A stretch of 64,000 bases of DNA from an uncultured Chloroflexia bacterium. GTDB lineage: Bacteria; Chloroflexota; Anaerolineae; JAAYZQ01. Location of the stretch: NCBI GenBank assembly GCA_963700285.1, contig CAVOXA010000004.1:1-64000 (forward strand). Reading direction: 5' to 3'. Every line of letters starts with the position of its first letter. Position 1 is the first letter of the stretch. Position numbers and translations under genes: made by a program. The notes below the pieces were generated by a model. It saw only the letters and a list, made by a program, of their open reading frames with translations. It searched no databases and was not told the origin of the DNA. Positions 1-64,000 of this stretch are shown here, piece by piece.

Positions 1-1707
1 GAGCTGGGCGTTGAGGTCGTGCTGCCGTAGGGCGCGGGCGGCAAAGGCGCGCAGGTCCTCCAGCAGGCGGGCCACAGTATAGTGGGCGCCCCATTGCTCC
101 GGCAAGGCGCCGGCGGCCTCGGCCAAGGAGCGCTGGCGGACCTCCGGCTCCATGCCCGGTAGCTCTCCCTTTGCCGTTCCCTTCCCGATCGTCGGCCGCC
201 GCATGTCCCGCTTTGCCCAGGATGCCCGCAGGCGCTCCTTGACCCGCACCAGGCTGCCCACCTCGGCCACGTTGGCGGTTCCGTCCGAGTACCTGTCGCA
301 TCACGTCCTCTCCTCCCTGTCGTCCCGTACTGGGCCAGGAACTGCCGCCGGGCGCCATCCGGGCAGCACGGCGTCGGCCACCACCAGGTTGACCTGGTTG
401 ATGCGGGTCTCGTCAATACCCTCGCCGCCTCGGCGCCCGGCCCTTGATGTAGAGGGACAGCCCGGCCAGTTGCACGGCCCGCAGGTCGATGTCCACGCCG
501 TAAAGGTTGTGGCGCAGGATGCCAGCCGGTACCTCCTCGTCAGGCAGGGCGTCGGCGCCACCGAACCATCTTCGCTTCGTGCCTCTGTGAGATTTCCTGG
601 TAGACCTCGAAGGCGTAATGCCCAAAGTGATGGTCCCACAGGCGGGATTGAGAGGCCGATGTCCTGAGGACGCTTCGCCGCCCGCCGCGCCGGGGCCAGG
701 GGGTTGTTCACCGGCGACGCCGGATCCAGCGCCAATCCACCCGCCCCCGCTCTCCCCCTCTCCCCCTTTCCCCTCCCCCCGTCTCCCCCTCCTCCGCCCC
801 CAGCGGCTCCGGCACGAGATAGTCGCACTTTTCCCGCACCCGCGCCGAATCCGGGTGCATTTCCAGCCAGAGGCGGCCCAGGGTGTTGTCCACCAGGAAC
901 TTGACGCACCCAGCGCGGGGTGAAGAACTGGTTGATGACGGCGACCTCGGCCGGGCGTCGCGGCTTGCCCCGCTTGCGGATGGCCTCTTTCTGCTCGGCG
1001 TTGTAGAACTGGTAGAGCCAGCCGATGATCTCGTCCTCCAGCCGCAGGCTGGGCCTGTGTTGCCGGCACGCTCGTCCAGGTCATTGACGGCAGCAACGCA
1101 ACTCCGCAACGCGGTGTGGCTGGGCCAGATGAGCGTGTTGACCGGCGCCGCGCGGCCTTCGCCGGAATGGCCGCCCAGGCCGTCCGCAGGGTCCCCCACG
1201 TCAAACAGCAGCCGAAAGTCACGGTAGACCAGACGGCTAACCTGGCGGATGGCCTCGCCCAGGCCCTCGTCGGGACCGCGGCACAGCTCGGGGTGGCTGT
1301 TGCGCAAGTCATAGTGCGCTCGGCTGCGCCCGCCGTAGGCATCTCGCGTCGTATCCCTCGGGGATCAGGCCGCGCACCTCCAGCGCCTTGAGGGCCACCA
1401 GCCGGTTGAGGTGGGTGTAGGCGATCTCGCGCACGAACCAGCCCACCGCCTCCTCGCGCTGTTTGGCAGTGGCCTCCCCCGGGTCGCCTACGCCCATGCG
1501 ACGCAGCTCCTGAGCCAGGGCGGTATCCATCCGCTGCCGCTGGGCCATCGCCGCGTCGTCGTCCCAGATGTGGGGCAGCTTTTCGGGCTCGATCCAGCGG
1601 CCGCCGGCGTAGCCGTAGCGCCGGAGCTGGGTGTCGATGTCGTCCTCCAGGGTGTGGCGCAGCTCGAGGACGAGGGCTTTGATGGCGCGTTTGGCTCCTT
1701 GGTTCAC
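1..1707 (-). CDS. pglX: BREX adenine-specific DNA methyltransferase PglX/BrxX, N-terminal part (frameshifted, runs off the window edge)
   Basis: GTG at 1707 with GGAGG upstream. Stitched frames give REIAYTHLNRLVALKALEVRGL, DEIIGWLYQFYN, NQFFTPR..VKFLVDNTLG, a PACGT SAM-binding motif and HNLYGVDIDLRAVQLA. Lies downstream of brxABC. Confidence 0.85.
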
Positions 1708-1711
1708 AGGT

Positions 1712-2623
1712 TCACCTCCGGGTCTGGCCACGACGGGAATCGGCCAGTATACCCTCCACCACATGGTGATAGATGCGACTCTCGCGCCGGTAGGGATCGG
1801 CGGCCAGGCGCGCCTCCTCGGGGGTCAGCTCATCAAGGAAGGCGTAGGCATCCTGTATCGTCTGTATGATGGTGTCAGCGGCGACCAACTGCTCGCGGCG
1901 CACCAGACGCTTCAGGTCCGCCCATTCGTAGCGGGCTGATGGCAAGCCAACCAGAAAAGCCCCGGGATCGAAGGCGTAGCGGCTCTCCCAGCACTTGAGG
2001 ACGGCGATCCTGCGGACCAGAGCGCGGTCGTAAGGCCGTTGGGCCAGCAGGAACAGGTCATAGATGTCGCGGACGCGGCTGCGCTGGACGGCGGCGCGTA
2101 CCTTTTCGCCGACCATCTCGTGCAGGTCCAATGCCGGCACGACCGGCGGAGCCGTCTCCATCCACTCGAAGTAGCGCTCCTGGCACAACGTCGCCGGCTG
2201 GACCGGCAGCAACGGTTGGCCACGAAAGCTGATCTGCAGGCCCAGACGACCGGCCGCAACCCACTCGTGACCGTAGGTCACCTCCGCCCCACAGGAGTCG
2301 ACGGTCGCATAGTAGTCAGAGCTGGGAACGGTGAAGGCAAGCCCGTAGTAGGTCCTTCCGTGCAACACCTCGACCAGGTCGAGTACGAAGCCATCGGGCG
2401 TTGTCTCGCCGAGAGCGGTAAAATCCAGGTCCAGGCTGAAGCGTCCCGTCTGGCCCAGGTGCAGCTTGCGGATGGCCGTACCCCCCTTGAACGCCAGCCG
2501 ATCGAGCAGGTCTTCCTCAGACAGGATCCGGAGCAGGTAGGTCAGGACGATCTCTCGCTCGGCTATGTCGAGGTCCACACCGGCGTCGGCGGCGTACCAC
2601 TGCACCAGCCGCTTTTCGATCAT
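1712..2623 (-). CDS. abiEii: AbiEii/AbiGii-family nucleotidyltransferase toxin (type IV TA)
   Basis: FKGGTAIRK..RFSLDLDF motif, EKVRA and RVRDIYDL motifs. Start overlaps the antitoxin stop. Confidence 0.9.
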   Translation of the reverse strand: MIEKRLVQWYAADAGVDLDIAEREIVLTYLLRILSEEDLLDRLAFKGGTAIRKLHLGQTGRFSLDLDFTALGETTPDGFVLDLVEVLHGRTYYGLAFTVPSSDYYATVDSCGAEVTYGHEWVAAGRLGLQISFRGQPLLPVQPATLCQERYFEWMETAPPVVPALDLHEMVGEKVRAAVQRSRVRDIYDLFLLAQRPYDRALVRRIAVLKCWESRYAFDPGAFLVGLPSARYEWADLKRLVRREQLVAADTIIQTIQDAYAFLDELTPEEARLAADPYRRESRIYHHVVEGILADSRRGQTRR

Positions 2624-3453
2624 CAGTGCACCTCGATCTCGGACAGTAGCTCTCGGCTGGGCACATTGTCTACGACGCGCCAGGTAGGATCATAATCTCC
2701 GCCGGTCCCCCAGCGACCTGGCCGCCCCAGATAGGGCGTGTTCCGGCCGATGCCTGCCATGAGTTGCGCTCTGGCAGGGCCTTCTATTGGCAGCGACAAC
2801 AGGTCGGCCAGGTAGCCCAGGCGTTGTACCAACGACTGGGAACGGAACCGCAGCGCATAGCCGGCCAGGCGGTCCCAATCCAGGTGGCCCTGGCCCCGGC
2901 GCAGCATGGCCGCGATCTCGGGCAGGTCGCCCGCGTAGGCCGGACGGTCGAGCGCGTCCACAATCGTCTTCTCCGGCTCGGCCATCATGACCCTGCTGCC
3001 ATAGGCATCCACCTCGGCCGCGCCAAAGAACTTGTGGTCCGCCTGAACCACCAGGCGATAGGCCTTGCCCCGCACGGTGAGCAGTCGCCTGGCCTTGCGC
3101 ACCGGAGTCGCAATGTAGACTGTCGCCGCCGCCTGCGGGGACAGTCCGTGGAAAAAGGCCGCAGTCGCGAACGAAAAGTAGTAGGGCTCCACCAGGATTC
3201 TGCCGAGAAAGAGGGGATTGGTGTCGGGAAAGGCGTGCTGACCCCGCTCGGCCGGGATCAGTTCATAGGTGCCAGGGGTGATGGGCGCCAACCAACGGCG
3301 GCGCGCCAGGCGGTGTAACACCTGGCGGGCGTGGTCGTAGGAGCAGTCCAGAATGGCCATAGCTTGCTCGATGGTGACCACCGGCTGCTTCTCCCATTCC
3401 AGGTGCAGGACAAGCCTGGATTCGAGCGGTGAGAGCGGTCGCGCTACTGGCAT
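2623..3453 (-). CDS. abiEi: AbiEi-family antitoxin / wHTH transcriptional regulator
   Basis: N-terminal wHTH (ARQVLHRLARRRWL..GTY), YFSFATAAFFHGL and EPEKTIVDALDRP motifs. Translationally coupled to the toxin. Confidence 0.88.
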   Translation of the reverse strand: MPVARPLSPLESRLVLHLEWEKQPVVTIEQAMAILDCSYDHARQVLHRLARRRWLAPITPGTYELIPAERGQHAFPDTNPLFLGRILVEPYYFSFATAAFFHGLSPQAAATVYIATPVRKARRLLTVRGKAYRLVVQADHKFFGAAEVDAYGSRVMMAEPEKTIVDALDRPAYAGDLPEIAAMLRRGQGHLDWDRLAGYALRFRSQSLVQRLGYLADLLSLPIEGPARAQLMAGIGRNTPYLGRPGRWGTGGDYDPTWRVVDNVPSRELLSEIEVH

Positions 3454-3476
3454 CGCCAGCCCCTTACATAGATTCT

Positions 3477-3505
3477 CACTTTGTGACGCAAATAGTCACA
3501 AAGTG
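3477..3505. promoter_or_regulatory. Perfect 11-bp inverted repeat, probable AbiEi autoregulatory operator
   Basis: CACTTTGTGAC-gcaaata-GTCACAAAGTG between the promoter and the abiEi start. AbiEi proteins are known to bind inverted repeats at their own promoter. Confidence 0.7.
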
Positions 3506-3520
3506 GTTTCTTCCTAAGTA

Positions 3521-3549
3521 AATATAGCAGACTTTGGTCTGAAGGGCAA
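3521..3549 (-). promoter_or_regulatory. Sigma70-type promoter of abiEi-abiEii(-pglX)
   Basis: TTGCCC-17-TATATT with extended TG on the minus strand. Confidence 0.65.
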
Positions 3550-3687
3550 GCGGGGGGCCACCGAGCATCAGGGTTGCTGCAAAGTCGTCAGAGTTGCTGA
3601 TCGCCCCGCCGTGAACAGATGTTCCGACACATTTCCCCCTTTCGCTGCAGCTCGGCCACCAGGCCACGCCGCGCGGCCCCCAGGAGG

Positions 3688-6600
3688 CTAAATCAACTCC
3701 ACGATCTCTGCCTTCTCCAGCGCCTCATCAATGACCTGGCCGAGATCCGCCAGCGCTGCGTTGCGGCCAGCCTCGTCACGGATCTGGCGCTTGCCCAGCA
3801 CCGACGCCAAGGACACGTACTCCACCACGGTACCGGCGTGGTCCTCCTGCTTCAACCGCGCCTGTCGCTCGCGTACAAGCCGCTGGCTGGTAACAGTGGG
3901 AATGGCCAGGATGTGCGTAGGCAGCTCGTGGAGAGCTGCCTGGCACTCGCCACATGCCAGACCATCTGGCGCCCAGCGGAGGCCAGGGCAGCCGTAGGGA
4001 TTGAGAACCGCCGCCGAGATCTGGGCGCCCTCCAGATCTGTCCCGTGCCCCTTCGAGTGCCTCTGCCCGTTGACTGTGCAGGGCCTCGTAGGCTTGCTGG
4101 AACTGCGTCTTGAGCGGAGTGTGGATCGCCTGGAACTGGGGCCATTCTTCGGCAACCTCTCCGGCCGCCATCATGTCGACCAGACCTTCCCGCCATTCGA
4201 ATGCCTGGGCGCCCAACTGCTCGGCGGCTTCAGGCACCTCACGGGCGCGATTGACCGCGGCTGCCAGCCGCCTGGCCCGTTCAAAGATGGGCAACTGCTT
4301 GTCCAGGACCACGAACTTGTGGAGCGCGTGCGCCCGCTGATGCCATGCCTGGATGGCCGCAAGGTTCTCCAGGAAGGCCTTGACGACCTGGCCGGGGTTG
4401 CTGAAGCGTGTCACCTGTCTTACCAACTCGCGGGCCCCCGTCAGGGCTTCCGGCACAGGATAGCCGGCCGGCCGGAGCTGCAGGATCAGCCGTTCGGTCC
4501 GGCTATCCCACTCATGCAATGCCTCCCGAATCTGCCCGGCGATGACGTTGGCCGTCTCCTCTTTGGGCAGCGTGCCAAATAGTACCTTCAGCTTCGGCCT
4601 GCGCCTGGCGCAACTCGCCCGGCTCCACCGGCACGTCGGGATCGTAGACGATGAGTGCCCGCCTGAAAGGATGTGTCTTGAACACCGCTTGGGCTGCCGG
4701 CGCCGTGTAGTCTGAATAGCGCACGTTGTTCTCCCGGAGGCTGATCAGGCCGGCCCGGAACATGGCGGCAAAGATCAGCCGCACGTTGGTCGGGTGCCAG
4801 CCATAGTCGCCGCCAGAAAAGTGGTCCTCCAGCGCCTTGCCCGTCATGTCCAGGCCCCGGTTGTGGCGCTGCAACAGCTCGCGCTTCACCTCATCCACGA
4901 CGGCGCTGTGCTGGTTCAGGTGCCCATCCTGATCGAATAGGTCCAGGTCACTCCCGACCGATGCCAGGGCGTAGGGCGCCACGGTCAGCGCGGCCTCGAT
5001 GTTCTTGTCCACAGGTTTGACGGCAGCCATCTCAAAACGAGGATAGACGTGCGGCACCACCTCAGCCAGGGCCCGATTAAAGATCGGGTTCAGGGTGGTC
5101 GTCCGCCCGTCCAGCTCTTCGGCCCGGCCGTTCCAGATCAACGCACCGTTGACCAGGGACCCACGCAGCGCTGATTCGATCTTGCTGCTCAGAGCGGCTA
5201 ATTCGTTGCTTTTCTCGCGGATGATCTCCCGGTCCTCATCGGTCTTGGCTGCCTTGTCCTGCCATTTGCCAAGTACGGCCTCGAGACGGATCTGCCGGGT
5301 CAACAGCGACCTCAACGCTGGTTCCGCTGCGCCAACCCAGTATACCGTCTCGGGATGCGAGAAGCTGTGGATCTGCTCCAGATCATCCGCGCTGAAATCA
5401 GGATCGAGTTCCTGGTAGAGGGGCGAGTAGACCTCCAGGACCATGCCCTCGCCGGTCCTGAACTCCTCACCATCCCCCGTCACCGTCACGTCGAAGGAAC
5501 GCATGCCGCTCTTGTAGTTGAGGCTGCCGATAGGCCGCAACAACTCGGCCAGGGCCGCACGCGCCGCCCGTCGCAGGTCGATCTGCCGGACTCTTACGCC
5601 AGCCAGCTCCTCCTCGAAACCCTTCTTGGCCCCCGTGAGGAACTCCCAGGTATCGTCCTCTCGCGCCACCACGTACCGTGCATCGCGCAGTCTGGCCAGG
5701 CTGGACTCAACCTCGGCCTTGAGTGCAGAGGGCGCGGTCTCTACCTCGCGGATCAGCGCCTGGGTCAGGGTATCGGTGGTAATGGCGATCCAGGGTACCG
5801 CCTGTAGCAGGTACAGGACCTTGAGCACGCGGCTGTCCAAGTTGCGGTAGCCTGGCAGTTGGTCGGGTAGCCGATCCACCTCTCGCTTGTCCTGGGGCTG
5901 AAGATCCACAGCGATCTGGTCGTAGACCATGTCGAGCGACACCAATTGGCCCAACGGCCCGCTCAAGAACCCGTTGTTCGGATTTCGCAGCACGCCCTGG
6001 GCCATGCCAATCATGCTCCGCGCCTCCGAAGTCATCTGAAAGCCGGTGGCCGTGCTGCTCTTGACCTGCTCAAAGATGGCCTGGATGAGGGGCGGATGGT
6101 AGGGCAGAAAGGGTGTGTCGGACACGAAACTGTCGCCTGTCATAGCCGGTAGATCGTGGCTGCTCCCGGGCAGAGCGGACAGTCCAGTCAGGAGGCCCGC
6201 ATGGTCCTGGTAGTAGCCTTCAAGCTCGGGCACGCGCTCAGCGTCCTTCTTCAAGATACGCTCTTCGAGCACGCGCTCCACGTCGTCGCTGGTCAGAGCC
6301 AGACGGGTGTCAAAGCGCGCGCCGATCTTGCCAAAGGAATCCCTGACCTGCTGCACGCCGGCGATGACGGCATCCAATTTGGCCTGGGCGGTGACGATCA
6401 ACCACAGCTTGCCCTTGCCCTCGGTACCGAACTCCTCGGCGATGGACTGCAGCTCCAAGAGTTTCTGTGCATCGTCGCCGACGAACTGGCCGATCTCGTC
6501 CAGGATGAACACCAGGTGCGGCGGACGTTCGGGATCGCCCTGGGCCGCCAGCCCGTCGACGTACTCGCTCAGGTGCCGCGCCAGGTCTTTGATGGTGAGG

Positions 6601-7346
6601 GACGGTACTTCGATGGCCCGGCGAAAGGCATCCCGTGCCTCCTCGCGGGTTGTGTATCGCTGGGGAGCCACGGCCTGGAGCGCCTCCACGACGGCCGATT
6701 CGACAAAGAGGACATCGTCACGCTCCTCTTCCCAGGGATTGCCAGTCCGATTCAGCACCTCACCCTTGAATGCCTGGTACAGGTCGCGTTCGATCAGCTC
6801 CATCTCCAGACGGGCCACGCCTGGTTCGGTGCTCAATCCCCGATGCGCCAGGTAAGCGCGATACAGGATCTGGCTGACGCCTTCATCCTGTCGCACCTGG
6901 TCCTGCTCAGCCTTGATATTGAACATGATGACCCGGCTGTCAAGCATGCGAAGCCGGTGCAGGAGGGCCTCAATCTCGGCCCGGCGGGGGCTTGTCCCTA
7001 GGCGATCCAGGAACACATCTCTCGCACGACGACCCTGAAGGTGCTTGGGGATCGGCGATTCAGCAGCCAGTACCGGGTTGCGCAGCAGGTAGCTCAGGAT
7101 CTTGGCAAAGTGGGACTTGCCTGACCCAAAGAAGCCGGATATCCAAACCCCGATCCGGTCGGTTTGGGCCAACCGCGAGTCCGCATATGCCTCGAGAAAC
7201 TGGCCCAATCCTTCTTCGATGGAGTGCGTGGGCACGTACTCGCCCAATTCCGTCGCCACAGTCAAAGCACCAGTGTCCGACACCTTGGCTACAGGTGCTA
7301 TCACTCGATCCAGGGGGTAGACAAAAAGGTCACGGAGTTTCGTCAT
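3688..7346 (-). CDS. brxC: BREX P-loop ATPase BrxC (~1200 aa, frameshifts near 4.55 kb and 4.05 kb)
   Basis: GVWISGFFGSGKSHF Walker A, LVFILDEIGQF Walker B, WLIVTAQ and YGW motifs. C-terminus continues in ORFs 3776-4519 and 3688-4155, ending LEKAEIVELI. Confidence 0.9.
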
Positions 7347-7360
7347 CTGTCACTCCTGTG

Positions 7361-7918
7361 CTATACCAAATCGCGAGTGCGGTAGGTGCCACTGGCACGA
7401 CGGCCAAGCAGCAGCAGTTCGCCGTCGACGCTCACTTCCCCGGGATAGAAGAGCACCAGGGCCGTCGGGGAGGTGATCTGATTGGTTATATCATGCAGCA
7501 CCCCGGCCAGGCTCAGGTAGGGGTAGACTAAGGCGGTATCCACGACAAAGATGATCCCGTCTCCAGGGAGCCGGTCAGCGGCCTGTAGAAGACGTTCAAC
7601 CATCTCTTTGCGCGCATGAGGGCCCATACTGCGCTGGAGCCATTCAGGCTCGGTCTTTTCCAGTTCAAAGAGCCGCTCCAGCCGCCCTTGCCGCTCGTAG
7701 TGGGCAAAGATGGCCCCCTTGCAGGACACGGTGACGGCGGGAATCCCTTGGCTTTCCAGGACGCGGATTAGCGTATCGCGCTGGCGGCCACAGGATTCCT
7801 CTTCCTCAGGACGGTACACCAGGCGGAGGAAGGGCACCCCTGTGTTTTGGGCGAGCGTATCGCGGTGGTGGAGAAGCAGGGTTTCCAGCTCGTCAAACTT
7901 GTCCTGTAAGGGCCTCAA
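7361..7918 (-). CDS. brxB: BREX protein BrxB (DUF1788)
   Basis: TTG start with GGAGG overlapping the brxA end. LVYRPEEE, LVYPYL, LVLFYPG..LLLG..YRTR pattern and position between brxA and brxC. Confidence 0.85.
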   Translation of the reverse strand: MRPLQDKFDELETLLLHHRDTLAQNTGVPFLRLVYRPEEEESCGRQRDTLIRVLESQGIPAVTVSCKGAIFAHYERQGRLERLFELEKTEPEWLQRSMGPHARKEMVERLLQAADRLPGDGIIFVVDTALVYPYLSLAGVLHDITNQITSPTALVLFYPGEVSVDGELLLLGRRASGTYRTRDLV

Positions 7919-8681
7919 CGCATGCCTCCAAGGTTGGATAAGTCCAGTCCAGATCCATGACATCGGCTTGGTGCTTAAAGGTACAATGCCCCTCGGCTGT
8001 GGACTCTTCCAGTAGATCGATCACATCCTCCCGTTCCAAGAGGAATAACCGCCACGTCTCAGCGTTCACCGCAGCAGGGGCAGATGTCAGTGCCTGATCA
8101 CGCAGCCGGTATAGAACGTAGACAAAGGCCGGCAAGGGCACGTACAGGCGGGCGAATGTCTTGCGCTGCGTGCCCTCCAACAGACCAAAATCGCGCAGGA
8201 TCGACAGGATGTTGCTGACCACCTTGTCCCGTGTCTGGGGCGACCAATCCGTGATCTCGGGATGACCCAGAACCAGCTCATCAAAGAAGGTCTGGACATC
8301 CGACTTGCTAACGCCGCTGAACCCATCAAGGTAGCGGGGGTAGACACATTGGAGGACCGTGTCATGGAGCAGGGGTTCCGACCGGCAGAACTCGTAGAAA
8401 AGAACCAGGCGCGAAGTAGATGCGTGATGGCTGTGAGTCACCATTTGTGCCAGAGGGGCGACGAGATCCTGGTCTGTCAGATAACGGCCATAGACCTTTT
8501 TCCAGACGGTCTGGCGGGTCGCCTGTGTAGTCTTCTGTAGTAAATCTTGCTCGAGGGTACGCTCCCGGACCTCATCTAGGGAATACCCTCCGTCGATTTC
8601 CCGCAGCACAGCCAAGCTCTCGTCCACCAATGCGCCTTTGCTGGAGAGATTGCTGGTATAGACAGGGTTGGGGAGATCCAT
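7893..8681 (-). CDS. brxA: BREX protein BrxA (DUF1819)
   Basis: ATG at 8681 with GAGGAG. YTSNLSSKGAL..WSPQTRDKVVSNILSILRDFGLLEG motif. First gene of the operon. Confidence 0.85.
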   Translation of the reverse strand: MDLPNPVYTSNLSSKGALVDESLAVLREIDGGYSLDEVRERTLEQDLLQKTTQATRQTVWKKVYGRYLTDQDLVAPLAQMVTHSHHASTSRLVLFYEFCRSEPLLHDTVLQCVYPRYLDGFSGVSKSDVQTFFDELVLGHPEITDWSPQTRDKVVSNILSILRDFGLLEGTQRKTFARLYVPLPAFVYVLYRLRDQALTSAPAAVNAETWRLFLLEREDVIDLLEESTAEGHCTFKHQADVMDLDWTYPTLEACVEALTGQV

Positions 8682-8847
8682 CCTCGCTCCTCGTCGTGGG
8701 TCCACAGCCAAAAGCAGAAACCCGTCCTTGCGCAGGACGGGCTCCTGTGGTAGACAATCCACACCTGGGCGCCCGCATCGCGCTGAGGTCATGCCTCGGG
8801 CTGGGCAACAGCCGCGAGGATTCCTCTTTCTATGAATAGCTAAGGCA

Positions 8848-8876
8848 ATTATACCACCGTTGATGGGGAAAGGCAA
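8848..8876 (-). promoter_or_regulatory. Sigma70 promoter of the BREX operon
   Basis: TTGCCT-17-TATAAT with extended TG. Confidence 0.65.
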
Positions 8877-9021
8877 AGAGTGGCCAAATTCGAACGAAAA
8901 GAGGATGGCTGATGACAGCCATCCTCTTTTTGAGGTCCGCAAGCCCACGGGCCGCCAACCCCGCCGGGAGTCTGTTCTCGTTGCGCGGCTGGGGGTACCT
9001 TCAGCAGAGCAACAAAGATGC

Positions 9022-10006
9022 CTAGACCACAACCTCCCGCGCCGCGCGGATGTTGGCCCAGGGCGCGTTCATCGGCGTCACGCAACCCGTGCCCAGGATA
9101 AAGCGCCGCCCGCCGGTCTGCTCCAGGGCATCGCGGGCCTCGGCCCGGACATCCTCGGGCGTCCCGCGGACCATCGTCTCCCACTGGCGCAGGCCGCCCA
9201 GCACCGCGCCCTTGACCCGTGCCTTGCCCTCGCCCAGAGTGGGCGGCGTCTCGCGGTCGTGCCAGTTGACGACCTGGACCGGGTAGTCGGCCACCAGGTC
9301 GAACATCACCCGCGTGCCGTGCAGGTGCAGCACGTTCAACCACAGCCCATCGGCGGCCTCTAGCAGGCGGCGGTCCGAAGGGATGCCGAAAGTACCATAC
9401 TCGTCCTCGTTCAGCAGCGCATAGCTGGCGTGCTGCACCGCCAAAAAGATGCCCGAGATGCCCCGCTGGCGCGCCGCCTCGATAAAGCGCACCGTCGTCT
9501 CGGTGATCGTCTCCAGCCCGGCCAAGACGGCTGCCGGGTCCTCGCGCAGGTGGGCCGTCAGCCTGTCCCTGCCCACCAGGTTCTTGGCACTGGGACAGCC
9601 CGTTAAAGATGGTCTGGATAAAGGGCACCTCGTCGCCCAGCTCCTGGTGGATCAGCTCCAGGCAGCGGAGCTGGCCGCCCAGTACGCCCTGCTCCGGGTC
9701 CAGCACTTCCAGGGCGCGCCAGTCCTCCGGCGTCTGGATGGGATGGCGCGTGTACTGCCGCGTCCCCTCCTCGTTGCCCAACCACTCGTCCTCCACGCCC
9801 CAGTCGCGGGCGCAAAAGCTGCTGGCCGGCGTCACCTTGACAAAATCAAAGTCGTACTGCCGCTGAAAGGCCACCGTCGACGCGGCCAGCGCCTCCGGGA
9901 TCTGGTCGTCCCCCGGGAAATGTCGCCACAGGGCCACAGGCGTCCGGTCCGGCGCCTCGCCGCGGATGGCTGCTTCCAATCGCTCTCGCTTGCTCATCTC
10001 TGTCAT
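9022..10006 (-). CDS. Uroporphyrinogen decarboxylase (URO-D/MtaA) family protein, one frameshift near 9600
   Basis: MSKRERLEAAIRGEAPDRTPV start, LHLHG and FILGTGC..NIRAA end. Split between ORFs 8849-10006 and 9022-9576. Confidence 0.85.
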
Positions 10007-10298
10007 GGTCTGCTACCCTCCTGGGGCCATTCTGCCACAGACCCTGGTTTTCGGCAAGTGGGGTGATTGCTCGCATCTCACCGCAGAGACGCAGAGAACA
10101 CAGAGAAAAGCCAAAATGGCACCTCCACTGCCTGTCATTCCCGCGCGCCCCTAGCGGGAATCCATGCTACCGGTAACCGGCTCCAGTAGCCCTGGATGCC
10201 CGCTAGCACCCCTTCGGTTCCTCAGGGCAGGCATGCGGGCATGACAGGAACTCGGCGACCCATGGGATAGGATTGGCCTTAATCCCAGGGCAAGGGCC

Positions 10299-10327
10299 TT
10301 GCCCCTGGCTTGGTTCGGTGCTATAAT
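10299..10327 (+). promoter_or_regulatory. Sigma70 promoter of ychF
   Basis: TTGCCC-17-TATAAT with extended TG. Confidence 0.65.
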
Positions 10328-10367
10328 CAGGCGACGGCAGCAATTGGAGGCAAACAGGAGGCAACAC

Positions 10368-11487
10368 ATGAGCCTACAGATCGGCATCGTCGGGCTGCCC
10401 AACGTGGGCAAGAGCACCCTCTTCAACGCGCTGACCAGCGCCGGCGCGGCCGTGGCCAGCTACCCCTTCACCACCATCGACCCCAACGTCGGCGTCGTCG
10501 AGGTGCCCGACCCCCGCCTGCTGACCGTGGCCGCCATCGTCCAGCCCGACGAGGTCAAGCCCGCCACCATCGAGTTCGTGGACATCGCCGGGCTGGTCCA
10601 GGGCGCCCACAAGGGCGAGGGCCTGGGCAACCAGTTCCTGGGCCACATCCGCAACGTCGACGCCGTGGCCATGGTCGTACGCTGCTTCGAGGATCCCGAC
10701 GTGGCCCACGTCACCGCCGAGCTGGACCCGCTGGCTGACTGCGACGTCATCGACCTGGAGCTGGTCCTGGCCGACCTGGCCACCGTGGAACGCCGCGAGG
10801 AAAAGGTCCGCTCGGCGGCCAAGGCCCAGTCCCGGAGCACGCGCGCGAATTCGCGGCCGAGCTGGCGCTGCTGGAACGGCTGCAGCGCCCACCTGGGGAC
10901 GGGGCGCCTCGCTGCCCAGTTCCCCGCCTCGGACAAGGAGGCCGAGGCGCTGCAGCCGCTGAATCTGCTTGACCGCCAAGCCCCGCCTGTACGTCGCCAA
11001 CGTGGGCGAGGATGACCTGCCCGAGGGCGGCCCCCTGGCCGTACCCGTGGCCGAGCGTGCCGCGGTCAGAAGGCGCCCAGGTCGGTCGCCATCTGCGCCC
11101 AGTGCGAAGCCGACCTGGCCGACTGGCCGCCGGACGAAGCCGCCGAGTATCGCGCCGAGTTGGGCCTGGAGGCCTCCGGCCTGGAGCGGCTGATCCACAG
11201 CCAGCTATCGCCTGCTGGACCTGATCACCTTCTTCACCGCCACCGGCACCAACGTGGTCCGCGCCTGGACGCTGGAGCGGGGTCAGACGGCCTACGAGGC
11301 CGCGGGCAAGATCCACACCGACATGCAGCGGGGTTTCATCCGGGCCGAGGTAGTTGCCTACGCGGATCTGACCATCAGCCGCAGCTTTGCCCAGGCCCGC
11401 GAGCGCGGCCTGGTCCGCCTGGAAGGGCGCGACTATGTCGTGCAGGATGGCGACGTCATCCACATCCGCTTCTCGCCGCCGCGCTAG
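10368..11487 (+). CDS. ychF: Redox-regulated ATPase YchF (several frameshifts)
   Basis: [42 protein letters not shown] and TGS domain AGKIHTD..GFIRAE..YVVQDGD. Confidence 0.95.
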
Positions 11488-11642
11488 ATACAGGCAACGC
11501 CTTCTGCTCCCACTCTCTGCTCCCTCCGCGTCCGTGACCCGGAGGTCTGCGCTCATGTGAACAACCTTGCATCGGATCACGGATCCGATGCGAGCGAAAC
11601 GAGTGCCCCATCGCCTGCCCTACCCCACACACCCCACCCCGT

Positions 11643-11671
11643 TTGCAAAAAGCCGGCGCCTGTGCTATAGT
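11643..11671 (+). promoter_or_regulatory. Promoter of rpsF-ssb-rpsR
   Basis: TTGCAA-17-TATAGT with extended TG. Confidence 0.65.
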
Positions 11672-11714
11672 TGCGCCACTGTCAGAGGGCCGGTGTGTAG
11701 ACCAGTCCCGGCCT

Positions 11715-11767
11715 TCTCTTTCCGCTTGTGGCAGGACCACAGGCAATCCCATGGAAAGGAGGACGAC
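11715..11767 (+). promoter_or_regulatory. Probable S6:S18 ribosomal-protein leader RNA
   Basis: CTTTCC can pair with GGAAAG overlapping the SD, with a CCC in the internal loop, immediately 5' of rpsF. Matches the known rpsF leader architecture by eye only. Confidence 0.45.
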
Positions 11768-12067
11768 ATGAGAGAATACGAGCTGTTCCTTGTCATTGAC
11801 GCGGCCGTTGAAGAAGAAGAACTGGCCGCCATTGTCGAGCGAGTGACCGAATTGGTCGCGTTGGGCGATGGCAAGACCGGCGGCGAAGTGATCAAGGTAG
11901 ACCCCCGGGGCAAGCGTCGGCTGGCCTACCCCATCAGAAGAAAGACGGAAAGCCAAGACGTCATTTTCACGCTCCAGACCTTGCCTCAAGCTCTCCCCGA
12001 GCTTGAGCGATTCCTCAAGTTGCACGAGCAAGTTTTGCGCTATCTCATCGTGCGCACCGACGAATAG
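11768..12067 (+). CDS. rpsF: 30S ribosomal protein S6
   Basis: MREYEL..GKRRLAYPI..VLRYLIVR; AGGAGG RBS. Confidence 0.97.
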   Translation: MREYELFLVIDAAVEEEELAAIVERVTELVALGDGKTGGEVIKVDPRGKRRLAYPIRRKTESQDVIFTLQTLPQALPELERFLKLHEQVLRYLIVRTDE

Positions 12068-12169
12068 ACGAGGGGAATCGCTAGAGGGACCAAGATCAGC
12101 GAATATCGGGTGGAGAACGCATTTCGGCGAGTTCAGGCTGGAACCAGTACAAGCAAGGGAGTTGCGGGC

Positions 12170-13000
12170 ATGGCGCGGGGCATGAACAAGGTGACGGTGA
12201 TCGGATTCGTAGAGCGCGGCCCCGAGATGCGATGTGCATCTGACGGGCAGATGGTCACGTCTATTGGCGTGGCAACCGAGCGCCACTGGATCACCAATGC
12301 CGGTGACGCCCGCCAATCGACCGCATGGTTCCACATCGTCGCCTGGGGAAGTCTGGCAGAATCTGCAAACCGCTGGCTGCAAGAAGGACAGCGGGTCTAT
12401 GCCCAGGGACATTTGCAGACCCGGCAATGGGAGGATGCGCAAGGCCAGCGGCAAGTCCGTACTGAGGTCGTCGCCGACAAGCTGATCCCCATGGACCCCA
12501 GCGATGCCAGCGATGGGGAGAGGCCGGCGCGCGCGATCAAAGATCTGCCGCTCTGCCTGAACCGGATGATGGTTATCGGCAATCTCGGGCGCAATCCTGA
12601 CATGCGGTACACACCCGACGGGCAGGCCGTCACTTCTTTCAGCATTGCCGCGACCCACAAGTGGACCGCGGCCAGCGGAGAACGCGGGGATGCCACCGAA
12701 TGGTTCAATGTGATTTCGTGGGGCAGCCTGGCCGAGATTTGCAGTCAGTACCTGAGCAAAGGAAGCCGGGTGTACGTGGAGGGTGAATTGCGCACGCGCG
12801 GCTGGGAACAGCCCGGCGGCTCCAGACAATTCCGCACAGAGCTTGTGGCCAATGAAATGATCATGCTTGGCCCCCGCCCCGCATCAAGCGGGCCCAACAC
12901 GCTCTCGGATCAAGCAAAGCCAACCTACCTTTCTGAAAGCCTGCCGGCTGCAGAAGGGCGAACCGTTGGAACAAAGGAGAATGAAGGCAAGGATGACTGA
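12170..13000 (+). CDS. ssb: Single-stranded DNA-binding protein with two tandem OB folds
   Basis: [24 protein letters not shown] is followed by [38 protein letters not shown]. Canonical rpsF-ssb-rpsR synteny. Confidence 0.93.
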
Positions 13001-13376
13001 AGAACGAGAATCAAGACCGACCCAATCGAGTAGCCAGGGCCGGCCGCCGACGCGGTCGGGCCCACCGAGATCAGGCCCGTCCAGGTCAGGCCCCCCAAGA
13101 CGCGACTACAACCGCGGTCGGGGTGGCCCTGGTGGCGCACGAGGACGCTTCACACGGCGCGCCAAAGTGTGCTCCTTCTGTCTGGAAAAGAAAAAAGAGA
13201 TCGACTACAAGGACCTGGGCACCTTGCGACGATCGCTGACCGAACTGGGCAAGATCAAGAGCCGGCGCAAAACAGGCGCCTGCGCCAAGCACCAGCGCCG
13301 CCTGTCCATAGCGGTCAAACGGGCGCGATATCTGGCCCTGCTGCCCGTCACTTCCGAGCACATCCGGCGCTATTGA
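12993..13376 (+). CDS. rpsR: 30S ribosomal protein S18 (Zn-binding form, long RG/P-rich N-terminal extension)
   Basis: [40 protein letters not shown]. Confidence 0.97.
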
Positions 13377-13558
13377 GTTCCGGTACCAATCGGCCCTTGC
13401 CCTCGTTCCCTCAGGCAGCATCCTCGCAGATGCCGCTTCAGGGAACGCAAGGGCTTGGCGCCAGCTTTCGGCTGGATACTGAGCCCCACCCCGGGGATGG
13501 GGCCCTATCCAGGCGGGGATGAGCGCCAGGCGCTGACATCCGGGAGAGAGAAGACCAT

Positions 13559-14767
13559 ATGGCCAAGCCAAAGCAAAGCAAAGGCGGTTCCGGGAAACGC
13601 TCGCAGCGCAGGAGCGAGTCCGAGATCGCCCTACAAACCAAGAAGCAGATCGCTATCAGCCGGCGACAATCCAGACAGAACCGCTATATCTATCTCGGCC
13701 TGGCCATTGTCGCCCTGATTATCCTGACCGTTCTAGGTTTCGCCCTGATCCAGGAACTAGTTCTCAAACCGGCCGCTCCCGTGAGCAGGGTCAATGGGAC
13801 CAAGATCGCCCTGGACGACTACGAGGACCTGCTCCAGTTCCGTCGCTACACCACACACATCAACATCCGCAACTTCCAGGACCAGTTGCAGAACATCGAT
13901 ACCAGCGACGCGAACAACCAGTTCCTGGTCTCGATCTACCAACAGCAGTTGGACCAGATGCAAAACAGCCTGGCCCTTTTGCCCGAGACCACCCTGGACG
14001 CGCTCATCGATGACGCCTTGATCCAGGAAAAGGCAAAGGAAGCCGGGATCACGGTCACCGATGAGGAGGTTGTCCAGAGCATCCAGGAAGACCTGGAGGG
14101 CGCCGCGGCGCCTCCTCCCCAGGTGCCCATCACAGGTACCCAAGAGATCTCGACGCCAACGCCGGTACCGCAGGAGGAACTGGACACGATCCTCCAGAAT
14201 GCGCTGGACAACATGGGGCTCAGCAAGAGCCAATACCAGGCCATTGTGAAGGACGGAATGGTCCGGGCCGAGGTCCAGGATCTGCTGGCCAGCCAGGTCA
14301 TCTCCCAGGGGCTGGTGGTCCACGTTCAGCTTATCCAGACAGGCACTGAGGAAGAGGCAAGCGCTGCCATGGCGCGCATCGAGGCCGGAGAGGATTTCGC
14401 CGTCGTCGCCACCGAGGTATCCACCGACACCATGTCGGTCGCGGACGGGGGAGATCTGGGCTGGGTCACAACCGGCCAACTGGCCCCCCGCTATGGCGAG
14501 GAACTGGAGACCGCGGTCATGGCCGCGCAGACCGGGGAGCTGACCATCGTGCAGAGCGGTGACAAGTACTACCTGTTCCTCGTCGCGGAACGGGACGAGA
14601 ATGGGCCGCTGCCGGCCGACGTACTCAGCCAGCGCCAGGCATCCGCCCTCACCGACTGGCTGGAAGAGCGCAAAGCATCGCCAGAGGTCAAGATCGAGCG
14701 CTTGCTGGAACCACAACAGATCCCGCCCGACCCCTTTGGCTACATCTCGGGCACAGGCAGCCCCTAG
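13559..14767 (+). CDS. Membrane-anchored SurA/PrsA-like peptidyl-prolyl isomerase
   Basis: One TM helix, SurA-N region (LIQEKAKEAGITVTDEEV) and parvulin motif GEDFAVVATEVSTD..GGDLGW. Confidence 0.85.
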   Translation: MAKPKQSKGGSGKRSQRRSESEIALQTKKQIAISRRQSRQNRYIYLGLAIVALIILTVLGFALIQELVLKPAAPVSRVNGTKIALDDYEDLLQFRRYTTHINIRNFQDQLQNIDTSDANNQFLVSIYQQQLDQMQNSLALLPETTLDALIDDALIQEKAKEAGITVTDEEVVQSIQEDLEGAAAPPPQVPITGTQEISTPTPVPQEELDTILQNALDNMGLSKSQYQAIVKDGMVRAEVQDLLASQVISQGLVVHVQLIQTGTEEEASAAMARIEAGEDFAVVATEVSTDTMSVADGGDLGWVTTGQLAPRYGEELETAVMAAQTGELTIVQSGDKYYLFLVAERDENGPLPADVLSQRQASALTDWLEERKASPEVKIERLLEPQQIPPDPFGYISGTGSP

Positions 14768-14787
14768 CCGGGCAACGAGTGAATTCA

Positions 14788-14829
14788 ACCTCGGGGGATT
14801 TACGCAACCCCCGAGGTCTTTTTGTTTTT
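14788..14829 (+). terminator. Rho-independent terminator
   Basis: ACCTCGGGGG/CCCCCGAGGT stem followed by CTTTTTGTTTTT. Confidence 0.85.
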
Positions 14830-14912
14830 GGGTCTATCCTCAGACTGGCGCCCCAAGACTCCCCCGATCCACGGCCCAGGGGGGGCTGGCCCGGAGGAGC
14901 GGCCCGGAAGCG

Positions 14913-17093
14913 CTAGTGCGCCTGCCGCGTTACCTCGATCACATTCGGGAGTCGCTCAATCTGATCCAGGATGCTGACCAATTGGCGGATGGAGGTGATC
15001 TCTAGCGTCGCCGTCAGCGTCACCAGGTTGGTCTTCTGGGGCAAGGTTGAGGTCACCCCGCGCATGTTGACCCCCTCAGCCGCGATGACCGTGGCAATGT
15101 CCCGCAGCAGACCATCCCGATCCCAGGCCCGCGCCCGTATGACCACCGGGTAGATACGCTCCTCCACGGCGCCCCAGTCCACCTCAATGAGGCGTTCTAC
15201 CTCACCCTGGTTGGTGCGTACCAGGATGTTGGGACAGTTCCACTTGTGGATCGTCACCCCACTGCCGCGGGTCACATAGCCGATGATAGGTTCAGGGTCG
15301 TCCGGCTGCGGTTTGCAGCACTGGGCCAACTGCGTGTACAGGTCGCCGACCCCCTTGACGCGGATGCCCTCCGGCGTCACCGCTATCGCGGCCTCTTCCC
15401 CCTCGGGAAAGACCTCATCGCGGCGCAGTTCGTGCAAGACCCTGGCCGCTACCCGCTGCGTGTTCAGATCGCCAAAGCCGATGGCAGCCAAAAAGTCGTC
15501 CAGGTGCTTGTACTCAAAGAGGGCCGCGACCTCCTGGTGTGTGACGCCGTCGGCCAGATTCAGCCGCTTTAGCTCCCGCTTTAGCTGCTCTCGCCCAAAG
15601 GCGATATTCTCCTCGCGATTCTGCAGGCGGAACCAGCGGCGGATCTTTTGCCGGCTTCGCGCCGACTGGACATAGCCCAGCTCGGGTCTCAGCCAGTCGC
15701 GGCTGGGACCTCCCTGCTTGGCCGTAATGATCTCCACCTGGTCGCCGTTCTTCAGCTTGTAGGTCAAAGGCACGAGGCGCCCGTTCACACGGGCGCCCCG
15801 GCAGCGGTTGCCCACCTCTGTGTGGATATAGTAGGCAAAGTCGATGGAGGTCGAGCCCGCGGGCAGATCCAGCACCTTGCCCTGAGGGCTGAATACGTAG
15901 ACGCGGTCCTCCAGTACATCGGTCTTTAGGCTGTCTACGAACTCCCTGGCGTCCTCAACGTCAGAGCGCCAGTCCATGAGGGAGCGGAGCCAGGCCACCT
16001 TGTTCTCAAAGGCCGAGTCGCGCCGGGTTCCCTCTTTGTAACGCCAGTGGGCGGCGATGCCCAACTCGGCCCGGCGATGCATTTCTCTCGTCCGGATCTG
16101 CGCCTCAACCGTTCTACCCTCCGGTCCAACAACCGCGGTATGCAGGGACTGGTACATGTTGTCTTTGGGCGTTGCGATGAAATCGTCAAACTGGCCGGGG
16201 ATCGGCTTCCACTGCGAATGAATGACTCCCAGCGCCGCGTAGCAATCCTGCAGGCTTTCCACGACGACCCGCAGACCCCAGACGTCATAGATCTGGTCAA
16301 AGTCAACATCCTTGCGGCGCATCTTGCGATAGATGCTATAGATGTGTTTGGACCGGCCGTCAATCTGGGCCGCAATGCCTTCCAGGCGCAGGCGTGACTG
16401 CAGCTCGGCGATGACTCTCTGGATATAGCGATCCCTCTTTTCCCGCCGCTCTGCGATGAGGCTCGCGATGTGATGGTAGGTATCCGGATCATAGTACCGC
16501 AGACCCAAGTCCTCCAGCTCCCATTTCATCTGCCAGATGCCAAGGCGGTTGGCCAGGGGGGCAAAGATCTCTAGCGTCTCGCGGGCAATGCGCTCGCGAC
16601 GGTCCGGCGACAGGGATCCCAGCGTACGCATGTTGTGCAGTCTGTCCGCCAGCTTGATCAGGACGACGCGCACGTCATCCACCATGGCCAGGAACATCTT
16701 GCGCAGGCTCTCAGCCTCCTCGGCTTCGATGTCGCGGCTGCCCATCTTGCTCATGGTGTCGATGTAGGCCAGTTTGGTCACACCATCCACCAGGCTGGCC
16801 ACCTCCGCATCGAAACGCTCCTCCACGTCCAGGACCGTCCAATCGGTGTCCTCGACCACGTCATGCAGCAGCGCGGCAGCGACCGTGTGGTAGTCAAGCC
16901 CGAGTTCCGCCAGCATGCGGGCAACCTCCACACAGTGGACGACAAAGGGCTCGCCTGAAACCCTCGTCTGTCCATCGTGCGCGAAAACCGCCTGCTCGTA
17001 GGCCTTCACCACCAGAGCCAGTTCGGCCCCGCTGAATCTCTCGGCCGCCCACTCGATCTGCTGCACTTCCGCCACAGACAACTCCCGCCCCAA
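14913..17093 (-). CDS. relA: Bifunctional (p)ppGpp synthetase/hydrolase Rel
   Basis: HD motif ALLHDVVED, IKLADRLHNMRTL, synthetase YQSLHT, TGS, CC and ACT domains. Confidence 0.96.
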   Translation of the reverse strand: MGRELSVAEVQQIEWAAERFSGAELALVVKAYEQAVFAHDGQTRVSGEPFVVHCVEVARMLAELGLDYHTVAAALLHDVVEDTDWTVLDVEERFDAEVASLVDGVTKLAYIDTMSKMGSRDIEAEEAESLRKMFLAMVDDVRVVLIKLADRLHNMRTLGSLSPDRRERIARETLEIFAPLANRLGIWQMKWELEDLGLRYYDPDTYHHIASLIAERREKRDRYIQRVIAELQSRLRLEGIAAQIDGRSKHIYSIYRKMRRKDVDFDQIYDVWGLRVVVESLQDCYAALGVIHSQWKPIPGQFDDFIATPKDNMYQSLHTAVVGPEGRTVEAQIRTREMHRRAELGIAAHWRYKEGTRRDSAFENKVAWLRSLMDWRSDVEDAREFVDSLKTDVLEDRVYVFSPQGKVLDLPAGSTSIDFAYYIHTEVGNRCRGARVNGRLVPLTYKLKNGDQVEIITAKQGGPSRDWLRPELGYVQSARSRQKIRRWFRLQNREENIAFGREQLKRELKRLNLADGVTHQEVAALFEYKHLDDFLAAIGFGDLNTQRVAARVLHELRRDEVFPEGEEAAIAVTPEGIRVKGVGDLYTQLAQCCKPQPDDPEPIIGYVTRGSGVTIHKWNCPNILVRTNQGEVERLIEVDWGAVEERIYPVVIRARAWDRDGLLRDIATVIAAEGVNMRGVTSTLPQKTNLVTLTATLEITSIRQLVSILDQIERLPNVIEVTRQAH

Positions 17094-17418
17094 TCCATCG
17101 AAATGTCACTGTAGTATAGCGCAAAACCAGGTTTTGTGCAACCAGACCCTCTCATCCTATTAGGGCTGTTGCATAGAACCTGTCATGTCCGCGATAGCCT
17201 GTCATGCCCGCGCAGGCGGGCATCCATTCGTGCAATTGCCTGATCCGGCACTGGCGGACCACTTGACGTCGTCGTGCAAGACCAGTATACTTGCGGTTGT
17301 TCTGACAGCCGTACCGACTTGGGCCCAACCGGGTGCAGCTCGATCGCCAGTGAAAAGCCGGCGTCTATGGTGGGCGCTTTGCCGCCAGGGGACGCGAGTC
17401 CGCAGCAAGAGAGAAGAC

Positions 17419-17964
17419 ATGTTTCCGTTGGGGCACGTAGCATACACCTGGGCAGCCGTGACCTGGCTGCAATCACGGGGCCAAGCGCGGGACCTCGACT
17501 ACCGGGGTGCGGCCCTGGCCGCCATGCTTCCGGACCTGGTCGACAAGCCCTTGTCCCTGACCGTCATGTCCAATTCCGGCACCAGCCAGGGTCTGAGCCA
17601 CACGCTCCTGGGGCAGGCCCTTCTGACACTGGCCGTGGCCCGGTTCAAGCCAGGGTGGCTGCCCTACGCGCTCATCAGCAACAGCCACCTTGCAGCGGAC
17701 CAGATGTGGAAGTACCCCCGAACCCTGTTCTATCCCTTCTCCGGGCAGCTCGACTCCTGGAAATTCATGGGCACGCCCTCGGCCATGCTCAGCGCCTACG
17801 CCGAGATCGCCACCCGGCCGGCCATCGTCGCCGTCGAAGCCCTGGGGGTCGCACTGCTGGCCTGGGTGGTGCGCAAAGGACGGCTGCAGACCAAAGAGGG
17901 CCTGGTCCAGCTCCTGGCAACGGGAAAGCTGGGAGTTGGCGAGGGGAAGGAACCGTGCGCGTAA
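17419..17964 (+). CDS. Membrane-bound metal-dependent hydrolase (YdjM-like)
   Basis: GH..AMLPDLVDKPL..SHTLL..SHLAAD motif series. Confidence 0.75.
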   Translation: MFPLGHVAYTWAAVTWLQSRGQARDLDYRGAALAAMLPDLVDKPLSLTVMSNSGTSQGLSHTLLGQALLTLAVARFKPGWLPYALISNSHLAADQMWKYPRTLFYPFSGQLDSWKFMGTPSAMLSAYAEIATRPAIVAVEALGVALLAWVVRKGRLQTKEGLVQLLATGKLGVGEGKEPCA

Positions 17965-18512
17965 TTGCGGGCAAAGCCAAGGGCATGCAGTTGCAGGCGG
18001 TACCGGGCAGCGGTACGCGCCCCATATCCGACCGGGTCAAAGAGGCCCTCTTTAACATCCTGGGGGCAGAGACGGTGGGCGCCCGCCTGCTCGACCTTTT
18101 TGCCGGAACGGGTAGCGTGGGCATAGAGGCGCTCAGCCGGGGGGCGGAACAGGTTGTTTTTGTCGAAAAGCGCGCCCAGGCCATCTCGACCATCCACGCC
18201 AACCTGCGCCACACCAAGCTCCAGGCCGGCGGCCGCGTCGTCAAGGCCGACGTCTTTCGGTACCTTCAGGGTGAGCCGGAACCTTTTGACCTCGTGTATG
18301 TCGCCCCTCCCCAGTACGAGGGGTTTTGGAGCCAGACCCTTCTGGCGCTGGAGGCCAATCCGGGCTGGCTCAGCCGGTACGGCCTTGTCGTCGTCCAGAT
18401 CTTTCCCAAAGAACTGGAGGCCCTGCCCCTGGAAACCCTGCAACTGGTCGACCAGCGCAAGTACGGCAGCACCCTGCTCTGTTTCTACGAACCCGCCCCG
18501 CCCGGCACCTAG
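17955..18512 (+). CDS. rsmD: 16S rRNA (guanine966-N2)-methyltransferase RsmD
   Basis: VRVIAGKAKG..TRPISDRVKEALFN..LDLFAGTGSVGIEALSRGA..PPQY. Confidence 0.93.
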   Translation: MRVIAGKAKGMQLQAVPGSGTRPISDRVKEALFNILGAETVGARLLDLFAGTGSVGIEALSRGAEQVVFVEKRAQAISTIHANLRHTKLQAGGRVVKADVFRYLQGEPEPFDLVYVAPPQYEGFWSQTLLALEANPGWLSRYGLVVVQIFPKELEALPLETLQLVDQRKYGSTLLCFYEPAPPGT

Positions 18513-18564
18513 CCCGCCGCCGGGTGCTCGGCTGTGGTCCAGCACAAGCGATGACTCATTAGCG

Positions 18565-18746
18565 GCCATCCAATAACAGCCATCCAATAACAGCCATCCA
18601 ATAACAGCCATTCAATAACAGCCATCCAATAACAGCCATCCAATAACAGCCATCCAGTAACAGCCATCCAATAACAGCCATCCAATAACAGCCATCCAAT
18701 AACAGCCATCCAATAACAGCCATCCAATAACAGCCATCCAATAACA
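18565..18746. repeat. Tandem repeat, 13 x 14 bp GCCATCCAATAACA
   Basis: Counted directly; two copies carry single substitutions; no spacers. Confidence 0.97.
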
Positions 18747-18804
18747 GCTCTAGGCGGACCACAGTCCGCCGCTTTGCGCCCACAGGTGCTGGACTGTGGT
18801 CCAG

Positions 18805-18874
18805 CACAAGCAATCTCTCACAAGCAATCTCTCACAAGCAATCTCTCACAAGCAATCTCTCACAAGCAATCACT
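18805..18874. repeat. Tandem repeat, 5 x 14 bp CACAAGCAATCTCT
   Basis: Counted directly; the last copy is a variant. Confidence 0.95.
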
Positions 18875-18899
18875 CAACGAAACCCGCCCATTTTCCCTA

Positions 18900-18928
18900 T
18901 TGGCAAAACCCTCATTCTATGCTACAAT
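18900..18928 (+). promoter_or_regulatory. Sigma70 promoter of the HEAT-repeat gene
   Basis: TTGGCA-17-TACAAT with extended TG. Confidence 0.6.
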
Positions 18929-18959
18929 AGGACCATGAACAAGAGTCAATGGGTACACG

Positions 18960-20018
18960 ATGCCAACTGATTTGGAGAAACTAAAGCTGGCGAGGCTGCT
19001 GGAAGACCTGGGGGCTGGCATAGAAGCGATTCCAACCTCTCAGCTCTACCCACTTTCTGATCTCGCAGGGAAACAACTCGACGAGTTCCGCGCGGTATGG
19101 GACACGCTGCCGGTAGAGCGCCGCCGCCGCCTGGCGCGCGCCCTGGTCGATTTTGCCGAAACCAACTTTGAGGTGAATTTCGACGCGATCTATACCTATA
19201 GCCTGGTCGATCACGACCACGAGATTCGGGCGGCAGCCATTGACGGCTTGTGGGAAAACAAAGAGACCGCCCTCGTCGGACCTTTTCTGACCATGCTGCG
19301 AAGCGATCCCTCCCCAGAGGTACGATCCGCGGCCGCTGCCGGCCTGGGACGCTACGTGCTGGCTGGGGAGCTGGAACAGCTCGAGCAGACCATCCAGTCA
19401 CGCATTGTGAGCGAACTCCTGACGACCTTCCACCTCATCGGTGAGAGCGTTGACGTGCGCCGCCGCGCCCTCGAGTCGGCAGCCTACGCCTGCACCGACG
19501 AGGTCCTCGAACTGCTGGATCTCGCCTATTACGACGACGAGGAAGAGATGCGCATCAGTGCCATCACTGGAATGGGCCGCAGCTGCGACCAGCGTTGGGC
19601 GGAGAACATTCTCATCGAGTTGGACAGTTCCACGGACGCCATGCGCTACGCAGCAGCCCTGGCCAGTGGAGAGTTGGCGTTACGCCAAGCCGCGCCGATC
19701 CTGGCGCAGCTTATCTATGACCCGGACAGCCAGATCCGTGAGGCCGCCATCCACGCGCTGGGGCAGATGGGTGGCTCCGAGGCCAAGGTGGCCCTGCTGG
19801 CCGCCTACGACGAGTCCGACGAGGATACCCGCTTTGCCATTGACGAGGCGCTGGCCGAGCATGCCCTGGCCGAGGGCGATCTTGACTTTCTGCTCTACCA
19901 AGTGGACGGCGACTTGTCGGCAGACCTGGGTGATAAGGACGACTATGACCTTTGGGGTGACGGCGGGGATGAACCCGACGACACCGATCTGGACGACTGG
20001 ATGCTGGACGCCGACTAG
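18960..20018 (+). CDS. HEAT-repeat protein with acidic C-terminal tail
   Basis: Repeated D..vR.aAa.aLG units; D/E-rich end. Confidence 0.85.
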   Translation: MPTDLEKLKLARLLEDLGAGIEAIPTSQLYPLSDLAGKQLDEFRAVWDTLPVERRRRLARALVDFAETNFEVNFDAIYTYSLVDHDHEIRAAAIDGLWENKETALVGPFLTMLRSDPSPEVRSAAAAGLGRYVLAGELEQLEQTIQSRIVSELLTTFHLIGESVDVRRRALESAAYACTDEVLELLDLAYYDDEEEMRISAITGMGRSCDQRWAENILIELDSSTDAMRYAAALASGELALRQAAPILAQLIYDPDSQIREAAIHALGQMGGSEAKVALLAAYDESDEDTRFAIDEALAEHALAEGDLDFLLYQVDGDLSADLGDKDDYDLWGDGGDEPDDTDLDDWMLDAD

Positions 20019-20304
20019 TACGACAGGCCCCCCGGACCTTCAGACCTCATGTGCCACCACTGGCAGTAGCACAGACATGAACCTGGATTGCCCCCTATGC
20101 ACGAAAAGATCTTTGTCGATGGCCGGCGTGATGTCGCGCAAAAAGCAGGTCGTGCCCATCCTGCCCCGCATCGCCAGGCAGCACGCGGCCAAAGCCTGAG
20201 CCCCGGTGTACAGGCAACAGGCCAGAAGCACGAACCGTTCGTAGTAGGCGCTTCAGCGCCGTGAAATAAAGAGAAATCAAGGCACACGCACCAGAGGCAA
20301 GGGG

Positions 20305-20835
20305 ATGAATCAGCAAGCACCGCCTCCAAATACAGAGCTGGACCAGGCCCACCAAGCACTCAACCGCGGTGCCAAGCTCTTGCAGCGCGGCGAGGTCCAG
20401 GAGGCCATTCCCTTCCTGGAGCGCGCCCATGAACTGGAGCCGTCAGACGTACCGACCCTCATCACGTTGGGAGGCGCCTACGTTGTGGCCGGCCGCCACA
20501 AAAAGGCTGTCCCCCTGCTAGAAGCCGCCCGCGACGCCGAGCCCGACAACGCCATGGTCTGGATCAACCTGGGAGCCGCCTACCTGGGCAATCCGGTCCT
20601 GGCCACGGACGAGCAGCAGATGAGGGCTATCGAGGCCTTTGAGAAAGCCCTGGAGCTGAATCCGGTGGCCCCCAGCGTCGACTACAACCTGGGCCTCATC
20701 TTTGTCGACCGAGACGAAACCGACCTGGCCCAGGCCGCCTTCCGCCGGGCGATACAGGCCAACCCCATGGACCGCGACGCGCGCCTCTGGATCCGCAGGT
20801 TGCAAGAGAAAGAGGCGGACGAACAAGAGGCCTAG
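20305..20835 (+). CDS. Tetratricopeptide repeat protein
   Basis: EAIPFLERAHELEP, WINLGAAY, AFEKALELNP..YNLG repeats. Confidence 0.88.
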   Translation: MNQQAPPPNTELDQAHQALNRGAKLLQRGEVQEAIPFLERAHELEPSDVPTLITLGGAYVVAGRHKKAVPLLEAARDAEPDNAMVWINLGAAYLGNPVLATDEQQMRAIEAFEKALELNPVAPSVDYNLGLIFVDRDETDLAQAAFRRAIQANPMDRDARLWIRRLQEKEADEQEA

Positions 20836-20879
20836 GGGTTCGAAAGACCCCAGGGTCTGACGCCGCAGGCTCTCGTATC

Positions 20880-21190
20880 AATTCCGGCGGAAAGAGCGCC
20901 AGGCTGACCTGTCATTCCCGCACGCTTTTGGCGGGAATCCACGCCACCGGCAACCGTCACCGCCGCAGAGTGGATGCCCGCGCCGGCCAGATCTGTCATT
21001 GCGAGTGCTCCATGGCACAGGGCGCCACTCTGAATGGAATGACACCTGACCCCGTCATTGCGAGCGGAGGCGCTTTTTGCCGGAGCGAAGCAAACCCCAA
21101 CTACACAAGTGGAGACTGCCACCGCGAGGCCTCGTGGTGGTGCTTCGGCCCAAACGGCAGGCCTCGCAGTGACAGGATCGGTGTCATTAG
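20880..21190. repeat. Cluster of REP-like palindromes (GTCATTCCCGC..GCGGGAATCC and GTCATTGCGAG..GAAGCAA types)
   Basis: Related copies at ~10134-10163, ~17201-17226 and ~23111-23135. Confidence 0.6.
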
Positions 21191-21200
21191 TAGGCTCCTC

Positions 21201-21229
21201 TTGCCGGTTGGTACAAATTGTGCTATCAT
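21201..21229 (+). promoter_or_regulatory. Promoter of the DUF488 operon
   Basis: TTGCCG-17-TATCAT with extended TG. Confidence 0.55.
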
Positions 21230-21290
21230 GGGAATAGAGACCGAGTGTAGAGACAGGGTCGAGTTTTACCCCAGAGACGGCGAAAGCAAG

Positions 21291-21755
21291 ATGACACAGA
21301 TCTATACCATCGGCCACAGCAACCACGAACTGCCAGCTTTCCTGGCACTGCTCCAGGACTACGACGTTCAGCTTCTCATCGACGTCCGCAGCAGCCCCTA
21401 CAGCCGCTATGTGCCCCACGCCAACCGCGAGAACCTGGGCCGCGCCCTGGAAGCGGCGGGCATCCACTATCGCTGGGAGGGCGAACGCCTGGGCGGCAAG
21501 CCCGAGGGCGACGTAGTGGATTATGACAAGATGTCTGCCCAACCGGCCTTCCAGCAGGGTGTCGACGATCTGTGCATACTGGCTGGCGAGCGCCGCACGG
21601 CCGTCATGTGCTCCGAGGGCGACCACCTCAAGTGCCACCGGCACAAACTCATCACCCCAGCCCTCCTGGACCGGGAGATCCATGTCTTGCACATCCAGCC
21701 CGACGGCACGCTGGTGGACGAGAACGAGGAACCCAGGCAACTGACCCTTTTCTGA
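21291..21755 (+). CDS. DUF488 family protein
   Basis: IYTIGHSNH..LIDVRSSP..LGG..MCSEGDHLKCHR; ends in QLTLF. Confidence 0.9.
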   Translation: MTQIYTIGHSNHELPAFLALLQDYDVQLLIDVRSSPYSRYVPHANRENLGRALEAAGIHYRWEGERLGGKPEGDVVDYDKMSAQPAFQQGVDDLCILAGERRTAVMCSEGDHLKCHRHKLITPALLDREIHVLHIQPDGTLVDENEEPRQLTLF

Positions 21756-21762
21756 GGTGCCC

Positions 21763-22209
21763 ATGCCTACCGTCTATACCATCGGAACCACACAGAAGCC
21801 CTTGGAGCAATTCATCCGCCTCCTGCAGGAAGCGGGCGTGGACGCCGTTGTCGACATTCGTCTGCGCAACACCTCCCAACTCGCCGGCTTTGCCAAGCGC
21901 GACGATCTCGCCTTTCTCCTGAGGGAGGGCTTTGGCATCGAATACGAGCACCGCCCCGAACTGGCCCCGACGCCCGAGATCCTGGAGGCTTACAAAAAAG
22001 CGGGCCAGGACTGGACCTCCTACGACGCCGCCTTCCTCCCCTTGCTGGAGGAGCGGGACGCTGCCGGCGTGGGACGCGAGATCTTGTCCCGCTACCGGCG
22101 CCCATGCTTGCTGTGCGCCGAGCCAACACCCGATCACTGCCACCGCCGTCTAGTCGCCGAGTGGTGGGCCAGGCGCCTGCCCGACTTGGAGATCGTCCAT
22201 TTGATCTAG
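21763..22209 (+). CDS. DUF488 family protein (second subclade)
   Basis: VYTIG..VDIRLRNTSQLAGFAKRDDL..LAPT..LLCAEPTPDHCHRRLVAE. Confidence 0.9.
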   Translation: MPTVYTIGTTQKPLEQFIRLLQEAGVDAVVDIRLRNTSQLAGFAKRDDLAFLLREGFGIEYEHRPELAPTPEILEAYKKAGQDWTSYDAAFLPLLEERDAAGVGREILSRYRRPCLLCAEPTPDHCHRRLVAEWWARRLPDLEIVHLI

Positions 22210-22291
22210 CCCGTACAGAACCACCGTGCCGCAGGGATGCGGTGCATCAAGGTCAGCGCGCGTCAAAGCCAACGCGCATCAGGAGACGCCC

Positions 22292-23017
22292 ATGCCCATC
22301 CAAGAAACCCTACTGCTGGCCGTGACCAGGATGCGTGGCGGTGTCTGTGTTGCTGGCATGACGACTGAGCCGGACCCCATCACGGGACTGCGCTGGGTGC
22401 GGCCCGCGCGCGACTTTGGCCACGTCCTTCTGGGCGACATCACCACCGCGCAAGGGGCGGTGCTCAGACCCTTCGACGTCGTGGCTTTCCATCTGCTGCA
22501 GCCCCAGCCGGAGCCCCCCCATACCGAGGACTGGGTCGCAGACTTTGTGCGCAGACGCCCCCAAGTTGTCCGCCGCCTGGAGGGTGAGCGTCGCACCCGG
22601 TTCTTGCGCCAGCACCTGGATACAGCTCCCCGGCAGGTCCTCGACAGCCAGCAGCGCTCCCTGTGCCTCGTCAAGCCCGGCAGCATCAGAGGCTGCTTCC
22701 GCCTGGACGCTTACAGCGGCAAATATCAGGCGCGGATGGCCTTTGAGGTAGCCGGCCGCGCCTACCGCGGGTCCCATGCCAAGGGCGGCCTGTCGGTCAC
22801 GGATCTAAAGTGGCGCGCCCTGGGCCGCGCCTGGCTGCCCGAGGATGGGGGCTGGACCGACTTTGACGCTCGGGACCTGGAGGCCCGCTACGGTATCCAG
22901 GAGGTCTACCTGGCCGTAGGCCTGACCCGCAGCTTTGAGGGCAAGTGCTGGCCCATCGTCATCGGCGTCCACACCGTGCCTGACTACGAGGCGGTCGTGG
23001 ATTATGACAATTTATGA
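22292..23017 (+). CDS. Dual OB-fold domain protein
   Basis: LAVTRMRGGVCVAG..WVRP..SLCLVKP..LSVTD..YLAVGLTR..CWPIVIGV pattern, typical of the dual-OB proteins that accompany DUF488 pairs. Confidence 0.7.
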   Translation: MPIQETLLLAVTRMRGGVCVAGMTTEPDPITGLRWVRPARDFGHVLLGDITTAQGAVLRPFDVVAFHLLQPQPEPPHTEDWVADFVRRRPQVVRRLEGERRTRFLRQHLDTAPRQVLDSQQRSLCLVKPGSIRGCFRLDAYSGKYQARMAFEVAGRAYRGSHAKGGLSVTDLKWRALGRAWLPEDGGWTDFDARDLEARYGIQEVYLAVGLTRSFEGKCWPIVIGVHTVPDYEAVVDYDNL

Positions 23018-23230
23018 GCCAGACTCGATCCAGCCGACATCTTTTCGTGCCAAGTATTCCGGGGCATTGTGTGCCACACTCCAGGTCAGAAACCCGCTCC
23101 TCGGGAGGCCGTCATCCTGAGCGCAGTTGAAGGATGACGGATGCCCCCCACTGGTTTACCCGCAGCGGAGCAAAGCACGTCCTGAGGCACATAGGGAATC
23201 TCGTCCGACAAACGACCAGGAGGCAACCGC

Positions 23231-26200
23231 ATGGCAGACAGCATCCTTTCCGATCTCAACCTGACCCCGGCCGAGGTACCCAACCTGCCCGCCCAGGCGC
23301 GCAGATCCCTCATCAGCTACCTCATCCGTTGGCAGCACGATGAGGCGGCCCGCCGCTGCCTGCAGCAGCTCCTGGTCACCCACAGCCGCCAGGTCACCGT
23401 CTACGACAGCCTGGCCCGCGTGTACCTGGCCGAGGGCAGAGGCGACCTGGCGCTGGAGATCATGCGCCGGCGCCACGCCCTGAGCGCCTCAAACTCTTCG
23501 CGGGCGCTGGAGGCGCGCGCGCACCTGGCCGCCGGGGATCTGGCTGCGGCGCAGGACATCGCCACAGAACTGACCGAGCAGCACCCCGACCTGCTCACCG
23601 GCTGGAGCCTGCTGGCCGACCTACGGATGGCCTCCGGGGATGCGACAGGCGCCGAGGCCGCCATCCGCCAGCGCGAATCGCTGCGGCCCGACACCGCCGC
23701 CACAGCGGCCCACATGGCGCGGCTGTGGCAGTCAAAGGGGGATGACAACAGGGCCATCCTCTGGGCGCGAACGGCGCTGGCCCGCTCGGAGCGCGACCAG
23801 CGCCCCGCCTCCCTGGACCTGCTGCGCCAACTGGAAAGCCTCTATCGCGCCACAGGCCAAACGGCGCAGGCCGGGGACACCGCGGACCACCTGGCACAAC
23901 GCCGCGCACAGGAACTGGAAGAATTGCGCCGGGCGCTGGCCCCGGACGCTGACAGCGAGGAGAGCCTGCCCCAAGTCCAGCCCGCCGCTGCGACCCCTAG
24001 CCCACCGCCCGCGCCGTCCAGGCAACCGCTGCCCGCGACCCCTGCGCCGGCGCCCGTGGCTATGGCCCCGGATCTGCTGACCGGCGCCGTAGACCTCAGC
24101 GAGGAGGAGCAGCAAAAGCTGGACAAAGCGCTCCGCCGCGACTTTCCCCACGACGGTTTCCGGCCGGGCCAGGCCGACGTCGTCGCCGCCGTCCTGCGAG
24201 GCGAGAGCGTCCTGGCCGTGATGCCCACCGGCGCGGGCAAATCTCTGTGCTACCAATTGGCCGCGCTGCAACTGCCGGGCACGACCCTGGTCATCTCGCC
24301 CCTCATCGCCCTCATGAAGGACCAGTTGGACGGCCTGCCCGCCAGCGTCGCCCGCCAGGCCACCACCCTGAACAGCAGCCTGGATGGCGCCGAGTTGGGC
24401 GCCCGGCTCGACCGCGCCGCCGGTGGCGGCTACAAGTTGCTCTACGCCGCCCCCGAGCGCCTGCGCCAGCGTCCCTTTCTGCACGCCCTGAATCGGGCCG
24501 GTGTCTCGCTGCTGGTCGTAGACGAGGCCCACTGCGTCAGCCTCTGGGGCCACGATTTTCGCCCCGACTATCACTTTATCGTCAAAGCCTGGCAGGAGCT
24601 GGGGCAGCCGCCCATCCTGGGCATGACCGCCACGGCCACCCCCCGCGTCCGCGACGACGTCCAGAACGCCCTGGGCCAGATGCGCCTCATCACCTCCGAC
24701 GTGCATCGCCCCAACCTGCGCCTGGAGGCGCGGCAGTTCTCCAAGGACGCTCAGAAGGACCAGGCCCTGGTGGCGCTGTGCCGCGAGATGGCGGGCAGCG
24801 GCATTGTCTATGCCACGGCACGCAAGACGTGTGAGGATCTGGCCCAGATGCTCAAGCGGAACGGCGTGGACGCTATCCACTACCATGGCCGCATCGGGGA
24901 CCGGGCCGCCGTCCAGGATCGCTTTATGAGCGGCCAAGCCCGCGTCGTCGTGGCCACCATCGCCTTTGGCATGGGCGTGGACAAGGCCGACGTACGCTTT
25001 ATCGTTCATTACAACCCGCCCAGAACTCTGGAGAACTATTACCAGGAGGCGGGCCGCGCCGGGCGCGATGGGCTGCCGGCCCGCTGCATCCTTTTCTACT
25101 CGCCATCCGACAAAATGATCCTGACCCGCTGGACCCGCGAGGATGCGCTGGACGCCGGGCTGCTGCGCGCCGTCTACTCGTCGCTGAAACTGCGGCTGGG
25201 CGCCGGCGGCACCGGGCTGGTGACGGTGGGCGACCTGGAACGCGATGTAGGGGCCGACGATACCAAGGTGCGCGTCGCCGTTCATTTTCTGGAGATGGCG
25301 GGGCTGCTGTGGCGTGGCTTTGACCTGCCCCGCAGCGCGTCCCTGACCCTCTGCCGCCCTGCCAACGGCGAGGAGCCCGAACTCGCCCGGTTCGTGGAGG
25401 CCGCCCGTCTGCGGCCCGACCAACAGGTCTCTCGCGATCTGCTGGACCTGAGCCGCGAAACCGGTATGGACCCGCGGACCATCGAGGCCCAGGTGTTGAG
25501 CTGGCAGGAGGCCGGCTGGCTGCGCTACCGGGGCACCGGCCGGGACATGCTGCTGGTCCTGCCCCCGGCGCCGGCCGGCTCCCGGCAGCGCGTAGCGGCC
25601 ATGCTGGCCGAATACCGCGCCGGGCAGGAGGGCCGTCTGGCCGAGATCATGGCCTATGCCCGAACGCAGAGCTGCCGCCACGGAGCCATCAGCGCCTATT
25701 TCGGCGGGCGGACCATCGAACGCTGCCAGTCCTGCGACAACTGCCTGGGCACTGCCGCCCCCGCCGCCCGGTCTTCCCGCTCTCCTCGCTCTTCCCGGCC
25801 GGCGCGGTCGATCCCGCAGCAGGACCTGTCCGGCCCGGCGGCGATCCTGGTTCTGCAGGGTGTGGCCCAACTGCCCTACTCCATGGGCCGCTCGGGCCTG
25901 GCCAAGGCCCTGCAGGGCGCCGGCAGCAGCTCGCTCAAGGCCGATCGCTTCCCGCAATTCGGGGCCCTGTCCGGCTGGACGCAAAAGGCCATCAGCGAGT
26001 TGATCGTGCAGATGGAGGAGGAAGGCCTGCTGGACGCCTTTGAAAAGGGTGACTACCGGCTACTGCGTCTCTCGGACGCAGGCCGCGCCCAACTGAAATC
26101 CCAACCTGAGCCAACAGGCGCCCCTGCTCCGGTGCCACCGCCTTCCAGGTCCAAGGGTCCCGGGACTGGGCGCAAGCAAGCCATACCGGCCCCCGATGAG

Positions 26201-26446
26201 ACGCCGGTGGACTTTGATCAGGCGCTCTATGAGCGGCTGCGGGCCTGGCGCCTAGAGACAGCCAGGGTGAGCGGCAACGCTCCCTACGTCATCTTTCACG
26301 ACAAGGCGCTGAAGCGGATCGCGGCCAACCGCCCGGCCAACCTGGAAGAGTTGGCCGCCATCAAGGGCATCGGCCCCGCCAAACTCGAGCGATACGGCCA
26401 GAGCGTCCTGGCCATCCTAGGGGGCCAGGAGACTGCTGGTTTATAG
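23231..26446 (+). CDS. RecQ-family helicase with N-terminal TPR-like region, RQC and HRDC domains
   Basis: MPTGAGKS, DEAHCVS.WGHDFRPDY, TATA, QEAGRAGRDG, CRH..CQSCDNC and HRDC (APYVIFHDKAL..GIGPAKLERYG). First ~235 aa are helical repeats. Confidence 0.92.
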   Translation: MADSILSDLNLTPAEVPNLPAQARRSLISYLIRWQHDEAARRCLQQLLVTHSRQVTVYDSLARVYLAEGRGDLALEIMRRRHALSASNSSRALEARAHLAAGDLAAAQDIATELTEQHPDLLTGWSLLADLRMASGDATGAEAAIRQRESLRPDTAATAAHMARLWQSKGDDNRAILWARTALARSERDQRPASLDLLRQLESLYRATGQTAQAGDTADHLAQRRAQELEELRRALAPDADSEESLPQVQPAAATPSPPPAPSRQPLPATPAPAPVAMAPDLLTGAVDLSEEEQQKLDKALRRDFPHDGFRPGQADVVAAVLRGESVLAVMPTGAGKSLCYQLAALQLPGTTLVISPLIALMKDQLDGLPASVARQATTLNSSLDGAELGARLDRAAGGGYKLLYAAPERLRQRPFLHALNRAGVSLLVVDEAHCVSLWGHDFRPDYHFIVKAWQELGQPPILGMTATATPRVRDDVQNALGQMRLITSDVHRPNLRLEARQFSKDAQKDQALVALCREMAGSGIVYATARKTCEDLAQMLKRNGVDAIHYHGRIGDRAAVQDRFMSGQARVVVATIAFGMGVDKADVRFIVHYNPPRTLENYYQEAGRAGRDGLPARCILFYSPSDKMILTRWTREDALDAGLLRAVYSSLKLRLGAGGTGLVTVGDLERDVGADDTKVRVAVHFLEMAGLLWRGFDLPRSASLTLCRPANGEEPELARFVEAARLRPDQQVSRDLLDLSRETGMDPRTIEAQVLSWQEAGWLRYRGTGRDMLLVLPPAPAGSRQRVAAMLAEYRAGQEGRLAEIMAYARTQSCRHGAISAYFGGRTIERCQSCDNCLGTAAPAARSSRSPRSSRPARSIPQQDLSGPAAILVLQGVAQLPYSMGRSGLAKALQGAGSSSLKADRFPQFGALSGWTQKAISELIVQMEEEGLLDAFEKGDYRLLRLSDAGRAQLKSQPEPTGAPAPVPPPSRSKGPGTGRKQAIPAPDETPVDFDQALYERLRAWRLETARVSGNAPYVIFHDKALKRIAANRPANLEELAAIKGIGPAKLERYGQSVLAILGGQETAGL

Positions 26447-26717
26447 TACGCGCTTGTTCGCGTTGTGGATGCATGGGATGCCGTGGCTAGCGGCGAGGAT
26501 CCTTTGCGCATCAAGGCCATCCCGACCATAGATATCTCACCGCCTGCACCCGGTACTGACCATGCAGGACAGGGTACACGACAGATCTTGGATACCGGGC
26601 TTGGCCCGCTGGCCAGGACATCGTTTGACAGACCGGCCGAGAGCATTTATACTCTATCGGACGAAGGAGCAGGTCAGTTCTTGTACGCGCAATGGCCGTG
26701 ATCGAGGAGACAGCTTT

Positions 26718-28301
26718 GTGACCGAGTTCTTGACCATAGAGAGCATCGTCGTTGCTATGGTTCTGTTGACAACGCTGGTGGCCATTGGCGCCCGCCGCCT
26801 CCGGCTGCCTTACACCGTGAGCCTGGTGGTGATGGGCTTGTTGATCGCCCTCGTAACGTCCCTGGAGCTTGAGGCGACACCTGATCTGATCCTCGCCATC
26901 TTTGTCCCACCCCTGGTTTTTGAGGCCGCTTTCCACCTCGAGCTGAAGCAACTGCGCGAGAGCCTGGTTCCCATCCTGTTCCTGGCTGTACCCGGTGTGC
27001 TGTTGACCACAGCCATGGTCGGCGGCATGACGGCCCTGGGCGCGGGTGTGGCCATTGGCACAGCGGCCGTCTTTGGGGCGCTCATCGCTGCTACGGACCC
27101 GGTCGCTGTCGTCTCCCTGTTTCGCGCGCTGGGTGTGCCGCGGAAACTGGCCTTGACTGTCGAGGGCGAGAGCCTGTTCAACGACGGGACGGCCATTGTG
27201 ATCTTTCGCATTGCCCTGGTTGCGGTACTGACAGGAACCTTTGATCCGCTGACCGGGCTCCTTGACTTTGTCCGCGTTTCCCTGGGAGGGATTGCCGTCG
27301 GACTGGTATTGGGCTGGGTGACGGCCCAGCTCGTGGCCCGGCTCCACGATCGCCTCATCGTGACTTCGCTGACGACGATACTGGCTTTCGGTTCCTATCT
27401 CGCCGCCGAGCAGTTCCACGTCAGCGGGGTGCTGTCGGTGGTAATGGCCGGTCTATTGGTCGGCAACGTGGGCATGGCCGGGGCAGCGCCCTCGACCAAG
27501 CTCATGATCCTGAACCTCTGGGAGTACCTGGCCTTTTTGGCCAACTCGATGGTCTTTTTGCTCATCGGCTTGAGCATCGACCTGACCCTTCTCTGGGAGA
27601 ACCTGGACGCCCTTGTGGTGGCCGTGGTGGCGGTGGTCGGCAGCCGGGCCATCATCGTCTATGGTTTCTCCTGGCTGGCGCACCTGTGGCGCAGGCAAGC
27701 CTATTTTCCTCCCAATTGGCGACACGTACTGTTCTGGGGCGGCCTGCGTGGCGCCATCAGCCTGGCGCTGGCCCTGAGTTTGCCGGTGACGATGCCGGGC
27801 CGAAGCGAACTGCAGGCAATGGCCTTTGGCGTGGTGCTGTTCACCCTCTTGGCCCAGGGCACCACGATCCAATTCTTACTGGAGCGCCTTGGTCTGACCA
27901 AGCGGTCGCCTCACTGGGTTGCCCGCGAGAGGAGGCTGGGCCGGCTGTTCGCCACCCGGGCCGGCTTGCGCCGGCTGGAGGAGCTGCATCGGGAAGGGCT
28001 GCTTCCCGACGAGATGTGGGTTGGTCTGAAGAAGGGATACGACCACGACCGCAAGCAGATCCAACAAGAGATGAGTGAACTGTTCCGAGAGTACACTGAT
28101 CTGGAAGGTGAAATGCTGTTCCAGGCCCGGCGAGAGGCACTGCAGGCCGAACGGGGAGCGCTGTGGGAGGCTCACCAGCGAAGCCTGCTTTCAGGTCCCG
28201 TGTACGAGGAGCTGTCGGCCAAGATCGACTACCGGTTGGAGGCCCTCGATCTTATCTACGGCACAACGCATGAGCATCAATCTGACACGTACGAGGTGTG
28301 A
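26718..28301 (+). CDS. CPA1-family Na+/H+ antiporter
   Basis: ATDPVAV, EGESLFNDG and WGGLRGAISLALAL motifs; many TM helices. Confidence 0.93.
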   Translation: MTEFLTIESIVVAMVLLTTLVAIGARRLRLPYTVSLVVMGLLIALVTSLELEATPDLILAIFVPPLVFEAAFHLELKQLRESLVPILFLAVPGVLLTTAMVGGMTALGAGVAIGTAAVFGALIAATDPVAVVSLFRALGVPRKLALTVEGESLFNDGTAIVIFRIALVAVLTGTFDPLTGLLDFVRVSLGGIAVGLVLGWVTAQLVARLHDRLIVTSLTTILAFGSYLAAEQFHVSGVLSVVMAGLLVGNVGMAGAAPSTKLMILNLWEYLAFLANSMVFLLIGLSIDLTLLWENLDALVVAVVAVVGSRAIIVYGFSWLAHLWRRQAYFPPNWRHVLFWGGLRGAISLALALSLPVTMPGRSELQAMAFGVVLFTLLAQGTTIQFLLERLGLTKRSPHWVARERRLGRLFATRAGLRRLEELHREGLLPDEMWVGLKKGYDHDRKQIQQEMSELFREYTDLEGEMLFQARREALQAERGALWEAHQRSLLSGPVYEELSAKIDYRLEALDLIYGTTHEHQSDTYEV

Positions 28302-28304
28302 ACC

Positions 28305-28745
28305 ATGGGACCGATTGTGTGCGCCACGCGCGGGGGCGAGGCTGGCCGCCGCACCCAGGAACGCGCCATTGCCCTGGCCAAAGAGCGAGGGAGCAAGCTA
28401 CTATTCTTGTGTGTCTTTGACCCTGGTTTTGCCGGGCATCTGAACAGATCCCTGTTTGCTGCCGTTGAAGAGGAGCAGCAGTGGCTGGGCAGGGCACTTC
28501 TGAGTGTCGCCCAAGCTCGCGCTCGACAGCAGGGCGTGGAAGCTGGCGCCGTGGTTCTCAGCGGCCCGGTGCTGGCCAGCATTGAAGAGTTCTTGTGCGA
28601 GTCTGGGGCCCCCACACTGGTCATCGGCGAGGCCAAGGTCGACTCACCTCTGGCTGCCTTTCGCCAAGGCACGGTCCAGAGCTGCGCTAGACATGTCGAG
28701 CAGAACACGAGTGTCGAAGTGGTCATAGTCAGCGCAGCAGAGTGA
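28305..28745 (+). CDS. Universal stress protein
   Basis: IVCATRGGE..AIALAKE..LVIG, USP fold pattern. Confidence 0.8.
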   Translation: MGPIVCATRGGEAGRRTQERAIALAKERGSKLLFLCVFDPGFAGHLNRSLFAAVEEEQQWLGRALLSVAQARARQQGVEAGAVVLSGPVLASIEEFLCESGAPTLVIGEAKVDSPLAAFRQGTVQSCARHVEQNTSVEVVIVSAAE

Positions 28746-29044
28746 TGCGCTAGGAAACAAGGCGGCCCGGGGAAGCGGCGCAAAACAGAGATTGGCGTGG
28801 CCTGGTGATCCCATTCGTTTTGACTGTCGGGCAAACCGCTGTATAATCCGTAGACTTGCAGTACCCGTTCGTAGTAGGCACTTCAGTGCCTTTCTTTCTG
28901 GCATTCTTGCGCGTATCAGGGCGCTGAAGCATGTCCTGAGCCCTGGAAGGGCGCCCACTACGAACCTTCGTTGCCGTCTACAGATATGTAGTTCGCTCGT
29001 GGGTACTCTCTTGGCTGAGCGTAGAGATCTGGAGGGAGGAGTAC

Positions 29045-29656
29045 ATGGCTTTTCCTGACCCGTTTTACCGCTGGCGACCTCATCCCTGGCATGGTCTGGA
29101 GGTCGGCCCTGAGCCACCCCGGATCGTGCACGCCTACATCGAGATCACGCCCTTCGACCTGGTCAAGTACGAGATAGACAAGGTCACCGGCTACATGCGC
29201 GTTGACCGGCCGCAGCGCACCTCCTCACAGCCCCCTACCCTGTACGGGTTCATTCCCCGCACCTACTGTGGCCGCAGAGTGCATGGCTTGTCCCCTGACG
29301 CTGAGCGCGGCGATGCCGATCCGCTGGACATCTGTGTCATCAGTGAAAGGCCACTCAACCGCACTGAGGTGATCCTGACCGCTCGGGTGGTCGGCGGGAT
29401 CCAGGCCATCGATGGCGGAGAGGCTGACGACAAGATCGTCGCCGTGCTGGACAATGACGAGTTCTGGAGGGACGTTGAGGACATTTCGCAGGTACCCGAC
29501 ATCCTGGTCGAGCGGCTGCGGCACTACTTTAGTACCTACAAGATGATGCCCGGAGGGACATCTCAGATGTCCATCAAGAACGTCTACGACCGCGAGTATG
29601 CTCTACGAGTGGTGGCAGCGGCGATGGAGGACTATGGCGATGCCTACGGGGTCTAG
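29045..29656 (+). CDS. ppa: Inorganic pyrophosphatase
   Basis: [32 protein letters not shown]. Confidence 0.93.
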
Positions 29657-29752
29657 CCCGACCATTTGGAGACCTTCCAGCTTTGCGACACAGAGTCTGC
29701 TCAAGGGTGCTGGTGGTCAATCCGCAAACCGGTTCCCGTGTTCATAGCGCTC

Positions 29753-30865
29753 TTATCCATGTCTGGATGAACGGACTTGCTTGAAATCAATATAACCCCG
29801 CTCAACGTTTGTAGCAATCAACTGCACACGCACCCGGTCACCGACATCCAGGCCACTGAACCCCTGCACAAGTTTGCTTTCAACCGGCACATGGAGAAGC
29901 CGAACCCAGGTGCCCTTTGACGAAGCGCCAGTGACAATCGAATCAAACTGCTCCCCTATTCTAGATTCAAGCAGAAGCGCGGCAGCGGATTTGCCGACTT
30001 GACGTTCGACCTTGTTGGCAGCATCCTCTGCCTCGGTGAGATGTTTCGCCAGGACGCCCAGTTCATCATACATGAAATCCTCGATGAGCTCCGTGGCGCG
30101 GTTCTTTTCCTCCACCTCGAGATCGCGGATTTGATCGCCAGCAAAGACCGGTTTCGCCTCAATGGTTTCCAGACTGAGCGCCCCGTGGGCATGCCGGAGA
30201 TTTCTCATCCTTTGTGCTATCCTGTCCTGCAGGCGCAGATTCTCAGCCAATCCTTCCACGGCAGCGACCGCCTCCGGCATCGGGCCATTCTCTTCCAGCC
30301 AGACTGCCACGCGGTTATAGGCGAGCTGGGCATGATTGCGGACCCGCGCCCGATAGATATCCGAGGCCTGCAGGGATCCGTCCGCGCCAATCACCATTTC
30401 AATGACAATCGCCAGGCGATCCTCATCAAGGTTCAGTGAGGTGAGGTTGGTGGACAGCTTTTCAGGCAGCATCGGGAAAATCATGGCCGCGGTATAAACC
30501 GAGGTCGTGTTATGGCGAGCGTATTCGTCAAGAGCTGAGCCCTTTTTGACGAGCGAGTCTACATCCGCCAAGGCAGCCAGGATCTTGGCTGTGTCGCCTG
30601 GCAGTACCTCGGCCACGGTCAACTGATCGAGGTCGCGAGAGTCATCGTTGTCAATGGAGGCCCACAGAAGGTCCCTCAGATCGCGTACACGATGGTCCTT
30701 ACCGTCTGGCTCACCGTTCATTGCTGCGGGCGCCTGAATCCTGCCAAGTTCGGCAAGTGCTTTGGCAGAAAAGTCAGGGAGCAAGCCCCTGTCGATCATC
30801 GCCCTGTGGGCGAGGCTCTGCAAAATAGCGCGGTGCTCTTTATCATGGGATTGTGTTTGTGTCAC
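29753..30865 (-). pseudogene. RNB-domain (RNase II/R-like) nuclease with an in-frame internal deletion
   Basis: Catalytic SIDNDDSRDLDQ and C-terminal S1 domain are present, but LIEDFM joins directly to YDELGVLAKH. The HFGL..YTH.T.P.RRY.D RNB motif is missing. Confidence 0.7.
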
Positions 30866-31101
30866 GGGAGTACCTCCGGTCCTATTGATTCGAGTACTAC
30901 CCATCGCGTATCAGTCCCGAACACCAAGTCGTAGTACTCTCGGTAGTCGTGCCAATTTGGCCGCCCCAGTTAGCACATACGGGAGGCGCACCTCCGTCAA
31001 ACGACAGGAGGCGCCCCCTGGAACATGGAACCTTCCAGGCGACACCACCTCCCCGTTGGCCAACATCACCCAGGTGAATGACACAGGACTCCCGGTGGTG
31101 G

Positions 31102-31209
31102 GTGCTGTGGGACAAACACCGACAGGTGAGCAAGCCTGTCGCCTACAACGGAATCAGACTTTCACCGATAGACTCCAGTGTGCCAAACGTGTACAATCTT
31201 GAGTGATGG
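31102..31209 (+). promoter_or_regulatory. Conserved promoter/operator module, copy 1
   Basis: TGTGGG-N6-CCGACA, CCTACA and ATCAG-N7-CCGAT elements followed by TAGACT-17-TACAAT. Confidence 0.75.
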
Positions 31210-31248
31210 GCAAGCTCAAGGGCAGCTTATTCGAAGGAGGGTCACAGG

Positions 31249-31302
31249 ATGAATAAGGACATTTTCGAAGGCAAGTGGAAGGAAATGCGAGGCCAGGTCA
31301 CA
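31249..31302 (+). pseudogene. CsbD-family 5' fragment
   Basis: MNKDIFEGKWKEMRGQV after GGAGG, then an abrupt junction. Confidence 0.7.
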
Positions 31303-31329
31303 GGTTACACGCGATGTTGCGGCGGAGCG

Positions 31330-31708
31330 GCGGCTTCGCTCGGCCCTGGTCACACAGATCGTTTTGGCCATTCTGGGGTTACTGGAGATTCTGCTGGGGC
31401 TCCGCTTCCTATTGAAACTGATTGCGGCCAACCCGAACAGCGGTTTCGCCGTTTTCATTTATGGAATTACCAAGCCGTTCCTTGCGCCGTTCACGGCGTT
31501 GGTCGGGACGCCCACATCCGGTGGAACGATCCTCGTAGTGACGACACTCATTGCCATGGCGGTCTATGCGCTGCTCTTTTGGTTTATCGTTCGCGTGGTC
31601 CGAATTGCCACGAATCGTCCGAGCGCTCGCACATCCACACGCTCGACGCGTGAGCAGATGCCGGGCGGCGGCGAGGAACGCACGACACACGCCACCACTC
31701 GCGGCTAA
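31330..31708 (+). pseudogene. YggT-like membrane protein lacking its start
   Basis: ILGLLEILLGLRFLLKLIAANP.SGF..FIY.IT.PF..PF motif. Confidence 0.6.
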
Positions 31709-31750
31709 CGCTGTCAAAGCGACTAATTGAGTAAACAAGGAGAAGACAGA

Positions 31751-32101
31751 ATGGACAATCATTACCAGGAAAACGGGAACAACGCCAAGTATGTATGGGG
31801 CTTTTGGGCCGGACTGCTGGTGAGTGGCCTGGCTGGCGCGGGGGCGATGCTCTTGCTGGCGCCGCAATCGGGGAAAAAGACACGCGCCCAAATCCGGCAG
31901 ACAAGCACTGAACTGCGCGATCAGACGGTCAAAACCGTGGAAGACGCGGTGGCGCAGGCCCGCGGCAAAGCCCACCAGATCGCGGACGACGTGCACGAGC
32001 AGGCTGGAGAACTACAACAACGCGGTCAGGATATGCTCGACGAGCAAAGGGGCCATTTGTCCAAAACCCTCAAAGACGCGGGAAAGGCAGTCGAAGCCTA
32101 G
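31751..32101 (+). CDS. YtxH-domain general stress protein
   Basis: GLLVSGLAGAGAMLLLAPQSGKKTR followed by a helical tail. Confidence 0.88.
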   Translation: MDNHYQENGNNAKYVWGFWAGLLVSGLAGAGAMLLLAPQSGKKTRAQIRQTSTELRDQTVKTVEDAVAQARGKAHQIADDVHEQAGELQQRGQDMLDEQRGHLSKTLKDAGKAVEA

Positions 32102-32145
32102 CCACGGTGAGTCTGCGTGGGAGCGTAGTCTGTAAGGGAGTTAGC

Positions 32146-32592
32146 ATGAGCGAAGACAAACAACCCAAACCGGCCAAGACCACTCACCGGATACGGGGCT
32201 TTATCCTCTATGTTGCCCGGCTGCTCGTCGCCTTCCTGCTCGGCTTCGTCCCCATGTGGCTCAAGTCTCGTGAACGCTCCAGCAGTCTTGCTGAGGCAAA
32301 GCGCCAATCAAGCCTGGCCAGGATGGAGAATAGCCTTGCCTCCGCAGCCATCGACGCGCGGCGGGGCGATTATGAAACTGCGCGTCAAGCTGCCAGTGAC
32401 TTTTTTACTTCCCTACGGACAGAGTTCAACAGAGGCGTTGATTCAGCCCTCTCGCAGGCAGAAATCGCAAGTCTACAGCCGCTGTTGACCCGGCGTGATG
32501 AGATCGTCACTCTGCTGGCCCGCGGCGATGCTACCGCCGCAGACCAGCTATCTGATCTGTACGTGTCATACCGCACGATCGTGAACAGGTGA
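32146..32592 (+). CDS. Hypothetical membrane-anchored protein (paralog of 38937-39374)
   Basis: LLVAFLLGFVPMW TM segment; near-identical second copy. Confidence 0.8.
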   Translation: MSEDKQPKPAKTTHRIRGFILYVARLLVAFLLGFVPMWLKSRERSSSLAEAKRQSSLARMENSLASAAIDARRGDYETARQAASDFFTSLRTEFNRGVDSALSQAEIASLQPLLTRRDEIVTLLARGDATAADQLSDLYVSYRTIVNR

Positions 32593-32605
32593 TGAGGAAC
32601 AGGTA

Positions 32606-32890
32606 GTGAGCAAACCGAAACAGTTTAGCCCAGACGAAGCCAAGCGCATCGGAGATTCCCTCGGCCTGGATTGGGACCAGGTCAATCTGGAGCAATTTCG
32701 CATGGGCCTGCTGGTGGAGCTGGAGCACGGAACTAGAGATCCTGAAACGAACGTGACTGACGATGACGAGAGTCTGACCGGCAAGATCGCACTGGCTCAC
32801 CTGAACGAGTTCTCAGACTATTACACCCGGCTGGAAGAGATGGAGGCGGAAGCCGACACCTATTGGGCCAAGACAATAGGCAGCGGGTGA
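32606..32890 (+). CDS. DUF5661-like protein (paralog of 39388-39672)
   Basis: QFRMGLLVELEHG..TGKIALAHLNEF.DYYTRL. Confidence 0.8.
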   Translation: MSKPKQFSPDEAKRIGDSLGLDWDQVNLEQFRMGLLVELEHGTRDPETNVTDDDESLTGKIALAHLNEFSDYYTRLEEMEAEADTYWAKTIGSG

Positions 32891-32958
32891 AAGGCGAATG
32901 TGGGCGCTGCTGCTGATCGCGGCCATCACGCACGGCTTGTAGTTCGACGGCCGCAGTC

Positions 32959-33283
32959 ATGTGATGTCTCGTCACAACCCTACTTCTGCTCGGTCCACGG
33001 CTTGCTCTTGTGATCTGGTGGTTCATGGATTCGGCGCGCTTCAGCCTCGCCTTCCAGACGTGGCCGCAGCCATTCCATCTCGCCTTCCCCCCTGGGGGGG
33101 GTCTGGCCGATAGTGGTCACCATTTTCGTGCCGTGGACGACCCTGGCGTATCTCATCGTCTTTCCGGGGGGCCTCGTGGGCTTGGACTGGGTTTGGCTGG
33201 GGCTCGGTCTGCTGGTCGACCTTGGCTCGCACTTCGGCGGCGGCTACCGCCACCGCGACCGCATCCGAGGCCATAGAAAATAG
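32959..33283 (+). pseudogene. Small membrane protein with a nonsense codon and a frameshift
   Basis: ATG TGA TGT followed by LVTTLLLLGPRLALVIWW; frame change at the C6-T-G8 run; continues FVPWTTLAY..GLDWVWLGLGLLVDL. Confidence 0.55.
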
Positions 33284-33559
33284 ACCCTTCTGCGTGTGTC
33301 ACCCTCGGGATCCTTCCCACTCCACGACCCAGCCAGAGCCCGGGAACTCCTGCCGCCGCCAAGCGCACATTCTGGTCGAGTTGCGAGTGGACGAGTCACG
33401 GCCACTGTTCGCTGGACACCCTGCCCTACCGTCAAAGCCCTCTACTCACCATCTGCCGACTCATGGTTCATGGGCGGTCAGCCACGTGAGCTTGCTGACG
33501 CCCTTGTCGGAGCTGGTCAACTGGCGCTGCCCGTCGATTGCTCCGCCCGCCTGTGACGA

Positions 33560-33658
33560 TGTAGGACAATCAACTACAGGGGAGAGAGCCTGCCGCCTAC
33601 ACAGAAATCAGGCTTCAACCGCTAGACTGCGCCGTGCCAATCGTCTATACTATGAATG
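33560..33658 (+). promoter_or_regulatory. Conserved promoter/operator module, copy 2
   Basis: TGTAGG..CTACA, GCCTGCCGCCTACA, ATCAGG..CCGC and TAGACT-17-TATACT. Confidence 0.7.
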
Positions 33659-33792
33659 TACTGCCCTGTCGCTGTAGGGGAGGAGTGCGACGCGCCCCAG
33701 GAACGGCGAACAAGCTCCTGGCAACGGGCCACGGACATAGTATCATGGGGCAAACCAATACGAGGTTTTCTAAAAGAGGATCGAGGTTTCTC

Positions 33793-35715
33793 ATGCAAGG
33801 CAAGCACAGATTGAGCCGTACCCTACGCTGGCTGTTGATTGTGTTGATCGTCTCCGCCGGATTGACGACGGCATGGGCGTGGAGCAGCGTAGACGAGCCG
33901 CACGCTCCCGCGCCGGCGCCGGTCACGCCCGTCCTGTACGCCGCCTGGCAGCCCAGCGGCGCGCCCCAGTCCCTGCTGTTCCGCAGCACCGACCAGGGCA
34001 CAAGCTGGGAGCCGCTGGCGCTGCCCGACCAGGCCACGCCGCTGGCCTGGGCCGGGGATGGAGCGAACCGGGTGGCCGTTTCCCTGTCCGCTGGGCCGGT
34101 ATTCAGTTCGGAGGACCGGGGGGAAAGCTGGAAGCAGGTGGCCGGGGAACTGTTGCCCGTGCTGAGCCTGGCCTGGGACGGCCAGGGTGACCTGTACTTT
34201 GGCACCGCTGGCCACGGCATCTACCGGCAGGCGGCCGGGGGTGCGCTGGAGCCGATCGCGGCTGGACAGCAAGACCTGGCCTCAAAGCCGGTGAGCCACC
34301 TGGCGCTGGTGGGCGGCCGCCTCTTTGCCGCCACGCCCGCCGCTCTGTTCTACACCGACGATGGCGGCCAGTCGTGGGCCCAGACGCAGCCCGTGCCGGG
34401 TGGTATCTCGGCCCTGGCCGCGGCCGATGCCCGAACGCTGTTCGTAGGCACGCCGGCGAATGGCATCTTCCGCAGCGTCGACGCCGGCCAGACCTGGCAG
34501 CCGGCTTCGGCCGGGCTGGGCGAGGCGGCCGGCCTGTACCTGTCTATCACCGCTCTTCAGGTCGATCCCCAGGAGGCCGGCGTGCTTTATGCCGCCGTGA
34601 GCTCCCTGGTGGGCGGCACGGAACTCCATTCGGCTGCAGAGGGTACCTTTGTGACGCTCGACGGCGGCCAGTCGTGGCAGCCGCTGGCCGGCCCTTCGTT
34701 CCCGCAGGCCAAACCAGCCTCGGCCCTGTTGGCAACATCAGACCAGCCGCTCTACGTCTGGTCGGTGGCCGCAGATGACCTGCAGAGCTACGCCCCCGAC
34801 GTGGCAGGAGCGTTGGCCACTTTACAGCAGAGCACGGGTGACGTCCAGTCCCGCGTCACGGCGGCTCGCATCCTGGGGCTGGCGCGCACGCAGGAAGCAA
34901 GCGGCTCGCTTCTGGCAGCAGTGGCCGACCCGAGCCCGGCCGTCAGCCAGGCTGCCGGCGAGGCGCTGGGCCGCATCGCCGATTCGCGGACGACGAGCGA
35001 CCTGCTGCTGGCCCTTCAGAGCCCCATTCCCCAGGTGCAGCGCAGTGCGGCCACGGCGCTGGGCATGATGCGCGCCGAAGCGGCGGTGGCGCCCTTGAGC
35101 GTGATGCTGCTGCGGGGCGACCCGGCGATGGCCAGCGTCGCCGCCGACGCGTTGGGCCGCATCGGCAGCCGGGACGCGACGCAGACGCTGCTGACCGCTC
35201 TGGCCGACGCGCAGATGACCACGCGGCGGCACACCGCCCTGAGCGCCCTCGAGGCGATGGGCGAGCCCGCCGTGATACCGCTCCAGCAGATGCTGGCCAG
35301 CAGCCCGGATGCTACGGCTCGCGGCCACGCCGCCGAGGCGTTGGGTTGGATCGGGTCGCCATCGGCGACGGCGGCGCTGGTGCAGGCGCTGGAGGATTCG
35401 GACTCGGCCGTGCGGGCGCGGACGGCCTGGGCTCTGGGCGAGCTGGCGGCTCCGCAGGCCCGCGCCGCGCTGGAGCGTGCGCAGGCGCGTGACCCATCGC
35501 TGGTGGTCCGCCAGGCGGCCGGCCAGGCGCTCACTCAAATCGCGGGACAGCCAGTCGTCCGCACGAGCCTGGTGGCGAGTCGGGCGCTGGCCCTCAGCCG
35601 GTGGTATAGGCTGCTGACCCCAGTACTCTGGGGCCTGATCCTGGCGCTGTCGATGCTCGCGGCGGCCTTGCTGTGGATCGTTAACCGGCGGCGTCCGCTG
35701 ACGCCCGTGGTGTAG
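33793..35715 (+). CDS. Membrane protein with BNR/YCF48-like beta-propeller plus HEAT (PBS-lyase) repeats
   Basis: N-terminal TM, S.D.G.SW Asp-boxes, vR.aAA.ALG repeats and a C-terminal TM. Confidence 0.85.
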   Translation: MQGKHRLSRTLRWLLIVLIVSAGLTTAWAWSSVDEPHAPAPAPVTPVLYAAWQPSGAPQSLLFRSTDQGTSWEPLALPDQATPLAWAGDGANRVAVSLSAGPVFSSEDRGESWKQVAGELLPVLSLAWDGQGDLYFGTAGHGIYRQAAGGALEPIAAGQQDLASKPVSHLALVGGRLFAATPAALFYTDDGGQSWAQTQPVPGGISALAAADARTLFVGTPANGIFRSVDAGQTWQPASAGLGEAAGLYLSITALQVDPQEAGVLYAAVSSLVGGTELHSAAEGTFVTLDGGQSWQPLAGPSFPQAKPASALLATSDQPLYVWSVAADDLQSYAPDVAGALATLQQSTGDVQSRVTAARILGLARTQEASGSLLAAVADPSPAVSQAAGEALGRIADSRTTSDLLLALQSPIPQVQRSAATALGMMRAEAAVAPLSVMLLRGDPAMASVAADALGRIGSRDATQTLLTALADAQMTTRRHTALSALEAMGEPAVIPLQQMLASSPDATARGHAAEALGWIGSPSATAALVQALEDSDSAVRARTAWALGELAAPQARAALERAQARDPSLVVRQAAGQALTQIAGQPVVRTSLVASRALALSRWYRLLTPVLWGLILALSMLAAALLWIVNRRRPLTPVV

Positions 35716-35766
35716 AGGGTCGGGCGGCGAGGGGCGAAGGGGGACTTTCCCTCGCCATGCTGGGGG

Positions 35767-35811
35767 GACCAACCCGGCTTCTCATGGGGTTATCGAGAAG
35801 CCGGGTTGGTC
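35767..35811. terminator. Perfect 17-bp inverted repeat (terminator or REP)
   Basis: GACCAACCCGGCTTCTC-N11-GAGAAGCCGGGTTGGTC. Confidence 0.6.
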
Positions 35812-35950
35812 GTTGTCGCTCTGCAAACGAGGTGGGGATGTACCGGATCATTTTCCCCGGGCTGGGTTTGCACCATTTGACAGCTGGCCTGACTGCGTGT
35901 TATACTTCCATTCAAATGATTCCGGCTCCACCTTGTTGGGAGATTTGGAT

Positions 35951-37624
35951 GTGAATGCCTCGGAGAACGGTACCCGAATCCTAATCGAACAAGCCTATAT
36001 CCTGGACCTGGTACTCGACGCTATGATCCTGCGAGACATGCAGGGCGCGATCATCTTCTGGAACCAGGGCGCCGAAAAGCTCTTTGGCTGGACAAGCGAC
36101 CAGGCTCTGGGCAAAGACGTGCACACGCTGTTACACACCCAGTTTCCTCAACCATGGGAGGCGATCGAAGCCAAAGTTCTGCGTGCGGGCTACTGGGAAG
36201 GGGAACTCGTCCATACCCGGCGAGACGGCAGGCCCCTGGTGGTGACCAGCCGCTGGGCAGTGTGGCAGCAAGATGACGGCGCTCCCCTGGCCATTGTGGA
36301 GATCAGCACCGACGTCACCGAGCGCAAACAGGTCGAACGTTCCCAGCGCCTGCTGGACGAGGTTGGTCCGGTGCTGTCGACCTCCCTGGACGCTACCAGC
36401 CAGTGGGCCAACATCGCCCACGTGTTGGTGCCGCTCCTGGCCGACTGGTGCATGGTACACATTACCGAAGAAGGCCAGACGATACGACCCGTGGCCGTGG
36501 CGCACGCTGATCCACAAAAACTGGCACAGGCCAACGAGCTGCTGCGGCGGGATCCTCCGGACCCGGACGCGCCGCCGGGAGCAGTCCATGTGCTGCGCAC
36601 CGGCCGGCCGGAGTTCTATCCGGAAGCATCGGAGGATCTGCTCGCCGCCATCGCCCGGGACGCCGAGCAGATCGAGCTCGTGCGGTCGCTGAAAGTCAAG
36701 TCGGCGATGATCGTGCCACTCGTGACGCGGGGGCACACACTCGGCACGCTCACCCTGGTTGTGTCGGCCGAGTCCGGGCGCCAGTACACGGCGGTCGATC
36801 TGGCCCTCGCCGAAGAACTGGCCCGCCGCGCCGCGCTGGCGGTGGACAATGCACGGCTGTACGCCGAGGCGCAACAACTGAACGCCGAATTGGAGGAACG
36901 CGTGGTGCAACGCACCGCCGACCTGCAAGCGGCCATTACCCAGCTCGAGAGCTCACGGGCGCAGTTACTGCTCCTGGCCCAACACGAGCAAATCAGACGC
37001 GAAGAAGACCGTGCCCGGATGGCCCGCGAGATACACGACGAGTTGGGCCAGGCCCTGACCGGCTTAAAGATGGATCTGGCCTGGCTACAAAAGCACACCC
37101 GACCCAAACAGAAGGACCTGTTGCAGAAATTTCGAGATATGTCGGACCTGGTGGACACGACCATCCAGGGTGTGCGGCGCATCGCCACCGAGTTGCGTCC
37201 GGGCATGTTGGATGATCTGGGACTGGTGCCGGCGATGGAGTGGCAGTTGCTAGAGTTCCAAAAGCGCAGCGGCATTCGCTGCAGATTCACTTCGAGTTTG
37301 GAGGAGGTGGCGTTGGGTGACGAGGAAACCACCGTCCTCTTTCGCATCTTGCAGGAGACCCTGACCAACGTGGCGCGCCATGCATCGGCGACCCGGGTGG
37401 AGGTTTCACTAGATGAGGAACAGGGCTACGTATGCCTCCGAGTTCAAGACAATGGGCGGGGCATCACGGAAAGCGAAGTGGACGGCACCAGGTCCTTTGG
37501 CTTGCTGGGAATGCGGGAGCGGGTCCTGCTGCGCTCCGGCGACTTTACCATCCAGGGTACACCCGGCCGGGGAACTACCGTGGTGATCAGGCTGCCGCTC
37601 ATCAAGGAGCAGGAGGCTTCATGA
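35951..37624 (+). CDS. Cytoplasmic PAS-GAF sensor histidine kinase (HisKA_3)
   Basis: WNQGAEKLFGW PAS, GAF, AREIHDELGQALT H-box, DNGRG and FGLLGMRER. Confidence 0.93.
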   Translation: MNASENGTRILIEQAYILDLVLDAMILRDMQGAIIFWNQGAEKLFGWTSDQALGKDVHTLLHTQFPQPWEAIEAKVLRAGYWEGELVHTRRDGRPLVVTSRWAVWQQDDGAPLAIVEISTDVTERKQVERSQRLLDEVGPVLSTSLDATSQWANIAHVLVPLLADWCMVHITEEGQTIRPVAVAHADPQKLAQANELLRRDPPDPDAPPGAVHVLRTGRPEFYPEASEDLLAAIARDAEQIELVRSLKVKSAMIVPLVTRGHTLGTLTLVVSAESGRQYTAVDLALAEELARRAALAVDNARLYAEAQQLNAELEERVVQRTADLQAAITQLESSRAQLLLLAQHEQIRREEDRARMAREIHDELGQALTGLKMDLAWLQKHTRPKQKDLLQKFRDMSDLVDTTIQGVRRIATELRPGMLDDLGLVPAMEWQLLEFQKRSGIRCRFTSSLEEVALGDEETTVLFRILQETLTNVARHASATRVEVSLDEEQGYVCLRVQDNGRGITESEVDGTRSFGLLGMRERVLLRSGDFTIQGTPGRGTTVVIRLPLIKEQEAS

Positions 37625-38253
37625 TACGAGTTCTCATCGCCGACGACCATGCGGTTGTGCGACAAGGGTTGAAACAGATTCTTGGAGACACGCCCGAGAT
37701 GCTGGCCGCCGGCGAGGCGACCAACGGCCAAGAGGTCCTGGACAAGGTCCGGGCCGAAGCGTGGGATGTGGTTGTTCTCGACATCTCGATGCCTGACCGC
37801 AGTGGGCTGGACATTCTCAAACAACTCAGGTCCGAGCGGCCCGAACTGCCGGTGCTGGTGTTGAGCATGTATTCCGAGGACCAGTTTGCCGTGCGCGTCC
37901 TGAAAGCCGGCGCCTCTGGCTATCTGACCAAGGACAGCGCGGCCGACGAATTGGTCAAGGCCCTCCGCAAAGTGGTGAGAGGTGGCACATATGTCAGCGA
38001 GTTCCTGGCCGAAAAACTGGCCTTTGAGATAGGGACGGACTCGAACCGGTTACCCCACGAGACGCTGTCCGACCGGGAGTTTCAGGTGCTGCGCCTGATA
38101 GCGGCCGGCAAGCCCGTCAAAAAGATTGCCGCGGAACTCTCCCTGAGTGTCAAGACCGTCAGCACCTACCGGGCGCGCCTCCTGAAAAAGATGAATCTGA
38201 CCGCCAACGCCGAGTTGATCCATTACGCCATTCGAAACCACTTGATTGACTGA
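37621..38253 (+). CDS. NarL/LuxR-family response regulator
   Basis: MIRVLIADDH..LDISMP..LSDREFQVL..LSVKTVSTYR; ATGA overlap with the kinase. Confidence 0.95.
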   Translation: MIRVLIADDHAVVRQGLKQILGDTPEMLAAGEATNGQEVLDKVRAEAWDVVVLDISMPDRSGLDILKQLRSERPELPVLVLSMYSEDQFAVRVLKAGASGYLTKDSAADELVKALRKVVRGGTYVSEFLAEKLAFEIGTDSNRLPHETLSDREFQVLRLIAAGKPVKKIAAELSLSVKTVSTYRARLLKKMNLTANAELIHYAIRNHLID

Positions 38254-38298
38254 CCCATCCCTACCTCGCGCCCCCATTCCTCTGCTCCTCCCGCAGGA

Positions 38299-38405
38299 GT
38301 GCTGTAGGACAAACACCGACAGGCGGAAAAGCCTGCCGCCTACAAAGGAATCGGACTTCCACCGATAGACTTTTGCGTGCCAAGCGTGTACAATATTGAG
38401 TGATG
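38299..38405 (+). promoter_or_regulatory. Conserved promoter/operator module, copy 3
   Basis: TGTAGG-N6-CCGACA, CCTACA, ATCGG-N7-CCGAT and TAGACT-17-TACAAT; start codon 5-8 nt after the -10 box. Confidence 0.75.
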
Positions 38406-38801
38406 GACAACCTCAAGGTTTTTATTAGCGACGATTCGGCCACGATACGAGAACGACTGGTCACGATGGCGTTGGACCTGCCCGAAATAGCTGTGGTAGG
38501 GCAGGCCCAAGATGCGCCTGGGTCCTTGGGCGCCATTCGCCAGACACGGCCCGACGTCGTGATCCTCGACATTCGCATGCCGGGGGGCAATGGCATCGAG
38601 GTGTTGCGCGAGGTGAAAAAGATGAACCCTGCCCCGAGAGTCATCATGTTCACCAACTATGCCTACGCCCAGTACCGAAAGAAATGTGAGGAAGCCGGCG
38701 CGGATTTCTTTCTCGACAAATCCACAGAGTTTGACAAGCTTCCGCAAGCGCTGGAGCAGGTGCGCCAGGGGTTACGGGCCGAGGCGGGCGCAGGCGGCTG
38801 A
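38400..38801 (+). CDS. Single-domain response regulator (probably leaderless)
   Basis: FISDDS..ILDIRMPGGNG..FLDKS; no output domain. Confidence 0.88.
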   Translation: MMDNLKVFISDDSATIRERLVTMALDLPEIAVVGQAQDAPGSLGAIRQTRPDVVILDIRMPGGNGIEVLREVKKMNPAPRVIMFTNYAYAQYRKKCEEAGADFFLDKSTEFDKLPQALEQVRQGLRAEAGAGG

Positions 38802-38936
38802 AGTTAATCTCACGGTACTCCACCAGTTCATTCGATCCTCTGGCAAGCAGAACGAGACGTACCATCGACGCCACGCCTGTTGAGCCTGATCGCGTTGGGC
38901 GCCGTGAAATGGGAGTCACGCTAAGGAGGAGTTACC

Positions 38937-39374
38937 ATGAGCGAAAACTGGCAGTCCAGAACCACTCACCGGATATGGCGCCTTGTGATCTATGTTGCCC
39001 TGCTGCTCGTCGCCTTCCTGCTCGGCTTTGTCCCCATGTGGCTCAAGTCTGGTGAATGCTCCAGCCGTCTTGCTGAGGCAGAGCGCCAATCAAGCCTGGC
39101 CAGGATGGCGAATAGCCTTGCCTCCGCAGCCATTCATGCGCAGCGGGGAGATTATGAAACAGCGCGTCAAGCTGCCAGCGACTTTTTTACTTCACTGCGG
39201 ACAGAGTTCACCAGTGGCGTTGATTCGGCCCTCTCGCCGGCAGAAATCGCAAGTCTACAGCCGCTGTTGACCAGGCGTGACGAGATCGTCACCCTGCTTG
39301 CTCGCGGGGATGCTACTTCCGCAGATCTGCTATCTGACCTGTATGCGTCATACCGCACGACCGTGAACAGGTAA
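38937..39374 (+). CDS. Hypothetical membrane-anchored protein, copy 2
   Basis: Paralog of 32146-32592. Confidence 0.8.
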   Translation: MSENWQSRTTHRIWRLVIYVALLLVAFLLGFVPMWLKSGECSSRLAEAERQSSLARMANSLASAAIHAQRGDYETARQAASDFFTSLRTEFTSGVDSALSPAEIASLQPLLTRRDEIVTLLARGDATSADLLSDLYASYRTTVNR

Positions 39375-39387
39375 TGGGGAACAGGTA

Positions 39388-39672
39388 ATGAGCAAACCGA
39401 AACAGTTTAGCCTGGACGAAGCCAAGCGCATCGGAGATTCCCTCGGCCTGGATTGGGACCAGGTCGATCTGGAGCAGTTAGGCATGGGCCTGCTGGTGGA
39501 GCTTGAGCACGGAACCGGAGATCCTGAAACGAACGTGACCGACGATGACCTGAGTCTGACCGGCAAGATCGCACTGGCTCACCTTAAAGAGTTCCCAGAC
39601 TATTACACCCGGCTGGCAGAGATGGAGGCGGAAGCCCACAACGTTTGGGCCAAGACAATAGGACGGGGTTGA
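39388..39672 (+). CDS. DUF5661-like protein, copy 2
   Basis: Paralog of 32606-32890. Confidence 0.8.
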   Translation: MSKPKQFSLDEAKRIGDSLGLDWDQVDLEQLGMGLLVELEHGTGDPETNVTDDDLSLTGKIALAHLKEFPDYYTRLAEMEAEAHNVWAKTIGRG

Positions 39673-39855
39673 GAGGCGAATACGGTGGATCACTTGACCA
39701 AACCGGACCCCGAACTCGGCAAGCGCGCCGCGCTGAGCTTACCGCTCTAGCGAAGGCGCATTGGTTGGGGGCTCTCCAGCACTGGCAATGGGCTACGGGG
39801 CCAGGGGAGTCATCGAACAAAAGGATTTTTAGAAATACCGCTCAGGAGGAAACAA

Positions 39856-40029
39856 ATGAAACTCAGTGCTCCAAGACAGATCACCTGGATCATTGCCTTG
39901 ATCCTCGGGATAGTGGGGATCCTCGCAACTCTGGTGGCCCTTCCGGTCATCACCCCCGCGCTTGGCTTTTGGCTAGTGGTGGTGGGGTGGGCGCTGCTGC
40001 TGATCGCCGCCATCACGCGCGGCTTGTAG
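39856..40029 (+). CDS. Small two-TM membrane protein (57 aa, not in the ORF track)
   Basis: AGGAGG RBS; MKLSAPRQITWIIALILGIVGIL..FWLVVVGWALLLIAAITRGL*. Confidence 0.75.
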   Translation: MKLSAPRQITWIIALILGIVGILATLVALPVITPALGFWLVVVGWALLLIAAITRGL

Positions 40030-40190
40030 TTCGGCAGCCGCAGTCATGGGCAGATAGACCCGGGGCGCAGGCGGCGGCCGTATGGTCGGCCTCGCAGAGA
40101 TCGTCGTCTGCGCCCATCATCACCACCCTGCTTCTGCTCGATCCACGGATTGCTCTTGTGGTCTGGTAGCTCAAAAAGGAGACTTTCTAT

Positions 40191-41339
40191 ATGGACATTA
40201 TAACCAAAGAGGAACTAAAGACCTTCCTAACCCGATATCCTGGTTGGTACGTCTCGCTGTTTATGCCTACGCATCGGCGAGGGCGAGAAACTGAACAGGA
40301 TCCAATTCGCTTTAGGAATTTGCTGCGCGAGGTGGAGGAACGCTTGCTGGACAAGGGCTTGCGCTCCCCGGACGTGCAGGAGATACTGAAGCCAGCTCAG
40401 CGCCTAGTACAGGAGCCGGGCTTCTGGCGGCACCAGAGCGACGGGTTGGCGGTATTCTTTACAGCAGAAGAGTTTCACTACTATCGCCTTCCTCTCCCGT
40501 TTGAGGAACTGGTGGTGATCTCTGACCGTTTTCATCGCAAACCGCTGCTGCCCTTCTTTGCCAGCGACGGCCACTTTTACATCCTGGCGCTTAGCCAGAA
40601 CCAAGTCAGGCTGCTGGAAGGCACCCATTACACAGTCGACGAGATCGACCTGGAAAGTATGCCCGAAAGCATGGCCGAGGCGCTGCAATATGAGCGCTTC
40701 GACAAACAGTTACAGTCTCATAGTGGCCCATCATCGGGAACGGGAAGTCGTACGGCTATGTTTCACGGTCATGACATCGGTGACGAAACCAAAGACAGGA
40801 TTCTGCGTTGGTTCCACAGCATTGACCGTGAGTTACCCAGCCTGCTCACAGGCAGGCAATCGCCTCTCGTGCTGGCAGGGGTCGAGTACCTCTTCCCACT
40901 ATACAAAGAAGTGAACTCATATCCTCATCTTCTAGAGGAGGGAATTCCAGGCAACCCGGAGGAGCTAACGCCCGAAGAACTACATGCCCAAGCCTGGCCG
41001 CTCGTGCAGCCTACCTTTATGAAAGCACGAGAAAAAGCGGCCGCTCAATACAGTCAATTGGTCGGTACCGGGCAAACCACAGCCGATGTGAAGGAGGCCA
41101 TTCTGGCAGCGCATCACGGGCAGGTGGAACTGTTGTTTGTTGCCGTCGGTATTCAGGTGTGGGGCAATTTTGACCCAAGCACGAACACAATCCTCGTGCA
41201 CCAGGATCCCGAGCCCGGTGACGAGGATCTCCTTGACCTGGCTGCTATCCAGTCCATTCTGAACGGGGGAACTGTCTACGCGGTTGAGCCAGAACAGGTG
41301 CCCGATCATGCTCCGCTTGCAGCAGTGTTCCGCTATTGA
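40191..41339 (+). CDS. Bacterial archaeo-eukaryotic release factor (baeRF3/7-like) family protein
   Basis: VSLFMPTHR, DGLAVF, FYILALSQ..RLL, PLVLAG, GQVELLFV and GGTVY..AAVFRY motifs; no GGQ. Confidence 0.75.
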   Translation: MDIITKEELKTFLTRYPGWYVSLFMPTHRRGRETEQDPIRFRNLLREVEERLLDKGLRSPDVQEILKPAQRLVQEPGFWRHQSDGLAVFFTAEEFHYYRLPLPFEELVVISDRFHRKPLLPFFASDGHFYILALSQNQVRLLEGTHYTVDEIDLESMPESMAEALQYERFDKQLQSHSGPSSGTGSRTAMFHGHDIGDETKDRILRWFHSIDRELPSLLTGRQSPLVLAGVEYLFPLYKEVNSYPHLLEEGIPGNPEELTPEELHAQAWPLVQPTFMKAREKAAAQYSQLVGTGQTTADVKEAILAAHHGQVELLFVAVGIQVWGNFDPSTNTILVHQDPEPGDEDLLDLAAIQSILNGGTVYAVEPEQVPDHAPLAAVFRY

Positions 41340-41508
41340 GATCGGGTGATGAAATGGTCAAAGAGATGGAAACCTCGCTTCCGTCCGCACAACGCATTCT
41401 TCCGCTCCTCTTTGGTCGGTGTTTAATGACTGCGCAGCGTGACAACATGGTTCTGAAATTGGAGATAGTCGTGTCCAGCAAGATCATAATGTAAAGGAGA
41501 AAAGTCAA

Positions 41509-41802
41509 ATGACTCTCAAACTCAAACCTTTAGCAGACCGATTGGTGGTGGAACCCACCGAACAGGAGGAAATGACGGCCAGCGGCATCTACGTGCCAGA
41601 GACCGCCAAGGAAAAGCCCCAGGAGGGCAAGGTCATCGCCGTCGGTCCGGGCCGCAAGGACGAGGACGGCAAGCGTATCCCCATGGACGTCGCCGAGGGC
41701 GACCGGGTACTTTTCGCCAAGTACGGCGGCACCGAGGTCAAGCTGGAGGGCAAGAAGGTCTTGATCCTCAAGGAAAGCGACATCCTGGCTATACTCGTAT
41801 AG
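41509..41802 (+). CDS. groES: Co-chaperonin GroES
   Basis: [33 protein letters not shown]. Confidence 0.98.
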
Positions 41803-41867
41803 CCCCTATCTTGGAATGACCGAGGACCCAAGACCGATGATCAAGGACGAATAACCAAGAGGAGTGA

Positions 41868-43508
<1,641 letters not shown>

Positions 43509-43747
43509 TCGGGAGCAGAGTGGTACGGGGGCCACGTCCCGGTCTGTGGCGTGGCCGCCGTTCCCTATCTTGAGAACAGCAGCCTGCGGTCCGCATCCTG
43601 AGGTTGGCCCCGGCTCGAGTTCTCCTCCGTTCAAGCAGGGTCCGTGACCCACGGACACAGAGCCTGTCCGACGATTTGGTGGGTCACGGACCCGCGAGGA
43701 GCTATCAAAGCAGCCTGACTGGGCTGGATCGCAAGAAGAAAGGAAGG

Positions 43748-44071
43748 ATGATTGTGGTAGAGGTTCACCTGTACGGAAAACTGCGTCGATACAACGGGAG
43801 CACCCAGGCAGGTCATGACAGCGTCCTGATGCACAAACCACGGCCCGACGAGACCATCGCATCGCTTCTAGAGCGGGAGGGAATTCCGGTCGAAGAGGTC
43901 AATCACATCTTTGTCAACGCCAAGCTGCTCTCAACCCGGACGGCCATGGGCAAATACTACGGCTACCAGCAGGTTGGCGACAGCCTCGGCGATTGGGATC
44001 TGGGGATACCGGTTGGTGATGGGGACAGACTGGGTCTCTTTGGCAAGGACATGTCCATCCTGGGCATGTAG
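43748..44071 (+). CDS. MoaD/ThiS-like ubiquitin-fold protein
   Basis: VEVHLYGKLRRY..TIASLL..GIP..IFVN..DGDRLGLF. Confidence 0.6.
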   Translation: MIVVEVHLYGKLRRYNGSTQAGHDSVLMHKPRPDETIASLLEREGIPVEEVNHIFVNAKLLSTRTAMGKYYGYQQVGDSLGDWDLGIPVGDGDRLGLFGKDMSILGM

Positions 44072-44266
44072 CCGGCAAGAATCCTCTGCCGCGTAATCAT
44101 CCTCGCCAACAGCCCATAACTGCAGAAGCAGGTGGCGTCTTGTCCATTTTCCGGACAGGCGCTTGGGCTTTTGTTGCCGCCCATCATCGTATAGAATCAC
44201 CTGCTTCTGCTCTCGCGCGTCAATGGCCAACGCCACCAGCTCGCCCACCAGCCGGCCCCCTACTGC

Positions 44267-44629
44267 TTATTCGTGTTTCGTGCCGTCGGGCATGGTTGCG
44301 CCTTTCAGGGACGCGGCTTTGCTGAGCTGCTCGCTGGTCATATGGGCCCCGGATAGGTTGGCCGATGTCAGATCGGCCATGCCCAGGCTGGCGTCGCGCA
44401 AGTTGGCCGCAGTCAGGTTGGCCGCAGTCAGGTTGGCATCGCGCAAGTTGGCCCCGATCAAGTTTGCCCTGTCCAGATTGGCCCCTTCCAGATTGGCCAT
44501 GCTCAGGTTAATGTGATACAGGACGGCCCCGGGCAGCATGGCCCCACGTAGATCGGCCTGATACAGGTTGGCCCAGCTAAAGTCGCGTTCCCCTGCCTCA
44601 TACCGTGCGATCAGCTCTTGTGCATCCAA
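44267..44629 (-). CDS. Pentapeptide repeat protein
   Basis: Y.AGERDF followed by A(N/D)L.. pentapeptides, ending GATMPDG. Confidence 0.9.
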   Translation of the reverse strand: MDAQELIARYEAGERDFSWANLYQADLRGAMLPGAVLYHINLSMANLEGANLDRANLIGANLRDANLTAANLTAANLRDASLGMADLTSANLSGAHMTSEQLSKAASLKGATMPDGTKHE

Positions 44630-44712
44630 TAGCCTTGCCCCTTCCCCCTTGCAGTACTATCGTCCCAATGGCCTGAGTCGCTCTGACTGCCGGGCTGGGA
44701 AGCCCGGCCCCC

Positions 44713-45174
44713 TTATTCTAATGGCTCAACCGGTGTCTCTTCCTGGCTATTCCACTCTTCTCCAACCTCTTGCAGTCGTTCACTCAGCCAGCTCTCCAAG
44801 GCTTCCGGTGGCCTCTCAGCCCATTTCCACCCGTCTTCATGGTACTTTTTTTCGACTTCTTCCATGAATTTCTCAAGGTCTTGAGCTGCGAGCCTAGAGG
44901 AGACACTCCCCAACAGCACCTCCCTGAGTCTCTCTATTTCTCGCTCTTCTCTATCTTTCTCGCTTTTATCTTCCTTATTCTTCTTTTCCCTTAGCCATCT
45001 GACTCTTTCCTCACGCCCGTCCTGCGTCCTCCTGGCCTCTTCTTCTTGCCTATCCCGCTCCCTCTTTATCCTGTCCGCCCTGAGCGACAGGAAGTGCTGT
45101 AAGAAAGCGCCCACGACGCCACCCACCAGAACTATCCCCGCTCCAACGAGAGCGGCTACGATCTCACTTGTCAC
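44713..45174 (-). CDS. Hypothetical N-terminally anchored coiled-coil protein
   Basis: Hydrophobic N-terminus, E/K/R-rich body, GAGG RBS. Confidence 0.55.
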   Translation of the reverse strand: MTSEIVAALVGAGIVLVGGVVGAFLQHFLSLRADRIKRERDRQEEEARRTQDGREERVRWLREKKNKEDKSEKDREEREIERLREVLLGSVSSRLAAQDLEKFMEEVEKKYHEDGWKWAERPPEALESWLSERLQEVGEEWNSQEETPVEPLE

Positions 45175-45759
45175 TTGCCTTCCCCTCCTCTCCTATCTGC
45201 TGGCAATCCTCTTTGGCCTGGTGCAAAGCTCCCTTGCAGACAAAAGAGGCGCTAGCTCACTCGCCACGGCAAGTGGTCCTGGTACCGCAAGGGGACACAA
45301 ACGGTTCTCCTATGCTATGATGGCGCCGGTCTGACCATGCCCGGGAGGCTGCGACATCGCAGGGTATTTTGCCTCACTGGCAGTTGCAGCTTACCCATGA
45401 TATTCCCCACCGGTGGTCGGCTGCACGACCAGGTCAGCCGCTGCCTCGACCAGGGAAGCCGCCAATCCCTGTACGTGGGCCGGTCCCACTCTGACCCAAT
45501 ACTTGCCCCGGGTCACCGCCTCGGAAGCGGTGCTCCGCAGCACCAGGACCCGATCATCCAGGCCGTCCCCGTCGGCCGGGTCGTTGCCCTGGATGCTGCT
45601 GCGCTGCAAGGCGTTTCCCAAGGACGCTACCATTATACCACCGATATCCAGCCCTGGCAATGCTTCAGGATTCGATCATGCGCATAGCCTCTGGTACCTT
45701 GACAAACTGGTTTTTGCTGACTGTACTTCCCCGAGGTATACTCACCTCAAAATGGGACG

Positions 45760-45935
45760 ATGCTCATATCCAAGAAATGGGTCGCCCTTCTGAATACCAA
45801 CCAAAGAAACCAGTTGCTCAAGGTGACCGGCAAGGGGCATCCATCTGCTCGCAGAGCCAAACGGGCCAACATCCCACCCTTGTCGGATGCCGGCAAAGCG
45901 GATGCCGAGATCGTTGAGAGCTTGTGCACAAGCCA
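45760..45935 (+). mobile_element. IS630-family transposase 5' remnant
   Basis: KKWVALLNTNQRNQLLKVTGKG..SARRAKRANI..LSDAG..DAEIVESL resembles IS630 HTH N-termini; no catalytic part. Confidence 0.5.
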
Positions 45936-46109
45936 CCGTTGCCAGAACGATTCAGTTTGCCTTGTTGTTGTCCCCAGTGCCTGCCTATGGTATAATCCCC
46001 AGGCGGGAGGACGAGTGACAATCAAAACAGATACCCTGCCGCACATCCGTACCAAATTCTACCGGCCGCGCATCGCCAGGGGCCTTTTGCCGGTAGGGGA
46101 GGTTACACC

Positions 46110-47411
46110 TTGAGTTCCGATCCGATCCGCGTGCTCGTGGTAGATGAAGACCCACACAAAGAGGGCGTGCTGAAGGCCAAAGCGGCCGAGTTGCAGGGCG
46201 TTGAGTTGGTAGGTATCGCCCACAACCGGCGGTCGGCGCTGGAAAGGGTCAAGGAGCTCCAGCCCGATGTCATGCTGGTTGACCTGATGTTGCCCGCCTA
46301 TCACGGCATCAACGTCATCGAGCGGGTGGTCGAAACGCAGCCGGACGTCCGGATCCTGGCCATGAGTCCGGCGGATCCGCCGCACGATCGGATTATCCTC
46401 GCCCTGGACGCCGGGGCGCGCGGCTTCATCTGCCGTGGTGACAGCGCCTCGGATTTGGAGGCCGCCATCCATCATGTCCACCAGGGCGAGCTGTGGCTGC
46501 CGCCGGAGACCACCTATGAGGTCCTGAAGGACACGGCGCCCGAATTGGGCATCTCTTCCGAAGAGCGGCGCAATCGCCTGATGACCGTGGTTTTGGGACT
46601 CGTGCCCCTGATGGGGCTCATCGCTGCCCTGACAGGCCTGCTGTGGCGCACGTACTGGGGCAGGATCGGCGTGCGCGTCGTGGACTTGGGCGTTGATCCA
46701 ACCACGCGCGCCACGGACGTGATTGTTGGATTCTTGATCCTGCTCGGGGTCTTTGGCCCGCTGCTCTTTGTCGACAGCTGGCTGAACATGATCGGCGAAT
46801 GGATGGAGACCAAGCCGGCGCTGCGGGGCGCCATCAAGAGGGCCCGCGAGATATACCTGGGCCGGATGCCGGTTGGCAGGATCATATTCAACCGGGTGAA
46901 CGCCTGGGCAGCAGTGGCGACCGGGACCATGCTGTTCGGACTGTCTCTGTCACGCTTCGCGGACCTGATCCTCATCCTGTTTATCGGGCCGGCAGTCGGC
47001 GTTGCCCTCCTGGCCGGCTTTCTGGGCTTGGACGACACGCTGCCCCGGGTACTCCAGCGGGGGCGCATCAGCCGGCCGGTCCAGGTCATGCTGGCGATCC
47101 TGCTCGTTCTGTTCTTGGTCGTGCTGGGCGGTGAAGTCTGGGTCCAGGGCCCAGACCTGCGGAGCGACGGCGTGCACGGGCTGCTGGCTCCCAAGCTCCT
47201 GGGCTTTGGCGCTCGCCCCATGATACTCTATGACCTGGAGGAAAAGCAGGAACCCCTGGGCGCGCTGTACCTGGGGGGTAATGCTGACCTGTACGTACTC
47301 TATGACCCCTGCGCCGAGACGGTGCGGCTGGTGCCGGTTGGCTCTTCACGCGTCGAGATGGTTGACAAGGTCACCTGCGAGGCACCCCAAAGCCATGAAA
47401 CTAAACCTTAG
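46110..47411 (+). CDS. Receiver domain fused to a multi-TM membrane domain
   Basis: IRVLVVDE..PDVMLVDL.LP..GARGF, then about five TM helices. Confidence 0.75.
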   Translation: MSSDPIRVLVVDEDPHKEGVLKAKAAELQGVELVGIAHNRRSALERVKELQPDVMLVDLMLPAYHGINVIERVVETQPDVRILAMSPADPPHDRIILALDAGARGFICRGDSASDLEAAIHHVHQGELWLPPETTYEVLKDTAPELGISSEERRNRLMTVVLGLVPLMGLIAALTGLLWRTYWGRIGVRVVDLGVDPTTRATDVIVGFLILLGVFGPLLFVDSWLNMIGEWMETKPALRGAIKRAREIYLGRMPVGRIIFNRVNAWAAVATGTMLFGLSLSRFADLILILFIGPAVGVALLAGFLGLDDTLPRVLQRGRISRPVQVMLAILLVLFLVVLGGEVWVQGPDLRSDGVHGLLAPKLLGFGARPMILYDLEEKQEPLGALYLGGNADLYVLYDPCAETVRLVPVGSSRVEMVDKVTCEAPQSHETKP

Positions 47412-47498
47412 CGGACTCAAAGTTCCACGCAAAACCTTAAACAGACTGCCTTCGGTTGATCCCCTGTCCTTGACAACTGGGCAACGTCATCCCGTTTC

Positions 47499-48059
47499 TC
47501 AGGCCTTCGCGCGGTATCGGAGGAAAACCATGCCATTGTGGAACCGGCGCTCCTCCTCCAACTCCAGCTTCAGGCGTACGTCGTCGGGAAGTCCCTTCTT
47601 GCCGCCTCCCAGGATGATGGGCACCAAGAACATCAGGCACTGGTCAACCAAGCCTGCTTTGAACGCGTGGGCGGCAAGTTCGGGACCTGCTATGACCAGG
47701 TCACGTGCAGTAGACGCTTTCAGGTGCCGGACCGCTTCGGGATCAAAGGCCCGCTCTATCCGCGTCTTGGAAGTTGAAATGGTTCCCAGCGTCCTTGAGA
47801 ATACGACCTTGTCAGCGGCTTGCCACATCTGCGCAAAGTCACGCATGTAGGGCGACTGAACTGCGAATCTGGGGTCGGTTTCCCAGACAAGCATCGTCTC
47901 GTACATGCGGCGCCCGTATAGATAGATGCCAAACCCTCGTTCGAGGTCGTTGACGAACCTGTGCACCTCCTCGTCCGGCTCGGCCCAGTCGAACTTGCCG
48001 GCCATGTCCTCTATGTAGCCGTCAAGCGACATGATCGCGGAGTAGATCAACTCTGCCAT
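47499..48059 (-). CDS. Dihydrofolate reductase/RibD C-terminal family protein
   Basis: MSLDGYI..GRRMYE..KVVFSRTL..LVD..PIILGGGK. Confidence 0.9.
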   Translation of the reverse strand: MAELIYSAIMSLDGYIEDMAGKFDWAEPDEEVHRFVNDLERGFGIYLYGRRMYETMLVWETDPRFAVQSPYMRDFAQMWQAADKVVFSRTLGTISTSKTRIERAFDPEAVRHLKASTARDLVIAGPELAAHAFKAGLVDQCLMFLVPIILGGGKKGLPDDVRLKLELEEERRFHNGMVFLRYRAKA

Positions 48060-48208
48060 CGCACACCTCTCGTTTCGACCTTCCTTGACCTTATTCCCGC
48101 GTTCGGATTCATTCTATTCATTTGTTGATCCTCCGAAACAAAGCGGGTCCATATCTGCTTAAGGGACAGCGACACCGTCCAGGACGGTGTCAGTGGCGAG
48201 TTCAGTCC

Positions 48209-48688
48209 TCAGCTCACCGCTTTCTTCACGAGCGCGCCGATCCTTGCCTCTTCGGCGGCAGTCAACTCCTTCAGCGCGAAGGCGGTCGGCCACATGGCGC
48301 CTTCGTCGAGGTTCGCCGTGTCGCTGAAGCCGAACGTCGCGTACCTCGCGTTGAACTTCTGCGCGCTTTGGAAGAAGCAGACGACCTTGCCGTCCTTGGC
48401 ATACGCGGGCATCCCGTACCAGGTTTTCGGCGAGAGGGCTGGCGCGCTGGCTTTGATGATCGCATGGAGCCGCTCGGCCATGGCGCGATCCGGTTCCGGC
48501 ATCTCGGCGATCTTCGCGAGCACGTCGCTTTCCCCGTCCGCCTTGTCCTTGTTCGCGCGCGCTTCCGCCTTCAGCTCTTGGGCGCGCTCCTTCATCGCGG
48601 CTCGTTCCTCGTCCGTGAATCCCTTGGACTTCTTGTTGATCGCGGTGGTGCTCTTGGCGGACTTTTGCGTGTCCTTCTTTGGGCTCAT
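48209..48688 (-). CDS. DUF1801/YdhG-like protein
   Basis: [35 protein letters not shown]. Confidence 0.88.
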
Positions 48689-48694
48689 AGAAAC

Positions 48695-48810
48695 CTCCTC
48701 AGGTATTCTCCAGGCGACTGCACGCGAACAGGTCCCGCGCCAGTCGAACTCAGTCCAATTATATGCCCAGCCAGATGCTTTGTCAAATTAATATCACGTA
48801 AATAGTATCA
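48695..48810 (-). promoter_or_regulatory. Promoter plus hairpin leader (homologous to 62323-62432)
   Basis: TTGACA-17-TATAAT followed by a CGACTG..CAGTCG stem. Confidence 0.7.
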
Positions 48811-48934
48811 ACACCCTCGCAGGGGAAGACTGCGGAGGGAATCTACAGTTGCCTGCTCGACCAAGGAGCTTGTCACAGACGGCGGCCACAGGCCCAGGGC
48901 CAGCCCGCGGCTTGCTCTTCCTGCTAACCGCCAG

Positions 48935-49390
48935 CTAGTCTGGTACAACCTGCCAGAACTCAAGCTCCTCCCGCGCCCGCTCCATCGCCTCCTCGGGGAT
49001 GCGGATGTAGGTCCCCGAACCCTCCACCAGCACGGTTCCATCCGGCAATTGGATCTCGCCTTTCGCCTCGTAGGCCCGGGAGCGGCCGCGGGTCAGCTCG
49101 CCCACAACCGACAGATCCTGGTCCATGGGCACTGGTTTCCGGAATTTGATCTCCAGGCGGCCCGTCAGCGCGAACACGCCTTCGTGGGTCAGCACGCGGC
49201 CCATCGTCTCATCCAGTAGGGTGGAGATGATGCCGCCGTGCAGATGGCCGGGATAGCCCTGGTGTTCCGGTTTGGGCCGGAAGCGGGCGATGCAGCGCCC
49301 CTCGTCGTCGGTGTAGAACGCCAGGTGCAGGCCGATGGGGTTGTCGATGCCGCAGACGAAACACATGCGGGAGTTGGGTTGTTTTTCCAT
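48935..49390 (-). CDS. PaaI/hotdog-fold thioesterase, copy 1
   Basis: CFVCG..NPIGL..HQGYPG.LHGG.ISTLLDETMG; upstream TTGCCC-17-TATAAT promoter. Confidence 0.92.
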   Translation of the reverse strand: MEKQPNSRMCFVCGIDNPIGLHLAFYTDDEGRCIARFRPKPEHQGYPGHLHGGIISTLLDETMGRVLTHEGVFALTGRLEIKFRKPVPMDQDLSVVGELTRGRSRAYEAKGEIQLPDGTVLVEGSGTYIRIPEEAMERAREELEFWQVVPD

Positions 49391-49664
49391 GAAGGTGCCT
49401 CCTTGTGCCTGCTGCATTATAGCATCGGCGCGGGGTTTGGGCAAACGTCTTCCATTCGAATCTCGTTGGGCTCCACGGTAGGAGTTGACTGTGAGCCGTC
49501 TTGTTGTCAAAAAGCGCGCTCCGTGGTATGATTGTGGTACGCAGCCGGCCTTCTCAGATTCTTCATCCAGCGGCTGACGGAATAGGCTTTCGCGGCGATG
49601 ATAGGGTGGGCTGGATCGGTAGCCGTGGCTATGACCCGGAAGTTGGTCAGATGAAATTGGTGGC

Positions 49665-50105
49665 ATGAGGATATACCTGGATACGTGTAGTTTGCAACGT
49701 CCTCTGGACAGCAAAGCTCAGACTCGGATCATTCTCGAGGCCGATGCCGTTCTGGGCATACTGGCCCTTTCTGAGGCAGGCACCATCGAGTTGATCTCGT
49801 CGGACGCCCTGCTCTATGAAACGTCGCGAACTCCGAACGTCACGCGACAGGAGTACGCGTACGAGACCTTGTCGAAGGCAACAGTGTTTGTCGAGTTGGA
49901 CGAGCAAGTTGAGCGGCGGGCCAGGGAACTAAATGCAGCTGGTATCGACCCCCTGGATGCGCTGCATTTGGCCTCGGCCGAAGCTGCTCGTGCGGACCTA
50001 TTCTGCACGTGTGATGACAGGCTGCTCAAGAGAGCTAGAGGCATTCCGAGGTTGCAGACAAGAGTGGTATCGCCACTGGAAGCCATAGAGGAGATCGAGC
50101 CATGA
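49665..50105 (+). CDS. PIN-domain (VapC-like) toxin
   Basis: IYLDTC..LLYE..LDALHLASAE..F.TCDD. Confidence 0.9.
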   Translation: MRIYLDTCSLQRPLDSKAQTRIILEADAVLGILALSEAGTIELISSDALLYETSRTPNVTRQEYAYETLSKATVFVELDEQVERRARELNAAGIDPLDALHLASAEAARADLFCTCDDRLLKRARGIPRLQTRVVSPLEAIEEIEP

Positions 50106-50323
50106 CCGTGGAAGTGAAACCATTGGCTGAGGTGACTCAAGAGGCAATTAGAGTGTTGATCCAGGAGCTTGGGCCGGTAGATACCGTGCGTTTTGTCAAT
50201 CAGTTCACCGTGGGCTACGGAAACTACACGGAGGAGCGCCGGCAATTGTTTGCAGGCTTGACTCTGGAAGAGATTGTTTCCGAGATCAAACGAGGAAAAG
50301 AGCGCACCGAATCACGCCGATAG
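50102..50323 (+). CDS. Probable antitoxin downstream of PIN
   Basis: ATGA overlap; LGPVDTVRF..G.GNYTEER small protein typical of this PIN pairing. Confidence 0.7.
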   Translation: MTVEVKPLAEVTQEAIRVLIQELGPVDTVRFVNQFTVGYGNYTEERRQLFAGLTLEEIVSEIKRGKERTESRR

Positions 50324-50353
50324 AGAACCATGCTGCATCTTGCGGCCACGCCC

Positions 50354-50391
50354 AGAAGAACCTCGGTTCACCCTGATCCGAGGTTCTTTTG
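50354..50391 (+). terminator. Rho-independent terminator
   Basis: AGAACCTCGG/CCGAGGTTCT stem plus TTTT. Confidence 0.7.
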
Positions 50392-50469
50392 CTGGTGGTG
50401 CGGTAATACTCAGTCATAACGGCTCGGGCCGCTTGAGACGGCGCCGGCGGCCGGTCACCCCGGCCAGAC

Positions 50470-50619
50470 TCAGCTGGCCACGCGCTCCTTGGACACCACC
50501 TGGCGGGTTGCGACGGAAAAGTTGGTGACGGGCGTGCCGTCCTCGGTGTAGCGCATCTGCGGATCCTGGCCAACGAAACCGATGATCGTGATTGCGGGTG
50601 CGGTAGAGATCCTCTCCAT
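50470..50619 (-). pseudogene. Truncated ssb fragment (49 aa)
   Basis: ITIIGFVGQDPQMRYTEDGTPVTNFSVATRQ then a stop; not in the ORF track. Confidence 0.75.
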
Positions 50620-50634
50620 GCTCCACCTCTCAAA

Positions 50635-50663
50635 TTGACAACAGAACAAATGTTCGATACAAT
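50635..50663 (+). promoter_or_regulatory. SOS promoter with LexA box
   Basis: TTGACA-17-TACAAT with GAAC-AAAT-GTTC (50644-50655) in the spacer, upstream of the imu cassette. Confidence 0.9.
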
Positions 50664-50711
50664 ACCCCCGTAGCCTCCGGACGATCAGCGGATTGCTCAG
50701 GGGAGAGAGAA

Positions 50712-51480
50712 GTGACCAGGAAAGGCAAGCGACGGCGCCAACTGGATATGGCCGTGGCGACCATCCACCGCCGCTTCGGCCCGCAGGCGTTGGTCAAGGG
50801 GAAACCGGCAACCGCCGCCACGCAGTGCCCCACATCCCCACCGGCTTTCCCGCCCTCGACCGCGCCCTGGGCATCGGCGGGCTGCCCAAAGGCAAGGTCT
50901 GCGAGCTGGTCGGGCCCGGCCACCTCGGGCAAGACGACGCTGGCCCTCAAGTTCCTGGCCCAGGCGCAGGCAGCCGGCGGGCAGGTGGCCTACGTGGACC
51001 AGGCCCTCTACTTCGATCCCGACTATGCCCACCGCTGCGGCGTGGACCTCTCTCGCCTGCTGGTCGGCACGCCCCACGACCTGCGGGAGGCCCTGGCCAT
51101 GACCGAGGCCCTGGTCCACAGCGGCGGCCTGGCTGCGCTGGTCTTTGACGCCCTCGACTTCTTGTGGACCGACGCGGAGGCCGCCCCGCTCCTGGCCGCG
51201 ACCCTCAACCGCCTGCCCGGTGCCCTGTCCCGCTCCGGCACGGTCCTGCTCGTCCTGCACGAATCGTCCGGCGTGGGCGACTGACCGGCGCTGTCGGCCC
51301 TGGCCCACCACGCCGCCGTGCGGCTGCAGGTCGTCCGCGAGCGCTGGCTGACGGCCACCGACGACATCCGGGGCTACGAGGCCCGGGTGGAGGTGCTCAA
51401 GAACCGGCTGGGTCCGTCCGGCCGCGCGGTGCTGCTGCAGCATCGAGTTCAACGGCACGGTGCGGGGCAACGGCCTGTAA
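50712..51480 (+). CDS. imuA: RecA-like ImuA protein (frameshifted)
   Basis: IPTGFPALDRALGIGGLPKG, GPATSGKTT, AYVD..GVDLSRLL; short, and first gene of the cassette. Confidence 0.8.
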
Positions 51481-51501
51481 GCAAAGGAGTGCTGTCCGGG
51501 G

Positions 51502-52719
51502 ATGTCGGTGCTCTACTGCACCATCCCGCATTTTGCCGCCGCCCTGGCCCGGCGGGACCATCCGGAGTTGGGCGGACGGGCCGCTGGTCCTGGTCGGGCC
51601 GGAGGAGCGGGTGTTCGGCGTCTCGGCCGAGGCGGCCGCCTGTGGCGTCGCCGCCGGGCATGACGGCCCGCGATGGCCGAGGTCCGCTGCCCCGAGGCGC
51701 GCCTGCTGGAGGCCGACCTGGCCCGCTGCCGGGCAGAGTTGGAGGCGCTGCTCCAGGTGCTGGAGCGGGCCAGCGACCGGGGTGGAGCCCCACGGCTGGG
51801 GAGCGGCCTACGTCGACCTGGGCGACCTGGTCCGGGGCCACGCCGACGCCGTGGCCCTCTGCCGGGAGATGGGGCGCGCGGTGCGCCGGGAGCTGGGCGA
51901 GGCCCTCCAGCCGGCGCTGGGCTGGGACAGCGGCAAGTTCACCGCCCAGGCCGCGGCCCGCCGGACGCCGCCCGGCCGCCTGCGGGCCGTGGATGCCGTC
52001 CGGGAGCGGGGCTTCCTCCAGCCGCTGCCGGTGACGCTGCTGCCCTTGGCGGGGGAGGCGGTGCAGCGGCTCGGCTTCCTGGGACTGCGCACGCTGGGCC
52101 AGTACGCGGCGCTGCCGCCGGCGGCGGTGTGGCAGCAGTTCGGGCGGGCCGGGAAGCTGGCCCACCGCTGCGCCCGGGGCGAGGACGACCGGCCCGTCAT
52201 CCCCCGCGGCAGGCGCCCCACCTGGCGGCCGAGGTCGAGTTCGAGACACCCTGGCCGAGCGGGAGCGGCTGATGGCCGCGCTGCGAGCGGCTGGTCTCGC
52301 CGCTGCTGGCCGAGCTGCGGGCGAGCCTGCAGGCCTGCGGCCAGGTGCGCCTGACGGTGCACTTTGACGACGGCAGCGCCCAGGAGCGGGAACGCGCCTT
52401 TCTGCTGCCCGTGGCGGACGAGGAGCGGGTGGTGCGGGCCCTGGACCGGCTTGCTGGACGGGATGCGCTGGCCGGCGCCGGCCGCCGGCCCTGGCCGTGA
52501 TCGCTGGCACAGATCCAGGAGGTCGTCGCCGAGCAGTTGACGCTGTTTCCCGCTCGAGGACGAGCGGGACGCCAAACTCCAGGAGGTGCAGCGCTACCTG
52601 GCGTCGCGTTTCGGGCCCTCCGGCCAGGTTGGCCGGCTGCGGCGGGCGGTGCTGGCCCAACCCGGCGCGCCCGCTGCCGGAGTGGCGGGTCGGTTGGCGG
52701 AGCGAGGAGCGAGCCGTGA
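51502..52719 (+). CDS. imuB: Y-family polymerase-like ImuB (frameshifted)
   Basis: S.EAAACGV, VRCPEA, AYVDL, FLQPLPV..LGLRTLGQ..QFG and QLTLF clamp motif. Confidence 0.8.
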
Positions 52720-52974
52720 CGCGCCTGTGGCCCGAGGGGGAGGCGGTGGAGACCTGGGGCGAGGAAGACACCCCGGCCGGGTTCTTCTGGCAGGGGACGG
52801 CGCCACCCCATCGCGGAGATCTGCAACCGCTGGCGGGTGCACACCCGCTGGTGGGAGCCGGACGAGGCCGTCTGGCGGGAGTATGTCAAGGTAACGACCG
52901 ACACCGGGCTGCTGTGCCTGCTCTACCGCGACCTGCTCGGCGGCGGCTGGTTCCTGGCTCGGGTCTATGATTGA
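52716..52974 (+). CDS. DUF6504-like small protein of the imu cassette
   Basis: PAGFFWQG..RWRVHTRWW..LYRD..WFLARVYD. Confidence 0.7.
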
Positions 52975-53000
52975 AGGGATGCAGCGCCTGGCTCGCGTCT

Positions 53001-56000
53001 ATGCCTGGAGTACGTCGAGCTGCACTGCCACAGCTATTTCTCCCTGCTCGACGGCGCCTCGTCGCCGGAGGCGCTGGTCGAGCGGGCGGCGGCGCTGGGC
53101 TACCCGGCGCTGGCCCTCACCGACCACGACGGGCTGTACGGCGCGGTGCGCTTCTGGCAGGCGGCCGAGGAGCGGGGCCTCAAGCCCATCATCGGCGCCG
53201 AGGTGACGCTGGACGGCGCCAGTCCACCGGGTCAACGCAACGGCCATCTGACCCTGCTGGCCGAGACCCAGCGCGGCTATGCCAACCTGTGCCGCCTGCT
53301 CAGCGCCGGGCAACTGGCCGGGCAGAAGGGGCAGCCCCGGCTGACGCTGGAGACGCTGGCCGGACACGCCGAGGGCCTGCATCTGCCTCTCCGGCTGCCG
53401 GCAGGGGGCGGTCCCCGCGGCGCTGCTGGCCAGAGACGAGGACGGAGCGCGCCGAGGCGGCAGGCCGCCTGCGCGACATCTTCGGCCCTGACCGCTTCTG
53501 GATCGAGCTCCAGCGCCACTACCTGCCCAGCGACGCCCGGCTGATCGCGGCGCTGGTCGCCCTGGCCCGCGAGCTGGGCGCTGGGCCTGGTGGCCACCAA
53601 CAACGTCCACTATGCCGAGCGGTCGGGCCAGCGGCTGCACGACGTCCTGACCTGCATCCGCCACCACACCACCCTGCCCGAGGCGCTGGCCGCGGGGCTG
53701 CTGCACCCCAACTCGGAGCAGTACCTCAAGTCGCCCGCGCGAGATGGCCGCCCTCTTTGCCGACCTGCCCCGAGGCGCTGCGCAACACCCTCCACATCGC
53801 CGAGCGGTGCGAGGTCAGCCTCGACTTCTCCGCCCAGCGGCTGCCCGCCTTTCCCGTGCCGGAGGGCCACACCCCGGACAGCTACCTGCGCCACCTGTGC
53901 GAGGCAGGGACTGCGCCGCCGGTTCGACCCGGTCACCGCCGCAGGCCCGGGCGCAACTGGCCCACGAGCTGGCCGTCATCGAGCGGCTGGGGCTGGCCGG
54001 CTACTTTCTCGTCGTCTGGGACATTGTCCGCTTTGCCCGCGAGCAGGGCATCCGCTGCCAGGGGCGGGGCTCGGCGGCCAACTCGCTGGTGGCCTACCTG
54101 CTGGGCATCACCCCGGTGGACCCGCTGCGCCACAACCTGCTCTTCGAGCGCTTCCTGAGCGAGGAGCGCGCACACCATGCCCGACATCGACGTCGATTTC
54201 GCCGCCGACCGCCGCGAGGAGGTGATCCAGTACGTCTACGAGCGCTACGGCGAGGAGCACGTGGGCATGGTCTGCAACGTGGTCACCTACCGCGCCCGCT
54301 CGGCGCTGCGCGACGTGGCCAAGGCGCTGGCCTTTCCGCCCGACGTGATCGACCGCGCGGCCAAGGCCCTCGACACCCGCTCGGCTGTCCAGGCCGCGGA
54401 CTCGCTGCCCGCGGTCCCCAGACCTCGAGGAGGCGATCGAGCTGCCCCCGCCGGACGGCGATGCTCCCTCCCCTGGCACCTGCTGTCCGATCTGCTGCGG
54501 CAGATGGACGGCGTGCCCCGCCACCTGTCCATCCACGTCGGCGGCATGATCATCACCGCCGCGCCCCTGGTCGAGGTCGTGCCCCTGGAGCGGGCGACGA
54601 TGCCCGGCCGCGTGGTCGTGCAGTGGGACAAGGACAGCGTCGAGGATGCCGGGCTGATCAAGATCGACCTGCTCTCGCCTGCGCACCCTGGGCGCGGTCG
54701 AGGAGGCGCTGGCGCCACATCCGGGCGCAGCGGGGGATCGAGCCTCGACCTGGACCGACCTGCCGCTGGACGACCCGGCGGTCTACGACCTGCTGCGGCG
54801 GGCCGACACGGTCGGCTGCTTCCAGGTGGAGAGCCGCGCCCAGGCGCAGATGCTGCCCAAGCTCCAGCCCGAGCTGCTTTGAGGACATTGTCGTCGGCGT
54901 GGCCCTCATCCGCCCGGCCCGATCCAGGGCGGCATGGTCCATCCCTACCTGCGCCGCCGCCAGGGGTTGGAGCCGGTGCACTATGCCCATCCCTCGCTGG
55001 AGCCGGTCGCTGGCCGAGACGCTGGGCGTGATCGTCTTCCAGGAGCAGGTGCTGCGGGTGGCCATGGCCGTCGCCGGGTTCACGCCCGGCCGAGGCCGAC
55101 CGGCTGCGCCGGGCCATGAGCCGCAGCCGCTCGGCAGCAGGCGATGGCCGCCCTGCGCGAGCGCTTTCTGGCCGGGGCGCGGGCCAACGGGCGTGGACGA
55201 GGCGACGGCGGAGGAGATCTGGCAGCAGTTGGCGGGCTTCGCCGGGTTTGGCTTCTGCAAGTCCCACGCCGCCGCCTTTGCCCTGGTGGCCTACCAGACG
55301 CTCTACCTCAAGGCCCACTACCCGGCCGAGTTCTACTGCGCCCTGCTCAACCACCAGCCGATGGGCTTTTACCCGCCGGAGGTGCTCGTCGGCGATGCCC
55401 GGCGCCACGGGGTGCCGGTCCTGCGGCCCGACGTCAATCGCAGCCAGGCGGCCTGCACTTTGGAGCGGGGAGATGACCGGCGATTGGCGCGTGCGCCTGG
55501 GCTTGCGCTACGTCCACGGCCTGGGCGAGGCGTGGCAGGAGCGGATCGTCGAGCGGCGGGGCGAGCGAGCCGTTCCGCGACCTGGCCGACTTTTGCCGGC
55601 GGACGCGCCTGCCCCGGCCGCTGGTGGAGAACCTGATCCGGGCCGGGGCGCTGGACGGCCTGGGGCCGGCGCGGCGGGACCTGCTGTGGGCGCTCGGCGG
55701 GCTGGCCTACCAGGAGGAGGGGCTGGACCTCGACGTGCCGGTGGTGGCGGTCGACGCTGCCGGCGCTGGGCGAGGCGGAGCGGATGGCCTGGGAGTACGA
55801 GCTGCTGGGCCTGGCGCCCGGCGACCAGGTGATGAGCCTCTACCGGGAGGCGCTGCGGGCGCAGGGGGTGCTGACCAGCGGCGAGCTGGCCGTCGCGGCG
55901 GGATGGGGAGCGGGTGCGGGTGGCCGGCTTGGCCGTCGTCCGCCAGCGCCCGCCGACGGCCAAGGGGCACCTGTTCGTCACCCTGGAGGACGAGGAGGGG

Positions 56001-56147
56001 CTGGTCAACCTGATCGTGCGGCCCGACGTGTACGAGCGGTACCGGGACGCGCTGCGCAACGCGCCGCTGCTGTGGGTCGAGGGGCGCCTGCAGCGGGAGG
56101 GGCAGGCGCTGAGCGTGCTGGTTTACCGGGCGGGGGCGGTGGGGTGA
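53001..56147 (+). CDS. dnaE2: Error-prone DNA polymerase III alpha DnaE2 (many frameshifts)
   Basis: [52 protein letters not shown] and [14 protein letters not shown] motifs. Confidence 0.92.
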
Positions 56148-56270
56148 GGGGGAGAGGGTGTGCATGACCTGCACCTCACACATCCTACTGCCAAGGAATT
56201 GATGACCGTCTTGACGATTCTGGGGAATCCTGCTACAGCGATTCAATCATTGTGTGGCAAAGGCAAGCTG

Positions 56271-56726
56271 TTAGTCCGGTACGACCTGCCAAAAGTCGAG
56301 TGCGGACTTGGCCTGTTCGACCATTTCGTCGGGGATGCGGACGTACACGCCGTTGCCTTCGACCAGGACTGTGCCGTCGGGCAGCCGGATCTCGCCCTTG
56401 GCCTCGTAGGTCCGAGAGCGACTACGAGTCAGTTCACCGATGACCGTCAACTCCTGGTCCAACGGTACCGGCTTACTGAATTTGATCTCCAGGCGACCGG
56501 TCATGGCCCAGACGTTGCGATGAGTCAAGACCCTGCCCATAGTCTCATCAAGCAGAGTGCTAATCAGACCGCCATGCAGCTGGCCGGGATAGCCCTGGTG
56601 TTCTGGCCGCGGCTGGAAGCGGCCGATGCATCGCCCCTCGTCGTCGGTGTAGAACTTGAGCTTCAGGCCTATGGGATTCTCGATGCCGCAGACGAAACAC
56701 ATGCGGGAGTTGGGTTGTTTTTCCAT
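56271..56726 (-). CDS. PaaI thioesterase, copy 2
   Basis: Paralog of 48935-49390 with the same promoter block. Confidence 0.92.
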   Translation of the reverse strand: MEKQPNSRMCFVCGIENPIGLKLKFYTDDEGRCIGRFQPRPEHQGYPGQLHGGLISTLLDETMGRVLTHRNVWAMTGRLEIKFSKPVPLDQELTVIGELTRSRSRTYEAKGEIRLPDGTVLVEGNGVYVRIPDEMVEQAKSALDFWQVVPD

Positions 56727-56871
56727 GATCTCTTCTCCTTGTGCCTGCCGGCATTATAGCATCGCCGCGGGGTTTGGGCAAACGTGACGCCCCGGCAATA
56801 TCCTTGACTTTGTTCTGCCTTTCTGCTATACTGTCTATCAGGTATACAGTTTGAAACGGGAGGTAGAGAGC

Positions 56872-57126
56872 ATGGACAGCACGACCGTTCAAATGGCAAA
56901 AAGGGGAGTGATCACAATTCCTCAACCGATCCGAGAGTCCTATGGAATGCAGCCTGGCGATACGTTTACACTCCTGGACCTGGGCGGTGTCCTGGTGCTG
57001 AGTCCGCGGCGTTCTGAGATCGACGTGCTCGCGGAGCGGATACGCACACAATGGACCGAGAAGGGGGACACGCTAGAGACGATGCTGCAGGCTCTGCGCG
57101 AGGAGCGGGATCGTCGTGGACGCTGA
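56872..57126 (+). CDS. AbrB/MazE-family antitoxin
   Basis: KRGVITIP..IRE.YGM.PGD; promoter TTGACT-17-TATACT at 56804-56832. Confidence 0.88.
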   Translation: MDSTTVQMAKRGVITIPQPIRESYGMQPGDTFTLLDLGGVLVLSPRRSEIDVLAERIRTQWTEKGDTLETMLQALREERDRRGR

Positions 57127-57619
57127 GCCGCGGGTGTTCCTGGATACCAGTGTGTTGTTCGCGGCCGTTTGGTCCGAGAGTGGTGGGTCACGCCTGATCC
57201 TCAAGCTGGGCGAGGCCGGAGCCATAGCGTTGTGGGTAGGCCCCACCGTTCTGAGGGAGGCCGAGGCGGTGCTGAGACGCAAATCGCCGGAAAGCCGCCC
57301 GCACATGGCCCTGCTACTGGATCGCGCACAGGTGCGGGTCGGGCCTGAGGCTGAAGACCAGGCCTTGGCGCTAACACGATCAGCCGTGGACTATGTGCCT
57401 GATGCCCAAGTGCTGGCCGAGGCTGTGGAGATAGGGGCGAACTACTTTGTTTCGCTTGACCAGAAGCATCTCGTAGGAAACCCACGGACAGAGCACTTGT
57501 TTCCGGTTGGGACCCCAGGGGACTTTCTGGGTTGGTATCGGCAGCATTTGATGGAAGGTGAGCCTGCTCAGCCAGGGGACCAAGGCGAACAGGCCGAAAT
57601 CGCTCGCTCTACACAGTAG
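57116..57619 (+). CDS. PIN-domain toxin
   Basis: VFLDTSVL..VLRE..PDAQVL..FVSLD.KHL. Confidence 0.88.
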   Translation: MDAEPRVFLDTSVLFAAVWSESGGSRLILKLGEAGAIALWVGPTVLREAEAVLRRKSPESRPHMALLLDRAQVRVGPEAEDQALALTRSAVDYVPDAQVLAEAVEIGANYFVSLDQKHLVGNPRTEHLFPVGTPGDFLGWYRQHLMEGEPAQPGDQGEQAEIARSTQ

Positions 57620-57625
57620 TTGGCC
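57558..57625 (+). other. attI-like recombination site A
   Basis: Homologous to 58559-58626 and 62464-62530; ends in GTTGGCC, complementary to GGCCAAC at 58158. Confidence 0.55.
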
Positions 57626-57650
57626 GGCGAGAAGGGGGAATACGAAGTAC

Positions 57651-58187
57651 ATGGATCCAAAGATCGTCATCAGGAGCGAGACCGGTGCCGATATAGGCGC
57701 GATAACCGAGGTGACCGTCGCCGCGTTCAACACCCTGGAGATCAGCAATCACACCGAGCAGTTCATCATCGAGGCACTACGCGCCGCCAAGGCCCTCTCG
57801 GTATCGCTCGTCGCAGAACTCGATGGCTGTGTAGTCGGTCATATTGCCTTCTCTCCTGTGACCATTTCAGACGGCACTCGGAACTGGTACGGCCTTGGAC
57901 CTGTGTCGGTGTTGCCGGCATACCAGCGGCAGGGCATTGGCAAAGCCCTGATAAGGGAAGGGCTGTCACGGCTGAGAGATATGAACGCTCAAGGATGTTG
58001 TCTCGTGGGACATCCGGATTACTACAGGAGATTCGGGTTCGAGAACACGTCGGGACTTGTGCACGAGGAAGTGCCCCAGGAGGTCTTTTTCGCTCTGTCT
58101 TTCGACGGGCATACTCCGCAGGGTGCTGTCACTTTCCACGAAGGATTTAGAACGGATGGCCAACCAGGGGGTACAGGCGACGCTTGA
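57651..58187 (+). CDS. GNAT N-acetyltransferase (YhbS-like), gene cassette
   Basis: IRSET..VVGHIAFSP..LGPVSVLP.YQRQGIG..GHPDYYRRFGF; followed by the left arm of an attC. Confidence 0.9.
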   Translation: MDPKIVIRSETGADIGAITEVTVAAFNTLEISNHTEQFIIEALRAAKALSVSLVAELDGCVVGHIAFSPVTISDGTRNWYGLGPVSVLPAYQRQGIGKALIREGLSRLRDMNAQGCCLVGHPDYYRRFGFENTSGLVHEEVPQEVFFALSFDGHTPQGAVTFHEGFRTDGQPGGTGDA

Positions 58188-58287
58188 CGCAACGGCCCTC
58201 GTCGCCGGTGTGGAACCTGAGCTTGAGGCCGGTGGGGTTCTCGATGCCGCAGACGAAACACATGTGCGAGTTGGGTTGTTTGTCCAT
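58187..58287 (-). pseudogene. PaaI thioesterase copy 3, 5' fragment
   Basis: MDKQPNSHMCFVCGIENPTGLKLRFHTGDEGRC then truncated; same promoter block upstream. Confidence 0.85.
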
Positions 58288-58431
58288 GAACGCTCCTCCT
58301 TGTGCCGCCTGCATTATAGCATCGAGGCGGGGTTTGGGCAAACCTCTCCGCTTGGCAACCCCATTCCCAATCGGCGTCGGGACACTTGCGTCCCGGGTCA
58401 TCGGTTCTCCTCCATGGGCTGACTCATCCGC

Positions 58432-58460
58432 TTGACGGAAAGAGATTTCGGGCGTACAAT
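58432..58460 (+). promoter_or_regulatory. Cassette-array (Pc-like) promoter
   Basis: TTGACG-17-TACAAT upstream of attI-like site B. Confidence 0.6.
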
Positions 58461-58558
58461 ATCGCCATCGTCCGACTGCACAGCGACCGGATTGCCCACC
58501 AAGGTCTCGGATACTAGGGCCGGAATTCGGCATAAGTCAATCCTTCGGGCATGTGATA

Positions 58559-58626
58559 CTGAGCTTTTTCAGTATATGAACCCAGGCAGATAGGCCGGAT
58601 TATTTCGGTCCACTCAATAGTTAGGC
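58559..58626 (+). other. attI-like recombination site B
   Basis: Ends in the GTTAGGC core, exactly complementary to GCCTAAC of the next attC; not itself palindromic. Confidence 0.6.
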
Positions 58627-58701
58627 GCTTTCATTCGCAAACCGTAACAGGTGAAATGGCGGCACCAGCGCTATTCCACACACAGGAAAGGGGAACATGC
58701 G

Positions 58702-59130
58702 ATGTCACTCGAAGCATTCAAAGCCAAGATCCGTTGGGCCGGTCAGGAGGCGTGGATGAAGGGTAACGTGGATGCCCTGCGAAAAGTCTACGCTGCCGAC
58801 TATCTCTGTCACAGACCCCCCTTCCCAGATGTCAGGGGAGTCGAGGAATCCATAGGATACATCGCCGCCACCAGGGGCGCCTACTCTGACATTCAGCTCG
58901 AGTACGAAGACATGATCTGCGAGGGGGATACGATTGCCTACCGCACCACCTGGCGGGCCAGGCACACCGGCCAATCGCCGACGATTCCCATTCCGCCCAC
59001 CGGTAAGGAGATCGTGTTGCAGTCGTGTTCCATCATCCACGTGGTGGACGGCAAGATCGCTGAGGAGTATGAGCTTTCGGATTACCTGGGCTTTCTGCAG
59101 CAGCTAGGCGTCGTCCCGCCACTGGGATAG
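58702..59130 (+). CDS. SnoaL-like ester cyclase, gene cassette
   Basis: AYSDI..EDMICEGD..HTG..IPPTGK..DGKIAE..D.LG.LQQLG. Confidence 0.88.
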   Translation: MSLEAFKAKIRWAGQEAWMKGNVDALRKVYAADYLCHRPPFPDVRGVEESIGYIAATRGAYSDIQLEYEDMICEGDTIAYRTTWRARHTGQSPTIPIPPTGKEIVLQSCSIIHVVDGKIAEEYELSDYLGFLQQLGVVPPLG

Positions 59131-59271
59131 AAAAGGGCGCTCCGCTCAAAAGCCCATCTGCCTATGGCGGCGAGTTGGAAAAAGGCCAAGGCTGGTTGCC
59201 GCCGCATCGCCTGCCGAACCTGAGCACGCAAGGCAGAGGGCCTATCAAGGCAAGAATTGAGGGCGCGTCGC

Positions 59272-59343
<72 letters not shown>

Positions 59344-59394
59344 GGCTTGATGACCGCTGAGTGACACCAGCAGATTCACAAAACAGGAGATTCC

Positions 59395-59985
59395 ATGAAA
59401 ACAATCATCGCAGAGTTCATAAGCCTCGACGGTGTCGTGCAAGCTCCCGGAGGAGCAACCGAAGACACGGACGGCGGATTCGCGCACGGCGGATGGTCGA
59501 TGAAGTATTTTGACCCTGAAGTTATGGGCGGCACTTATGACGAAATCGCGCGAAACAGCGACGCTCTTCTGCAGGGACGTCGCACCTATCAGGTCTCGGC
59601 CGAAGCGTGGCCCAGCCGCTCGGGCGATACGTTCACCGATTGGATCAATCGCGTGCAGAAGTACGTCGTGTCCAATACGCTCACCGAGAAGGACGCGACG
59701 TGGAGCCCGACCACGATCATTCGTGGCGACGACTTCGTCAGAACCGTGTCCGAACTACGCGCGCGGCCGGGGGGCTACATCTACGTGTATGGCAGCGCGA
59801 CGATGGTCCGGTCGTTGCTTGCGGCGGACTTGGTCGACGAGTTGTTGCTCACAATCGAGCCGATCATCCTCGGTGGGGGGAAAACGATCTTCACCCGTGA
59901 CGGAAAGGCGATCCCGTTCACGCTCGAGTCGACAGTCAAGGCCAGCACCGGCGCGCAGGTTTGCCGATATGTTCGTGCGCGGTAG
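59395..59985 (+). CDS. DHFR/RibD-C family protein, gene cassette
   Basis: FISLDGVVQAPGG..GRRTY..KYVVSNTL..PIILGGGK. Confidence 0.9.
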   Translation: MKTIIAEFISLDGVVQAPGGATEDTDGGFAHGGWSMKYFDPEVMGGTYDEIARNSDALLQGRRTYQVSAEAWPSRSGDTFTDWINRVQKYVVSNTLTEKDATWSPTTIIRGDDFVRTVSELRARPGGYIYVYGSATMVRSLLAADLVDELLLTIEPIILGGGKTIFTRDGKAIPFTLESTVKASTGAQVCRYVRAR

Positions 59986-60000
59986 CCCATATAGTGTGCC

Positions 60001-60064
60001 GGCTAACAACCGGTTGCAGCGGACGGTCCGCTGCGCGGCCCGCCGCCGAACCGGAGCGTTGGGC
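60001..60064 (+). mobile_element. Integron attC site
   Basis: GGCTAAC..CCGGTTGCAGCGG..CCGCCGAACCGG..GTTGGGC; inverse core is complementary to the GTTAGCC that opens this cassette. Confidence 0.9.
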
Positions 60065-60209
60065 GGCAGGCCAGGCCTACTGCATAAGGTTAGTATTACG
60101 GCGGGGTGGCGGGCGGCCCCGCACACAAGGGTTGCTCCAGAACGGTGGTGCGCGCGTGCCGGCCATCGCCGCCCTCCCGTAAGCCCCGGTGGGTCGGTCG
60201 CCGCGCCTA

Positions 60210-61470
60210 TGTTTGTCAAACTAGAAGTGACCCACTTGATAACCGAAAAATGTACCACCTGACGCCACTCAACCTACTTTGACAGTTGGACGTGACGATC
60301 AGCGAGCCGCGCAGGTAGCGCTGGCTGATGAAGGAGAAGAGCATCTGCGCCCCCCGCTGGCTGAACGGCACAAAGCCCACCTCGTCGACGATGATCTGGT
60401 CCTGCTTCATGAGCCACGACTCCAGCTTGCTGAGACGATGGGTTTCCTGGGCCTCAAGCAGGTCGTTGATCAACCCGGCAGCGGTATAGAAGCGCACGCG
60501 GCGCCCCTGTTCACAGGCCATGAGCCCCAGGGCGATGGCCACGTGCGTCTTTCCCGTGCCGATGGCGCCGATCATGGCGATGTTCTCCCGGTGCTCCAGG
60601 TACTCACCGCGGGCCAGGGCCAGGACCTTGCTCTGGCTCAGACCCGGAATGGCCTGGAACTCGAACTCCTCCAGCGTTCGCAGCACCGGAAAGCGCGCCT
60701 CCAGTACGCGCCGCTTGCGGCGGTTCACGTCCCGCTAGCTGATTCCGTGCTCCAGCAAAGCCAGCCGGCACTCCTCGTACGGCTGCCTGCTCTGGGCTGC
60801 CTCTTGGGCGAACTTGCGGTAGTTGGCCACCGCGGTCGGCAGGCGCAGCTGGCGCAGGACGATGGGCAAGCGAATGTCAACGCTCATCACTCACCTCCTG
60901 CCTGGCCCGCCAACAGGCGGTCGAATTGGCGCAGTTCGGGCCAGGCCACCTGGCCCTCGTTCAGGTGCGGCCACTGGGTCAAATCCAGGGCACCTGCCGG
61001 TTGGGCAGGCTCTGTCAGGCACAGAATGAGCTGCTTGGCGCCGTCAGCCGAGAAGCAGTGACCGGTCAGGGCTTGCTCCAGAGCCTGGGCGATGAGCGCC
61101 TCGGGATGGACCTCGTGCAGGCGCAGGACGCGCACGAACTCCTTGGTCGCCAGGGACGTCGAGAGATGCTCCCGCAGCGCCGCCAGATAGCGGTTGTAGA
61201 CCTCGTGCCAGCATTTCTGCCACTCCAGGATGGGCTTAGCCTGCTCCCAGGCGCCCGGCCGCTGCTCCAGGACGGTCAGATAGTGCATGGCGTTCAGGAT
61301 GTCCTGTTCGCGTCCATAGCAGCGCGGGTGCACGGCCAGCGTCTTGCGGCCGTTGCCGATCTCCACTCGGTGGACAAAGGCCCGCAGCCAGAGGGCCTCG
61401 TGTGCATGGTCCGCAGGCACCGAGTAGCGATTGGTCTGGAAACGGACCAGGCCAACGTCGTCAGGCTGGA
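60210..61470 (-). mobile_element. IS21-family remnant: istA 3' part (60887-~61470), truncated istB (~60285-60887) and a probable terminal repeat
   Basis: NRYSVP..HPRCY..HYL..LEQRPGA IstA motifs; GAIGTGKTH, IVDEVGF and LIVTSN IstB motifs; TGTTTGTCAAACTAGAAGTGACCCAC end at 60210. Confidence 0.85.
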
Positions 61471-61475
61471 CAGCT

Positions 61476-62114
61476 GGCTGGCCTCTTCCCTCCCCGCGCT
61501 TGAGCGAGCCCTGGCCTATGTTCAAGACGATGAGAAGCATTGGGATGCGAAGCACTCTCTGGTGAAGCGTCAGCACAGTCGGGGGCGAGCTCTGCCGTGC
61601 CGCTTTCTGGTTCGGTCGCGAGTCCTATGGCACCGAACTGCTGCGCCAGTATGCCCGGCATTTGAAGCAGAGCGGCGGCGTGCACGTGTGGTATTGGCCA
61701 AATGGCGAACCGGGGTTTACAACTACGAATGAAGTTCCGTACGCGTCCTGGGGCATGGCGGAGTGGTTGAGTGCCGCCATTGAGGGGTTGGCTGGTGTTC
61801 ACGACGATTCCGGGCAGTTGCGCAACGTCACCGTCTCACCACGAGGGGCAGCAGCCGGCGTGAGCAGCGTGCATGTGATCGTCCGCTACGCGCCCTCGAA
61901 GGCTTACTGCGCTTACCTGATGCAAATTGATGAGGAGACAGAAACCATTCGCCTATTCTGTACAGGTTCAGGGAAGCAGGTGGCTGCAGGAATCCTCCTT
62001 CCCGACCCGTGGGTTCCCGTGGCGGTCATCCAGGGGGGGCTCCTTGACGCATACCACGACAATCGAGGACGCGTCGCGCTACGTGCCCTTTGCTCTGCCC
62101 ATTCCGGATGTTGA
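61476..62114 (+). pseudogene. Fragment of a probable (alpha/alpha)6 glycoside hydrolase
   Basis: No start, frame change near 61590; WGMAEWLSAAIEGLAGV.D..VTVSPR pattern. Confidence 0.4.
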
Positions 62115-62322
62115 CCCGGTTGTGATTCAATGCCGAAACGCCAACTCGGCAGCAGCATGAACGGAGAGTTCTGGCCAACAAGCCGGGTGCACGGTACCCA
62201 CTGGGGCGCGCGGACGCACCCCAGCGGTCCCGTGACCCGCGACGTTGGGCATCACGCATTGGCTTTGGACAAACCCCCCTGATGGCAGCTCGGATGGGTC
62301 CTTGAACATTGGAGAACCTTTT

Positions 62323-62432
62323 TCATACTATTTACATGATATTAACTTGACAAAGCATCTGGCAGGGTGTATAGTGTGAGCAGCTTTGACTGGCGCCGGA
62401 TCTGTTCACATGCAGTCGCCTGGAGAAAGTCC
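62323..62432 (+). promoter_or_regulatory. Promoter plus leader homologous to 48695-48810
   Basis: TTGACA-17-TATAGT; shares ATACTATTTAC..TTGACAAAGCATCTGGC..GACTGGCGC..TGCAGTCGCCTGGAGAA. Confidence 0.7.
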
Positions 62433-62463
62433 TGGAAGTGATACTCTCCGCGAAAAGTCTATA

Positions 62464-62530
62464 CCGAACCTGCTCACTCCAGGGACCCGGTAGACGGGCC
62501 AAAGTCGTTCGGTCTACTCAATTCTTGGGC
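62464..62530 (+). other. attI-like recombination site C (degenerate core CTTGGGC)
   Basis: Aligns to sites A and B with one gap. Confidence 0.5.
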
Positions 62531-62592
62531 TGCCTGGCGGGCAGCTTTGGCGAGCTCCGGTCAAAGACCAATTCTTACACCCGAGGTGCCCG

Positions 62593-63009
62593 TTGCAGGA
62601 CGAGGATGCGGTTCGAGAGCTTGAGGAGTTGTACGACGAATCCTGGAATCGCGGGGACGTCGATGCGCTCCTCTATTGCCTGACTGATGATGCACTCATT
62701 GTGGATCCGCTTGGCAGGGTCGCACGAGGTCACGACGAGATACGCCATCTGCTGGCCCCATTGATGGGCCCGGCTGGGGGTGATTCCACACACAAGTCCG
62801 AGCTCGTCCGCGTCGAGTTCGTCACACCCGACATCGCCCTGGTCGATGGACGTGCGCATATCGAGGTTCCAGTGCTGGGAGAGGGGAACGCTCCGTCGGA
62901 TCGCTTCCACCGATTCACCGATATGGTCGTAAGGCGAGAAGGCCAGTGGAAGATCGCCCACATCCGCGCGTGCCCGCTAGAGACAGACGGGTCAAGAGGA
63001 CCGGATTGA
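62593..63009 (+). CDS. SgcJ/EcaC-like NTF2-fold protein, gene cassette
   Basis: WNRGDVDAL..TDDA..G.VARG..I..PDIALV..GQWKIAH; start uncertain. Confidence 0.8.
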   Translation: MQDEDAVRELEELYDESWNRGDVDALLYCLTDDALIVDPLGRVARGHDEIRHLLAPLMGPAGGDSTHKSELVRVEFVTPDIALVDGRAHIEVPVLGEGNAPSDRFHRFTDMVVRREGQWKIAHIRACPLETDGSRGPD

Positions 63010-63021
63010 GATCGCAAAGCG

Positions 63022-63141
63022 GTCCAACAACTTGCTGAAGCCGACTCGGCTGGCAGGCGAAAACGCAGTGGCGCCTGCCCTCCCGACCTGGCCTAGAACG
63101 AAGGAAGGACGCCCGAGCCGCCGAGCTCAAGGCCGCTAGGC
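63022..63141 (+). mobile_element. Integron attC site (long, degenerate core)
   Basis: GTCCAAC..CTTGCTGAAGCCGACTCGG..CCGAGCCGCCGAGCTCAAG..GCTAGGC. Confidence 0.7.
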
Positions 63142-63219
63142 GGTGCATATGATTGCAGTGCGGGTCCGCACTCGAACTGCGCCGAGGTTTCCAACCCAAT
63201 TCACAATGAGCAGGTTTCC

Positions 63220-63483
63220 ATGAGCACAAAAAACGACACGCCAAAGTCCCCCAAGAGCACCACAGCGAGTGGCAAGAAGCCTGAGGGGTTCACGGACGAG
63301 GAACGAGCGGCGATGAAGGAGCGCGCCAAAGAGCTGAAGGCGGAAGCGCGCGCGGAGAAGAACAGGGCGGTGGGGTTTGAAGCGGAGAGCACGAATCCCC
63401 TTGAAATGCAGCGCAGCGGCTGGCAGGCCATCTTGGACAATTTCAAAGAATACGTGGAGGGAGAGCACCATGACAAAGTTTAA
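63220..63483 (+). pseudogene. DUF1801 N-terminus fused to an SRPBCC/AHSA1 C-terminus
   Basis: [22 protein letters not shown] joined to FEAESTNPLEMQRSGWQAILDNFKEYVE. Confidence 0.7.
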
Positions 63484-63898
63484 CCCATACCTGAATTTTG
63501 CGGGCAACACAGAAGAAGCCTTTGTTTTTTACAGATCCGTTTTCGGGGGAGAGTTTGTCTCTTTCACCCGATTCAAGGATATGCCCATAGAGGGTTTTGA
63601 CCTACCCGAAGAAGCCGCAGAGAAAATCATGCACGTCGGTTTGCCCATCGGCGCCGGTCAAATGCTCATGGGAACGGATGCCCTGGAGTCGATGGGACAG
63701 ACGTTGGTGGTGGGCAACAACGTGAGCATCTCGATCCACCCCGACAGCAGGCAAGAGGCCGACCAGCTCTTCGCCGCCCTGTCGCAGGGCGGAAAGGTCC
63801 AGATGCCGATGGCCGACCAGCCGTGGGGAGACTATTACGGCGACTGTCAGGACAGATTCGGCGTCCATTGGATGATCAACTACCACCAGGAGGATTGA
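63470..63898 (+). CDS. VOC/PhnB-family protein
   Basis: NPYLNFAGN.EEAF.FY..IMH..LMGTD..PWG.YYG..DRFGVHWM. Confidence 0.9.
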   Translation: MTKFNPYLNFAGNTEEAFVFYRSVFGGEFVSFTRFKDMPIEGFDLPEEAAEKIMHVGLPIGAGQMLMGTDALESMGQTLVVGNNVSISIHPDSRQEADQLFAALSQGGKVQMPMADQPWGDYYGDCQDRFGVHWMINYHQED

Positions 63899-63903
63899 AC
63901 CCA

Positions 63904-64000
63904 ATGCCAGCAATCACCCCACATTTATGGTTTGACAAAGAAGCCAGAGAAGCGGCGCAGTTCTATACGTCCGTCTTTGACGATTCAAGGATCAACTTTA
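63904..64000 (+). CDS. VOC-family protein, truncated by the window edge
   Basis: MPAITPHLWFDKEAREAAQFY.SVF. Confidence 0.8.
   Translation, partial: MPAITPHLWFDKEAREAAQFYTSVFDDSRINF

Follow-up and report, generated by a model that had tools for sequence, protein, structure and literature searches.

Tandem attI sites of one Anaerolineae integron class beside thioesterase gene copies in a Chloroflexota contig

In the available text of PMC3146285, attI1 and the attI sites of chromosomal integrons lie beside the 5' end of a divergent intI gene with Pc upstream, and combine a degenerate L box, a 5-nt spacer, and a GTTRRRY core within a class-specific sequence. The Anaerolineae sites analyzed here, in a window of 64,000 nt (the whole stretch of DNA that was studied) and in related genomes, are alike in these features, with Pc as a predicted promoter. 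They differ from attI1 in having two dyads upstream of the simple site instead of DR1 and DR2, and from the chromosomal-integron sites in forming an apparently new sequence family that is multi-copy and mostly orphan. A second likeness is to CALINs and SALINs, which are attC arrays with no integrase nearby and for which loss of intI is one proposed origin (PMC4889954 and 10.1101/2022.09.11.507474, in the parts available). According to the same parts, most integrons have no known attI, and a recognizable intI pseudogene is missing from 95% of CALINs. A search for attI is not possible in most integrons, and CALINs may originate either by loss of intI or by insertion at random genomic sites. In contrast to CALINs, the Anaerolineae arrays retain attI, often retain Pc, and have an attI that can be modeled, which gives a handle on how CALINs arise.

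Inactivated Xanthomonas integrons are alike in that intI is often deleted or truncated, which locks the arrays at one chromosomal position (available portions of 10.1101/2025.06.18.660453 and PMC2426708, the latter for the intI pseudogenes), but a single platform at ilvD is described there, while Anaerolineae genomes carry several, tandem and dispersed. CIMEs formed by tandem accretion and serine-recombinase IMEs, as far as the accessible sections of PMC5704250 describe them, resemble the hotspot proposed here in that decayed units with att remnants amass at one attB and in that the recombinase targets the interior of a gene. Here, in contrast, the cargo consists of mini-integrons and toxin-antitoxin pairs in putatively mobile units of 0.3-2 kb with thioesterase copies, and the recombinase is missing from this assembly. 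The locus is likely an integron graveyard at an insertion hotspot, a new arrangement of known parts. We propose, with a probability of roughly two in three, that three attI sites of one Anaerolineae integron class, lying without an intact integrase gene, came to stand in tandem as separate integron-bearing units amassed at a thioesterase insertion hotspot and then decayed by deletion.

Sites A, B, and C and their attI family

The original prediction of one recurring, non-palindromic element of about 68 bp was borne out. attI-A (57558..57625, + strand) and attI-B (58556..58626, +) are identical at 43 of 68 positions when 57558-57625 and 58559-58626 are aligned without gaps, and the global alignment scores that include attI-C (62459..62530, +) are 43 for A-B, 43 for A-C, and 42 for B-C. 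All three scores exceed every score from 2000 dinucleotide shuffles per pair, which had means of 18-19 and maxima of 30 (A-B), 34 (A-C), and 29 (B-C). The imperfect inverted repeat and bottom-strand hairpin of an attC are not found in A, B, or C, whose bottom strands fold no better than shuffles (z of -0.73, -0.05, and -0.64, respectively), while the attCs at 59272, 60001, and 62173 give z values of -3.5, -2.8, and -4.6. The source genome holds three further copies of the element (C4:69.6 kb, C6, and C15) and one weak copy.

A scan of the genome and its relatives placed the element beside intI genes and ahead of cassettes. In G001, the leader and element adjoin intI (E 4e-38). Five loci outside the window have the element ~200 nt ahead of a divergent full-length intI, with the start codon 196-221 nt upstream at the four loci measured. 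Four of these five intI genes have open frames and one is frameshifted, and the three full-length IntI proteins that were scanned score 481-487 bits on TIGR02249 (cut-off 265). The family therefore has the position of an attI, beside the 5' end of a divergent intI, and within the window, only B keeps a relic of that gene, 212 nt away from its start codon. A, B, and C are homologues of one another and belong, as attI sites, to a single integron class of Anaerolineae-type Chloroflexota.

In 10 of 14 arrays, the core agrees with the inverse core of the first attC at each of the 6 positions compared; the mean under permutation is 2.6 arrays, and 0 of 20000 permutations reach the observed count. 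In the window, by direct reading, the predicted core complementarity holds for A (GTTGGCC, 57619-57625, with 58158) and B (GTTAGGC, 58620-58626, with 59272), and recurs in the cassette after B's first (59337 with 60001). It falls short at C, where the first G of the core is mutated (CTTGGGC, 62524-62530) and one further mismatch separates it from the inverse core at 63022. Among 89 sites, the majority base has a frequency of 0.74-0.96 at positions -17 to -1 and 0.26-0.37 from +10 on; conservation stops just past the GTT of the core, where the cassettes begin. The G|TT insertion point, the core complementarity, and the loss of homology past the core are thus all present. The same 89 sites show a simple site, with a majority GTCTACT at -12..-6, a 5-nt spacer, and GTTAGGC at 0..+6, although conservation within this pattern is circular for the metagenome sites because they were selected by pattern. 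The two upstream dyads (CYGAR-N4-TTCRG type) lie 37 nt apart, and their patterns match 39 and 67 of the 89 sites. A reading of the dyads as LexA boxes was rejected, as GAAC-N4-GTTC occurs in 0 of 89 sites; a LexA box of this type is present before imuA at 50644.

A tree of the 66-column site gave no resolution, and an order-level genome search added none to the 23 genomes already obtained at family level. The suggestion that the attI family may be undescribed is upheld insofar as a literature search found no description. By its sequence the family appears new, set apart from published attI families by their text descriptions only; it may match one of the published figure alignments.

State of the three platforms

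At B, an intI relic (58352..58415, - strand) joins the start codons to a 52-nt piece of the IntI-specific region, which corresponds to nt 614-665 of the intact intI (74-75% identical) with ~600 nt missing between. The original claim of no integrase in the window is right for an intact gene, but it passed over this 64-nt relic. The same type of deletion, start plus insertion region, occurs in G004, and joins of the intI start to its C-terminus occur in L044, L057, L062, and L105. Sequence matches predict a Pc between relic and site (58432..58460, +; TTGACG-17-TACAAT), which is kept in the leader of intact integrons, and a PintI on the opposite strand (58511..58540, -; TTGACT-18-TAGTAT). The array that follows on the + strand consists of a SnoaL-like cassette (58621..59343; gene 58702-59130) with an intact attC at 59272-59343, a RibD_C (DHFR-like) cassette (59338..60064; gene 59395-59985) with an attC at 60001-60064, and a cassette with an ORF (61662-62114) without a Pfam family (61662..62250), again with an intact attC (62173-62250). 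A decayed IS21-type element of istB and istA C-terminal pieces lies within the array (60214..61576, -; right boundary approximate). B is what is left of an integron that was formerly complete.

At A, a promoter-like site is followed by an AbrB/MazE antitoxin gene (56872-57126) and a PIN toxin gene (57116-57619), together spanning 56804..57619 (+). A deletion took the last codons of the PIN gene itself, so that its frame continues into attI-A. The window at 56265-57545 is 84.5% identical to G012:C265, where PIN runs on into arm, thioesterase 5' part, leader, and attI; at A, leader and intI are lost, and the site has no promoter of its own. The GNAT cassette (57620..58183, +; gene 57651-58187) begins at the core, as predicted for a site that launches a cassette, but only the left half of its attC remains (58158-58183), severed by a deletion into a thioesterase fragment.

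At C, a leader of a distinct type (62295..62454, +) shows no intI trace and carries another predicted promoter, a promoter-like site at 62347-62375 with 11 of 12 consensus matches. The DUF4440/SnoaL cassette (62525..63141, +; gene 62593-63009) starts at the core. The core is degenerate, as originally stated, and the attC that follows (63022-63141) has decayed (fold z -0.6). Next comes the start of a DUF1801-type cassette (63136..63483, +). A second copy of the C-type promoter and leader (48694..48813, -) runs straight into a DUF1801 gene, without attI.

Thioesterase copies and the tandem layout

On the opposite strand upstream of each of A, B, and C lies a thioesterase copy or remnant: a full copy with a promoter-like site at 56781-56753 (T2, 56271..56781, -), codons 1-36 with a promoter-like site at 58341-58313 (T3, 58184..58341, -), and a promoter-region remnant (T4, 62249..62274, -) that was recognized by alignment with five foreign copies and missed by the promoter HMM. 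A further full thioesterase (4HBT) copy (T1, 48936..49390, -) is 79% identical to T2 in amino acids. These repeats, which the first reading of the sequence missed, likely account for the tandem layout.

The relatives show how such repeats may form. Of 23 family genomes, 19 have a full thioesterase gene, and additional 5' fragments occur in G011, G012, G015, G016, and G022. At 12 distinct junctions, the 5' fragments end at one codon and are followed by one conserved arm, while the single right junction found (G022) has a large serine recombinase abutting the matching thioesterase 3' half, with a 13/14 inverted match to the arm. At L103, two thioesterase/arm junctions enclose an attC, cassette, attI, leader, and intI stub. 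Tandem stacking is lineage-wide, with four further tandem pairs, and 4 of 4 foreign tandem attI pairs within the family carry thioesterase traces. Of this split target gene with inverted-repeat arms, the window has remnants and a single 23-nt arm trace (50396..50418, -), which is weak (E 0.033 genome-wide) and corresponds to the arm that relatives carry after the truncated 5' ends of thioesterase genes; none lies between A, B, and C, and this assembly yielded no homologue of the serine recombinase. Only arm matches with 0-1 mismatch at thioesterase loci were used, since 2 mismatches gave many chance-looking matches. By our reading, 17 of 30 family sites lack the link to thioesterase, among them sites D and E in this genome and the integron in G001, and the tandem pair in G072 lacks it as well; other routes of spread therefore exist.

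The nearest neighbors of A, B, and C are foreign (46, 55, and 46 of 61 positions, respectively), compared to 34-39 of 61 among themselves. Since each is nearer to foreign sites than to the others, they are separate platforms, in agreement with the prediction of several independent platforms in tandem. If one resident integron had been duplicated in tandem on the spot and the copies had then diverged, this would fit the thioesterase-attI layout that repeats within one 15-kb stretch, but not these distances. Moreover, the B and C leaders differ and each is common to other genomes, and the cassettes are unrelated and single-copy in this genome. On these comparisons, duplication appears already largely refuted and is highly improbable.

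IntI might also have mobilized circles of attI plus first cassette into arrays through secondary sites, so that the platforms travel as cassettes. C follows almost directly after an attC (62250), platforms in the window, in L034, and in L035 are bordered by half attCs, and the available part of 10.1101/2022.09.11.507474 documents IntI insertion outside att sites. However, the sequence after the attC at 62250 is the thioesterase promoter remnant, common to foreign copies without an attC there, and the left boundaries vary and bear thioesterase DNA instead of a GTT junction, which makes this route very unlikely.

Under the accumulation of separate units that we favor, elements of the serine-recombinase type would deliver a substitute copy of the thioesterase along with the integron DNA next to it, and each new arrival would insert into the latest thioesterase copy. 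IntI would have inserted the cassettes at G|TT, mostly before intI decayed, and deletions would then have removed integrases, arms, and halves of attCs. By now the sites would serve largely as static platforms for expression, with predicted transcription from Pc at B, from a strong promoter at C, and from the toxin-antitoxin promoter at A, and B would remain a plausible substrate for any incoming IntI. The locus family also yields a candidate site for a serine recombinase that would target the thioesterase gene.

Integrase loss and cassette turnover

An intact IntI is absent from the assembly, which is 89% complete; the best TIGR02249 score, 69 bits, belongs to a Xer-type gene, and intI relics occur only at window 58352-58415 and at C6:27.2 kb. 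The window thus lacks the intact intI in cis of a complete integron and has the form of a CALIN, with three well-folded attCs (59272, 60001, and 62173) and no intact intI. The attCs were called by our own heuristic, which is reliable at scores of about 17.5 or more, gave 2 null matches of at least 17 in 88 kb, and misses decayed attCs; two earlier heuristics, too loose or too strict, were dropped.

Among the foreign sites, 61 are non-redundant and have 1300 nt or more of upstream sequence. A full intI is missing at 56 of these 61: 5 have a full gene, 19 a relic (called with lenient tblastn cut-offs near the site), 15 a Pc leader only, 5 a C-type leader, and 17 nothing. This count, together with the many platforms that keep only a tiny stub or promoter, argues for wholesale intI deletion as a main route in this lineage. 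The relics are stubs of 15-60 nt, which the published CALIN pseudogene search would likely miss.

The original prediction also held that the platforms are served in trans, and they could be maintained as integrase-free landing pads, still loaded by an IntI elsewhere in the cell or on passing mobile DNA. The C subfamily, which is integrase-free and common to two other genomes with other first cassettes, is consistent with such loading: six C-type platforms with attI and no intI trace (C, four in G012, and one in G011) carry four different first cassettes, each starting at the core. The DUF1801 start adjoins attI directly in G012 and follows the attC of an extra cassette in the window, A is syntenic with L031 of G012 although their first cassettes differ, and at B the core is intact and two attCs fold well. 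In addition, IntI of this class shows 92% identity between three families, so it moves around, and standard assays place IntI1 and attI1 on separate plasmids (10.1101/2022.02.06.479319, available text). On the other hand, with no intact IntI in the assembly, the attC of A halved, and the core and attC of C decayed, service in trans at present is unsupported. The junction left by excision would also result from a deletion that runs from the core of attI to that of an attC, and the C-type leaders that lack attI altogether (window 48813, G020, and G013) point to domestication. We consider continued loading in trans unlikely. Some cassette exchange after loss of the cis integrase is nevertheless likely in the C subfamily. 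More generally, past turnover without a cis integrase is plausible from the sequences, in which a deletion between core-like 7-mers would look alike.

BLAST of 401 class genomes and 23 family genomes found no intact intI with a C-type leader next to it. In five genomes, the C-type promoter core precedes unrelated genes as well, so descent of C from a complete integron at this position is not required. It is tentatively conceivable, if doubtful, that two recombinases form a multi-slot cassette system across Anaerolineae, in which the serine recombinase would stack small modules of promoter, attI, and cassette in the thioesterase gene, a shared mobile IntI would reload them in trans, and each slot would have its own promoter. 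An intact IntI and orphan attI sites of one class are ready material on service in trans.

A Rfam scan of 44-64 kb gave two chance-level matches only. Among public sequencing runs, the largest share of window words in any run was at most 0.12, with no RNA run among the holders listed, and read joints from other organisms at 85% likeness were left out of the evidence. In public runs, short contigs agree with parts of the window apart from 0-3 differences and may share its own source or campaign; one of them spans the junction of half attC and thioesterase (57972-58214).

Identity and distribution of the attI family

The three elements A (57558-57625), B (58559-58626) and C (62464-62530) were confirmed where the original prediction had placed them, and 43 of 68 positions are indeed identical between A and B. 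The pair scores among the three (42-43) exceeded the maxima of shuffled controls (29-34; 2000 trials each). They do not resemble attCs in folding: the bottom strands of A, B, and C fold no better than shuffled sequences (z -0.05 to -0.73), while those of the attCs at 59272, 60001, and 62173 do fold (z -2.8 to -4.6). A fourth attC (63022-63141) is decayed.

Recurrence beside intI and ahead of cassettes elsewhere was borne out. In G001, a genome of the same genus, the element and its leader (the stretch upstream of attI) immediately precede a divergent intI. Searches with a site model gave 24 matches in 12 of the 22 other family genomes and were positive for 7 of 150 class genomes, including a member of the same family. 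A pattern search returned 10 genome contigs (six titled Anaerolineae or subgroups, three Chloroflexia, and one Phycisphaerae) and 69 metagenome stretches. After exact de-duplication the collection comprised 99 sites. Upstream of five of these lies a full-length intI, which is frameshifted in one case and has an open frame in the other four. Three full-length intI scored 481-487 bits in a TIGR02249 scan, their proteins being 92% identical across three families, and the intI start codon fell 196-221 nt before the site end at the four loci measured. A first attC could be detected in 14 arrays, among them those of B and of a further copy (D) from the genome under study, G000; in 10 of the 14 the attI core matched the inverse core of that attC exactly, against a null value of 2.6 (0/20000 permutations). 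Conservation collapses from position +10 (89 sites). From the adjoining divergent intI, the core match, and this drop, we conclude that the element is the attI of an integron class, as originally called.

attI sequences are specific to each integron class, with 30 environmental families catalogued (PMC3146285); the attI search of IntegronFinder covers classes 1-3 only (PMC4889954; 10.1101/2022.09.11.507474); putative attIs have been described next to archaeal intI (10.1101/2022.02.06.479319); and attCs were tested against attI1 in a phage study (PMC9892861). Our search of openly available papers found nothing on the window family or on stacked orphan attI. Within that literature the family appears undescribed, as suggested, though it may match one of the published attI families.

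At about -64 to -11, the attI family has two conserved dyads that lie 37 nt apart and have a centre of 4 nt; their right halves look like the attI core. LexA was rejected as the binder because the dyad spacing does not fit it. Separately, G010:C73 carries two full-length intI in tandem (L006/L010); no attI of the window family was detected near either, on a contig whose ends are close.

Decay of the sites and proposed service in trans

The predicted lack of an integrase extends to the whole assembly (7.05 Mb, 22 contigs, 89% complete) for an intact integron integrase, the top TIGR02249 match being 69 bits, but relics exist beside B and as a 55-residue fragment on contig C6. The C6 relic (27181-27385), from the IntI N-terminus, is cut by an apparent IS end, and the contig also carries attCs at 23836 and 24857. 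The assembly holds three additional site copies plus a weak one. Weak matches to the Pc/intI leader at C10:1612157, C7:78291, C1:1124328, C5:155853, C22:306561, and C6:31016, with no clear attI, are possibly older integron remnants.

B retains a leader with a predicted cassette promoter (Pc) and a predicted intI promoter. The intI relic, 212 nt from B, consists of the first codons fused to 52 nt equivalent to positions 614-665 of intact genes. A deletion of this type is also found in the intI of G004, and at other loci the intI start is fused to the C-terminus. A lacks a leader. Over the 1.3 kb upstream of A, the sequence is 84.5% identical to G012:C265; there, a PIN gene with a normal end is followed by the arm (the conserved sequence after truncated thioesterase 5' ends), a thioesterase 5' part, the leader, and attI; in the window, PIN continues directly into A. 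The attC predicted downstream of A is present as its left half only, the window switching to a thioesterase fragment at 58184, and a longer version is visible in the homologous GNAT cassette of G003. C carries a different leader (C-type). This leader also precedes attI in five copies from G011 and G012, being partial in one of them, and is found without attI in G020, G013, and the window. No intI trace was found in any C-type leader copy in the window, G011, G012, G013, or G020. Since the C-type promoter core also precedes unrelated genes, this leader may be a borrowed promoter. The nearest relatives of A, B, and C are each foreign sites, not one another.

An AT-rich motif over the C-type -35 box recurs before unrelated genes (L225, L231, L232, L234, and L236); one translation behind it resembles superoxide dismutase. 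Judged by sequence, the motif is likely an operator of some regulator.

Present service of the sites in trans, as had been proposed, is unsupported: there is no intact IntI, A has a halved attC, and C a mutated core and decayed attC, in a genome of which about 11% is missing. Past service in trans at C-type platforms receives indirect support from sequence comparison. Across the six integrase-free C-type platforms, the first cassette, which begins at the core, is one of four kinds. The beginning of the DUF1801 cassette is in register at the core both directly after attI in G012 and after the attC of the DUF4440 cassette in the window. These junctions are not proof of such service, because a deletion between two core-like 7-mers gives the same junction.

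Tandem sites at a thioesterase gene

Thioesterase (4HBT) DNA lies upstream of each site on the opposite strand: a full copy (T2) before A, codons 1-36 before B, and a promoter remnant before C. The full gene is present in 19 of 23 family genomes; extra 5' fragments occur in five genomes. At 12 distinct junctions, a 5' fragment broken at one codon is joined to one conserved arm. The matching thioesterase 3' half occurs in G022, where the 3' end of a large serine recombinase (Resolvase, Recombinase, zinc ribbon; L188:5036-6751 on G022:C3, with a ParM-like actin gene nearby) runs into it; an inverted match to the arm covers 13 of 14 positions. At L103, two thioesterase/arm junctions enclose a cassette, attI, leader, and intI stub. 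Thioesterase traces also accompany each of the four tandem attI pairs seen in other genomes of the family.

The interpretation we favour is a stack of decayed integrons at an insertion hotspot. Units would accrete at a serine-recombinase target in the thioesterase gene, as reviewed for CIMEs (PMC5704250). Against a hotspot, however, no G022-type recombinase was found in the G000 assembly, the recombinase-thioesterase junction was seen only once (G022), the arm trace in the window is weak, 17 of 30 family sites have no thioesterase link by our reading of the searches, and a tandem pair in G072 lacks one. The G022 recombinase and the thioesterase site are a candidate new integrase/attB pair.

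The left junction in G022 lies about 120 kb from the recombinase locus and has a full thioesterase copy after it. In G015 (L180, L185, and L186), eight thioesterase 5'-fragment/arm or arm repeats occur, some of them separated by 0.9-1.7 kb that contain just one cargo gene, and look like a second cassette-like stacking system; the arm there terminates in a repeated GTATGA-like word, possibly a -10 box. Beyond the window, at C4:64821-69682 of G000, a fifth thioesterase-promoter-like site is followed by a large frameshifted ORF region and a leaderless fourth attI copy.

Orphan platforms and other features of the window

Among 61 foreign sites, five had full intI, 19 a relic, 15 the Pc leader only, five the C-type leader, and 17 nothing. 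This sample, in which both the search pattern and short contigs introduce bias, comprises 65 foreign sites (E below 1e-4, at least 1300 nt upstream) minus four near-duplicates, one of them the second G130 locus. For 95% of CALINs (attC arrays with no integrase nearby), no recognisable intI pseudogene lay close by (PMC4889954; 10.1101/2022.09.11.507474). intI pseudogenes are common, as are genomes with more than one intI (PMC2426708), and Xanthomonas provides examples of frozen arrays (10.1101/2025.06.18.660453). All parts of the stacked locus belong to known kinds; the attI sequence family, the prevalence of orphan platforms, and the thioesterase-site link appear undescribed.

Between T1, the other full thioesterase copy, and T2 lies a mutagenesis cluster of imuA-imuB-dnaE2 type (50712-56147), frameshifted in the assembly, with a LexA-type box GAAC-N4-GTTC at 50644-50655. 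One gene has a RecA-like Pfam match; the others were presumptively named from their translations. Behind T1, a second toxin-antitoxin-like pair (PIN and a small ORF; 49665-50323) is followed by an arm remnant. The 15-nt periodic repeats at 44345-44584 likely belong to a pentapeptide-repeat gene.
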